DNA from: Octopus sinensis | Lineage: Eukaryota | Direction of reading: 5' to 3' | Assembly: GCF_006345805.1 (NCBI RefSeq) | Contig: NC_042997.1 | Coordinates: 88,226,001-88,290,000, forward strand | Length of the DNA stretch: 64,000 nt | Shown here: in pieces, positions 1 through 64,000 of the stretch | How positions within the stretch are numbered: position 1 is the first letter of the stretch | Layout of the letters: every line of letters begins with the position of its first letter | The notes under the pieces: generated by a model | Seen by the model: only the letters and a program-made list of their open reading frames with translations | Told to the model about the DNA's origin: nothing | The model's database searches: none | Position numbers and translations under genes: made by a program

Positions 1-1030
1 CTAGCTGGCCTTGTGCCAAAATTTGAAATTAATATATTATGTCACTCAGTGTTACTCGGTTTTCAGTACTGAGTGTGTTTTTACCTTATTTTTGTTTATA
101 TCTATGTGCATGAGTGTGTGAATACACACATCCTCACAAACACACATATATGTCACAGTGGTGCAAATATATTTAACACTTCAAGAAATAAACAGAACAT
201 AAATTTTACAGATTTTTGTGTACTTTTAGATGATGAAAATGGATTTTCCACAATATAATTGCTTCAATTTTATCATGCAATCATTTGCTAGAAAAGTATA
301 GCTCTATTTATCATTCAACTATGGTAGTAGTTGAACAATATTCTTAAGGCTGCAATTTATTCACATGCAGTACCTTGCAGAGCTTGTCACTAATTCAGTT
401 CTTAACCAAATTGAAAACTGTTAACATTTTTGAAAAGGACTGGTTCCCAGCTACATTTTGGCATAAAATAATTGAGATTTAACCCAGTAGAAAAAAGTTT
501 ACATCAAAATTTGTAGCAAAGTTATAGGAGAGTAAGTAATGCCACCAATCAAGTTTAGATCTAAATAACAAAATATATTTATCTTAGCTTCAGTGATAGA
601 AGAAAGCATGAAGAATTCTATAGTTTTGTTACCTTGCAACAAAAATTTGTATGAAAGAAGTTGTGAGGTAAATATCATGAAAAAAAATATAAGTATAGCA
701 AAAAATTGGATTTAAGTATAATTAACTTTTTTATTTTAAAAGCAAACTATATTTTAATTAAGCTTAAATGAAAGAGTTCAGTTTCAGGAATTTCATGGTA
801 TCAATCTCATGCAATGAAGTTTTAAAAGAAAAACGTTATGAGTGTTTGTTTCTTAAATTTGAGGGTGATAATATAGTTCTATGCTTTTTTATGAATATAG
901 TTCTACAAGGGGACTTTTAATACATATCACTGGTGTCATTGAGGTAAGGAAAAAATCATCAATGACATCACTAATTGATGCATTTGACACATTATTAATT
1001 AGCATAATAGCATAGCCTGGAAAAAACTTG

Positions 1031-1886
1031 GATTACATGGAAAAATGCAAGCAAGAGAAATAATATTCTTAAGATTATAAACCTGGAAAATTACAGGAGA
1101 AGTTATTACACTTGGAAAAGTTCAGGACAAGTTATTACATCTGGTAAAGTACAGAACAAGAAAATTTTTACTTAAAATATTGCAGCTAAGGATAAAATGT
1201 GAATATTAAAAATTATTTGATTTTAATTTACAAAATAACAGTATGATTAAAAAAAGTATCATCATTTTTTTAAAATATTGACACACTAGAATACTTAAAA
1301 ATGAGAGCCAGAAGTACCAATGTAAGTTAAAGTTTTATGCAAAGTAGAGTAGTATATATGGTAGGCAAATGCATTATGTAAAAAATAGGCATTGGGTCAA
1401 GACTAAAAATGTGAAGACTTGGCAATAATGTAAGTGACTCAAGCAAATTTTGCTATGAATTTGTTGTTATAGGTAGATTTTACTGTAATATATAACTAAT
1501 TTTTCTATTTATTGTACTAACTGTGTACTACTACTATTCTTATAACCTATTTTCAAATTTTAAATTGATAATTTTTTTTTTTAAATGAATATCTTTAAAT
1601 GCAAAAAATATTTTGAGTTATTTTTAATAGAAGTAACAATAATAGAAGTAATAACTTGTAATAAAATTTTTAGTTTTAATAAAAGCTAATATTTTCTAAA
1701 TCTAAATATTTTATTTAAAATTTTATTCTTAGCTGCAATATTTTAAGTAAAAATTTTCTTGTTCTGTACTTTACCAGATGTAATAGCTGTCCTAAACATT
1801 TCCAAGTGTAATAACCTGTCCTGTAATTTTCCAGGTTTATAATCTTAAGAATATTATTTTTCTTGCTCACATTTTTCCATGTAATC
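1031..1886. repeat. Foldback/MITE-like inverted repeat: arms 1031-1198 and 1721-1886 around a ~520-bp AT-rich spacer
   Basis: The reverse complement of GATTACATGGAAAAATG...GCAGCTAAGGATAAAA matches TTTTATTCTTAGCTGC...CATTTTTCCATGTAATC at roughly 90% by eye. The arms contain ~29-bp internal subrepeats (..GGAAAA.T.CAGGA.AAGTTATTACA). Confidence 0.9.
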
Positions 1887-2053
1887 TACCTATCTAATAC
1901 ACTCCCACAGAGGAATATACATACATGCATACATACATACATAGATATGCACTTAAGCTTAATAGAGGGTTTCTTAGAGAAATCTGGCTAATGGTCTATC
2001 AATGTGAAGTGAAGTCTAGGGTGTAGGGTTCAGTTTGATTGTGTATCCCCAAA

Positions 2054-2121
<68 letters not shown>
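2054..2121. repeat. Compound (AC)n(TA)n microsatellite
   Basis: Directly visible. Confidence 0.95.
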
Positions 2122-2127
<6 letters not shown>

Positions 2128-2139
2128 ATGACAATTGAA

Positions 2140-2560
2140 AGAAATGTTAATAGATCCCACCCATTTGGTCTCAGTTTCAATCTCACTGCATGGCACAAGG
2201 GGCAAGTGTTTTTTTTTTACCATAGCCCCTGGCCAACTAAAGCTTTGTGAGTGGGTTTGATAAAAAAAAAACTGAAAGAAGCTTGTCATATGTATGTATG
2301 TATGTATGTATCTGTATGTGTGTGTTTATGTGTACCCTTGTCTTGACATGTAATGCTTGTAAAAGGGCATCATCATCATATAAGTGATGTTTGTTTCAAG
2401 AATTCTGAGAAAGACATGTTGGACATGGGGAAATATTACCTTGCTTGGAAATAGGTAACAGTTGATGACAGAAAAGATATCTGGCCTTAGAAACTTGCTT
2501 CAACAAATTCCCCCTGACCCATGCAAGCATGGAAAAGGAGACATTAAATGATGATGTTTA
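2140..2560 (+). mobile_element. tRNA-headed SINE (family B head) with RTE-type 3' tail ending in ATG repeats
   Basis: Decayed B box CAGTTTCAATCTC followed by GCATGGCACAAGGGGCAAGTG..AAAGCTTTGTGAGTGG, an internal microsatellite, and a tail CATGCAAGCATGGAAAAGGAGACATTAAATGATGATG resembling the RTE 3' ends at 16850 and 59500. Confidence 0.65.
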
Positions 2561-2569
2561 CGATATAAT

Positions 2570-2720
2570 TCCATACTGTTTATATCCACCAAATTCTATT
2601 TACAAACCATTGGTCAACCTGTGGCTCTCATAGAAACACATGCCCAAAGTACTGTGATGAGAGATCAAATCTGTGATTTCAATGCAAACATAATATGTTA
2701 ATAACACAACCATCTTTGTG
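2570..2720 (-). mobile_element. Decayed family B SINE head, inverted relative to the neighbouring copy
   Basis: The reverse complement GGTTGTGTTATTAA..GATTTGATCTCTCATCACAGTACTTTGGGCATGTG..GTTGACCAATGGTTTGTAAATAGAATTTGG matches other family B heads in the window. Confidence 0.5.
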
Positions 2721-4574
2721 TTCAGTCATGGAAATTCTCAGTAAATTATTACACCATCATATTTTTGAAACCCCAATGCAGATAGTTTTCTATATAAATT
2801 AAGTCTTTCTTGACAAGATTCTATTTCAAATTTTATTCAGTATCATAGAATTATGCTCAAAATACTACTTAAGATGAAGCAATATTTTATATATTCTTTT
2901 CAATATATATTTTGATTCATAAACATATATATTCTCTTAAATATATATGATGATTTTTTTTAATGGACAAACGAGTTCCTCATTTTCCAACAAATTCTAA
3001 GTACTCAAGCTACTATGATTCATATTTACGAAAACACCACTGCAAGTTCTTGTATTCTTCCTATACATCTTATTTCCCACAGTTCTACTTTACAATGTTG
3101 CTGCTTCTATTGGTTTGTGGTTTATGCTAGTTTATCTTAATATTTTTATTCTTTATTCTTCTAATATTATATTACTATTGGGTGATGGAATTCACAGAAG
3201 AGCAAAATGTTTGTCTTGTTTCTCAGTTTGGTAGTTAATATTTTCGTTTTTATCCCTAGGTTTGTTCTGATCTTGCAAACCTATTATCAAAGACATTCCA
3301 AATATGACCTCTCTATCTTTTTCTTTATAACATGGTGCAAATCAATTATGGACAAACTGTGGCCACATAAACTTTCTAAATGGCATGCCTAGTAGTGCAT
3401 CCTACCTGGTGATGAGCCATGTTCCATATGGCCAGTTTTTTGAAAAAGGTTATTCATGTCTAGTGTAAATCAAACTATATTTATTTTATGTTTATTTCCC
3501 TTTAAGAGATAGTAGAATGTTATCTGAGGGCCATTTGGCTCCTATTCATTTATAGCAGGATGGGTGACAATGTAGAAGCTGTTTCATTAGCTCCTCTTAC
3601 TATGAATCATGCCAGTTGAACTTTGCCTTCCATCCTGCTGACTCAGTAAAATGATACACTAAGTAATATACTAATTTATAACTGTATCCTATTCATATCT
3701 TTAGCTTAGGCTTTTGAGTCTTGTTGAAAGAAACTATTTTTCTTTGCATTGCTCCTTTTCAACGTTTGTATTGATATTTTTATAGTTGATGTACAAGTGA
3801 ATTGTTGAAGTCTATGATAAGGCCTGCTACATCCAGTATGGATATTATATTGCTTCAAACTGTTTGAGTAGCTACTGCCATGCCGTTGGTTTTCCTCAAT
3901 ATCAACAATAACTTATATTAAATCATATTTGCTTGGAAGCCCATTGACTGAAATATATTTTGATTGAGAATTATTCAATCAAAAGATTTATTCTTTTTCT
4001 CTTTTTTTTTATGCTTCCAGTCTTGTATAATTCCTGAAAATTATTGCAGTATATGTCATCAGACTCTATAAAACATGCAGTTTACCAGTTTCTCTTCCTT
4101 CCAGATGCCATTTCTCAATAACCTTCTCCTCCTATTGACAATATAGTTTATGTTTGTATAACACTGGTGTGTTTGTATAGGTCTGCATACATTCATTTGC
4201 ATATGAATCTTTCTATGCGTTATGTTTATGAGTCTCTTTATATGATATGTGTGTATGACTTTTTAGTGTGTACAAGCTGTGTTCATGTGTGCATGTTCTA
4301 TAGAAGTTCTTTGCACAGTAATATGATATGTATTTGGTGAACATTATTTAAAACAGGAGTACACATGAAGATATTTATGAGGATGTCCAAGTTACATGTG
4401 TGTGTGAGTATGTTTGTGTAATTCCTGAACAGAAGATTTGATTGAATTAGTATGTTTATGGGATTAACTTAACTATATGACATCAGTTTTATCAAAATTA
4501 CATTCCTTGCCAAACTACATTTTGCTCACATAAACCCAATAACTATATCAAGTCAAATAAGAAGAGCTATAAGG

Positions 4575-5830
4575 TGTTTTTGATTTTGTTGTTTTGTTTG
4601 TGTGGTTTGATCTGTGCCTATGATTGACACAGACTGACCAAGACCAGTGTGACTGATACAGTTGAGGTTCTTCTTGAGTTGCAAGTCAACAACCGCAAGA
4701 AAAACATGAGCAGAGATAGAATTCCAGAAGGATAACATTCAGGGGAGGTTGGATTGTATGTAAGGTTTTGTGCATGGCCTTGAGGCAGAAGTAGAGTGAT
4801 ATGAGAAAGATAGAAGAGAGAAGTGGGTCTGGGTGGAGATGGCATAATATCATCAGCTTTGAGGAACAAAGGCCATTGTAGTAGCAGTAAGTAAGATTTA
4901 GAGATGTTTGTGGACAAGATATTGGTGAGTAACTCCATGCCACTCAGTTGAGTGGCCTTTATTTGAATAGGGTGTAGGATACTTGACCTGCTAGGAAATA
5001 CCACTAAATATCCCTCAGATAATATAGTCTTATGTGTATGAAGTATGTTTACATTGTTGAGTGTTCTTTAATGTTGCTGGTAAGAAGTGGATTTGGTAGG
5101 TGCTATTTTAAGTCAGTCATTGTGGAGCCAGGTTTCTGGAAGATTTAAATAGGGTTGGGCCTGTTGTGCAGCAATATCTGAAGAGTGGTGGGAAGATATG
5201 AATGTAATGTCTTCTATATGAGCCTGTTATGAAAGTGTAGGAATGTCATACAGCTAAAGATTGGTAAGAGTGAGTAAGAAGAGGAATTCCTGTGGTATTT
5301 CATTTGGAAAATTATATTGTAAATCCCGGAAATATTTGTTATTGTACACTACATTGGCTTGGTAGTCTGAGAGGCAGTTTACTAGCTAGTGTTTTGTTTT
5401 GGTTCTTAGAATGTGTTGAATACTTTTTGTTTTGAGCAAGTAGCATGAAATGGAGTGAAAAGGTTTGCTGTTATTGATGGCAGTTAGAATGGTACATAAA
5501 GGAGTTTTTTGTTGTTTAAGCCATCATATAATTCCTCTGTTAGGTTTGTGAGTAGGGTGGTGGTCTAAATCCATGTTGTGACTTAGGGAAAGGGATGGGA
5601 AAGTTATGTTAAATATTAGTTTTTTCTAGAATTTTTACGATATGCATGAGGATGATGCATCTGAATGACACTACTTCCTCAAGTTTTTGTAAAGTTTTAG
5701 AAATGTTTTAATGTTGTCTAGCTTCCAAATTCAAGGAATTTGATAATGTCAGGATGAGTAGTTGTAGATGTTGGCAAGTGCTATGATTCACCCAAGCCCC
5801 AGATATTTTGGGTGCATGTGTATGATTTGC
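4575..5830 (-). pseudogene. Decayed non-LTR retrotransposon reverse transcriptase (Jockey/I/CR1-type motifs) with CAA-rich 3' tail
   Basis: Minus-strand translation gives IVKILEK, PKSQHGFRP (~5560-5586), TILTAINNSKPFHSIS (decayed AIDxSKAFD), FPNEIPQEFL (decayed GVPQGSVL, ~5280-5312) and IEDITFISSH..DIAAQQAQP (decayed YADD region). There are many stops and frameshifts. Confidence 0.75.
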
Positions 5831-6382
5831 TTGGCCCAGAGGGTTTTAAACTTTTAAATTTCCCTTTGCTTTTTGGATATCTGGTGAAAGAAAACAGTTA
5901 AAACCTTGGGTTAATGAATTTCATGAAACAAAGAGTGAAGGTTGTCAAAATACCTTTATAATGAATGACAATTTAAATGGAAAAGGGATGTTATTATTCA
6001 TGAATAAAAAGTACTACTTTAATTGCTTTTGAAGTAGTACAATAATTGTATAATAATGATGCGCAGCAGTAACATTAAAATACTGTGCTACTAAAAAATC
6101 TAAAGTTACCCACATTGTTTCTTAACCAACTCACCATAACCTGTACTAATCACTTTATCCAGACACTCTTCCTCTGAATGTACTTCTACTCCCTTAGAAT
6201 TCCCTCCCTGCCTATGTCTTTTATGTAGCTGCCATCTTGCAACTGTTCAACAAGAATATTAACTACATTGAGCTCACCAGTCTCAGTCTACAAAGGCCAT
6301 GGATACAACTTCCTTCCTGCAGACCGAAACATTAAAAAATGGATTTATGTTTCTTAATTTTGATTTTGTACTGAGTGGATAA

Positions 6383-7205
6383 TGCATGAAGCAAAACAGG
6401 AAGAATACAGCATCAAAAGGCATGGCTTGCATGCTTTTAATTTTCTAATCTAAAGTATGCAGATAAAACTACTCTACTTGCTAAGACTGAAGCTAGACTA
6501 CAAGAAATGATGAACAGAGTTAAGAAGATATCAAATGTGCTCAACCTCAAGAAAACAAAAGTAATGGTAGTAGGAAAAGAGAAGGTAAATGGTAACATCA
6601 GACTCTGCTGTGAGAGGCTTGAAACAGATTGAATTGTATGAGTATCTTGGAACCCAAATCTCTGATGAAGAAACATGTAAGAAAGAAATTAGGACATGGC
6701 TAGCCATGGCAAGAACGTCCATGGAAAAGCATAATAACATTTGGACAAGCAAAAATATCTCAATTAAGTTAAAAACTAGGCTAGAGTGAGTGCTTATTTG
6801 GCCAATAGGCATTTATGACTGCAAAGCATGGACCCTGAACAAATTTGAAAAGATCATAATCAGGGCGTTTGAAATGTGGATGTATGGGATAATGTTACAA
6901 GAATCATCAGACAAATGAATGGGTGTTACAACAAATAGATGATAAACAACAATCCCTGAACATTGTGAAAATACTAAGGCTCATTTATTATGGCCATATT
7001 CAAAGAAGCAGAGGTTTGGAAAGCATTATTATAGAAGGAAGAATAGAGGCAGTAGATCAAGAGGCAGGTAAAGAATGTAATGGATGGACAATGTCAAGAA
7101 CTGGTTGGATAAGAGTGGTAAGGCAGCTGGAGAACTCACATGTAATCAGGAAGACTTTTGTTGTGTCATCAATGTGTTCAAACATACAATACATGACAAC
7201 AATGA
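6383..7205 (+). pseudogene. 5'-truncated RTE-clade LINE fragment (RT C-terminal half)
   Basis: KYADKTTLLAKTEARLQEMMNRV, YEYLGTQISDEETCKKEIRTWLAMAR..IWTSKNISIKLKTRL, AWTLNKFEKIIIRAFEMW and LIYYGHIQRSRGLESIIIEGRIE are classic RTE motifs, here disrupted. Confidence 0.85.
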
Positions 7206-7918
7206 TGAGTGTGTTGTTCTCAATGTTTAATCCCAAGTTAGCTATGATCAAGTTGACTTATAACAATAAGGCAAATTTTGAGAGCAATGTTACAATTAAT
7301 GGGCTGAGTAGCCATGTAGAATACACTCTGCCTTTGGATTGCTTAAAATGTGGTTCTGGGGAAAGGATCTCTGTCAATGATATTAAGTGGAAAATTTATT
7401 ATCAGTGGAAGGTATAATAAACAAATAGAAATAGGATGAGAATATAAACTATAGTATTGGTGTGATATTACCTTACATTGTCATTCCTGTCTTCATAAAC
7501 AGTCAGTCTCATTGTTATCTTTTTTTCAACTCTGCCCTCATTGTCATTATCATTGACAAGGTCAAGAGAAAAAAGACTGTAAATGAAGATCTCTTTCTGT
7601 ATAAACTGAGTGTAAGTGTATCTGTAAAACAGTTTTGATTACTGGAAAAGCTATTTTACTCCAAGATCAAAAGCAATCACCCTCATCATCACTCTCACCA
7701 TCATTTACAGCCACTTTCTATGACGAAGATGATGATATCAATTGTTGAAAACACCACTGCATTTGAGTTTCATCTTCATTAATTATTTTTCGTATTTCTC
7801 TAGTTTTTTTATGTTTAGTTTGGAACAATAAAGTTCTTAAGTCTGTCAATGTTTTTAGAACTTCTAGATGAAAAGTTCATTGATCCTTGGTAAAATTAAA
7901 AAGAATAGGCTACTTTAG

Positions 7919-8064
7919 TCAGCTAAGAATGTAGATCTAACAGATCCATCCAACTCAACAAAAGTCATTGATGCTATCAAACAACTTTTAAGTAATAAAT
8001 TTCTAAGAGCAGGTACTGTTCTCGCTGAAATTTATAACATAGACAACCCTATATCAGTGACAAG
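7919..8064 (+). CDS. Speculative upstream exon (48 open codons, phase 2 donor compatible with exon 29921)
   Basis: TTTAG|TCA ... ACAAG|GTAACT with an open frame SAKNVDLTDPSNSTKVIDAIKQLLSNKFLRAGTVLAEIYNIDNPISVT(R). The pyrimidine tract is weak and I recognise no homology. Confidence 0.2.
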
Positions 8065-8811
8065 GTAACTGAATTGTTAACTCTTAAATTACAAACAGAA
8101 GTTTTCCCTCTGACATTCATTTTTACAACTATAAGGTAACAGACAGTTGTATTACAATCTGTATTTTATTACAAGATCTTAGCTTGTAATTAATTATGAA
8201 CAGATTTTCCACAGTGTATTTAATAAGTCGGAATATCAAGCAAAATTCTTTTAGAAAGTTTCAATACACTAAACATGGCTATTTCACAGTAAAAGTCCTA
8301 AATCAGACGGGTTTTACATTTATATAGAATGAAAGATGTCCATACACCAAAACAGCTCTTTTTACAATGAATTAAGTCATGTTTTAGTTAATGAACAAAA
8401 GAAACATCTTAAGAGTTTTTGCAAAATCGTTACAAAAAGATTTTGCGTTCACACTATAACACATTGTACATCAAAGTTATTTTTCAGTATAAACCAGGCT
8501 TAGTATATATAGAACTGTTATTTCTTTTAGTAATTTCATATGCTAGCAAATATATATACCTTCCTCACTAAAATACTTTAACATCAACACAGTAAAGTGA
8601 GGCAAATCTTTCTCAGCAATATTGCAACTTAATTCTTTCTCTCTTGTCAACAAAATTAATACCAATCAAATAGTGAGATTGACTTAACTGAGTGTTACTG
8701 TTTCCTGAAAAGCATACCTTATACATAAGTTAAAGACTTCTATTATTTGTGTTACTTCAAATATAGAAATTCTTAATATTATAATTTCATGGCAAAGAAC
8801 ACCAGGAATTA

Positions 8812-8990
8812 TTGATCATCATCATCATCATTGTCATCATGCCCATGTTCCGTACCGGCATGAGTTAGACATCTTGAAAATGGACCCAATGAGTCCAAGG
8901 ACTGCATCATGCTCCAGTGTCTGCTTTGGCATGGTTTCTACAGCTGGGTGCCCTTCCTAATGCCAACCACTTTCAGGGTATACTGGGTAT
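8812..8990 (-). mobile_element. RTE 3'-end / RTE-tailed SINE fragment
   Basis: (CAT)n tail followed by the reverse complement of GAGTGGTTGGCATTAGGAAGGGCACCCAGCTGTAGAAACCATGCCAAA, also seen at 59370-59410. Confidence 0.7.
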
Positions 8991-9939
8991 TGGACTAAAT
9001 ATGCTCTATATATTCTAAATTCAGATCCTGCCAAAGTCAACTTTGCTTTTTATTTATTCAGTAAAAACCAATTGAATATTGGAGTGATGTGGCAATATGA
9101 TCAATTAAAACCATATTTGTATCCTTGTGACTATATTAAAAATCATTATTTATTACATTTTATGCCACAAGTTCTGGAGCACTGCAGTTCATCCTGACAG
9201 CTTTCAGTTAAAACCATCTGAATTTTAATTTCCTAATCTTGCCTGGATCAGTTCAGTTGACTAATCTTTTCACTTACAAATTTGTAACCTTAGGCCTATG
9301 TTAGAAATCATTATTATTCTTACAACTGTAGATTGGTAGAACTAGAGGAATGCCATACAAAATACCCTGTGATGTTCCTTTATGTTCTGAGGAGTTCAGT
9401 CCTGCCAAGTTGACTTTTCTTCTTTTATATCCTCCTTGGCTAAAAAGCTAAATCACAAGTACTGGGGTTGATTTAATCAATTATACACCACCCTAGATCT
9501 GTAGCTTTGTTACAAGGAAGCCTTCATCAATTTTTACATGATCCTCTTGTAGAAGAATGTAAAGTTAGAGAGAGAGGTGCAATCTCCAGTAAATTAATGA
9601 AAGGTTACTGACAGTAGTGAGTATGGCTTGAATAAATGGATCCACTCCCAGCATGCATCTATGGATCCAAGAATGACACCCAGAAAAGGGCATTTGGCTT
9701 TGTGCCTATGTTAGGAAACATTATCATTATTTCCTCTTAGATTTCTTGATTGACCCTAGCTGGCTGTCTTCACTATTGGGAACTTAATACTTAATTGTAT
9801 GTATTGTTGTTACTTTTTTTCTTGCTCATTACAATATAACACCTACACACCTCACTGTTTTGATCCCATTTTTTATACTATCCTTATTGTCCTTAAACTT
9901 TTGTGGACAATAAAGAAAGTGTTGTTATTGTCAAGGCAG

Positions 9940-10140
9940 CAAGCTTTAGCATGTCAGAAAAATTCCGTTGCAACATTTCTTCTGATTTTATATTCTGAGT
10001 TCAAATATTGTTAAGGTCAACTTTTCCTTTCATTCATTTGGGGTCAAAAAACGAAGTACCAATCAGGTACTAGGGTCAATGAAATTGACTAACACCTGCC
10101 CACTACAATTGCTGGCCTTGTGCCAAACTTTGAAGCAATT
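9940..10140 (+). mobile_element. tRNA-derived SINE family A (further copies at about 1-40, 8995-9110, 9335-9470, 10175-10310, 41476-41600, 54720-54830)
   Basis: B-box-like CTGAGTTCAAAT, body GTCAACTTTTCCTTTCATT..GGGGTC..AAGTACCA and 3' end GCTGGCCTTGTGCCAAA..GAA..ATTATT recur across the listed copies. Confidence 0.75.
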
Positions 10141-11928
10141 ATTATCGTATTTATTGTTAGTGTTAATATTATTTGCTGAGGTCAGCTTTGCTTTACAGCC
10201 TTCTGGTATTGATAAAATAAAGTACTACTCAAGAGTTAAAGATTACTATAAACCATCCACCTTATTTTCATGTCTTTGCCAGTCTAAGAAAACATTATTA
10301 TTATGGCCTTGAGTTGAGTTCTAATTGTTTGGTTTCATTCGATGATGATGATTCCTAGTAATATAATCTGCTAATTCCCTTATGAGTTTTTCTTAAACTG
10401 CACTTAATGCTTCATAGGTTAGAAAATAGAGGTTTTCATTTTTTTTTTCGCTTTTTTTTTCTTTGTAGGAATATGAAAATGACATTGCAAGAATGTGCTA
10501 GCAAAAGGCGTCAAGCAATCAAAAAACACATATATACATGCATGCACATGCACAGAGAAAACACATTTTTTCATATGAGTAGAAGTTATATGTTTTATAT
10601 TGTTTTCCTTTGTTGATAATTGTTGACATATGCACAGTACACATGCACACACACACACAAACAATTATATATGCACAAATATATACATTTTATTTTCATA
10701 GTTTCTAGGTAGTGTCTGTACATACCTTAACCAGTATCAACCATTTCTTAAATTTTACTTTGATCTGTCTCCCTTTTCTTTTGTATTTATCTTCAACAAG
10801 GAATATACAAACTATCAGTTTATTTTTAACTTCATTTCTTGTATCATTGTACTGCACATGCTGTTCCACATTCATATGTGGTATAAACACATTATATTAT
10901 GTAGAATACTGCAGTATTTCCTTGTGCAGGTGTGTCCTCAACTCTTTGTCTGTTACTTGCTGTACTCATATACTTAAATATTGATGGTATCTGCTGTATT
11001 TCTGCATACATGTAAAGCTATTACAATGGTTACCTTGATGTGCTTCTAAATGAACATACATATACATACATGTGCTGCTTAACCAGAATATTTATTTACC
11101 TTTGTCAAATGTGTTTATGTTTGTGCAACAGAGCTCAGGTTTATGTATATGTGTATATCTGTTTGTTGGTATAGATATATATGTTGTCTGCTTGTATTCA
11201 TAGGTGTAGGCAGGCAGGCAGGCAGGCTGGCTGGCTGGCTGGCTGGCAGATGTGTATGACATGTGAGAGTATGCATGTGTGTGTTTAATATTACTATTTC
11301 AACATACATGTGTGTAATATTAATATTTTTGTATGTATATGTGATTGTATAACTGCTAATATAGTAATCATATAGACATATGTTTGAATTTAAATAAAAG
11401 TACATGCAAGTCATTCTCCAAATACATCAAATACAACTACAATTTTATATATCACAGCAAGCTGATATAGCACTATTATTACAGCATGCATGGTAAAAAT
11501 AAATAAAACCAAATATTCATATCTACATAACAATATATTCTTCTTTTGGAAGAACTACCATCATTTAGTATTAGTACCAGTAAAGTCTCTGTTTTCTCAT
11601 GCAAACAGGCATTTGAACCTTAATGAGTATGCTTTGTCATTTTATCAAATCTCAGAAAACATCTGTCTACTGAGTTATTATATTTTGTAGGAGAAAGCAC
11701 TATATATTCTGTGGAAGCTAGCCATTTTCCAAATACATGTATCAAAGTTCATTTACTTTCAGTAGTTTTTAATACTTGAATACAATCTTCAAAGGCTGTT
11801 ATCTTCCTCTTTCTTTGATTAGATTTAGGGACTCTTCTTATAAGATGGCTTATATAGCTTTAATTTCATTATTCTAAATACTTTTAAATGTAGAAATTCT
11901 ATTATTACATTATATCTGAATAAAACTC

Positions 11929-12296
<368 letters not shown>

Positions 12297-13119
12297 TTAA
12301 TACTAATGCAATTCAAAATAATAAACTACTAAGAATTTCTTCTAAAATATTTCTCATCTTTAAACATGTCATCCTCAGTCAATATTTTTGTGTTTTACTA
12401 GAACCTCTCTTTCATGTGTTCTTGCGTAATAAAAGGATTTCTAATGTCAATTTCGTTTAAACGTCACAAAGACAAAGGAATTTAGTTTTATTGTTATTAG
12501 TTACAGAGAAAGAACTATGTCACTATTAAAAGTGAGTTGACTATGATTATTTGGAAAGTTCAGTAGTTTTACTGAATTAGTAACATCTTCATCAGGAATT
12601 GTTCCCTCCCCACAAATACTGTCAGACATTGAGGATCAGTTATGTCCCTTTATAGCCATGGCTTAGTTCTTGCTTGACAGTGCCAAAACCAGGTCACATG
12701 GTATAGTTGCCAGGGTTATAAGTTTATTATAGGGGCAGCTCTGACAAAAACTTCCTTATTTATAATTGAAAGAGAAAGCAATCTACTTACGTGCAAAGAT
12801 GTTGTTATTGGAAAATACTAGGCCATGTTCTTAGGAATCAAATTCTGTAGATAAATCATTTCTTAACATAAGTCTTCCATGAGAAAATCCAACTGCAATA
12901 GCATGGAGCCAAATAAAGCCAGAACTGTGCAACGTGAATTAGAAAGATTAAAGCCGTAAGTAGATCTGATAAAGCAATTTTCTGTAGTGTATGTTGTATT
13001 CAATGTAGGTACACGCAGTTCCTTCAGTAGAAATATTTGTCCAAATTTTTTGTTTTCATTCAAAACTAGGAGAGTATTTTATCCTTTGGCTATGAAGAAA
13101 CATGTGTACATTTCCTGAT

Positions 13120-13550
13120 ACTCTCTCTCTCTCTCTCTCTCTCCCTCCCTCCCTCTCTCTTTATCTATCTGTCTATCTTTCTACTCCACTATATTCTTCT
13201 TCGCACTGTTTTGAATTCTTTAGCTTTCTGTCTCTCATATGTTCTCTCTCACATTCAATTTCTTCCTCCCCCTCTCCATCTCTTTGTAATGTTGCTTTCT
13301 CTCTCAATTTTTCTTTCTTTTCCTATCTTGATTAATTCCTCACACACACACACACACTCTCTCTCTCTCTCTCTCTCTCTTATTTTCATAAAGACACACA
13401 CAAACACATAGGTACACATTCTGTGTAACCAGCTATTAACATTTTTAATTTCTCCTCTCACTATCAACATCATCATCATCATCATAGTCACTGTTCTTAT
13501 TGTCATCACCATCATCATTGTCGTCATTATCATCATCATCATCGACAACT
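13120..13550. repeat. Cluster of (CT)n, (CA)n(CT)n and (CAT)n microsatellites
   Basis: Directly visible. Confidence 0.9.
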
Positions 13551-14419
13551 ATTTTATTACCTCTCTTCTTTGCAATACATATCATATTCAATCTCCTTCA
13601 TACAGCAATTAGCAATAGTAGAACAAAGCTATTCATTCTCACTTTAATCATAATATTAGTGAAAGAGAAAGAAACAGTTATAATATGATTTCTTTTTTCT
13701 TTTTTTTTTTTCTTTGCTGCTTCTTTGGTAAGATTAATAACCTGTAGAGGTAGCAAACAAGTTGAAAATAGACAAGAAACAATAACGAAATATCTAAAAT
13801 TTCCGTGCCAGACACCAAAAGTGTATCCACATGTGATGCTACATGAAAGAAAATAAGCATGCAAAATAACATGTACATCAGTTACCTACACACACATACA
13901 CATGCCGTTTCATTTTTAAAGCAATACTTCTATATTTGGTGGTGATTTGGTGGAAATTTCGGTATTAATATACCTGACAGAAAATATTGTAATCCAAACA
14001 TGTTATCTTTTGTATTAATACATACATGCATGCATACATTCACACATACACACATGCAGACAAGTAGCAAGCACAAACATACATGCTCATGCTTAGTGCC
14101 ATCATCAGATTATGCAGGTGCAGAGAACTGTTTAAAGATACCTTTTTGAATGTTTTCTTCTACAATTATGCCGACACTTCCAGCTTGAATCAGTAACTGG
14201 TTTATTTCTTCTGTTACAAATAAAAGAAACACCTTTTACTTACCAACTTAGTATTATTCAAAATAGATTGCCAAATATAGCTTACGCCATGTAGAGTTTT
14301 ACTTTCATAAGCTTGACTGACATTGTAACAACACTAACACTGATACCAACACAGTCAGTACTACAACACCTGTAAATTATTTGGGACAAGTGATCTTATC
14401 ATTTCATTTGGTCTTTACA

Positions 14420-15150
14420 TTTAAATCAAGATTTACTCCAGTGTTATGAAAAAGTCCAAGATGACCCTTCTATAGGTTATATGAAGCAGCTAAGAAACAA
14501 ACTGGGGCAAAGTTCATTCAAACTTAAACTACTTTACAACAAAGCAACTTTGGTAGCAAGCAACTTTCTTTTTGCCAAAAAGTGGTTATCACACATAGCA
14601 ACTGTTATTAAAACTCTAATCAGTCCTCTTAAAATGCTGAAAACTAGCCAAAATCTACCCTAAAAGACAACAAAATAATGTAAACAAACCACTGCCACCG
14701 TCACTGAACTCTCTGTATTTTCACATGTAACTGATTCGATAGAGATGACTGTGGAATATATACAACTTAAGAATATTTTGAAATCACAGTTCATAAACAA
14801 TTATTCCAGTTTTTCTATGCTGTCATAGTGACAGGCTATTCTTAATGAGATTAAAGAAAAAGCCAACTATTTTTATGTTAAAAGTTGTTAATGTTGTTGG
14901 AGATCACATGGAATCATGTTATGTTAATAACTGGACAATTAATATCTTCATATACACAACTGCTCTTATTCTCGAAGAACACCTTGGAGAAACCTACAGT
15001 GCACATGATAATGAAATTACTAAATGGCAGTGGAACGGATGAAAAACAAAACTTGGAGAAAACATCAACAATATTGATGCTGCCATATTGGATAGTTAAC
15101 CACAATTATGAAATGTAAGGGGAATAATAAGTTCATACCTTGCTAATTAT
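14420..15150 (+). pseudogene. Possible decayed N-terminal region of an R4/Dong-type non-LTR retrotransposon
   Basis: DLLQCYEKVQDDPSIGYMKQLRNK..KATLVAS and WTINIFIYTTAL resemble, from memory, N-terminal segments of R4/Dong-like elements. Not verified. Confidence 0.3.
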
Positions 15151-15854
15151 ATCTTCTGCAGAAAATAACAAAACTCTACAACATCTCTTCATGCCAAACT
15201 CTTCAGAAAATGCTAATTACTTTAAAACACAAACTCCAGATGCTGGGCTAATAACTTTATCATCAAAGAAAGCTCATCATACCTCCATCTCTCATTGGTC
15301 ACACATCTGTCATTTATCTATATATCACTATGTCTTCTTTTCACACTCTACTAAGTTGCCAATGTGTTTAAGGATGGCTGTGGCTCCTTCCTCCTTGCTG
15401 TATTATGCTTCCAGTATAACTAGGGAGTGATCTTCCTAACACTCAACTCCTTCTTCTGGCAAATGGATACTTTAGTCTTGCCAGTAACATGGAAACATCT
15501 CTAGTGCACATGCCATGATAAAATGTACTTAGTACACTCTGTAAATTGGTTGATGTTAGAAAAGGCTTCCAACCATAGAAACCAAGCCAAAAACAAAATG
15601 TATGAGTGAAATGTTATCTTCCCACCTGTCAAAGAGAGCAATATCTCAAATAAGAACTGTCACAGACTATGACAATCTATCCAATCTATGCCTGCATGGA
15701 AAGCAAGTATAAAGCAATGATCATGATAATTGTATATATACTGGCATATATATTAGCATACATGTGTGTGTGTGCACACAGAAGTTAGTGTTTGTATGTG
15801 GAGGATGCACAGGATCGTTAAAAACTATACAGACTCAGGAAATTGATTTTTCAA

Positions 15855-16870
15855 ATACCTTGGTGGCTCATTAGAAGTATTAGATAATTTCTACAATTAG
15901 TATTGGAGGGGGAATGCATGGAGAGTGTGATAGCTAGAATAATAATAGGACGGTGGAAACTCAAAGGACTGTTTGTTACTTTTGATGGCTTTGAATGGTT
16001 TCTCTCTCCAAGTGAAAGGAAGATTATATGTTGCATGTATACAAACAGTGATTCTGTATAGTAGTGAGACATGGGTCCTGAATGCAGAGGACATGCAAAG
16101 GTTATAGAGGAATGAGGCTAGTATGCTCTACTGGATGTGTAACGTAAGTGTACATATTCACCAGAGTGCTAGTGCTTTCAGAGAGAAGTTAGACATAAGA
16201 GGAATTAGTTGTTGCATACGAGAGAGAAGACTGCACTGGTTTAGTCATGTGATGCAGATGGATGCTGACAGTTCCATAAAGAAGTGCCAATCTCTCAAAG
16301 TGAATAGAAAACATGGGATGAAGTGCTGAAGAATGATCTCAAGGTGCTGAACCTTTCAGGCAAGATGACAAAGGACTGAGATGCCTGACACCTTGTTGTA
16401 CTCAAGAAGACCTATGCTCCACAGCAGAACTGTTAAGACCAAGCACACCCCCACACCCCAGTGGTGAAGATTGACCTGCAAGAGTCTTGTGCTGCTGCCA
16501 CATAGAAAGCATCCATGTGGTGCCATGCAAAAGTGCCCATGCAGTGCCATGTAAAAGCACCTGTGGAGTGCCTCATAAAAACATTTGGGTGGTGCCACAA
16601 AAAAGCACTCAGCACACTCTATAAAGTGATTGGCATTTGGAAGGGCGTCCAGTCATAGAAACCATGCCAAATCTACAAAGAGTTCAAGATGTAACAAGTT
16701 TTAAAGGTACCTGTGCCAGTGACATGTAAGTGGAACCCACAACACTCTTGGAGTGGTTAGCATTAGGAAGGGCATCCGGCCGTAGACTGCAACCTGGTAC
16801 AACTCTCCAGCCTACCAGCTCCAGTCAAACCATATAACCCATGCTAGCATGGAAAGCGTGATGATGATAA
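15855..16870 (+). pseudogene. 5'-truncated RTE LINE 3' end with tandem 3'-UTR repeats and doubled tail
   Basis: MLYWMCNVSVH..REKLDIRGISCCIRERRLHWFSHVM, from the same family as 57962-59512. It has ~24-bp GTGCCA.GTAAAAGCACC units at 16480-16620 and ends GCATGGAAAGCGTGATGATGAT. Confidence 0.85.
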
Positions 16871-18454
16871 TAACTGTAAATTCACAAAGTTCCAACATTT
16901 AATGCAATAAGTATATCAAAGATGGTATTTGTGTCATCCTTAATATTATACTTGTGTTATACTTGTGTCACCAAAGATGGTGGTGGTTATAAAATTGTGA
17001 TATGCACAGATGATGTTCAGTTGTATTTTGATAGTTGCAAACACAACTCTTGCAATTTATTCAAAGTATGTTTGATAAGCATGAAGGAGTTAATGTTGAT
17101 ACAAAAGATGAATGAGATGAATGGACATAGTGACATGTATTCTTTTACCTGTCAAGTGTGATTTAACAAGTCAAGCAAAACCACTGGAGCAGTAAATTAA
17201 GCTCACAAACTGAGTTTCTGTTCCAAAATTCAATATGGGTTGTGATTATTGAACAACAGCCAACGAGAGGTCAAGGGAAATGGTCAGTCAATGACAAGCT
17301 GAAAGCAGTCATACTTTGTGTCACTCCTTTCAACAAAAGTCTTTGTTAAGTTAATGCCATCACCACAATTAATTTCAAAGCACAATGGGACACATCTGGC
17401 TGGTGACATCATAGAAGATACTCAGTTGCTACACATGTATATATGTATATTTGTTTGTTTATTTATATAGATGTTTGTGGGGTGGGGGCTGGACAGGATC
17501 AGATGGGATGAAGGACTACATCATGCTCCACTCTTTACTTCAGCATAGTTCTTGTAGGTAAATGACATTCCTAACACCAAGCATATACTTAATTGCTTAC
17601 TTTCATGCCACCAGCGCTATTAAGGGGACCTTGCAGTTTGCAAGACTACAAACACCAAGAGAGGTGACTTTATGATAAGACATGAGGGTTTAAAGTATAA
17701 GTGAAAAGGGCAGAGCTGTAATGGGCTACATGGCTACTCACATTTTAGAAGAGAGAGTGGGGGTGGTTAGAGTGGAGAGGCAAAGTAATAAAACAGTGGT
17801 GATGTGGTGGCTGTGTGTACCCCTCAAGGTACAATGTGAGTAGAAGTGAGTGGGTATGTAGGTAAGTAGAAATTGCAAGAGTGTATGAGAGAGAAGGAAT
17901 GAGTATAATGAAGGAAGACCAAGGGTTGAATGGATAAGTTTGGGAGGTAGGGAAGAGTAGGTGAGAACTGTAGAGATTGGATAGGATTGAGGAGTGATGT
18001 AGTGAATCATGGATATTGGGCTTGAGGATGAAGATTAGAAGAATAGTAATGATGATACAGTAGACAGGGGAAGGATGAGAGTGAGAGACAGGTGATGTTG
18101 ATGAGTGGTGGGGTACATTGTGAGAGTATTGGGGAAAAAGAAAGAGGTAGTCATTCATAGAGAGAGTAAGAGATTTATGATGGTGGAGAAGGTGGGATGA
18201 TTTGGTGGCTTGGGAATGAGGATGAAGAGTCAATATAAAATGTTGATGGAGAGGACAGAGATGTATATGAAGTGAAATAGCCCTGGGTAGTGAGAAAGAT
18301 TAAGGGTATTAAGGAAAAACTGCAGTTAGAGAAATGAAGGGTGGTGGGGATGTCTTGAGGGAGAAATTAGCCAAAGTTCCCCAGTTGTCATATATATAAT
18401 ATATACACACACAATGCTTCCAGAACTTGGTTTCATTTACTTGAGTGGATCTTA

Positions 18455-19736
18455 CGAGGGGCGTTCAATAAGTAATGTCCCTGACCCACTTCCCATAGCA
18501 GTAGAGCAACGAAACTTGGCACAGTTATTAGTATTTTTCTACATAGGAACCACCCAGAGTTACGCATTTCTCCCATTGTTTGATGCAGCTCTGAAGACCG
18601 TTTTTGTAGAAGACACCAGCTTGGTCCTCCAACCACGACGTAACTTCAGAAATCAAGGCTGCATCATCTGGGAAACGCTTTCCTTTCAAAAACAATTTCA
18701 TGGCTGGGAAGACGTGAAAATCAGAGGGTGCAAGATCAGGAGAGTAGGGGGATGGGGGAAGAGTTCATAGCCGCAAGCCTGTGCTTCTGATCTGGCGACA
18801 TGCGAGTTGTGAACCGGAGCGTTGTCCTGCAAGAGGAGGATGCCTTTGTTGATCTTGCCCCGCCTCTTGATTTTGATAGCTTCTCTTAATTTCCTCAAAA
18901 GTGAAGCATAATAGGCTCCTGTAATTGTGGCACCCTTTGCCAGGAAATCTGTCATCACTACTCCGTCCTGGTCCCAGAAGACTGTGAGCATGACCTTGCC
19001 AGCAGCGGGCTGCACCCTTGCCTTTTTTGGAGGAGGTGAGTCACGGTGTGTCCACTGCATTGACTGGGCTTTGGTCTCTGGATCATAGTGATGGACCCAG
19101 GTCTCATCCTGTGTAATCAGTCTTTTGAAAAATTTTTACTCATATTCTTGGCACATCTCCAAATTCATCCTTGAGCAATCGATGCGTTCTTGCTTCTGGA
19201 AAGATGTGAGCAGCCTGGGAATCCATCTGGCAGACACCTTTTGCATATGCAAATGGTCATGAATGATAGTTTCCACAGACCCAGTACTAATCTTGACCTC
19301 ATGGGCTATTTGGCGAATAGTTATGCGTTGATCTTCCGAAATGGTAGCCTCAACTTGACGACAGATGCTTCATCAATGGCAGAAGGGGGCGACCAGATCT
19401 GGGAGCTGTTTCCACAGAGTTCCGACCGTGTTTGAATTCACGATGCCAGCGTTTTACAAGGTCATATGATGGGGCATCATCACCATAAGTTACTTTCATT
19501 TCATCAAAAGTCTCCCGTGGTGTGTGTCCTTTCAAATACAAAAACTGGATTACTGCTCGACACTCAACAGGCTCCATTTCACACTTGACTCAGTTCAAAC
19601 ACCTGTAAATCAGAAACCACAATTAGTTTAGAGCTGTAATTTGCCACTTAATCTATAAATAATTGCACATGCAAAATTTCAGCTAGATCAAATAAGTGCA
19701 AGTGGGCCAGGGGCATTACTTATTGAACGCCCCTCG
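18455..19736 (-). mobile_element. Full-length mariner (DD34D) DNA transposon, 1282 bp, with TA target duplication
   Basis: TA at 18453-54 and 19737-38. The TIRs CGAGGGGCGTTCAATAAGTAATG(T/C)CCCTG(A/G)CCCACTT match at 35 of 37 positions. Confidence 0.97.
18528..19577 (-). pseudogene. Disrupted mariner transposase
   Basis: Motifs MEPVECRAVIQFL.., SGRP, WIPRLL, ITQDETWVHHYDPE, LLQDNAPVH and HPPYSPDLAPSD (D34D spacing after frameshift correction). Disruptions are single-base losses near 19355-19385, an in-frame TAA near 19138 and a frameshift near 18735. Confidence 0.93.
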
Positions 19737-20203
19737 TATCATTAAACCACACATTGCCAGTTATCCCAGTTCTTTAATATCTCCTCTGTAAGGTTCATTT
19801 ATGTTTCATCGTTTAATGTCCATTTTTCATGCTGGGATGGGTTAGACTAAATGTAGATGATGGTAGCACCATTGAGAGAGTGACAGGAAACAATGAACTG
19901 CAGTGATGGTGGTAGAGCTAGTAAAAGATAGTTAAGGAAAGCTGAAAGTGACTGGGTGAGAGGATATAAATGTGGAAAGAAGTAGAAAAAGAAGAATATT
20001 GGGAAAGATATGGGTAGCAGTGATGAAGGAAAAAATGAGGGCAAGCAGGTTAATGAGGGAGTTAGTAGAAGATAAGACCAACTTTTGCTTTAGCTGAGAA
20101 AATGACCTTAAAACACTTTGCTGTTGTGGTTGTTGTTGTGTGTTTGTTTATGCATTGCCAGATATAATATTATATATATATAATATAGTTAATATATTAG
20201 ATA

Positions 20204-20242
<39 letters not shown>

Positions 20243-20429
20243 ACACACACGTCTTAGAGATAGCATTTTGGCACATATATACCATTTACAGAGACCATAT
20301 TAGTATGAGTAGGTATATAATTATGATTTCTAAAAACACACACTGTCTTAGAGATAGCATTTTGGCACATATATACCATTTACAGAGACCATATTAGTAT
20401 GAGTATGTATATAATTATGATTTCTGAAA
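20243..20429. repeat. Two-copy 94-bp tandem duplication
   Basis: GTCTTAGAGATAGCATTTTGGCACATATATACCATTTACAGAGACC occurs at 20251 and 20345; the copies are near-identical. Confidence 0.95.
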
Positions 20430-20907
20430 AATGTGCTCTATACATATATGTAAGTAGAAATAATGACTCATTAAAAAGTATATTTATAATATTCTCTCTT
20501 CTCTATAAGAATCATGATTATGTTATATTTAGTATCATCATCATATAACGTCTATTGTCCATGCTGGCATGGGTTGGACGGTTTGACCATGTCTTAAAAA
20601 AAAGGTGGTGAAGAGTGATTTGGAATGTTGCATCTTGAAGTACACATAAAACTATAAATATTAGAATATCAGTATTGGGGTGAAAACCCCTTTTGGATAG
20701 AAAAAGTCAAAGGCTGCCTTTGAATTTTTCTGTCCAAAAAGGTTTTCAAACAATATTTACATGCTACTGCCTATAGCTTTACGTGTGCTTTAAAATCCAA
20801 TGTTAAATAAAAAAAAAAAAAACAACAATTATTTCACATTCTCTTAAAAGTTTAAAATTAGTAATCTTAAATCCATACAGAAGCTCATGCAGAAACTCCA
20901 GCCAGGA

Positions 20908-21046
20908 TAATGATTTTTAATTTAGGTACAAGGCCAGCAATTTTTGAAAGGAGAGGGACTAGTAAGTTACACTGCCTCCTTCACCTTCCCAATTCTTAAC
21001 TGGTACATTATTTTATCAACCACAGCGGGATGAAAAACAAAGTTGT
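20908..21046 (-). mobile_element. SINE family A copy (3' part)
   Basis: TTTAGGTACAAGGCCAGCAATTTT..AACTGGTAC..TTTTATCAACC is the reverse complement of the family A 3' end. Confidence 0.65.
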
Positions 21047-21241
21047 CTTATGTGGGGTTTATGCATATATGCAAAACTGATGCACATCCTCCAAATCCAG
21101 TTTATTAGTGGAACAGTGAAAATTTCTAAGACATTCCAAAGATTCTCCATCTGAGATTCTTTTAATGAAAATATGCATACACTTAGTTTTGTGCATCTAC
21201 AAGGACACACATCTGCAAGTAATGATGCACACACACACACA

Positions 21242-21293
<52 letters not shown>

Positions 21294-21869
21294 AAGACAC
21301 AAGCACTAAAGAGACATTCGCAACGAACATAAATGCAAGTGCATGCACCTACATATGTGCACATATCAACCCAACCACTTTTTGAAAACTCTGGAAAATT
21401 TGTTTACTCAAAAAGTCTTGTTGCTTTGTTAGAAACCAGTTTGAACTACATTAAGAAGTTAAATCTTAAAGAAAATCATGAACATGCATGCATACTTATA
21501 TGCATTCAGAATGAGAGAGAGAGAGGCAGACAGACAGATGTGTGTGTTTGCATAATTCTTAATGATGTGAACATTTTACTTAAAAGTCTCTTTTTGATTT
21601 ATTAATTAGTTGAAAGAAAAATACTTAAATATTTAATCTTAATGTACTTTTAAGGCACTACATTAATCACCAACGTTGATTAAATACCACTAAACAAAGA
21701 AAATGATTTCTTCAATCTTCTGCAACATCAGTATAAAGAAAAGTCAAGTGAAGTGTATTTATCACATATTCAACATCGATTTTGACCTTCATATCTAGTA
21801 TAAACCTAAGTACGACTTAATATAAACCAATAAAATACATTCGTTTTTTTTACTTTATTTTTTTTAATT

Positions 21870-22345
21870 TATATATCTATTAATATATAATATATATATA
21901 TATATATATTTATATTAAATATATATATAAATACTATATAATCATATCAATATCTATATTAATCATATATATATATTATATAATATATATTTAATATATA
22001 TATATATATATTTATATATATTATATATCTAATATTTTATATATAATATATATATAATATAATATATATATAATATATTTATATATATTATATATATTCT
22101 ATAATATATATTTATTATTAATATATATATATATATGAGATATATATATATATATTTATATATATATATAATATATATTATATATATTTTATATATATAT
22201 ATATATTTATATATTATATATATTTATAATATATCATATATATATATATATATATTTAAGATATATATATATATATATCAGTTAATATAGATATATATAT
22301 TTATAGATATATACTATTTATATATTATATATATATGAATATAAA

Positions 22346-22389
<44 letters not shown>

Positions 22390-22498
22390 ATATATTATAT
22401 ATTTTATATCTATATTATAATAATATTTTATATATCATTTATTCATATATAATTTATATATATATAATAATTATATATTCTATATATATATTTCTATA

Positions 22499-22536
<38 letters not shown>

Positions 22537-22616
22537 TATTTTATATATATTATATATTTATATATTATAATATTATATTATATATATATTATATATATAT
22601 ATAAGATATATCTATA

Positions 22617-22682
<66 letters not shown>

Positions 22683-22705
22683 ATATATAATTATATATAT
22701 ATATT

Positions 22706-22748
<43 letters not shown>

Positions 22749-22897
22749 ATATAATATATATTTATATATATATATATATATAAGATATATATTATATATA
22801 ATATATATAGATAATTTATTATATATTATATATATATATATATAGTATATATATATATATATATAGATATTATATAATATTTTATTATATATAGATA

Positions 22898-22936
<39 letters not shown>

Positions 22937-24100
22937 CTATATATATAGATATAATATATTATATATTATATATCTATATATATCTAATATAATATATATA
23001 TATTTTATATATATATTTATATATATTTATATATTTTATATATATTTATATAATTTATATATTTTATATTATTTATATATTTATAATTATATATATTTAT
23101 ATAATTTTATATATATATATATATTATATATATCTATATATTTATATATATACTTTATATATAATTTATATATTTATATATATTTATTATATAATTTATA
23201 TATATAATATATATATATATATATTATTTATATATATATATATATATTATATATTTATATATATTATCTATATATTATTATATATTTATATATATATTTA
23301 TATAATATATATATATATATATATATATTAAATTATATTTTATATATATATTTTATATATATTTATATTTATATAATATATAATATATATTTATTTTATA
23401 TATATATTTATCTATATATTATCTATATATTTTTATATATATATTTATATATATATATTTATATAATAATATTTATATATATATATATTTATATAGATAT
23501 TTATATATATTATATATTATATATATTTTATATATTTATTATTTTGATATATATATATATATTTATATATTTTATATATATATATATATTTATTATATTT
23601 ATCTATATATATATTTATATATATATATATTATTATATATTTATAATATATTTATATATATTTATATATATATATATATTTTTATATATATATATCTATT
23701 TATATATATATATATATTTATATATCTTTATTATAATTATAAATATCTATTTATATATATATATATATATATTATTATATATATTATATTTATATATATA
23801 TATATATTATATCTATTATATATATATATATATTTATATATATTTTATATATATATATAGATTTATATATATATATATATATTTTAATATATATTTATTA
23901 TATATATATATTTATATATATATTATATATATATTTATATATATATATATAATTTAATATATTATATATATATATATATATTTATATATAATATATATTT
24001 ATATATATTTATATATATATAATATATTTATATATATTTCTATATCTATTTATATATATATAATATATATAATATTTTTATATATAAATATATCTATATA
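21870..24100. repeat. Very large degenerate (TA)n array (~2.2 kb)
   Basis: Almost pure A/T with only scattered C/G. Confidence 0.98.
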
Positions 24101-24193
24101 TAGAAGGAGCTTCTACAGGACTAGAACTGTTTCATTCAAGATGATTTCTCTTGAATGAAACAGTTCTAGTCCTGTAGAAGCTCCTTCTATATA
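24097..24193. repeat. Perfect 45-bp inverted repeat with 7-nt loop
   Basis: 24097-24141 TATATAGAAGGAGCTTCTACAGGACTAGAACTGTTTCATTCAAGA is the exact reverse complement of 24149-24193; the loop is TGATTTC. Confidence 0.98.
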
Positions 24194-24280
24194 ATAAATT
24201 AATTTTACTCTGCTATGTATTGAGTACCTTATTTACTGCGGTTAACCCCGAATCAACCCGGGACCTACATATATATATAT

Positions 24281-24311
<31 letters not shown>

Positions 24312-24404
24312 ATCATACACAGTTTTATGAGTGGAATTCTTAATATTGTAAAAGGAGGAAAGGGGGAGTTAAAAAATTATGAACATTATTAGTACAGGTA
24401 TGGC

Positions 24405-24890
24405 TGTCTGGTAAAGAAGTTTGTTTTTAGCTAGTATAATCCCAGGTTCAGTCTCCCTGTGCAGCATATTGGGCAAGTGTCTCTCAATCCCAGGTTCAGT
24501 CTCCCTGTGCAGCATATTGGGCAAGTGTCTTCTCTCTTGCTCTCAGAGGAACAAAGATTTGTAAATGAAATTTGACAATTTGACAGTAAAAAATTTTGTG
24601 AAAGTCTGTGTATGTGTGTGTTTATTGTTTGCAAATGTCTTAGCAAAGAAATTCTGCTGTTTGCGTATAATACAAGCATGGGATGCCAAGTGCTTATGAA
24701 AATACCTTTTGATATTTCAATCCATGTATGTTACTTCTTTTACAGTCAGATTACTTTATCTTTCTTCCACAAAAATCAAATAAGTGTCAGAGAAATTACT
24801 GGCATTACTATAAGTGTTTAACACTCTTGAAACATGGTGTCTTAGCATGGCCACAGCCCAGTAACAGAAACCAATGAAAGAATATTTATT
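24405..24890 (+). mobile_element. Family B SINE with internal 48-bp tandem duplication (24438-24533)
   Basis: Head GGTATGGCTGTCTGGTAAAGAAG (A-box-like), AATCCCAGGTTCAGTCTCCCTGTGCAGCATATTGGGCAAGTGTCT twice, and 3' end GGTGTCTTAGCATGGCCACAG..GAAAC. Confidence 0.75.
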
Positions 24891-25397
24891 ATTATATATC
24901 TGATTCATCTAGAGGTAAAATTATGGAATAGATAAAGTTTGGGGTCACCTACTCTTGGCACTTAAGTTCAGATAGGATTCTGGCTGTAATACTATTTAAA
25001 TTTATAACAATTAGCTGGACTCAAGGATATTCCATGGAATAAGCAATCTGTACAACTTTATTATTATATTTTGTGTTTAAAAAATAATTCTTGCTGCTAT
25101 AAAATAGATTGCAATGAATGCATTATTGCTGTAAGATAAATTCTGATTGTACTTTTTGGTGAAAAATTATTCATGATAAAACTTCACTGTGGCTAGTTTC
25201 TACTCAAACATCATCCTTGTCATTAATGACTGGAGTGGATCAAATGAAAAGCAGCAGTTGTCTTAGTTTATTAAATATGAGGCTAAGGATAGACGCGTGG
25301 CCCGGTGAAAGCTGTACAGGCCATGTATAGAGACATTGACAGTAAGGTGAAAGTTAACCATGGTTGGGGACTAATGAATTACATTGGCTCCACTGTT

Positions 25398-25546
25398 TCA
25401 CTGGTACTTAATTTATCAACCCCGAAAGAATGAAAGGCAAAGTCAACCTTGGCAGAATTTGAACTTGAAATTGAACTTGAAAAATGGATGAAAAACTGCT
25501 AAGCATTTTCCCCAGCATGCTACTGATTCTGCCAGTTTGCCACCTT
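25398..25546 (-). mobile_element. Well-preserved SINE family A copy
   Basis: Reverse complement GGTGGCAAACTGGCAGAATCAGTAGCATGCTGGGGAAAATGCTTAGCAG..AAGTTCAAATTCTGCCAAGGTTGACTTTGCCTTTCATTCTTTCGGGGTTGATAAATTAAGTACCAG, with pol III A- and B-box-like motifs. Confidence 0.8.
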
Positions 25547-25888
25547 ACTGTGATATGTCATAATAAAATCCATTATAGTCATCCAAGCAAAGCTACCAAT
25601 ATAAAAGCTAAGTAGAAAAACATGCGCAAACTAATGACTTATAAATGCAATAAATTATAAAATCAAACTTTCCTTAAAGTTCATTTAATAGTCATTAAAT
25701 CGCTCTTTATATGTGTACTGGACTGATAGGCCTTTGCCTCTAATTCTTGTGGTACTGCAAGAGCAGTGGCAAACAGACAGAGTGTGACACATATGCTAAC
25801 TTTTTAATAGTGACAAGGAGAATTATATGATGTATTAGAAGACATTTTTAACATAAAAAGAGAAGAAACAAAAAAATAAATGCAAAAA

Positions 25889-25937
<49 letters not shown>
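25889..25937. repeat. (TAG)n microsatellite
   Basis: Directly visible. Confidence 0.95.
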
Positions 25938-25938
<1 letters not shown>

Positions 25939-26019
25939 TCAGTAGCAGCAGTTTCTAACTGAAATACAGTTGAAACTAACAGAATATGAATGTTAAACTC
26001 CTATGACTGGCCAATGTAA

Positions 26020-26620
26020 AATATGTATGGTAGAAAAAGAAAATATAGAAAGCTTCTAACAATACAGAAAGTTTTACAAAAACTTTTATATTTCAGAAGG
26101 AAGCAGTCCAAGAAATGACTAGTTACATCAATTTCATTATTTTATTTAAACCAGTGGTTCTCGACCATTTTTTACTTGTAGACTCCTTTGATCTACTACT
26201 CTATTCTGGTGGACCTCCAAAGCCATTCAATGTGTAAAAACTAGTTTTATAGACATTCCTTTCAAAACTCCTATTTTGTTTTTCACACAATAACTTATTT
26301 AATTTGAACTATGTGAAACATAAGAGTTAAGAAACCTTGCTGTTTCTTGTAATAAATACATTTAAAGCAAATTTTTTTCATGGACTCTTAAAATACTACT
26401 GTGGATCCTCAATTTACTATTTTGCTTACATGGACCCCCAGGGGTCATATGGATCCCAGTTTAAATAAAATAATGAAATCAGTGTAATTAGACATTTCTT
26501 GGACTGCTTCTTTCTGATGATGGGTCTTTGTACCTGAAATATAAAGGTTTTTGTAAAACTTTCTGCATTGTTAGAAGGTTTCTATATTTTCCTTTTCTTT
26601 TTCTACTTATGTACTACAAT
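26020..26620. repeat. Inverted repeat (arms ~26020-26150 and ~26460-26620) enclosing a MITE; right arm carries a hammerhead-like motif
   Basis: Left arm AAATATAGAAAGCTTCTAACAATACAGAAAGTTTTACAAAAACTTTTATATTTCAG-AAGGAAGCAGTCCAAGAAATG..TTTATTTAAA is the reverse complement of 26460-26590, apart from a ~19-nt deletion in the left arm. Confidence 0.88.
26152..26460 (+). mobile_element. hAT-type MITE remnant
   Basis: Begins CAGTGGTTCTCGACC (hAT-like TIR) and has internal GGACCCCCAGGGGTCATATGGATCCCAGT. The right TIR appears deleted. Confidence 0.55.
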
Positions 26621-27499
26621 GTTTCATGCAAACTACAATTCAGTATTGTTTATTACACTAAACAGCTGGGAATTACTGAAAAACAATTGAGTGTAGAGTA
26701 CACTTAAAATTTATTTGTTTATTTGCTATTACTGAAGAAGGATAATCTTACATTAAAACAAACATGTTGGTCATTGAAACTAACTTTTTAAAGCCTGTAT
26801 GGAAAACAATGTCATTTTAACCTTTGATAGTGATTGAAACAGAGCCACTTCATCAATTCTTATGTTTATGTATCATGTCATTCATTTAATGGAAATCAGT
26901 GGCATGTTTTACTCTAGAGACGAAATGCTGCAATAAGTGATGATGTTGATGACAATGATGTAAAAGAAAGATTTATATTGCACACTTAACAGTTCTGTTT
27001 AACAAAACACAATGTGTGTTTCTAGAGTTTTATATATTTACAGAAGATGTTAAAAGCATATTATTTTGGAAATATCAGCCAGAATTCAGGATAATTAAAG
27101 TTTTTGGCTTCCACTTGAAACCTGAGACAGACAAATGTATTTTGACAGCTAGTATCAGTATGTTCCATATTTGGGGGACTGTAGTATTCTATACATTGTT
27201 TTCAGGACCATTATTGATCGGTTCTTGACAAAATTCAAATTAGTTTCTGAGAATATATTGAAAGAGATCAGTGAAGTAAGAATTAGAGCAAGATTGTTTT
27301 AGTGTATACACACATTTATTGATAATCAATGTGTACTGATCAATGTAAAGGATGCCTGTCTATTGAAGGGGATCTTGGAAGCTTTTGAATTCGATGCTGT
27401 TTTGAGGATACTGAATTGTTAATATTTGAAACTATGATCAAGTTAACGTGACCTTGGTCTGATCAGGGGCAATTTTTTTTTCTGACATATTTAATGTTA

Positions 27500-28620
27500 T
27501 ACAGAGTATAGTTGAGCGATTAATAAAATAACAAGATTTATATGTTCAACATCCTAATAGAAAAATGCTTGTATAACATTGCTACACTTTCATTGATTTA
27601 AGAAAGGTATTTGACCATGTTTAGCATGGAGTGTTATTGTCTATATTGAGGCAATATAACATTAGTCTATGAATAATATATGTTATAGTCATTATATGTA
27701 CTTGAAGAAATTCTGGTTGGGGTTGGAAACTCTCCAAGTAACTGGTTTAAAACAATAGCTGGTGGTAGACAGGGGTGCATTCTTTCACAAAAAACTTTTA
27801 GTCTGTTTCTAAAATATATGATGCTGGAAGCCCTAAGTCTTTTGGAGAAAATCTTAATGAGGTAGAGATGTCAGTAATCTCCATTTTGACAATGATATTG
27901 ATGTAACAGAAGAAAATGAAAAAGAATATTTTAACGCAAACTGCAGGAAAATATGGAAATAATAGCTTAAAAATTGAAAATAATAGTAGCTAATACACTT
28001 GAGAAGAAAATAGTCAATCTAATCGAAATAGCATAGGAAATGCTTAAACAAGTTGATAAATTTAAATATTTCAGAAGAGATCAAAGAAAGAAGCCAAATG
28101 CTGGATTGCATCAACTACAGCATCTTCAGTAAAATTAGACTCTGTCTTGAAGAATAAAAAATTGCAATAACCACAAAAATTCATTTAAGAGCCATAATAA
28201 TTTTAACTGCACATTATGGATGTTAGATGTTGAAAGTGAGAAAAAGATCATGACCTTTGAAATGGAATGTTATAGTAAGATACTTCACATTCCATATACA
28301 GAACATCAAACAAACAAGATTATTAGGAAAGAAATTCTTGGAAAGATTGTGAACCAAGTAACTCTTCTATCAGTTGTCAAAAGGCAGAAAATGGAGTGGT
28401 GTGGTCATGTAACTCATGACACCATATTCTAGTGAATATGGTTGTGCACGAACAAACTCCCAATAAAAGAATAGGAAAATCACAAAGGTGGCGGCTTAGC
28501 AACATCAAGGAATGGATAGAAAGGAAGATGATAGAAAGCATAAGGTTGAAGGACAAAAAAGAAAGATGGAGAGAGGAGGTTGTGTCTCTTGTAATATACT
28601 TACAGACTTCTTAGGCTATG
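27500..28620 (+). pseudogene. Heavily decayed RTE LINE RT fragment
   Basis: FIDLRKVFDHV, GGRQGCILSQKLFSLFL, ISNLHFDNDID (decayed RFADDID), LKQVDKFKYF, KIMTFEMECYSKILHIPYTEH and VKRQKMEWCGHVT. Confidence 0.8.
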
Positions 28621-29920
28621 GATTACAAAGATTCTAATAGTAACGGTGATATCCCAAAAACAACGACTAAATAATCATTCAGATCAAGAAAATATAAAAT
28701 AAACCAGCTATGAAATGAAAAATGCTTTACCAGAAATAAAAATTAAATGAAAACCAGTTAAAAGCTTTGTATTTAGGTCAAACTTTCCATTTTAGTTCCT
28801 TAGCTTTTAGTTTCTCTTTACAAAAGAAAGCCATTTCAGTAATATTATACATCTATGTAATTTCTGTATATTTAGATATTATAGCAAAAGAAGAAAAATG
28901 GCTGCTAAAAATAAATTTATTTCGTTAATTAGTGGATGTGAACAAAATGTTTGCAATCAAGCAATTTTCTTAAGAATTATTTAGAATTATTTAAGTTTTT
29001 TTCTTTTTTTTTCAATGTCATATATCAAATGATCACATGCCAATTTATGCTGATATATTTTATCAAGTAGTTTACTGTTTATTCAAACTTGGTTTTAAAA
29101 TGTATAACAAGGAGATACAGATACACTTAAGCTTCTACTGTTTAAGACAGCAATATCTACAAAAGAAAATATGAATCAAATATTGGACATTTTGAAGAAC
29201 TGGGATATATAGAAAATGCAAAGGAGAAGGAACATCAAATATACAATTTTAGCATGTGAAACTTTCTGATAATTACTTTAAATTAATCTGAGGATGACTA
29301 CACAAGGGAAATATTGGTTTATACAGTGTCAAATAGTACCAGAAAATAGTGTCATTTAGTGTCTAAATTTAGTAAATAACCAAGCTGTTTTCTAATTACA
29401 TGTTAAATTGTTGGATAGTGTTATAACTACTACAGTTACAACCACCACCATAATACAAATGTAGAAGAGCTTTATTCTAAAGAATAGAAAATATTTCTAG
29501 ATGAATGTATTCCTTCAAAGCATCAAAACAAGATGAGAAGAAAGAAAATGATTATTGAAATTTGGATTCCATCAATGAACTGTTATACATTTCGTATCAA
29601 ATTAATCGTATAATTAAAATCCTTCTGGAAATTATTGCCTTCTTTCATATCCTACTATAAAAGAAGAAAGAAGTAAGCTACAACTGGTTTCCTAATTTTT
29701 CTAATATAAATTTGTTATTTATTAATAATTTTATATATAATGCTTTTCATATATTTTAATTTTCCACACTGTTGTATATATGTGTGAAGATCTACTCTGT
29801 TATGTATACTTGTATATGTGTGTGTATATTAATAAGTGTATATTTATCTAGAAAGACAACTTTCCAATTTTCCATCGTTAAACAAAGGTTTTCTAAAGCT
29901 ATTTTTTTTATCTTTGACAG

Positions 29921-30081
29921 GGATGAATCTTTCAATTTGTCAAATGTTAGTCGGACCTTGAGTGAACAGATGCATGAATTGGTGCGTGCCTTTTCAAGTC
30001 GCACGCAAAGAGTGAAAGAAAAGACAACTCAGCCTCCCACACCAACATCATCATCACTCTCCAGTCTTGAGGTCCAGTCAG
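29921..30081 (+). CDS. CNGB1: Internal coding exon of a cyclic nucleotide-gated channel beta subunit (N-terminal cytoplasmic region, CaM1/LQ-site counterpart)
   Basis: Acceptor TTTTTTTTATCTTTGACAG|G at 29920/29921 and donor CAG|GTTAGT at 30081/30082 (phase 2 in, phase 1 out). Translation DESFNLSNVSRTLSEQMHELVRAFSSRTQRVKEKTTQPPTPTSSSLSSLEVQS aligns by eye with human CNGB1 ...[29 protein letters not shown]. The symbol denotes the family; an invertebrate gene would be co-orthologous to CNGB1 and CNGB3. Confidence 0.85.
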
Positions 30082-30799
30082 GTTAGTTTTATATCTCATT
30101 ATATCAACAGTTACTTAAAATAGTTATTCCATGTTGAATGCATGACAACTGGAATTAAAAGCAAAAGGTATTTACTGTCTTGATTTCATTCCTTGATAGT
30201 TTATTTATGTAAAGGTAAAGTGTAGTTCTGGGGATAAAACTATCAACATACTGACTACTGTGATTAAACTTACAAGGGTGTTTTGTTCTGTGACTTTGAG
30301 CATGACATTTATTTCCAGCTGTTTGAATTTACCTTGCTAGAGAACAAGAACTAAGCCTGATCAGAAAGTTACCAACAATAAACTAGCTTCTTATTCACAG
30401 ATCAATATATCTCATTCGTTAAATGCTACAAAAGTAGACATGAATGCCACTACAACAAACTCTTGGGATTTATCAAAGTATTTACCTTGTGTTACTGGCT
30501 TTCACATTGAAGATGACAGATTTATAAAAAAAAATGCTCCCATCCACACTTCATTATCTTTGCCATTCATGATTTTTGTAACTGATATTTTTTATTTTTC
30601 TGAAGCATTCTCGTTAATAAATGTTAAAGATATATTTGAATTTTTGAAATAGTTTTATTCTAAGAGATTTCAACTGATTTCCAACTTATGAGCCAACAAT
30701 GGTAATAGTGATAATTATTGAGGTATAACATAGGCACACAAAGTCTCAAATCTGGAAAGAGGTTATTCTAGATTTAATTGATTTAGTACTTGACTGGTA

Positions 30800-31530
30800 C
30801 TTATATTATTGACCTCTTGAAGAATGAAAATAAAGTTGGACTGTTGGGATTTGACTGTAGAATGTAAAGAGACATAACTAAATACTAGAAGGCATCTTGT
30901 CCAATACTCTATCATTTTTCCCAACTTTGATTCCCATAACCCTTCAAATTGTTGGGACATGACTGAAGGTATTGTTTTCATGAGATATATCTAGTGCAAG
31001 TCAGTTTGGTGGAGCCCATTCGACACAGGGCTATACTGATGCTAAGATTTAGACATAGCATTGCGAATTAATGAAACAGTAGTCAATTACATAATGCTTC
31101 CAACATTATAACTCTAAGCTGCAAATCCCTACAATAAGCTTTTTGAGTTCTAAATGTTCCAGATATTGATGTAGTACACTCTAATAAATCCTTTTGCTGA
31201 CAGTCTAGCTTATCAGCCTATCCAACTGGCTGACATTTTTTCTGTCTTAAACAGCTGTAAGTTACTACTCTTCATCAAGAAATATATTTAAAGTGAGTAA
31301 TTTCTCAAAACAACTTCAGTCTGTCTTGAATGGTTATGTTTAACCTTTCCATTAAGGAACCAACTTTCTAAAATCCCTATTGATGTCTAATAAATCTAAA
31401 AATTGTGTGGTAACAATATTTCTCCCAACTCAGCTAATAATGAGTCAGTTATTCTTACTTGTTTATAGTTCCCACTGTAGAAATATGATCCATCATGAAA
31501 GTGCAGTAATAGCATCCAGATCTCACTCAA
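30800..31530 (-). pseudogene. Possible very old CR1/L2-type RT remnant
   Basis: Weak decayed resemblance to the FADD and adjacent RT regions on the minus strand; no intact motif. Confidence 0.2.
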
Positions 31531-31853
31531 ATTGTACCTTAAGAACACTCTAATCTAGTCACAGCTACATTAGGTCTAGAAAAAAAGCAAGATAGTTGTG
31601 ACTGAAATACTTGGACCAAGGGTTATCTGAAGCACAACAACAATAAATATAGAAATGCTGAAATACTGAGAGGTAGAAAGGTTTGACTACTTTGTTATTG
31701 GTCACTCAATTCTACATGGTTTTCTAAAAGGTTATAGTTGTTATTTAAATTGCTGCACTTTAAATGGGTTTTGCACATAATACCTGTATTACCTTTATAT
31801 TCATATATCAAGAATCATTTGAAAATGGCACCTTACAACTTGTACTTCATTAA

Positions 31854-32070
31854 CCCTTCTGATACCAACCTGTCCAAGACTGCCTTGGTTCTAAGATATA
31901 AGCTGTATGTTTTTTATTGTTCTAAATTAAAACCTTCCCACTAAATTTCATGCCAATTTATGTTCCAAACATCAGTTTAATAACAACAAAGTTATTTTAC
32001 TAAATTCATCATTATTTTCAAAATTAATTGAAACAAAGGCAGTGTATTTAAATGGAAATATGGTAAAGAG
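31854..32070. mobile_element. TTAA-flanked (piggyBac-type) MITE; second, oppositely oriented copy at about 54860-55125
   Basis: TTAA at 31850-53 and 32071-74 with CCCTT...AAGAG ends. The internal GAATTTAGTAAAATAA.TTTGT segment is shared in reverse orientation with 54920-54980. Confidence 0.5.
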
Positions 32071-35000
32071 TTAATGAAGCCTATATTTCTTAAAGTTATT
32101 ACTTAGATGGAAGAGGAAACAATGCCTATCTTTTCAACTTCTCCCAGGCTAAGGTAGTTCATATTCATCGAAGAGAGACAATTTAGGTAGTGAGCATTTC
32201 AGAGTGTTAAGCTTGATTTACCCAATTATTTAGTGTGGGCTTTGGATAATAAGATGCAGTTAGTATGATATGAGGAGGAGAGTCAGGTAAACTTGGGAAG
32301 AGGTATTACATAGCTTTTTACAGAGAAGCAAAAAAACTGTTGAAGTAGCAATAGATGAGAAAGAAGAAGAAACAGTGCACCAGTATATTAGTGGTTGTCA
32401 CATGCTGGCATATGAACTGCAGATCAACTGAATAGGCTTCTTTTCTTTTTTTTAGTCTGTTTCTTTTTTTGCAATTTTGTAATTAGTCTAAGATGTTGTT
32501 TAGGCTCAAATCAGCCTACATTGCCTGAGCCTATTACAAAAAGCATCTTCATCTGTTTTGAATGTCTGAGATTATATTATCTAGAGTGTCTTTCTTGTTT
32601 AAGATTTAAAGAATATTTGATTTTTGATTTGAAGGACTTGATAATGCTATTCAGTTTGAAAGATATTTGGTTCCTATTTCTAGTAAATTGAACAATCTCA
32701 TAGGGGCTCTCTCAATGGCTCATACAGAATCTCAGACAGTTGTTTGTGTAGAAGTAGTAGCAGTGCTAACTATTTAAGCAATCTTGTAACATGAACTATA
32801 CTTAAATTTTACTGAAGCAGCAGCTGATTAGAGTTGAAGTATATTTTAGTTCTAAAGATGAGAAGCAGATGGTACCTATAAGCAAATAACTTTGTTAGAT
32901 TAGTTTTGTACCAGTTACAATTAAAAGTTGATGTTGAGTGTAATGACATTCTGTTCTAGAAAGTCATTAATCACTAGAATGTAATGTAGAAGAGCAGATC
33001 TCTAGTGGATCTAACTCTATGGAAATTACTAAAGGTTATTGAAAAGAGACAGTGCCTCAATATGATAAAAGAAGTGGTGATTTGATGCTAGCTCAGAAGC
33101 ACAGTTTGAAAATAATTGCAATAACACCATCAATACTGGTCACCTTGTTATATTATAGTAACCAGAGAAGTTTCCTTGGCAATTCTATGCATGTTGTAAT
33201 GAAGGAGGTTGGATAGAAAAGCAAATCAAGAACAGTTTTGTTGTGTGAATGCAGTGTAGAATTGGAGGCAGAGTATGCAAAAAATATAGTTGCTTTATCA
33301 AATGGATCTCATTGTAGGTGAGATAGTTATGAAGATTCAGCAAAGTTATGAGAATGCATGACATATAATGTACAAAGGGATCCTTTTGAACACTGGTTCC
33401 ACTTGGGGACAATAAGAAACTTACTCTAGATGTACATTTTCATATGAACCATTGGGATTGTGAGGAACATGAAGGAACTTATTGAGAAGGGTAGCCAGCC
33501 ATTCACTTGACCATCTTGACTGAGTCAAAGGGAAGAATACCTGGTGTTAATGGTGATCAGGATAGAATTTGCACCGTCTTAACTAGTTAGCTGTCTTAAA
33601 GTACTACAGGGCTGAAAGAGTAGGGGAGGGGTTTTGTGGAGTGATGTGCTCTTTTTAAGCAGTGATCAAATAAATTTAATAAATGCAAATTCTGATGACA
33701 GGTAAAAAACTGGGTTTAGATGTTAAAAAGAGGTAAAGTTTGTTTAATTAATCTTTAAACTACTACTACTACTATCACAAGCCCTATACAGGAGCTACAA
33801 TTCTACTCCTGTAGTTACTACTACTACTAGTCTAATAGCTGGTGGATGTATTAGAATATTCATATGATCAAATCTCAAGCTTATTGATATGATGAAACTG
33901 CAATTATTTCTTTACTGTGTTGACGTTACTGCTGCCACTGCTGTTGTTACTACTACTACTGCTGCTGCTGCTGTCATTTTGCTCTCACGTAGTCAGAAAA
34001 AGTAAATTATTGCTTATTGCAAATGTCTGAAAGCTGACTGTTTTAACATTTCAGCTCTATTTAGATTCCATTCAGATTATTGCATATTAAATACCAAAAG
34101 AAAAAAAAGAAAAAAACAAGAATTATTTATGCCTCATGCTTAGACTCATTTGAATGATTTCTTCTCTACAGCAATCTTTTGTAAAAGGCTTCTCTGTTAA
34201 AGATAAGAAAAGAGTAATAACCAATAGTATTTAAATGTCTGCATAGGTGCGATTGTCAAGTGCTTATGTGCACATGTGTGTTCTTGTCGATACTAGCATT
34301 TAAAGATTAGTTTTTAAATGTTTAAATGCTGAATATAGTTTAAAAACACACAAGCACACAATATAGAGAGTTGTAGATGGCTGATTTAATAGGATTCTGA
34401 AAATCTATAAAGTATGAAGAGTTTGTAGTTGTCACTGGTGCTGCACTGTACCCTTTGTCTGGCAATAATATACTGTGTCTAGTTCACCTGATTGTAAGTG
34501 GTACTACAAAGAAATGTAGCTGAAAACCAAAACTAGGGAAAGCACTAAACTTGATGAATGTTTCATTGGCTTGTATTCTTGAGTTCAACTACATCCACAA
34601 ATATGGTTAGAAGAAGCATTGTTTCCAAAATTACCTCACCTATATAACTGGGCAGACATAGCTATCTAGTTAAGCCTTTTTTTTTTGCTTAATATCCATG
34701 TAGTTCAAAGTTTGATCCCACTTTGTGGTACTTTGGTAAAATATCTTCCACTACCACAGTCTTAAGTTGACCAAACCTTGTGAGTTATATAGGGAAGATG
34801 AAAACTATTTGGAAATTTATTGTGATTTTAAGTTCTACTCCACTTCTTGATACCTTGGGCAAGTGTCTTTTATTCTAGCCTCACCTTGACAAATGCGTTG
34901 TCAATGAAATTTGTAGATGGAAACTGTATGGAAGCTTATATATATATATATATAAATGTCTGTTGATTTGCCAAGAAGCAATAAATTACAGAACTCAATA

Positions 35001-35188
35001 CATAAGTGTAAAATGTTTTTTAATACATTGTAAGTGAAATGCTTATAACTCCAGTATTCCAAGTTACATGTTTCTGATCATTCAGCTGGTGATTTGAGCC
35101 TGCGAAAAATTACACAGATGTGTAGAATGATCTAGTGGTGATGCTGGGCTTTGTAATTTTTTCATAGCTCCCATGGTTACCGAGATAA

Positions 35189-35644
35189 TCTACTATAATA
35201 ATACTCTTGTGTTTATGAATGAGAAAGGAAAGGGTGAAAGATGAATAAGGAAAGAAGGGGTGATGTCATACTTGGTAGTGGGATGATGAAAATTGCATGC
35301 TGAAAAAAATAAATCAAACAGTATTTCAACTCTGTGTGAATATATGTGTGTGTATGTAAAAGGGAGGGGGTTTGTGAATGTGTGTGTTTGTGTGTGCATG
35401 CACAATGGAAGTAGAATGGTTCATCTTTGTTAGCTTAGTATTTGGGTTTATTTTTTGATTTGGTTGAACCTTGGCTGTTTTTCTTTTGTTGGTCAGTTGT
35501 TATTTTTAGCATTTTGACAGAAAAAAGTCATTCTAAAATTGTTTTTTAATGTAAGCATGCCCAAACAAGTTGAATGCTTACATAGAGCAGGTTTTACAAC
35601 CACATCATCCAAACTGACCGGGTGAAACCGGGCTTAGCTGCTAG
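35189..35644 (+). mobile_element. Probable non-autonomous Helitron (456 bp)
   Basis: 5' A|TCTACTATAATAATA. At the 3' end a hairpin CCGG-GTGAAA-CCGG (35618-35631) lies 9 nt before CTAG|T. This gives an AT insertion site with no TSD. Confidence 0.5.
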
Positions 35645-37454
35645 TATGTATATAAGCAGCACATGCAAAAGCAACACATACAAAAGTGATTGTTTCAAGC
35701 TCACATTTTTCAATCCATTTCTGGCTCTCTTGATACTTCCAACGTATTAAGCTTCATACAAACAAGTCACTCTTGTAACTTGCCTCATGAAATTGCATTG
35801 TTGTCTAAGTAATATTTTTAAAATAATGGATGAGTGTACATGCATTTGTATGTATGTGTTCACTGTATGTGCATCTGTATATGCACATATATACAACACA
35901 CTCATGAACCCATATATGCATATGTATAAGCATATATACTCATATACATATACAAGTACATATACTTATATACACATATTTTTTTAAAGTTTATCTCTAC
36001 AGATTTTCTGTACAATTGAGAGCCAACAATGTAAGTTATGATGTTATGTCTATGAATATATTTATGTAACAAGGTGATCAAAAATAGAAAAATTGGTAAT
36101 AGGTGTGTATGCAATTAATAATTAACATACATTTATACACACACACACACACACACATACATTTACATATGTTAATTGAACATTTCAAAACCAACACACA
36201 AACACTATAAATGTCCTTGATCTCTTTCTCATCTCAGAACCTAACTCCACTCAAACCATCATCAACTCTGCACTTATGAAATTGTGTGATTTCAACATTA
36301 TCACAACTACTCACCATATACCTGCATATGACACAAAACCCTCTAACTTCTCAGATTTTAAGTTAGCATGTAATACTTGGAGTAAATCACCTATCTATTA
36401 ATACTGTCTGACTGAACTTTAACCAAAGCTACAATTCCTACAAGGTCATCATCCAAACTGTGAATGATACTTTTGCGTTTCACACTGTGTAGACTAACTA
36501 TCTAGTCTCCCAAATTGCAGTTAATCATTTTGACACCTTACCACAAGGATCTCTACCAATTTTGTGGAATCTTCTTAGCTTTCACTCCTCAACCATGAGG
36601 GTTCTGTAAGCAGTACTCCTAGGAAGGAAACTTTCACATTCCCTGTTTGCTTTACAACCCATTCTCCATGGCATATATTAGATGAATCTCTCCAAAACTT
36701 TTGATTTCTACTCCGCCAGCCTCAACACCATTTAAATATATATATAAAGTTTGAAAACACTTTTACTTGTATTTGACCAACAAGGCCACCAGCTTTAACA
36801 ATGTCCTTGCCATTACCCTCAAACATTAAATGATAGAACTACAACATAGCCTCACCAAATTCTCAAGTCTCAGTTTCTCTCCTTTTCTTTTTCTCTCTCT
36901 CACTACCCCCTTTCCACTTTGGTTTTATTCCCTACATCCTTCTTTCAGTATATATCAATTACCTACTTACCATCACTTCCAACAACACTCAGTCTTGTGC
37001 ACATGAATCCCCTCCTTCACTGTTCATTAATTTTGTGAACCTTAACATCATCCACATGTAACTTAGATATCCATGCCAAAATTGTTCCGACTCCATGAAC
37101 AAAGAGCACAAAAACATTCTCTGAAGGGATCATGGCATTCTTGTCTCCCTCAATAACAAAATGACATAATCAGTGTACATATCAATAAAAAATTGCATCA
37201 GCTCCCCAAACATGAATAGCACACAACTAGAGCCCTCAACATTGCTACAAATACGGACCTCATCATCACTGAGCAGCTCTCCTAAAGAGTGCATACTTAA
37301 TAATATAACAAAGACTGCATCCTAAAGACTTGGAAATAATTCAGTCTTCATCAACCATTCAACCACTAACCCTCTAAATGCCCAAGTGAAACCCATAATA
37401 GTGTATTTTATAAAAAAAAATTTACTTAATAGTTAAGGGCAATACCCATGATCA

Positions 37455-37612
37455 TTACAAGACTTCTGAGACTGGTGGGTGGGAGGATTAAGGTGTCCTC
37501 AAATCAGGCATCTAGTCCAAATACTTGTAACAAAGTGGATTCTGCTAAAGGCACCCAAGGACTAGGTGATGCTGTTAAACTGAGTGATAGATAAGTCCAC
37601 TACATGTGAAGC
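37455..37612 (+). repeat. Dispersed repeat family D (other copies 37755-37835 on +, 44525-44800 on -)
   Basis: CTAGTCCAAATACTTG..CCAAGGACTAGGTGATGCTGTTAAACTGAGTGATAGATAAGTC matches the reverse complement of 44525-44640 (CTGGTCCAAATTCTTG..CAAGGGCCAGGTGGTGGTCTTAAACTGAGTGATGGATTAAGTC). Confidence 0.65.
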
Positions 37613-40600
37613 TACACACACACACACACAGACATCATTAACTGCATACAAAAGAAAGACATGAAGTCACTCACCAACATTCTTCATCATCTGGCCCACA
37701 AACATTGTTGTCTTCTCTCACTAATGTTTCTGTTACTACTATAGTGGCTTCTGCTCCTTGGAGACTAGTGGGAGGAGGAATTAAAGTGTTCCCAAAGCAG
37801 AGAATTGATCCAGATGCTTTTAACAGAATGGACTTGTACCATCTTCACTCATCTCTTCTGTCATCACCCATATTTTCCTGCAACCATCAATTTGCTAGTG
37901 TTCAAGAACAATGTTAACTGCTTCAGTTTCGCCAATTTTGGAGAGCCAGCAATGGCTATAAATTTAATTTCTTCTAACAGAATGATGAAATTTTTGTTAA
38001 AAATTAAAATTTACAGAAATTCCAAGTTATGTAAGTTTGGATTTATTGATAATGTAAAATTGAAAAGTCAGTTATATCTAATGAAAACAGGAAGATTGAT
38101 ACTACAACAATTTGTGTCTCACAATCATGCCTAATTAGTGTCACATTCATTTGGCATTTGAGAGTTTAGTGCTATAAGTCTAAAGGGATACAGTTATATC
38201 AGAATTTAGGAGCAAGCATAGCTGTATAGTTTAAAAAAGTTACTTTGCAACCACATAACTCTGCTATCAATCCTTTTGACTTGCAACTTGGAAAACCAAT
38301 ACTGTATAGTGAGATTTAGTAGACAGAAATGTGCTAAAAGACACTGTGTGTGTGTTTGTGTGTGTGTGTATGCATGCACATGTGTGTGTATGCATGCACA
38401 TGTGGGTGCATGCACTTGTATATGTGTGTGCATGCATGTGTTTGTAAAGAATAACCAATAAATCAATGCATTGAACACCTTGTAGTATATATTCTTTTTA
38501 AGTTACATCCATTTGCACAGAAGGAGGATTTAGCCACTCAATAAATAGATATTGATAAATTAAATACCAGACAAAGTATTGGGGTCAACCTAATCAACTA
38601 AAATGCTTGTAGGTGATGCCCTAACATGGACACAGCCTAAAGTCAGAAACATTAGAATAATGAAGGAGTGTCATGTACATTAAATACACTTTCACACTTT
38701 GAACTGTTTGGTTATCATTCTTTAGTGTTTCAAATATTGTTAGCTTGTTAGCCTTTGTTAAATCTACATTTGCGACTATACAATTTGGTCTATTATCTAA
38801 AAGTTGTATCATTATGCTACCTTTGTAAATCACGTTACAGGTTGCTTTAAGAGCCTTCAGGTAAACCAGCAGTAAATTCTGAAACCAACAATTTCATTGT
38901 TATTCATGTAACTGAATATCTTTTACATATCTCTAATATGCTATAACAAGATAAATAGCCACATGTTTTAGCACGCTAATAGATGACAATATTATGTGTT
39001 GTGTGCTTGATGATGATTAGTGCATGTTGTTGTTTTTTTAAGATTTTGGGGGAACAACCAACCAAATGTTGATGTACTATTGACTAATCATATTTCAATA
39101 TGTTTGCAAATATTTCAGCTTATATACTGTCATACTGTTTCCTTTATTTCAATTATTTGAACAATTGAAAATGTGAAACTAAAAGTTATGAGTCAAGAAG
39201 TTTTAACTTTTTATAAAATACAGCTTAATGTATATAGTTATGTTATAAATATTAAGATACTTCTATACACTGAACTTTTTTTAGTTGTTGTTTGCATTGT
39301 TGTCACTGCCGCTATAGTTGTTTAGCTCTATGTTGGCTCTGCTAAAGCAGACATGTGATCAAAGGCATTTCAGTTGTGACAATCCCATCTTTTTCCCAGG
39401 CACTATGCACTGAGACCTCACTATCCAATGTGTTTCTTTCTAATACAGTAGGTGTGATTAGAAGATATTTGGTTGCTATTACTACCAGCTCTAACAACAT
39501 TCAGTTTAGCAAGCCACTGGAGTTCATATCTTGTCACTAGTGGTGTGCATATGAATGTGACAAGATTTAAACCATCATCTTTTCTGCCAGTAGGAAGTTA
39601 ACATATTAACTCGTCTAGCTAGTATTTTAATCGCTCTTAAATCCAAATCAAATTTATCAGTAGTGTATCAATAAATTGTTTTGTATCAAAGACTCTATCA
39701 AATAGTAATTTTTCTTGTAAGATATACAACAATGAATGACTATAAGTGTGGTTATTCTTTGAATTCATGAAATAAATCAAAACATTTACTTGGCTTCACC
39801 TGATCAGAAGTATGTTATCAATAGATGACCAGCCCTAATGATTTTTTTTAAATGTTTGTAACTCCTGAGTTTTCAAAGTACTCATCTATCTAAAAACTTA
39901 TCAGACTTTGACATTATTAAGTTTTCTTAGTCTTGTTCTTAATTATTTATTCAATATTTTTGGAGGCCCACCCAGGTAGGTAATATTGATGCAGTTGTTG
40001 ATCCACTTGATATACTAAAACTTAAATGCTCCTGCATTGGATAATGCATGAGGAATTCAAAGTTGTCTTGCAGGATTGGTCAACAGCTACCCTCTGTGCA
40101 TCATTTCATTATAGGTTTACCAGGTCCCTGTTGATTGTCTGATTCCAATTCATCTTGGGTTAGGGTTAGGGTTCCTTGTGCAGTTGCCCTTAAAGGTTCT
40201 ACTTAAGGACTTGATTGGTGAGTCTGTTTGTCAGGAGTGTTACATGTCCTCAGTTGGCACTTGCAGATAGTGATGGTCATTGGGTGTTTTTCTTATGATT
40301 TCATTGCTAATGAAGTTGTTTTATTTGATACACAGTATTTTTTAAAATTCATTGTTGAAATTGTTCCTCTAGAACTGGTGATTGTGCAGGAAACATGGGT
40401 TATCTGAGAAGGATGTAACTCAAGGCAAAAAGAGATTAGGCAAAGTATTAAGTGCTGGATCTGGATATAAGGCACTTGAAGTATAATGAAACTTGCTGGA
40501 CATGGGCAAGGACAGAGGTGGTGTACAGCTTGCTAATTCAGAAGTGCAGAAGCTGTTATTGCAGTAGTATCAGGACAGGATGAGAACCAGTATCTTCATA

Positions 40601-42601
40601 CTTATACTATTGTATATTCTTAGGAAAGTACTACCTCATATCTCTTGTCAGATTATAATCAATTCGTTAAAATGCTATGGATTGATTAATATAAGAAGGG
40701 AAATGTAAACATAGTACTGCATGGAACTATTACTTAAATCAATAACTGACATCTATCTTGATGTTACCCATTATATTTCATTAATAATTAGTTCTATAAC
40801 ATTAAACAAGAGATATTGGTCTCATGTGTGATATTTATTCTGAATTGTTTCCTTTTGGATATCATGCCACTTTACTTAGATACCTTTTCATTAGCTAAAG
40901 TGTTAGTTGATTTTTAATCTACAAGTAACTATAGTTGACAGTCATGTGAGATTGCTAGAACAGTGGAACTCCACCTTCACCCTCAACATTAATTAATATT
41001 ATTGCAACCAATAACCTTAAAATACAGTAATTAGTAAGATATTAATTACAAAACTATAAATTTTCATCGATACAGTTGTCATCTGTACATAAGTAACATG
41101 TCAAATATAAAAGCAGATAACGATAGGCCAGTAACAATAATTAACAAATTGTAGAAGTGATGAAGTAGCTAGTATTTAGTTTCACCCCATGGATAGTGGA
41201 CAGTTTAATAAGTATCAAACATGCACTTAAGCTGATTCAATTAGCTATATCCCCTTCCACACAATTTATGGTTTTCTGTCACATTGGGAAATCTTTAATC
41301 ACCAACTACAGTTTGAATTTTGTAGGTTAAGACAGCTGACATCTCTCACTTGCAGTATTTTCTTCATATTCCAGCTGAGGGGAAAAAAGTATTTTTTAAC
41401 TATGCAAACCTTAACTGCAGTTAAAACAAGGCTTAAAGGGGAATTATCCAAGCAACAAATTGGCTGAGACATTAGAATGTTAGATAGAATGCATTTCAAT
41501 GTTTGTTCACACTCACTGTGCTCTGAATTCAAGTCCTGCCAAAGCCAACTTTTTCCTTATTCCTTTCATTGTTGATAAATAAAAATATCAAGTCAGGTCA
41601 TAACTGACAGAACAAGGATGAGATGCCTTGAAGTATCTGTGCAGGATCTTTGTATTTAGCTTCCACTTACTATCAGTAATCTCCCTATGGAAGAATGAGG
41701 CTTCTTGAACCTTGGTAATGGTAGTAAACTTCTTGCATCAAATGGGACATACATCAATTGAAGCAAGTTCAATGCAAATAAAAAAAAAACATAAATAGAA
41801 CAAATACTAGGACAGAAAAAATTGCCAGAAATGAGGCTGCTAAATCCAAAATCTCTATCTACAATAATATATCAGTACAATTAATAATTTCTAACATTCA
41901 ATAATAATAATAATTTCTAATGTTGTTAGTGCTAATAGCAATAAATAGTTTTAATCATCAGGAAAAAGTTTGTATATTTCCATTATAATAAATGTCTTTT
42001 GTGAAAGATTCTTTTTAAGAAACATTTTCACCTTCACAAAATGTTATATAATGAAATAAAAGATAAATAAAATCTTTTTTCTTTAAACAAACCATGAAAA
42101 CTGTCAACTTTTAAGCAATTAAGCTGCTAATTACACATCCTATTTTGCAAATTTCTTTCTATGACGGGGTTTGTAAATTTAAATATTTGTATTATATGAA
42201 TTTGCTTTGAATGGTTTTGTTTTAAGAAAAGGATATAATTAATTGTTAAGTAAAAAATGGTTGGATTATTTTGTGTATTTTATTTAATATTATGGTTTTT
42301 CTAAGAATAATTGGAGAATGAATGTTCATCCTATTATAAATCATTCAACTGTGAAGTCAGAGTGGAATCTTGTTTTTACACTGGCCAGACAAAAGCAAGC
42401 AAAGTTATGTGCGTTAAAATAAAATGTTCATTTTATAAACATCATACATCCATTGAAATAAAAATTGACATTTTGATTTCTGTTGAGACAAATCTTCCTC
42501 AGAATAGGCTGCCAGTTTCTTGTAGTTAAGTCTTGTATCTATGCCTAAAAGCTAAGTACACTGAAGCAAATAGAAAAAATTGCTTGCTCAAAGACATAAC
42601 C

Positions 42602-42845
42602 AAACTAAGAATAATTGTGTATATAGTGGATATATTGTAGGAAAAAATAGAGTGATGAGAGAAAAAATATCATTGGGAATTGTACTGTGTTAATTGGTAT
42701 CATGAAGGTGAGAAAAGTAACAGCAGTGTATGTTTGTGTATGATGTGTAGTGTGCGTATTTGTATTCATCTTCAATTTTATGCAGTAGAGCTGGAAAAAA
42801 TGATGAAGTGTGTGTATCTTGTGAAGTATGCATATGTTATATCAA
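42602..42845 (+). repeat. Direct repeat, copy 1 (copy 2 at about 45128-45370)
   Basis: Both copies share AAACTAAGAATAAT..GAGAGAAAAAATAT..CTGTGTTAATTGGTATCATGAAGGTGAGAAA..GATGAAGTGTGT.TATCTT. Confidence 0.85.
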
Positions 42846-43164
42846 AATACTTGCTGTGGATTTGGAACTCATAAACCCTGAGTTAATTAATGAATTGTAG
42901 GGACACTATATTTTGTTATGCAAACCAAAGTATATCAAACACTTTTATATGTCAAAACTGTGTTCTACTGTATTAGCAATGCCATTAAATCAATTGTTAA
43001 GGTTATCTCTTGTTCATAACAAATCAGTGCTGGCTATAATTTGTATAGAAAATCTATAAAGAAAGATAGCCTTAATACCTGAGTTAATTGTCAAATACCA
43101 TATATATAGTCTTTTCGCCTCTGCTTTATGTGTTTAATTTAAGGCTAAAATGCAGTTTCTGTGC

Positions 43165-43940
43165 ATTCCATTTGGTCAGAAGTTTAACATTTGAAATTGA
43201 AGCAGGTGTTCTGCAGGGTGACACACTCACTCCTTTTTTATTCATCATTGTTCTTGACTATGTTCTACATATTTTCCTAGATGGTATGGAAGAAAAGGGA
43301 CTCTTTTTGAAACCCCACCAGAGCAGTCAGCATTGTGCACAATATTTAACTGATCTTGACTTTGCTGACAATCTTGCCTTGATATCCCATTGTATTAAAG
43401 ATGCAGAATCTTTGTTACAAGCACTGGAGAAAGCAACAGACCAGGTTGGCCTTTACTGCAATGAGAGTAAGACAGATTTGATCACAACCTCTTCCAAGTT
43501 AACTGAACTTAAATCACCCAATAATATATCAATCAAAAACGTTGATGACTTTAAATATCTTGGATCACACATAGCAGACTCCCAAAAGGACTTTAACATC
43601 CACAAAGCTCTTGCTTGGGATGCATGTAACAGACTTGATAAGATCTGGCACTCAAACCTTCCCCCCACATTAAAAGTTAAATATCTAAAACACTGACTGA
43701 GCCGGTCCTTCTCTATGGATCGGAGACCTGGATCTTATTGGCTCTCTTAGAAAAACAACTAGGTGAAACATAGCAGCCTGCTTCTCCAGGAAACTGACAT
43801 TTCCAGATACCATATCTTGAGACTCAAGGCTGGATATTAGAGATCTGAACACAACAATGCAGGACCGTGTAGTGTGGAAAGGGATTGTCAATGGAGTTCT
43901 GATCAACCATAGGTTGGTTGAAGGATGATGAAGATGAACA
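43165..43940 (+). pseudogene. 5'-truncated RTE-clade LINE RT fragment (second RTE family)
   Basis: Open frame GVLQGDTLTPFLFIIVLDYVL..LTDLDFADNLAL..GLYCNESKT..DFKYLGSHI..RLDKIW. The catalytic FADD reads FADN, the 3' part is internally deleted, and the element ends in a GATGATGAAGATG tail. Confidence 0.9.
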
Positions 43941-43964
43941 TTTTAAACTTACTGCCATTGTATC

Positions 43965-44230
43965 TCTCTTATTCTTTATCTCTTACTTGTTTCAGTCATT
44001 GAACTGCAACCATGGTGGGCTACACCTTGAAGTTCAGTTGGAACAATCAACTACAGTATTTATTTTTAAGTCTGATATTTTATTGGTCTCTTTTACCAAA
44101 CTGCTAAGTTAAAGAGACAAGACAGCACTGGTTGTCAAGTGGAGGTGGAGGCGACAAACACACACATGCACACAGATAAATAGATATGACAAGCTTCCAC
44201 AAATTCTATTTCCTGCAATAAAACAGTTAA
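43965..44230 (-). mobile_element. Family B SINE (another 3' end at 46400-46560 on -)
   Basis: CTTACTTGTTTCAGTCATTGAACTGCAACCATG..CTGCTAAGTTA..CACTGGTTGTCAAG..ACAAACACACAC is the reverse complement of the family B body and 3' end. Confidence 0.7.
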
Positions 44231-46974
44231 TATAGACTAAACTAAGAAAAACCAACTATAACAAATACATAAAGTTTTCTTAAGAGAAATCGAAATTGGT
44301 TAGGAAATTGATTTCTGTGTTTCCTGACATCAGGAAACTGTTTGTAATCTGATGTTTGCCAGTATTATCAAAGTGCAGACATGGCCATTTGGTTATGAAG
44401 TTCACAATTATATGGTTCCAGCTTTGATCTCACCTACAGCATCTTATTTTCTATCAGAGATTTGAGTCAATCAAGACTTGTGAAGAAAATTGAGCTGATA
44501 GAATGGATTACACCTGTTCTTTGGTGAGAGACTTAATCCATCACTCAGTTTAAGACCACCACCTGGCCCTTGAATGCTAAAAGCATCCTAAGGTCAGGTG
44601 TCCTCTCTTTTGCAAGAATTTGGACCAGGTCTCCATTGTGAAGCAATTCAGTATCTTGATGTTCTGCTTCCTTCTCCAGAAACCCACGTGTTATTTCTTG
44701 CCCCTTTCTTCTATCAGTATCAGAGACCTGCCATGGGTCAGGAGAGCTACCTGCTCTTCTTCCTTTGACTGAGCCACAAAAAAGAAAAAGAGATAAAAAA
44801 CACCCACAGTTTCCTTGGTTCCCCTCTCGCAAACCTTAGAATATCCTTAGTTTCTAAAACTCATTTTCATCACTGGTTACACCTGTATTGTTATTGTTTC
44901 TCTAATTATTTCAACCCATAACTAAGCGAGAGCTCGGGTGTAGGGAGAAAATCATTGTAACTACAAGTAAACAAAATTAGAATTTTCTAAGTGAAAGAAG
45001 TTTTTATATGTATTTGTTTGTGGATTATGGTTTTCTTGTATTATTAATGAAGTCAAAATTACAACTAATGAAGATCTGTCAGCAAGCTAGAAATAAATGT
45101 GGCTAAGATAATCAGGTGAACAAAACAAAACTAAGAATAATAGTTTACATCATGAATATAATGGAAAAAGAAAATATAGTGAGGAGAGAAAAAATATTAT
45201 TAGAAACTGTGCTGTGTTAATTGGTATCATGAAGGTGAGAAAGGTAGGTGTGTGTGTGTGTTATTTGTATGCATCTTGAGCTTTGTGTATACTGTATAAT
45301 TTAATGAAGGGGAACAGGAAAAGATGATGAAGTGTGTTTATCTTTTGTAGTATGTGTTATATATGTTATACTAATATGAGAATATAAAACATGCATACCT
45401 TTTCTATTTTTTTACTGTACTATGTGGAAAGAGACTAACTAACACTCATGTTTACTGTAATTATCACAAAAAATCTGTTTACAAAATAAATTGTCATCAA
45501 ACTGTTGCCTACATATTATATACAGGCTACTATATGGTACCCAACATAGCATGGCCAGAAAGCTACAGTGTACCTAGCACATGGCCAGGAATTCACCCAG
45601 TACACATTATAATCAAATCACTAAATTGTATATGTTTTAGTTCAGTAAGATAAGGCAGTGCTCTTAAACAGATCTGTGAAGTCAGTGCTGTTGATAATCA
45701 GGTTGAAATGCTACAGATTGTTACATGTATCGAAAAGATGAACGGAAGTAGTTCACATGGACAGAAGTACTGTGAATAGAGTTTGAGGTGAATTGTTTGG
45801 TGATTGGTTTGGGGTTGTCACAGTAAGCATGATGAGAGGAGAGGGGACTGGTGAATTAGATGAACTTCTTGGTTCAGAGGAATAACAACCATTGAGAGTG
45901 TGGGCGGGTGCAGTCTATTGGTGTACAAAAAGTTATAGCATTTTAGTGAGAAAATGGTTTCCAAACAATTAGATGGTTTTCTTTTGCATGTTGTATTTGT
46001 ATATGTTGCAGCTGCTCTATCCTAAATATGTGAACAGTTATCTATTGTAAGGTATAGTACATTTATCTATTGTATTGTGTCAGCAGCTGTTCTATGCTTA
46101 AGGAATTGCTGTCAATAAAGAAAGTGTACATATCTATGTTACCGTTTTTACTATTTATTTACAATTTTTATCATATTTTAAGAAAAAGAAAAAAAAAACA
46201 GTGATATTGAACTATGATACCCAGTAAAGGTTATTAGTTCAGATGGGATTTCATCTGAGGTGACTGGTTTAATAATAACCTAATATTCATCTTGATTTGA
46301 AACAACTCACAGCATATGTAACAGTTGCATAGAAAGATTTAAGAAAATCACTTAAACACATGGATCAGTTGAGAGTGTTGAGATTTCTGCATCATTCCTA
46401 CATCTTTTATATTTTACCTTTTACTTGTTTCAGCCATTGGACTGTAGCCATACTGGGGCACCACCTTGAAGGGTTTAGTAAACAAATTGATCCCAGTATT
46501 GCTAATATAATTTTTTTGAAATTGATTATAAGAACCTATGTTAATAATAATTTGGGGTCCATATCCCTGAACCATTTGTGTCAATGTTGTAGTCATGACA
46601 ACTTTTCAGTGACACTACATTGAAGCCTTGCATTTGTAAAGTGTATAAAGGTTTTAGTTGTCAGTTTTCAATAAAGAGGAGAGAGAGAATTTACTGTTGT
46701 ATGTTTCCTTTACATGCGTAGGGATTGTTACTCTATTATAGGTGTTGTAATAGCTTTTTTTTATTAGTCAGCCAACTTTGATTAAACAGGTTTATGATAA
46801 AAATCATTCTAACCAGGACCATCCAATGGTTTTTCTGGCATAATATATCTAAGACTAAGTATGGTTTAAGAGAGATTTTGTTGCTACTTCTAGCCAGTCA
46901 AGAAGTTCTTTTGTTGCTTCATAGTAACAATGTCTATTTACTTTTGTCCAAATCCTTCTCCATAATATCCCCCC

Positions 46975-47006
<32 letters not shown>

Positions 47007-49649
47007 AACAAACAACTTTTTTTCTTTTCCCTTGACATAAGTTTCCCAATTGCTATCACTGCAATGGTTTCAGGCATAAATTTGAACAGATTTCTATGCC
47101 ACTGGAAGACTTGTGTACTTATATATTGTACACTGCCCTTCATATCTTCTACAGTATACAAACTTATCCAAATTTATGAACTTTAGGGAAACGTTTTCTG
47201 ATGCTGACCATCACTAGTTTTCTCAAACTCTGGTTTTTATTTCTATCCAAGATGTACTAGTTTATTTACATTTGCTTTCTCCTTTTAATTTTTTTTAATA
47301 AAATGTTTCTTTCACTCATATTTCTTACTTTGCATTTATCAACTAATACAGTAGTAAAAATACTGTACAATGAACACTACTTGGCAAAGTTTCAGGATAA
47401 GCACTACTCCCATAACATTTTTCTTCTTTTTATTTTTTTAGAACCTTTTCTTCTTTTGAATTTATATGTTTTAAACATTAGAGATTATAATTCTGCCAGA
47501 AGTTTTTTCTTTTCAAATTTCAGTTATTTCTATTTTTTTGCCACCTTCCCTATTCTCCATTTTGAAGTTCTTATGTGACCATGACTTTTCACTCATTAGA
47601 AACTTTTTCAAATATTCTTTTCTAAATTGTAAATTTTAAACTTAAGAGATTATGTTTCTGAAAAAAAAAGACCCTGAATTAAATTTTTCAGATAAAAATA
47701 AGAATAAAAGAGTTACAGGGCTTACATCAAAACATTGCCTAGCAATGAAATATCTGTTTCTTATTCACTACACCTATTTTATTTATGTAATAAATGTATT
47801 ATTTTTTTTAAAGTTCCTAAAGCAATGGAAAATTGACAATAAAAGCATCTAAAATCCCCAAGATGCCTATTATTTTGAAAGTTTGCTGTAACTCACCCCA
47901 CGAATCAGTGGAGCTTAAAAAATATATTAGCTGAGAAAAAGCATAAGAAAATATAACAACTTTCATATTATATTCAAAGTATAAGTTGTTAAGTCAAAAA
48001 CACATACACTACATAAAAATAATGCTGATCAAAATCACCACAATCTTAAAGCCCAACAAAATATATAAAAAAGTGTAGTAGTATAATACAAATCCATTAA
48101 TTTCCTATGCACACCCTCAACAATTTTAGAAAAACTCACTTAGTGTCTCTAATCACACATTTCTCTCTCCAAATCACAGCACAAATTCAGATCTCTACTC
48201 ACAAATCTTACACAAAAATATAAGATGGCTTCAACTACAAAAATAAAAAAAAGTACCATTTCAACTACTACTGATACCAGTAAATCTCTAGATTATATCC
48301 CTTGTTATTCACTTAAACCTAAAATACTCAACACTTTAACAAATAACAGAAAATTGGCTTGTAAGCTACTTGTGTATTAAAAATCAAGAAACAGTCTATA
48401 ATCTGCAATTTCCTGAATGTAATAACACAAGGATCTATCTTCCTACTTGTCTCTTTACTGCTAACACAAACTTCTCATACCATTTCAAAACAAACACAGA
48501 GTCCCATATGTAGATAATATCAGTCACACTTACCAAGACTTCCCAAATTCAGCTGTACAACTTGTCCAACCCACTAGCAACCACCTAGAAATTTGGTTCC
48601 AGGAGGCATCACTCTTATAGCAGCACCTATCAAATGCAATGAATTCTTTTATAACAGTTACACCATCACTCAACAACAAACACTAAATATACAAAAGAAA
48701 AAACAACTAGGAATTTAAAATTTTCAATTTTTTTTTCATTCAAGACTGATTTGAGGCTACACAACAACAAACACACAAAATGAACAAAGTACAACATGCA
48801 CATAAAATGGAAATAAGTACAACTTACTTACACTTCCACACTGCTCCTCATACAATCAAACACTGTATGCAAGTATGCGGTAGGGCCTCTAACAAAATGG
48901 GAGTATAACATATCCAGAACTTTTGATCAGTGGATAACAACTGCTCATTTGACCAACTACTTACATACCATAATTTGCTCAAACAAGAATGTCTTGGAGC
49001 TAGACAGCAACAACTGTGTAAATGTGCCTCTTATTTTAAACTTTGGAACTCTGTTGAACAGGTTCATTGACTTATTACCTTATTTCTGGTAGTAAAATTA
49101 AGCTAGAGTTTTGGGATGTTGAATAATTAAAACACTTTCACAGAAATGCTTTGGTGAGATCAACAACCAGCCTGTAACAATTCAAATTAAACATTAACAG
49201 TACTAACTGTTATGTCTCCATATGAGAGAGAGCCCAGAAAGGTTATGCGTATTGTTCCTTGTTTCTAGATCCAACATGATACCCGGTTCGGTACTACCAT
49301 TTAAAACAAATATGAACTATGTTCAGTTAGTTGGCCGGTTTTCCTTTCTATACAGCAACATTTGTAGACTTTGGTCCAACTTAGTTGAGGTTCTTGGTGA
49401 TACATGTGAACCAGTATGCCATGGGGGGGAGGGTCGTTAGGCAGTGTTTGAATAAATATGTATGACAGGAAGGATGGGAATAGATAAAGAATCTGGGTTG
49501 AGCATATGGAGTGGGGAGATGTCTGTCAGTAAGTTACACAGATTATAAAAATGTCTGAAGGAGTAACAGATGAATTCAAAGCAGAATTCAAAGGGAAGAG
49601 GCAAGTTCTAATGGGACGTGTCAGAAACGCCATAAGACAGTGATAACAC

Positions 49650-50180
49650 AAATACAAAGACACACACACATAGATGTATATGTATGTATATATACAACAG
49701 GCTCCTTTCAGTTTCCACGTACCAAATCTATTCACAAGGCTTTGGTCAGCCCAAAGCTATAATAGAAGACACTTGCCTAGGGTGCCACACAGTAGGACTG
49801 AACCTGGAACCATACGGTTGGAAAGCAAGCTTCTTTTCTGTTATGGACCCAGATTTTCCAAGGCCGCCAAGAGCACACCAGATGCCACCCAAGATGCAGC
49901 ACTCTACAGGCACCATATCCGTATCTCCGGACAAGCCGATTCCACAGATGCGGTCCTTTACGAAGAGAGAACTCTTCCCGGGGATCCCAGCAACGTCTCC
50001 AGGCTTACTTGCATTGCTGCTGCTTCACCCAGCCACCGGCTTCGACAACAGATGCGCTGCTAGGAGCACGCTGCATTCCCACCACTGGACAAGTACTCTT
50101 TGAGTTTGGGTTCAGGAATATTAACCCAATTCCCTTTCAATGCAAGGCCATTTCTTACCACACAACCATGCCTGCACCTA
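49650..50180 (-). mobile_element. Family B SINE 5' half, interrupted by a 28S rRNA fragment
   Basis: The minus strand reads TAGGTGCAGGCATGGTTGTGTGGT-AAGAA-[316 bp]-AAGAA-GCTTGCTTTCCAACCGTATGGTTCCAGGTTCAGTCCTACTGTGTGGCACCCTAGGCAAGTGTCTTCT. Removing the insert restores a contiguous SINE head. Confidence 0.88.
49836..50151 (-). pseudogene. 28S (LSU) rRNA pseudogene fragment, D7 region, with CpG decay
   Basis: The minus strand contains TGAAAGGGAATTGGGTTAATATTCCTGAACC (28S CGAAAGGGAATCGGGTTAATATTCCCGAACC), CCCCGGGAAGAGTTCTCT, GGAATCGGCTTGTCCGGAGATA and GCATCTGGTGTGCTC..GGCCTTGGAAAATCTGGG (28S GCGTCCGGTGAGCTC..GCCCTTGAAAATCCGGG). Confidence 0.93.
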
Positions 50181-52439
50181 ACCTTTAAATTAATTTCAGA
50201 ACTGTAGGACAGTCAGGCCTAAACATGAGAAGAGATAATCAATGACTAAAAATACTGATTAAATGTTGCCAGTCAATCCAAATTGATATGTTGAAAATTT
50301 TATATCTGGTTTCCTACTCATATAGATTTCTCAAATACAGTTAACTTTATTAACAGCTGACTGCCTCAGGATATTGGTGGGGATTTTTGTATGACAATCA
50401 TGCTATGATTGTGGTGTGAAATCATGCAGTTGTGTGTGGTGTAGAGTCTGTGTCATAATTCAACCAAACTATTAGCTGATGCAGACTACATCTAGCTTCC
50501 TCTGATTTTGCTGTTTGACCATGCTTTATAGCACTGTTTCACTGAGAAATTCCTATTGTGTAGGATACAGTATGGTTTTGAGAACAATTTATGGATACTA
50601 CTCTATCACAAGTCATATGGTGCATCTATTTTGCTGACCAATATTTCTTTATATTATTAAAGTTTCCTGTAATTTTTGCAGCAGAGAAGAGAAAGGTGCA
50701 TATTTGTAATTTTGTTGAATTTGCTGCAGGCTTTTTGGCAGTAAGCCTAATGTAACTACCAATGCTATGCTATGCACTTGTTTGTTTCTGTAATCATATG
50801 TTTATTTGTGTTTGTGTATGCGTGTGTGCACATGTGTGTGTGTGTGTGTCCCTTTAGTCATTCATGACAATTGCTCCAATGGTAATGGGAAGGTCAAATA
50901 GAATATCTAAATATTTTTCTTTAGGAAAATAAATTAAAATTTGGCGAACATAATTGGATAGATAAGAAGATATTTTAAGTGAGGTGGATTTGATGTGAGA
51001 AGAGATCAAGTAGAAAAACTGGTAATATGATATGGATGGGTGATGGCAGATGTGGTAGTTGAAGGCTGTGGTGGGTGTTGTTGTTTGTAAGTGTAGTAAT
51101 ATTGATGGTAGAAATATAATGGGAATGGTGATGGTGGTGATAAAGTTGGTATTGATCACAGTGGTGGGGTTGTGGTGGACAGTGTATTGGTAGTGGAGGT
51201 ATCTGGGTTTGATGATGGTGATGTAGAGTATATGATAAAGAGGTGTTGGTGATTGGTGGATAGAGAAAGAAATAGGTGAGGGTTGGAAATGGTGTAGTAA
51301 GGAGAACAAATCTGTAGTAAAACTAGTACACACACACACAAGAAATTTTTAATTCTACCATTTATGTAGTTTAAAACCTCAAGACACCAAACAGGAAGTT
51401 ACAAGTAAAATTGGTGCCATTAAAAACACTTCCCTCCTGATCCAACTTTGTATTTAGTTACCTTTGTAGTTTTGAGTGCTTTCTAGTAACATTGCTTGAT
51501 TCTGTTATTTGTTATTCTTGTGGAGGGAAAATTCTTCAATTTTCAGACAATTGCTAGCTTAAAAGAAATCAATACTTCTGTAGCTGCTACGACTGCTGCA
51601 CTCTTGTACATTGATGGTTATCAGCTGATTCATGATATGTCACTGTTACTTCGATCTTACAACTACTAGTTATTTATTTACCTGTTATTCTGAAAACTTA
51701 GTCTTTTTAGATTTTTTCGTATTTGGTCACTGCTGTTTCTGTTGATATAATTATATATAAAGGCCTGTGGTTGTGATCCCTTAACTACTAGATTGTTAAT
51801 AGTTACACAGGCATGTAGAGAGATTTACGAATGAACAGAGAGAAAGATTGATAGATAGAGAGATAAACAGACAGACAAGACCTATAAACTGCTCTTAAAT
51901 GATCAATTGTCTAATCCCTAAATGGCTCTACTTAAGCAGGCCTGTGGCTAATTTCGTGCTGTGCCATAGATATTTGTTCAATATCTGTTTACCAATGTTA
52001 CTCAAGAAATATTATCAAAATTATAGTCAAAGATATGTAGACATTTTCAAGTCAGCAGCAGTAGTAGCAGTCAGCTATTAGTGCTAATACTTAAAGCTGG
52101 TCAGACAGACAGATGGATGTATGAATGAATGAATGAATTGATGGACAGCTGGTTAGTAAATGAATTGAATGGATAGAGAGATAAAATTATAGACGGACGG
52201 ATATATATTATGTTTAATGGTTTAGATAGACAAGATAGACAAACTAATAGGCAGTTATTGTGTTGTCTGTCACTGAATAAAAGTCTTTAGCTGCTAGATA
52301 TCAAATAATGCTTATTAATCCTCTACACAATAAAATTTTGAGTTTTTTTTTTACCTAGTAAGTTCCCAAGGTAGTGAATCTGTGTCAGAGATAGCAACTT
52401 GTTTGTAAAACTTTGCTGTTCCCAGTAGAGCCAATAAAG

Positions 52440-52650
52440 AGGCCTTTACATGGTTGCTACACCAGCTAAAAATAGCTACCAAATCTTTAAATCACATCTA
52501 ATTGTCTTTAAATATGAAGACATTGAATAAGGGAACCCTAGATACATGGTATTTGTTGAAAAACACAAAAACTGGATGGTTACAACTAGAACACCTTTTT
52601 ATTTTAAATTTACATGATTAGGGCTAACCTGGGGATAAAAAGAAACAACA
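52440..52650 (+). repeat. Dispersed SINE-like family C (other copies 39310-39500 on -, 55150-55360 on +, 62265-62690 on +)
   Basis: Recurrent GCTAGAAATAGCAGCCAAATCT..C.CTA...TCTTAAAAAA head and GATCATAGG..CTG..CAGGGCT.ACCTGGGG.TAAA tail; a longer variant carries AATCAATTT.AAAGAGACATATATC. Confidence 0.65.
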
Positions 52651-53199
52651 TTCATACACACATAATGTAAGCATAGATAAACAAACAAAACAAATGAATA
52701 AGTGAAAACACGTTCCATCGTAGAAGCCAGCCACCCACCAACCAGACATCAATATTGTAAGAAAAATACAAGAGAAAGAAGATATCTATAGACTATCAAC
52801 AAAATGTCTGCAAATCCAGTACCTGAAATGCACTTTCAGCTTTTTTATTATTATAGAAGCAACAGGATATGTACCAACTCACCAGGATCAAAGTATGTTT
52901 AAATTTGGATTCACAAACTCCATAGTTGTTCAGTTACTGATGATCATGATATTTGGGATAATAAAAATCTGCAAGATTTTCTTATAGTTTAGAGGATGAA
53001 TTGTTGCACAAAAGATGTTAAAGAGAACCAGATTCTTTACTTTACAGCCTTGCCACCAAGCTGGTGGCTGACAAACAAACTTTAAAACTCTTATCACAAG
53101 AAATATACAAACAAGCAAACAAACTTACTATCACTTACTACCATTTAGATCTAAAGCAACTATAGTAGCAACTATATAGGTTACCAAAGGCAATATTAC

Positions 53200-53480
53200 A
53201 GGGTGACAATTTGTATAATGCTGTTCATAGGGACAGGGAAAACTTCTGTTGGACCTATTTGGAAAATGTCAGAGCAATGCATTAGGATCTACAGAGGAAG
53301 GAAAAACTGTCACCTTCTTGTTAGTGACCTTAAACTGTTTACAGGTGGTATTCATGACACCAAGAGACAATTAGAGCTAGTTAAAATATCCCCCACAGAA
53401 CATATGAATAGAGTTTAATCAAGATAAGTGTTCATATTTGGAAAATTGATTGAGGAATCGTCTACTTTTAGGAACTTAAA
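53200..53480 (+). pseudogene. Possible decayed non-LTR RT fragment (R4/Dong-like)
   Basis: NCHLLVSDLKLF resembles HLLYMDDLKLY. A separate EETVHQYISGCHMLA at about 32350-32420 resembles the C-terminal zinc knuckle of such elements. Confidence 0.3.
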
Positions 53481-54184
53481 TAAATCTCAGAGAAAACTAT
53501 TCATTCATTCAGCAGACATTTCACCATCAAACAATAACACTATCTCCACAGTTTTTATTTGATGGTTATGGCTAATAACTAATTAGAGTATATAGCCATC
53601 ATGTACAGGAATTAACTGACAACAAAATAATAATTATTAAATAATAATAAGATAAAAACAGCTCAGATGTAAATGTAGGAAATGGAAATATTAAGAAAAG
53701 TAGCTTTCATTACTCTTTAGTTCTGTTCTCTCAAATGTATGCTTTTTATTTATTTATTTGTTTTCTTAGTCTTTATTATTAATCACCTTAGTATTGTCCC
53801 TATCAATCGTCTGATTAATAGGTATAATATTAAGGCTCCTCTCTATCCCAGATATAAATCATGCTTTTGCTAAAAAATATTTAAGAAATGTTTGCTCATG
53901 TCAATATTGTAAGGGCTAGTTGTCTACTAAGTAGAAGCAAATGGTACAGTGTTCAAGTCAGATATTCGATATCTAAATTTGATGTCTTCTGTTTCTTTGC
54001 TCATGGCTTATCAAACTAATTTGGATATTATATATCCAGTTTTTGTATTCTGAGAAAATAGGGATCACACCACAGATTTTTTAAAATGAAAATAAGAAAT
54101 TCCATAATTACAAACTAAATTTCCCACCATCTTTCGTTATCACCATTTAACATCAAAAATATATCTTTTCTTGTTATCTTACAG

Positions 54185-54382
54185 TAGCATCGCATGATGA
54201 TAATGACGATGAAAAATCTTCCCGACAACAAATTTTGGGATCATTTTTACCTATCAGCTCCCAGGGCAGTGGATCTGTATCAAATGCAGATAGTGACCTG
54301 CTCATAAAACTTTGTTGTTGTCAATTAAAACTACCAAAATGCCTGAAGTGCCTGAGATTTCCAGAGATCCTTGATCCTCAAA
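54185..54382 (+). CDS. CNGB1: Next internal coding exon of the same CNG channel beta subunit (linker leading to S1)
   Basis: Acceptor CTTTTCTTGTTATCTTACAG|TAG at 54184/54185 and donor CAAA|GTATGT at 54382/54383. It is 198 bp, phase 1 to phase 1, and in frame with the donor at 30081. Translation (V)ASHDDNDDEKSSRQQILGSFLPISSQGSGSVSNADSDLLIKLCCCQLKLPKCLKCLRFPEILDPQ ends like CNGB1 [23 protein letters not shown] (shared LCC and FP..I/LDP). Confidence 0.85.
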
Positions 54383-56428
54383 GTATGTACTTTTGTCTCA
54401 TTTATATAAATCTCTATTTCTTACCTTTGTTTTTATATGTTCAAAGTTAAAACTCTGTTTTTTGTTTTAATTTTTTGACGACATTCAATAATAATACTTT
54501 CCTAAAAATTTTCTAACATATATCTAAAACTATTCAACAGTATACATAAAACAGCACAATATTCTTATAATTATCATCTAACACCAACCACTCCATAGAG
54601 TGTACTGGGTGCTTTTTATATGGCACCATCACTTGTGCTTTTAATGTGGCATCAGCACTGATATCAATTCTGCTGTGGCAGATACAACTCAAGTACAGAA
54701 GTGTGTCCAGTCATTTTTTTTTCTTTTTTGCATTCTGAGTTCAAACCTGCTGTCAGCTTTGCCTTTCATTCTTCTACCCTCCACTAAATTTGAGATATGT
54801 ACCTATGTTAGAAATCCATTTTCATGATTGCCAGTCTAGCATTATTCTCTACACGCTGACCCTTTTGTTGCCACATTTCTATAGACATACAAAAACCTTT
54901 CAGTCAAATAGTTTTTAAAATACTGAAGAATTTAGTAAAATAATTTTGTCATTATTAAGATAGTGTCTGAAACAAGATGGTGTCTGAAATTCACACGGAA
55001 ATTTGATGGCAAGTTTCAATTTAGATCACTTTAAAACAGGAAGCTTATATCATAGAACAAAGGAGAGTTTTTCAGGAGGGTCGATATCAAAAAGATTAGT
55101 AGTTATGAGGTTAAAAATGTGACCCTTCTTTTCAAAATACCAGTGACTGCAGCAAGCTAGAAATAGCAGCCAAATCTCCCTCACCCTACCAACTTAGAAA
55201 AAAATACATGGTGGATAATGTTTTTTCTGTTTGAACTGTGATGTGATAAAGGAAGTTCCAGATAGAATCTTTTAATCAATTTGAAAGAGACATATATCAT
55301 TAGCCATAACAGATGTGGTGCCAGAAGAAGATGAAAGAGACATAACTGCTTTTATAGCCAAATAGCTGTTATCATACTTTTTTCTCCACATTTAATATAT
55401 TGTTGTTACCAAGTATGTAAATTAATACACACATTATACAGTCTTTATTCATCATTTATTGAGTACATTAGAATATTTAACTCATTTATTTATTCTTTAC
55501 CCTAAACAACGAAAATTTAGACATTTTAATTTTCAAGCTTACATTGTTTATTAATTATAAAAGTGATATTACGCAACCAATCAAAAAATTATTATCACAA
55601 TGTATTAAAAACAGAATTTACAAATTTCAGCACTCTAAGGAGTCATGCACTTTGGGGATGTGCCACAGTATTTGTTGGGCCATCAAATGTAGCTGTAGGT
55701 GTATCTGCAGGGGTAATTTCAATCTATTTTGCAAATTTATTGAACTCTTGTAAGATTATTTATCACTTTAGTTTGAACTGGTCAATTGTCGTGTATAGCT
55801 AGGATCATTAGATGTTCATCTCATACATAAGGAGCTAGATCTCTGGTTAGAAACCATAACTTTTCTGCCATTTATGAACCTGACATGAGAATAATTGAGA
55901 TTTGTCTCTAGAAATGTTGTGGGTTTCAATAGCTTTGCATATTTGAACATATGTGGTGATGCAAATAACTATGTGATGTTTAGAAAACCAAGTGGGCTGT
56001 GATGATCTGGTAAAGCCTTTCTAGAAAATTAAAAGAGCCTTCCATAAAAATTCTTAATGCAGAGCTTCATGCCATAGCTTTCCTAGTAACTGTACATAGT
56101 AATGGTCATGTGGAACATGCAGTAATATGTTCTCCCCTTGGGAAATTTTTAATTTAATTTTTGATCTCAAGAACTAATTTTATATAATTCAAAATCATCC
56201 CTTTATATCTTTTACACTGTAAGTTATCTAATGGATTATATGTAGTCATGCAGCTTTGTAGTAATCCCTTGGCTAGTTAGAATGTACTTCAACTTAGTAA
56301 ATCTGATGGAACCTTGTCCATAAAGTGACATTCCAAATAAATTAAGAACTTTCTTACAGTAGAGGTACTTGTTACACTTGTGAAAAAGTGAATAGATATA
56401 AGAAAATTTGTCATTTATGTAAAATACA

Positions 56429-57330
56429 CGAGGTGGTATCACAAAATTCCCAGACTAGTTATGTTTAATAAAAAATAACTTATTTACCTAAGTTTTAACA
56501 TAATCTCCTTCAAAATTGTCACCTTGTGTAGTAATACACCAGTCTTAGCATTTCTGCCACTTTTGGAATCTGGTCTGGAAGTTGTTTTCTGTAAACAAGT
56601 TGAGGACCTTCTGCAATTTTCTCATGATCTCAACAAAGGTGTTAAAACAGTGACTATAGGGCTGCATTTTCATCTTCAGGAAAGAGTTAGGTCTGCAGGT
56701 TCTAAATCTGGTGAATAGGGCAGGTGCAGAAGCATTACCATGTTGCTTTTGGCAAGAAACTCATGAGCTCAGTGACGGGGTGCGTTGCCATAATGAAGAA
56801 TCCAATTCTTCACGCTCCACAGATCCATGTCCTCCAAATACTTCAAAACATTGTTGATTGTCCTCTGATGATCCTCATGCACAAGCTGATGAATTTTCTC
56901 CACGTTTCCTGGGGTGACACTCATGACAGGTCTTCCAGATTGTTCATTGTTTTCCAGGTATGTTCTTCTGCTTTTGAAGTGCTCATGCCACTTGAAATAT
57001 TGTGTATGACCCATTGCTTTGTCACCAAAAGCTTGCCAATACATGCTCAGTGTCTCTACTGTCTCTACAGTATAGCTGACTTCCCAAGTTTAATGCAAAA
57101 TTTCATGTTGGCTTTTTGTTCCAACTTCCTGTCCATGGCAAAAATTGTAGACCACAGCATACATGTGATCACAAAAACCCAAATTTCAGAACTTGTGAAG
57201 TAAACAAAGCCATGTCACTCAGCACACTGCCTCATGAAGATCACTGCTAGCTCTCACTGCACATGTAACTGTGTGCTGCCATCTGTTAGTACACTATAGA
57301 ACTAGTCTAGAAACGTTTTGATACCACCTA
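56429..57330 (-). mobile_element. Internally deleted, decayed mariner element
   Basis: TIRs GAGGTGGTATCACAAAATTCCCAGACTAGTT and (reverse complement) TAGGTGGTATCAAAACGTTTCTAGACTAGTT. The minus-strand frame QAFGDKAMGHTQYFKWHEHFKS..SGRP..EDHQRTI joins directly to WILHYGNAPRH, so the central catalytic region is lost. Confidence 0.85.
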
Positions 57331-57961
57331 TATTTGAATTATTAGAATGAGGAAAATACCATTTGAAGTTTATTGCTAAGCATTCAGATGAAAAGGAAAC
57401 TTTTAAAAGAGTAGTATTTTTCAGACAAGAAAATTACACTTGATTTTATTATGTGTGTGCCAATAGGTACATACTTAAGTTATGTACTTTTATGTACTTA
57501 TTTTCCTTGTACTAAGGAATTATATAGTAACTCTAAAGTACTGGACAGGTGATCAGTTGAAATATTCTCCAAGCCAGGTATATAATTTATAGAGCATAGA
57601 AGATAGAAAAGTTCAGTTCTTCAGGGTAAGATTTTATCATTTCCCTTTTCCATGCTTTTTTTTTTCTGTCAGACATGATTGAAATAAAGTTTTGATCTGC
57701 TATTAAATTAGAATGTATAATAAAAAAAAATTTCCCATTTTCTCTCAGCTCCTATAACAAAATCTGCTTCTTTCTCAACAATGTAATAGTTTATTTTCTG
57801 ATTTAAGTACATTGAGAAAGACGCCACTGATCTACCACTTTGTGATAATATTACAGTAATAATTTCATCTCTTGCTTATGTCGTAAAAGGCAAAATATTA
57901 GCAATAGCAGTAACAACTGTCCATTTTATATAATTTTGTCATAGCCCAACTAATTAGGGGG

Positions 57962-59512
57962 AGAGTTAGTCTAGATGAGATGCAATTTGGTTTTGTGCCA
58001 GGTAGAAGCACCACTGATGTTATGTTTCTGGTAAGGCAACTGCAGGGGAAATACGTAGCCAAAGATAAACTCTGTATTTGGCTTTTGTTGACTTGGAGAA
58101 AGCCTTTGACAGCCCCCGCCCCCGCAATCCCTTATCTGGTGGTCAATGAGGAAACTAGGGATAGACAAGTGGTTAGTGAGAGCCATACAAGCCTTGTACT
58201 TGGAAGCTACCAGTAAGGTGAAGGTGGACAATGAGTACAGCAGAGAACTCAGGGTACAAGTAGGGATTCACCTAAGATTGGTGCTCAACTCCTTGTTCAT
58301 CATAGTCCTCCAGGCAATAACAGAGCAATTTAAGACAGGCTGCCCCTGGAAGCTCCTCTATGCTGATGACCTTTCTCATATAGCTGAATCACTACTTAAA
58401 CTAAAGAAGTTCCAGGTATGGAAGCAAGGTCTAGAATCGAAGGGCCTTAGAATTAACCTAGCAAAAACCAAAGTCATAGTAAGTAAGAAGGCAGACAAAT
58501 CACAAATCCCTTCAGGTAGATGGCCTAGCTCAATCTGTAGAAAAGGAGTTGGTAGAAACTCCATAAGATGCACCTGGTGTAAGCTTTGGACACATAATAG
58601 GTGCAGCAACATCAGAGGAAAGTTAACAGGGAAACTAACTTTTGTATGTGGAAGGTGCACAGGTACAGTAAATGCTAAAAATGTGCAGAAAATGGACTCC
58701 ATCAACTACTAGGAGGAACAAGCTAGTGGTAGTAAATAGCTTCCGTTATCTAGGTGACCAAGTTAGTAGTGGAGGTGGATGCTCCAAGAGCATAGCTGTG
58801 AGAATAAGATCAGGCTGGGCAAAGTTCAGAGAGCTTCTACCCCTGCTGGCAACAAAGGGCCTCGCTCTCAAAGTGAAAGGCAGATTGTTTGGTGCCTGTA
58901 TGCAAACAGCTATGCCCCATGACAATGAAACTTGGACTATGACAGTGGAGGGCATACATAGGCTTGAACGAAATGAAGCCAGTATGTTTCGCTAAATGTG
59001 CAATGTCAGTGTGCATGTTCGACAGAGTGTAAGCATCTTGAGAGAAAAGTTAGGCATAAGAGAAATCAGATGTGATGTGCAAGAGATGACTATGCTGGTA
59101 TGGTCATGTAATGTATATGAATGAGGAAAACTGCGTAAAGAATGCTGGCCTCTAACTGTGGAAGGAACCTGTGATAGAGATAGACCCAGGAAGACATGGG
59201 ATGGTGAAGCATAGTCTTTGAACTTTGAGCCTCACAGAGGCACTGACTGGTGACCAAGCCGAGCAAAATCACAGTTGTGATAGATACCGGTGGCATGTAA
59301 ATGCACCCTGGTGTCATGCAAATGGCACCCGTGCTAGTGGCACAAAATCACCCATTACACTCTTGAAGTGGTTGGCATTAGGAAGGGCATCCAGCCATAG
59401 AAAACCAAGTCAAATCAGACTGGAGTCTGGTGCAGCCTTCCAGCGTGCCAGCCCAGTCAAACCATCCAACTCATGCCTACATGGACAACGGATGCTAAAT
59501 CATGATGATGAT
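57962..59512 (+). pseudogene. 5'-truncated RTE LINE: RT domain to 3' tail, frameshifted
   Basis: QFGFVPGRSTTD, DLEKAFD, LRKLGIDKWLVRA, CPWKLLYADDL, GLRINLAKTKV, SFRYLGDQVSSGGGC, RLERNEASM and an ATGATGATG tail at about 59500. Confidence 0.93.
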
Positions 59513-59648
59513 TTGCATACAACACCAATAAGAATTCAAATAAATTAATATAGATCCCTTGCTACTTGGAAAGCTGAGTACATTTTTTCCTACTTAATAA
59601 TAAGCACTATTTATATCAGTATTGCTATAACATTTATGTTTGAACATA

Positions 59649-60863
59649 TCAGATTGATGCAAAAATAATTGTGGTTTTTGACTATCATCTTGAAGTAATA
59701 TATCTCAGGTGAGAATGAATTATATCAATAAATAATCATTAGATTCTACACATTTTTATCCACAATTAACAAGTCTGCTTATTACAAGAGCATAGAATCC
59801 TGGTATCTTGAATAAATTTTCAAAGGCATTTGAACTACTGCTCAATTATTTACAGAAAGTTATAATGCATAAAATAGGTAATCAGTTGAAGAGAGTATGA
59901 TAACAGAAAGTTATCATGCATAAAATAGATAATCAGTTGAAGAGTTGGGGGTAAGCTACCTGATGTAGAATTTCATAACCAAGTTTTTTCATTTCTACTG
60001 AATCATTTGTGAGACATGTGGTCAGGTGTTGTCATTGATTTAAATTTGTATTTTCCAATTAACAAATCTTGTTCATGAATACAGTTCTTGGGGCATTTTG
60101 TTCATTTCTTTGCTGTGATATTGTCACAAGGATTTAAGAAACAGAAGTATGATTCCACTTACTAAAAACCAGAGATTGTAAACCTATTTTGATACAGCTT
60201 CAGTTTGTGATGGAATTTTTCTTTACTTGGCACAATACAATCAAGAAATTAATCATTTTTGCTGCATCAAGGAAGCCCAGACCAGATTTTGTAATGACTT
60301 TTTTGTTTTTTATTTTGTCAGTTATGCAGTGCCTATTTTGTTGAGCTTTGTGATATTTCAGTAAGGAGGAAATGAATGTCAAGCAAATGTTGAATAGTAA
60401 AGCTTAGTTCTTCAGCAACTAAAGTTGTTCTGCATAGGTTCACTTTAGTAATGGTCTTTAAGTTATTGTTGTCATTCATATGTGGTCATCCATTATCTTC
60501 CTTGTCTTCAAGACTCTTGTTTCTACTATAAAATTTCTGGAACCAATGTTGAACAGTATATTCGTTAACAGTCCTGTGTTCAAATGCCTGCTTGATATTA
60601 TGAACTGTTTCCACTTTGTTGCATTCCATTTTGAATTCATACAATAAAATGACTAAAATTTGCTTTTTATTTTTCAAATTTAATTTAACTGCTTAAAATA
60701 AAAAGAGAAAGTGAAACCATTAATATAATTCAGTAGTTCAAATTCTGTACTGCAAGCTGGTATATTACATGAATTTAGTTTAATAGAAGTTCAACTGCAA
60801 ATATATATCATAATTATAAAATAAGAAAAATTGTTATAAAAAGTTATTTCTATACCAATCTAA
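59649..60863 (-). mobile_element. Full-length but decayed Hsmar1/cecropia-like mariner (~1.2 kb)
   Basis: Left TA|TCAGATTGATGCAAAAATAATTGTGGTTTTTG and right (reverse complement) TTAGATTGGTATAGAAATAAC resemble Hsmar1 TIR TTAGGTTGGTGCAAAAGTAATTGCGGTTTTTG. The N-terminus KKQILVILLYEFKM..VNEYTVQHWFQKF..SLEDKE resembles Hsmar1, and there are decayed DNARPH and LGYEILH motifs near 59960-60040. Confidence 0.85.
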
Positions 60864-62924
60864 TGTCATTGACTAGATGATATGGAGAACTGGATAAATA
60901 TTAAGCTCTACAAAACAGTTGAAAGTTTGAGAGAATTCTATGCAAGCCTTTTCTTACTGGAATTGCCAGTAACAACCAGCATCTGTGCTTGGCATGGTAA
61001 AATATTTGATTTTGTGAAACCTTCTCTTTAAAGTTTTGAAGTTTCTGAATCTTTAAATTTTTTATCTTCCATACTGTATAACAAGATTGCAGCAGATTCC
61101 CCACTCACAGTAACTAACTCTAAATTTCTTTTTGTAATTTTAAAAAAGTAAACGAAGAATACCTTCAGCACAAAGTATGAACAGAAAGTTATTATATCAT
61201 CTTATTTTTTATAGATATTTTAGTGATGCAATATCTACAAATTTAATTTTATATTTTGGATTTAGCCTACTTGTGGATATATTTCCTAGTGGAATTGATT
61301 TGCTAATTTTTGACAGATTAAATTTTCATATCAGCCTGTATCTATGAGAATTTCAATTAACTTGTTATTAATTTTGTTGTTATCACAGGAACTAAAAGAA
61401 ACTCATTAGTAACCCATAGAGACCCAAGAAACCCATAGAATTGCCAGAGAAATAGCTTTAGATTAAATAACTGAAGAAGTTGTCTTCATATCTGGGGCAG
61501 AAAAGCTGTGCTTCCTGACTGGCTAATGATAGCTCTGTGTCTTCCTATTTAACATTTTTTTTTACACTTTTTACCAAATGATAGTTTATCACTGAACATG
61601 ATGCTTAAAGGTGAATCTTTGAAGTGCTACAGAAAAAGCGTGTAGTAAATTGCTTAATTTTACCAGTTAAATTTTCATAGTTAACATCAAAAGATTCTAC
61701 TGAAGCAACAAGTATCTGATACAGTTCTGAATTAGATTGAGCTTATTTCAAAGACTTAGCCTACTGGATAGCACTATCCAATGTTAAGGTGTTATTTTCT
61801 CATCATCTGGACCTCATAATATCTGAATACTTTCCATATACAAAAGAATTTCTTATAAATGATAATTTACTTTCTGCAGTTATTATAACATTAAAATTGT
61901 AATCAGGAAATAATAGAAATACTAATATATTTATGAATTAATTAAATTCTATAGAAATTCATCTCTCATTTTGTTGAACTTTCGAATTTGTATGAGCAAA
62001 AGGTATTTTGCATATATTTCAGTGGGTGGTTTTACTTATGCTTCATCTCACGAGTTGCTCAGTCCTGTATGTTTGCTACTTTAAGCCAAATTGTTGGAAC
62101 AAATGCTTTAAAGTTTGAATTGATGGTTGATAGCTATGGCAAAACATTTATTTGAATCTCCTTATCCATAACATTACCCTACCACATTGAAGAGACTTTA
62201 TTGAAATGTCAAACTTTTCTGGTCTAGCTGTCTAGTCTATTTTGATTTAGTAATTGATAGCTTTTAAATTGATTAAACTGTTATGATAAAGAACATTTCT
62301 GCTTTAATCCTTTAATCAATTTAAAAGAGACATATATCTGCATCAGATTATCTGATGTGGTTTTGGAAGAAGATATAAGGAATATGACTGTTTTTATAAA
62401 GAAGCAGCTCTTATAAAACATATTGTGTCCATGAAAAATGGCAGACTGTCCATAGCTAGAATTCCTTTGATCATAGGCCTGCTGTATCAAGGTTGAAATT
62501 AGGCTAAACAGAAGGACATCATCTGTTAGAAATAGCAGCCAAATCTTCTTTAAGTCACTTTTTATCATCTTAAAAAATTGAAGCATACATTGAATAATGT
62601 AGTCTTAGATACCACTTAAAAAAACAGGATGGCCATTGAATGCTTTTAATCATGGATCTGTTCAATTAGGGTTGACATAAAAATAAACAATTACCAGTTA
62701 AGTTTTGAATGCTATATAGAATAAATGACAAAGAAATCTCCTCCTAACATGTTGTTGTTGATACTGCTACTGGAAGATGTTTTATTTTTTCTAAATAAGA
62801 CATATTGTGAGTAATTTTTTAAAAAACATATTTAATTATAGTAATTTCAGTCGCAATAATTATTGTCCTTGTTATTGCTACTGCTTTATATTAATTAGCT
62901 CTCTCAATAAGTTTATTAATTTCT

Positions 62925-63070
62925 TAATAATGATTGGCACATAGTTAGAATTTTTAAGTGGGGGTTATAATCAATTAAATCAATCGATGATTAGTGGTTG
63001 TTTAATCAACCCTTCTGGGATGAGAGGTGAAAGATAAAGTTAATTGCAGTAGAATTTGAACTCAAAAAGT
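62925..63070 (-). mobile_element. Decayed SINE family A copy
   Basis: Reverse complement TGAGTTCAAATTCTACTGCAATTAACTTTATCTTTCACC..GGGTTGATTAAA matches family A. Confidence 0.55.
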
Positions 63071-64000
63071 CGATGAATGAGATTAAATACTACATAGAAT
63101 TGATTCAGGCAAATTCACTGCACTTAGAAATTTCCTAATAACAATAATACACCTTTCAAAAACCATAGCATGATAATAAAAAAAACAAAGTCAGGAGGTA
63201 ATGTACTGGATGTTGTATGCAAAAAAATAAATCGTAATTAATTGAAATGTTTCTTATAGTTAGAAAAGCAAAACAAGAACCAAATAGTAATTGCTAGTGA
63301 GTGTAAAAGAAAATAGGAGATAATGACAAGAAATTAAAAATTGATTCTTGAAGTTAATTTATATGTTTTGTTGAGAAGGAAAGTTTGATCTTTGTTTACC
63401 TGCAAGGAACAACTATGAACATGTTTCAGTATATTAGGCTTCATCAGCACAGATTAGTCTACTCAAGCCTGCTTGATCAGTTGACTAAGATTTTTACATA
63501 GTATGATAGTATAATGGTAAATCCTAGGCAAGCTGAGTTTCACACTAATTCATTTCACAGCTGAGTCTCTTTATTCTTCAAACCTTCAATTTCATGCCAT
63601 AAAAAATGCCTGAATAAAGACAGATTCTACCATACTAACTTTTTCACAATACACTTGATGAAAGTGTAGCCTCTTGTAGCAACTCAGTGACCCATTAAGG
63701 ATTATAGAACACTTGGAAAATGTGAAAAAATATATATATTAGGGAAAGAGGCAGTATTAATACTGAGAGGTAATATTTATCCCCACTTAAACATGGATGT
63801 TCTATTAGAACAAACTATACTAATAGAGCTACCATGAGAGAAGCTCTCATATGGGCTTTTTGATGCAAAATGCATTCTTGTTTATATCACTAGCAAAGAG
63901 ATAAATCACCACTACCCCCAACACCAAGACCACCAGTTCACATGGTTTTGACCTTCTTTGGTCTTGTCAATGATGTCAATGAAAAATACATCCTTTAGTC

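What the first reader, a model, noticed from the sequence alone, without database searches (positions are those of the whole stretch)
49831..50156. Retroposed 28S rRNA fragment starting next to the hidden break, inserted into a SINE with a 5-bp TSD
Seen: a 316-bp 28S piece (49836-50151, minus strand) flanked by TTCTT (49831-35 and 50152-56) splits an otherwise contiguous SINE head just after its A-box-like motif. Its 5' end is only about 12 nt upstream of the decayed CGAAAGGGAATCGGGTT motif, and many differences are CG->TG/CA. Known: in most protostomes the 28S rRNA is cut at a hidden break in D7a, just upstream of that conserved motif, creating 28S-beta. Inference: a LINE RT primed internally on mature 28S-beta and copied to its natural 5' end, so the insertion would be a genomic fossil recording the break position. 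The CpG decay implies later methylation.
Basis: partly seen in the sequence, partly recalled or inferred. Interest (0 to 1): 0.75.

Follow-up and report, generated by a model that had tools for sequence, protein, structure and literature searches.

The report
Old 28S rRNA retrocopy inside a SINE
A decayed piece of about 316 bases of large-subunit ribosomal RNA sits inside a tRNA-derived SINE, flanked by a 5-base duplication; it is an ordinary kind of rRNA retro-pseudogene, and the appealing idea that its start records the 28S "hidden break" fits the region but cannot be shown from this one copy.

Summary
On the minus strand, 49845-50150 is a 28S rRNA fragment (Rfam LSU 92 bits, E 4.5e-22; 73-74% identical to cuttlefish and other decapodiform 28S). 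It starts 11 nt upstream of a decayed CGAAAGGGAATCGGGTT and ends at the next variable region. One extra A (50151) and nine unassigned A-rich bases (49836-49844) complete the insert. AAGAA flanks it on both sides.

With the insert and one AAGAA removed, the flanks form a continuous tRNA-like SINE head. That head aligns straight through the junction with a related SINE copy at 24388-24488.

CpG decay is real. Of 41 CpGs invariant in three cephalopod references, 27 are TG or CA in the fragment. CpG o/e is 0.57 in the fragment, about 1.4 in the source gene and 0.16 in the window.

The most likely origin is a tailless, RT-mediated retrocopy made by LINE machinery acting in trans.

The hidden-break reading is only partly supported. 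The 5' end lies inside the published break interval, at the 3' edge of the D7a loop in the Rfam model. In decapodiform folds, however, that point is the base of a GC-rich stem, where an RT would stall anyway. I could not obtain an octopus 28S or any mapped 28S-beta end. This is a new member of a known kind, of modest interest.

The parts
50157..50178 (-). 5' part of the tRNA-derived SINE head (GGTGCAGGCATGGTTGTGTGGT), including the A-box-like TGGTTGTGTGG
   Evidence: Sequence. The joined flanks fold as a tRNA-like cloverleaf. The region aligns to the related SINE copy at 24388-24488.
50152..50156 (-). Target-site duplication copy, AAGAA in insert orientation (TTCTT on the + strand), on the 5' side of the insert
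   Evidence: The related SINE copy has a single AAGAAG at this place.
50151..50151 (-). One extra A at the 5' junction. It matches neither the SINE nor the cephalopod 28S references (which have C there). It may be an untemplated addition or an octopod-specific base.
   Evidence: Multiple alignment.
49845..50150 (-). 28S rRNA-derived segment of 306 nt. It runs from the 3' edge of expansion segment D7a (TGGCCTTGCAT, then the decayed CGAAAGGGAATCGGGTT) to ...GGAAAATCTGGGTCC, and is heavily CpG-decayed.
   Evidence: Rfam RF02543, 92 bits. blastn to L001 and L002. CpG statistics.
49836..49844 (-). Nine A-rich bases (ATAACAGAA) at the 3' end of the insert, of unresolved origin. They could be octopod-specific 28S variable sequence, filler, or an A-rich tail on the template RNA.
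   Evidence: No alignment to the three references, which read GGTTTTCGCAGC here. The motif is not repeated in the window beyond chance.
49831..49835 (-). Second target-site duplication copy, AAGAA (TTCTT on the + strand), on the 3' side of the insert
49655..49830 (-). Rest of the SINE: GCTTGCTTTCC..., the B-box-like GGTTCCAGGTTCAGTCC (49811-49795), the body, and a TA/CA/TG microsatellite tail

Best explanation
This is an old, RNA-mediated (reverse-transcriptase-made) copy of an internal stretch of 28S rRNA.

Proposed steps:
1. A LINE-type endonuclease or other staggered nick opened the D-loop region of a resident tRNA-derived SINE at GT|AAGAA.
2. The T-rich 3' end (..TTCTT) primed on an A-rich patch of 28S rRNA at the start of the variable region that follows ..GGAAAAUCUGGGUCC. 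There was no poly(A) tail.
3. cDNA synthesis ran about 306-315 nt upstream and ended at the 3' edge of expansion segment D7a.
4. One extra base was added, and the gap was sealed with a 5-bp target-site duplication.
5. The copy then decayed in a region of long-standing CpG methylation.

What is shown: the 28S identity, the insertion into a once-continuous SINE, the duplication and the CpG decay.

What is inferred: an RNA rather than DNA intermediate, a LINE enzyme as the agent, and priming at an A-rich patch.

Why the 5' end is at D7a is open. It may be run-off at the 28S-beta end created by the hidden break, or a stop at the D7a stem.
For: - 28S identity.
- A clean empty site and a 5-bp duplication positioned independently by the SINE alignment.
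- Both insert ends coincide with the edges of variable, surface-exposed rRNA segments rather than arbitrary core positions (Rfam alignment; alignment). This is what RNA-level accessibility or cleavage would give.
- The 3' end is A-rich (6 of 9 bases), and the duplicated target is AAGAA preceded by T on the sense strand. This resembles the T-rich/A nick sites of APE-type LINE endonucleases (sequence; the family property is from established knowledge).
- Reverse-transcriptase relics lie in the same window: RVT_1 at 43088-43693, and more weakly at 58146-58709.
- 28S rRNA pseudogenes and 28S/LINE-1 chimeras made by TPRT are documented in primates (bioRxiv 10.1101/2025.02.02.635956).
- Post-insertion decay: of 41 conserved CpGs, 9 remain CG, 19 are TG and 8 are CA, against 34 mismatches at 200 conserved non-CpG sites. 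CpG o/e is 0.57 in the fragment, 1.35-1.4 in the source genes and 0.16 in the window.
Against: - There is no poly(A) tail and no LINE-derived sequence.
- A 5-bp duplication is short for L1-type TPRT, and fill-in of a staggered double-strand break would also produce one.
- The second AAGAA could be 28S sequence (microhomology) rather than duplicated target. That cannot be told without the species' 28S.
- This is a single copy, so no recurrence can be shown.
- The organism's own 28S was not available, so neither insert boundary is known to the base.
Confidence: 0.62

Rival explanations
1. The template was mature 28S-beta, and the RT ran off its natural 5' end, so base 50150/50151 records the hidden-break position.
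For: - The 5' end is inside the published break interval, 11-12 nt upstream of the 3' marker CGAAAGGGAAUCGGGUU (PMC6925239; sequence).
- In the pan-eukaryote Rfam model the first 28S bases fall in the last positions of the terminal D7a loop, just before its 3' stem strand. That is the loop where breaks are reported (PMC2048585).
- Reported beta 5' ends lie a short distance upstream of CGAAAGGG (PMC4671170).
- One extra untemplated-looking base at the 5' junction fits RT run-off (RT end-addition is established knowledge).
- Molluscs and cephalopods are reported to carry the break (PMC10755191). The octopus preprint draws the protostome gap as conserved (PMC13321053).
Against: - There is no mapped 28S-beta end for any cephalopod in what I could read.
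- In cuttlefish and other decapodiform 28S the homologous base sits in the 3' strand at the base of a conserved GC-rich D7a stem (..GAGCGGCCGGCC..), 10-20 nt inside where a loop cut would leave the end.
- The chance that a 5' end falls in this interval is not negligible, roughly 0.03-0.07 by my estimate.
- The case was picked out after the fact.
- There is one copy only, and no other 28S pieces in the window.
Confidence: 0.3
2. Retrocopy as above, but the 5' end is unrelated to the break. The RT stalled at the stable D7a helix (intramolecular, or the alpha:beta duplex), or the copy is an ordinary 5'-truncated insertion.
For: - Predicted D7a folds of both references put the homologous position at the foot of a long stem (-34 and -57.5 kcal/mol for the segments folded).
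- 5' truncation is the rule for LINE-made copies (established knowledge).
- Recurrent internal start points of 28S pieces unrelated to any hidden break are seen in primates, for example around position 3636.
Against: The exact coincidence with the core/variable boundary in the Rfam alignment is somewhat unlikely for random truncation. The strength of the octopod D7a stem is unknown.
Confidence: 0.3
3. DNA-level capture. A piece of rDNA (for example extrachromosomal rDNA) was ligated as filler into a staggered double-strand break by end joining, and fill-in of 5-nt overhangs made the duplication.
For: There is no poly(A), the duplication is short, there is a possible 1-nt filler at one junction and 9 unassigned bases at the other. 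Capture of abundant cellular DNA at breaks is established knowledge.
Against: Both ends sit at edges of RNA-exposed variable segments, which has no meaning at DNA level. The A-rich 3' end next to a T-rich nick site is the TPRT signature.
Confidence: 0.12
4. Template-switch chimera or tailed degradation fragment. The nine A-rich bases are either a very short LINE/SINE 3' tail from which the RT jumped to 28S rRNA, or a heteropolymeric A-rich tail added to an rRNA decay fragment that then served as primer-binding site.
For: ATAACAGAA does not align to any reference 28S. Sense-oriented 28S/LINE-1 chimeras exist in primates. A-rich tailing of rRNA decay intermediates is established knowledge.
Against: Nine bases are too few to assign. 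The motif is not enriched in the window and differs from the TA/CA/TG tail of the host SINE. The references are themselves variable at this spot, so it may simply be octopod 28S.
Confidence: 0.1

Closest known systems
28S rRNA retropseudogenes of mammals (the LSU-rRNA repeats; the first human case lies next to a LINE-1), as summarised in bioRxiv 10.1101/2025.02.02.635956
   Same: An internal fragment of 28S rRNA a few hundred nt long, dispersed outside the rDNA, flanked by target-site duplication, and attributed to LINE machinery acting in trans.
   Different: This one is in a mollusc (cephalopod-type) genome. It has no poly(A), only a 5-bp duplication, is nested in a tRNA-derived SINE, and starts at the D7a edge.
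Tailless retropseudogenes (Schmitz, Churakov, Zischler and Brosius 2004, from my own knowledge; not checked with the tools)
   Same: A 3'-truncated copy of a non-polyadenylated RNA without an A tail, with TSDs, explained by priming of the nicked T-rich target on an internal A-rich patch.
   Different: That class was described for tRNA and other small RNAs and mRNAs in mammals with L1. Here complementarity of the 28S to the primer could not be tested.
28S rRNA/LINE-1 and tRNA-half/LINE-1 chimeric insertions (bioRxiv 10.1101/2025.02.02.635956)
   Same: Recurrent fragment boundaries are read there as traces of RNA cleavage before reverse transcription (tRNA halves), which is the same logic as a 'fossil of the hidden break'. 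Their 28S pieces have a median length of 269 nt.
   Different: Those carry a LINE-1 segment on the 3' side. Here there is none, only 9 unassigned bases at most.
Protostome 28S hidden break or gap in D7a (Natsidis et al. 2019, PMC6925239; Ware et al. 1985 and Fujiwara and Ishikawa 1986 as cited)
   Same: The insert's 5' end lies between the two marker 20-mers that bracket the break, close to the 3' marker.
   Different: The break is a property of the RNA, and nothing here measures it. The exact position in octopods is unknown to me. Incirrate octopuses have an additional, unrelated break in H88 (PMC13321053).
Octopus tRNA-derived SINEs (Ohshima and Okada 1994, cited in PMC4824008)
   Same: The host element has A- and B-box-like motifs, a tRNA-like head and a simple-repeat tail. 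From memory it resembles the abundant octopus SINE.
   Different: Family assignment was not tested.

Membership tests
LINE-mediated (TPRT) retropseudogene | Sequence derived from a cellular RNA, located away from its gene | tested here: met
   Rfam LSU 92 bits. 73-74% identity to cephalopod 28S. Embedded in a SINE in AT-rich, CpG-poor DNA.
LINE-mediated (TPRT) retropseudogene | Target-site duplication flanking the insert | tested here: met
   AAGAA on both sides, single in a related SINE copy. Caveat: the 3' copy could be 28S-derived microhomology.
LINE-mediated (TPRT) retropseudogene | 3' poly(A) or the LINE's own 3' tail | tested here: not met
   There are only nine A-rich bases (ATAACAGAA) before the duplication. 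It therefore fits the tailless variant, not the classical processed pseudogene.
LINE-mediated (TPRT) retropseudogene | Endonuclease-type target (T-rich/A nick) | tested here: inconclusive
   The bottom strand reads ..TTCTT|AC. This resembles TTTT|A, but the preference of the cephalopod LINEs is unknown.
Tailless retropseudogene | Template RNA complementary to the nicked target at the internal priming site | not testable with these tools
   This needs the species' own 28S downstream of ..GGGTCC. The decapodiform references differ there.
LINE/28S template-switch chimera | LINE 3' segment between the 28S piece and the 3' duplication | tested here: not met
   At most 9 unassigned bases are present, and no LINE similarity.
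Copy of 28S-beta ending at the hidden break | 5' end inside the marker-defined break interval | tested here: met
   It lies 11-12 nt upstream of CGAAAGGGAATCGGGTT (markers from PMC6925239). In the Rfam alignment it is at the 3' end of the D7a loop.
Copy of 28S-beta ending at the hidden break | 5' end coincides with the mapped 28S-beta 5' end of the species | not testable with these tools
   No octopod 28S or RNA-end data could be reached. In decapodiform folds the position is at the stem base, not the loop.
Copy of 28S-beta ending at the hidden break | Independent genomic copies pile up at the same 5' base | not testable with these tools
   The window holds only this one rDNA-derived piece. 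No genome of the species was available.
tRNA-derived SINE (host element) | tRNA-like head with A and B boxes, body, and simple-repeat tail | tested here: met
   ARAGORN cloverleaf on the joined flanks at a relaxed threshold. B-box-like GGTTCCAGGTTCAGTCC. Related copies at 24388-24574, 2157-2334 and 34852-34963.

The most novel reading that the evidence does not exclude
The insert is a run-off cDNA of mature 28S-beta. Its first base would then mark the 5' end left by the hidden-break excision in an ancestral octopod tens of millions of years ago. A genome-wide census of such tailless 28S copies would show a sharp pile-up of 5' ends there, and perhaps at the octopus-specific H88 break too. Dispersed rRNA pseudogenes would then be a fossil record of rRNA fragmentation sites.
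Probability: 0.25. Interest if true: 0.6.

Novelty: new member of a known kind. Interest (0 to 1): 0.38.

Why it matters
On its own this is a dead rRNA pseudogene nested in a dead SINE, with no expected function. Two things give it some value. First, it is a clean, datable example of LINE-type machinery copying a non-polyadenylated rRNA in a cephalopod-type genome, with both junctions resolved. Second, it suggests a cheap, purely genomic test: if many independent 28S copies begin at the same D7a base, dispersed rRNA pseudogenes could be used to map present and past rRNA break sites in protostomes. That would include asking when the octopus H88 break arose. The CpG loss, measured against a known starting sequence, also gives a local read-out of germline methylation in a genome where methylation is reported to be confined to gene bodies.

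Tried and rejected
1. Whole-window Rfam scans (gathering and E-value modes) did not report the fragment at all. Only the local scan did, so the absence of other hits in those scans is weak evidence. I therefore also ran blastn with a whole cuttlefish rDNA unit against the window, which found this piece only.

2. I tried to fetch the octopus 28S through spurious ORFs called on rDNA.
   - A six-frame query found only a cuttlefish model.
   - Querying with that model found only itself.
   - A profile of CpG-restored six-frame variants found two more cuttlefish models and one ENA contig. All are decapodiform-type (74% identity; no TATGCGTC H88 motif).

3. DNA pattern scans for a cephalopod 28S stretch and for the SINE core found nothing in JGI metagenomes or IMG/VR.

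4. Exact look-ups of two window ORFs found nothing on record.

5. The supplements of Natsidis 2019 and of the octopus H88 preprint gave no cephalopod entry and no D7a sequence or mapping. Ware et al. 1985 is not held.

6. An LTR-integrase-type insertion (TG...CA ends with a 5-bp TSD) was rejected, because no register gives matching flanks.

7. A link to the 28S-specific RT-encoding insertion seen in a cuttlefish rDNA copy (L003) was rejected. That site is about 1 kb downstream of the fragment's region.

8. A search for ATAACAGAA-type tails elsewhere in the window gave chance level.

Full report
**What is there.** Read on the minus strand, the region is:

...GGTGCAGGCATGGTTGTGTGGT[AAGAA]A-TGGCCTTGCAT-TGAAAGGGAATTGGGTTAATATTCC ... 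GGAAAATCTGGGTCC-ATAACAGAA[AAGAA]GCTTGCTTTCCAACCGTATGGTTCCAGGTTCAGTCC...

- A local Rfam scan calls 49809-50209(-) eukaryotic LSU rRNA at 92 bits, E 4.5e-22, covering model positions about 1585-1822.
- The two whole-window scans missed this hit because of their speed filters.
- A blastn of a complete cuttlefish rDNA unit against the window shows that this is the only rDNA-derived piece in the 64 kb.

**References.** No octopus sequence is reachable with the collections on hand. By searching for spurious ORFs that gene callers place on rDNA, I recovered three cephalopod 28S sequences:
- L001, a degenerate Acanthosepion pharaonis unit.
- L003, an A. pharaonis copy.
- L002, an intact unit on an ENA contig (LSU 2257 bits).

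None carries the incirrate-octopus H88 motif TATGCGTC, so all are decapodiform-type (motif from PMC13321053). The fragment is 73-74% identical to them over 312-315 nt. Homology starts at 50150 (TGGCC, which is CGGCC after C>T at a CpG) and ends at 49845 (GGGTCC). 50151 (A) matches neither the 28S nor the SINE. 49844-49836 (ATAACAGAA) falls where the references enter a variable region (GGTTTTCGCAGC...) and cannot be assigned.

**The host element and the empty site.** I removed the insert and one AAGAA and joined the flanks.
- The joined sequence has an A-box-like TGGTTGTGTGG and a B-box-like GGTTCCAGGTTCAGTCC.
- ARAGORN at a relaxed threshold draws it as a 71-nt cloverleaf.
- It aligns straight through the junction with an independent, related SINE copy at 24388-24488: GTGTGGT-AAGAAGCTTGC against GTCTGGTAAAGAAGTTTG.

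The SINE was therefore continuous, AAGAA was single, and the duplication is placed independently of the eye. From memory the element resembles the abundant tRNA-derived octopus SINE (octopus SINEs: Ohshima and Okada 1994, cited in PMC4824008). That assignment, and hence 'octopus', is a lead and not a test.

**CpG decay.**
- Of 41 CpG dinucleotides invariant in the three references and aligned to the fragment, 9 are still CG, 19 are TG, 8 are CA and 5 are other.
- At 200 reference-invariant non-CpG sites only 34 differ, and that count includes true lineage differences.
- CpG o/e is 0.57 in the fragment, 1.35-1.4 in the homologous reference segments and 0.158 in the window. Every 4-kb bin lies at 0.09-0.44, with TG+CA in excess.
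[quoted passage not shown] Methylation is concentrated in the bodies of a subset of genes and nearly absent from transposons (PMC9476566). If the host is an octopus, the decay reflects position in a methylated gene body rather than targeting of the repeat.

**Mechanism.** The anatomy is that of a tailless retrocopy. It is a fragment of a non-polyadenylated RNA, 3'-truncated, with an A-rich 3' end. It abuts a duplicated AAGAA whose bottom strand (..TTCTT|AC) looks like an APE-type LINE nick site. There is one extra base at the 5' junction.
- RT relics lie in the window.
- Active RTE-clade LINEs are described in octopus (PMC9115989).
- 28S pseudogenes and 28S/L1 chimeras are documented in primates.

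I put an RNA-mediated, LINE-in-trans origin at about 0.6. The rivals are:
- DNA capture of rDNA at a staggered break.
- A template-switch chimera with a minimal LINE tail.
- An A-tailed rRNA decay fragment as template.
- A multi-copy composite SINE.

Both insert ends fall at edges of variable, surface-exposed segments. That favours an RNA-level origin, but one case is weak evidence.

**The hidden-break claim.** Natsidis et al. bracket the protostome break between AGUGGAGAAGGGUUCCAUGU and CGAAAGGGAAUCGGGUUUAA, about 105 nt apart in molluscs (PMC6925239). The insert begins 11-12 nt before the second marker.

In favour:
- In the Rfam alignment the first 28S bases occupy the last positions of the terminal D7a loop and its 3' stem strand. 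The SINE head is treated as the loop insertion.
- Reviews place beta 5' ends a short way upstream of CGAAAGGG.
- Reported gap sizes range from 5 to 54 nt.

So the position is compatible.

Against:
- In both decapodiform references the marker interval is expanded (135 and 199 nt) into a long hairpin.
- The base homologous to 50150 lies in the conserved GC-rich 3' strand at the foot of that hairpin (..GAGCGGCC[G/A]GCC..), not in its loop.
- An RT would be expected to stall there whether or not the RNA is broken. If the break is in the loop, a true run-off copy should carry 10-50 more bases.
- I found no mapped beta end for any cephalopod. The octopus H88 preprint only draws the protostome gap schematically and maps a different break.
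- My rough chance estimate for a 5' end landing in the interval is 0.03-0.07, and the case was selected after the fact.

I give the run-off reading about 0.3.

**Verdict.** The object is a new member of a known kind (a dispersed rRNA retro-pseudogene). The break-fossil idea is a reasonable, cheaply testable hypothesis that this single locus cannot decide.

Noticed in passing
L003 (Acanthosepion pharaonis CAHIKZ030001019.1), reverse-complement coordinates about 7592-11379; RT gene at L003 2624-5825(-): A cuttlefish 28S copy is interrupted in the classical R2-region (..GGTAGCCAAATGCCTCGCCATCTAAT | insert | TAGCCAAATGCCTCGTCATCTAATTAGTG..) by a roughly 3.8-kb insertion. The insertion encodes a 1048-aa RVT_1 protein in the 28S orientation, with about 24 bp of target duplicated. 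It looks like an rDNA-specific non-LTR element in a cephalopod.
   Followed up: partly
L001 10001-18726 (A. pharaonis CAHIKZ030001522.1): An rDNA unit is annotated as protein-coding genes (P0001, 1132 aa, antisense to 28S, Pfam RRT15; a second 1039-aa model over the 18S region). The unit scores low for a full-length LSU (1055 bits against 2257 for L002) and its SSU is only 1421 nt. It is probably a degenerate rDNA copy inside a 540-kb contig.
   Followed up: partly
window 1-64000: The whole window is strongly CpG-depleted (o/e 0.158; 0.09-0.24 in all but one 4-kb bin) with TG+CA excess and normal GpC. This is vertebrate-like and unexpected for intergenic or transposon DNA if octopus methylation is confined to gene bodies. 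The window may lie in a long methylated gene body.
   Followed up: partly
window 24438-24530: The related SINE copy carries a perfect 48-bp internal tandem duplication (1.9 copies, 100% match) spanning its B-box region and GGGCAAGTGTCT core. It is much younger than the element itself.
   Followed up: no
window 43088-43693(+), 58146-58709(+), 18701-19060(-): Transposon relics. There are two reverse-transcriptase fragments: RVT_1 at E 9e-8, and a weaker one followed by a PHD/C1-like zinc finger. There is also a mariner-type transposase fragment (Transposase_1, E 3e-23).
   Followed up: partly
window 20001-24000 (for example 23544-23957) and 24117-24173: An extremely AT-rich block (GC 15.8%) made of TA-type microsatellite, which reads as a 137-aa 'IYIYI' ORF. 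The both-strand Rfam hit to a plastid 3'UTR family next to it, and the mir-297 hits at 35846-35920 and 38346-38414, look like simple-repeat or palindrome artefacts.
   Followed up: no
window 49809-50209: Technical point: a 92-bit LSU match (gathering score 50) was not reported by either whole-window Rfam scan and appeared only when 1.4 kb was scanned alone. Short, decayed rRNA pieces can be lost to the filters.
   Followed up: yes
window 2003-2186(-): A weak SCARNA7-like Rfam match (33.5 bits, E 4e-4, below the gathering score) next to a SINE-like copy at 2157-2334. It is probably chance or repeat-derived.
   Followed up: no
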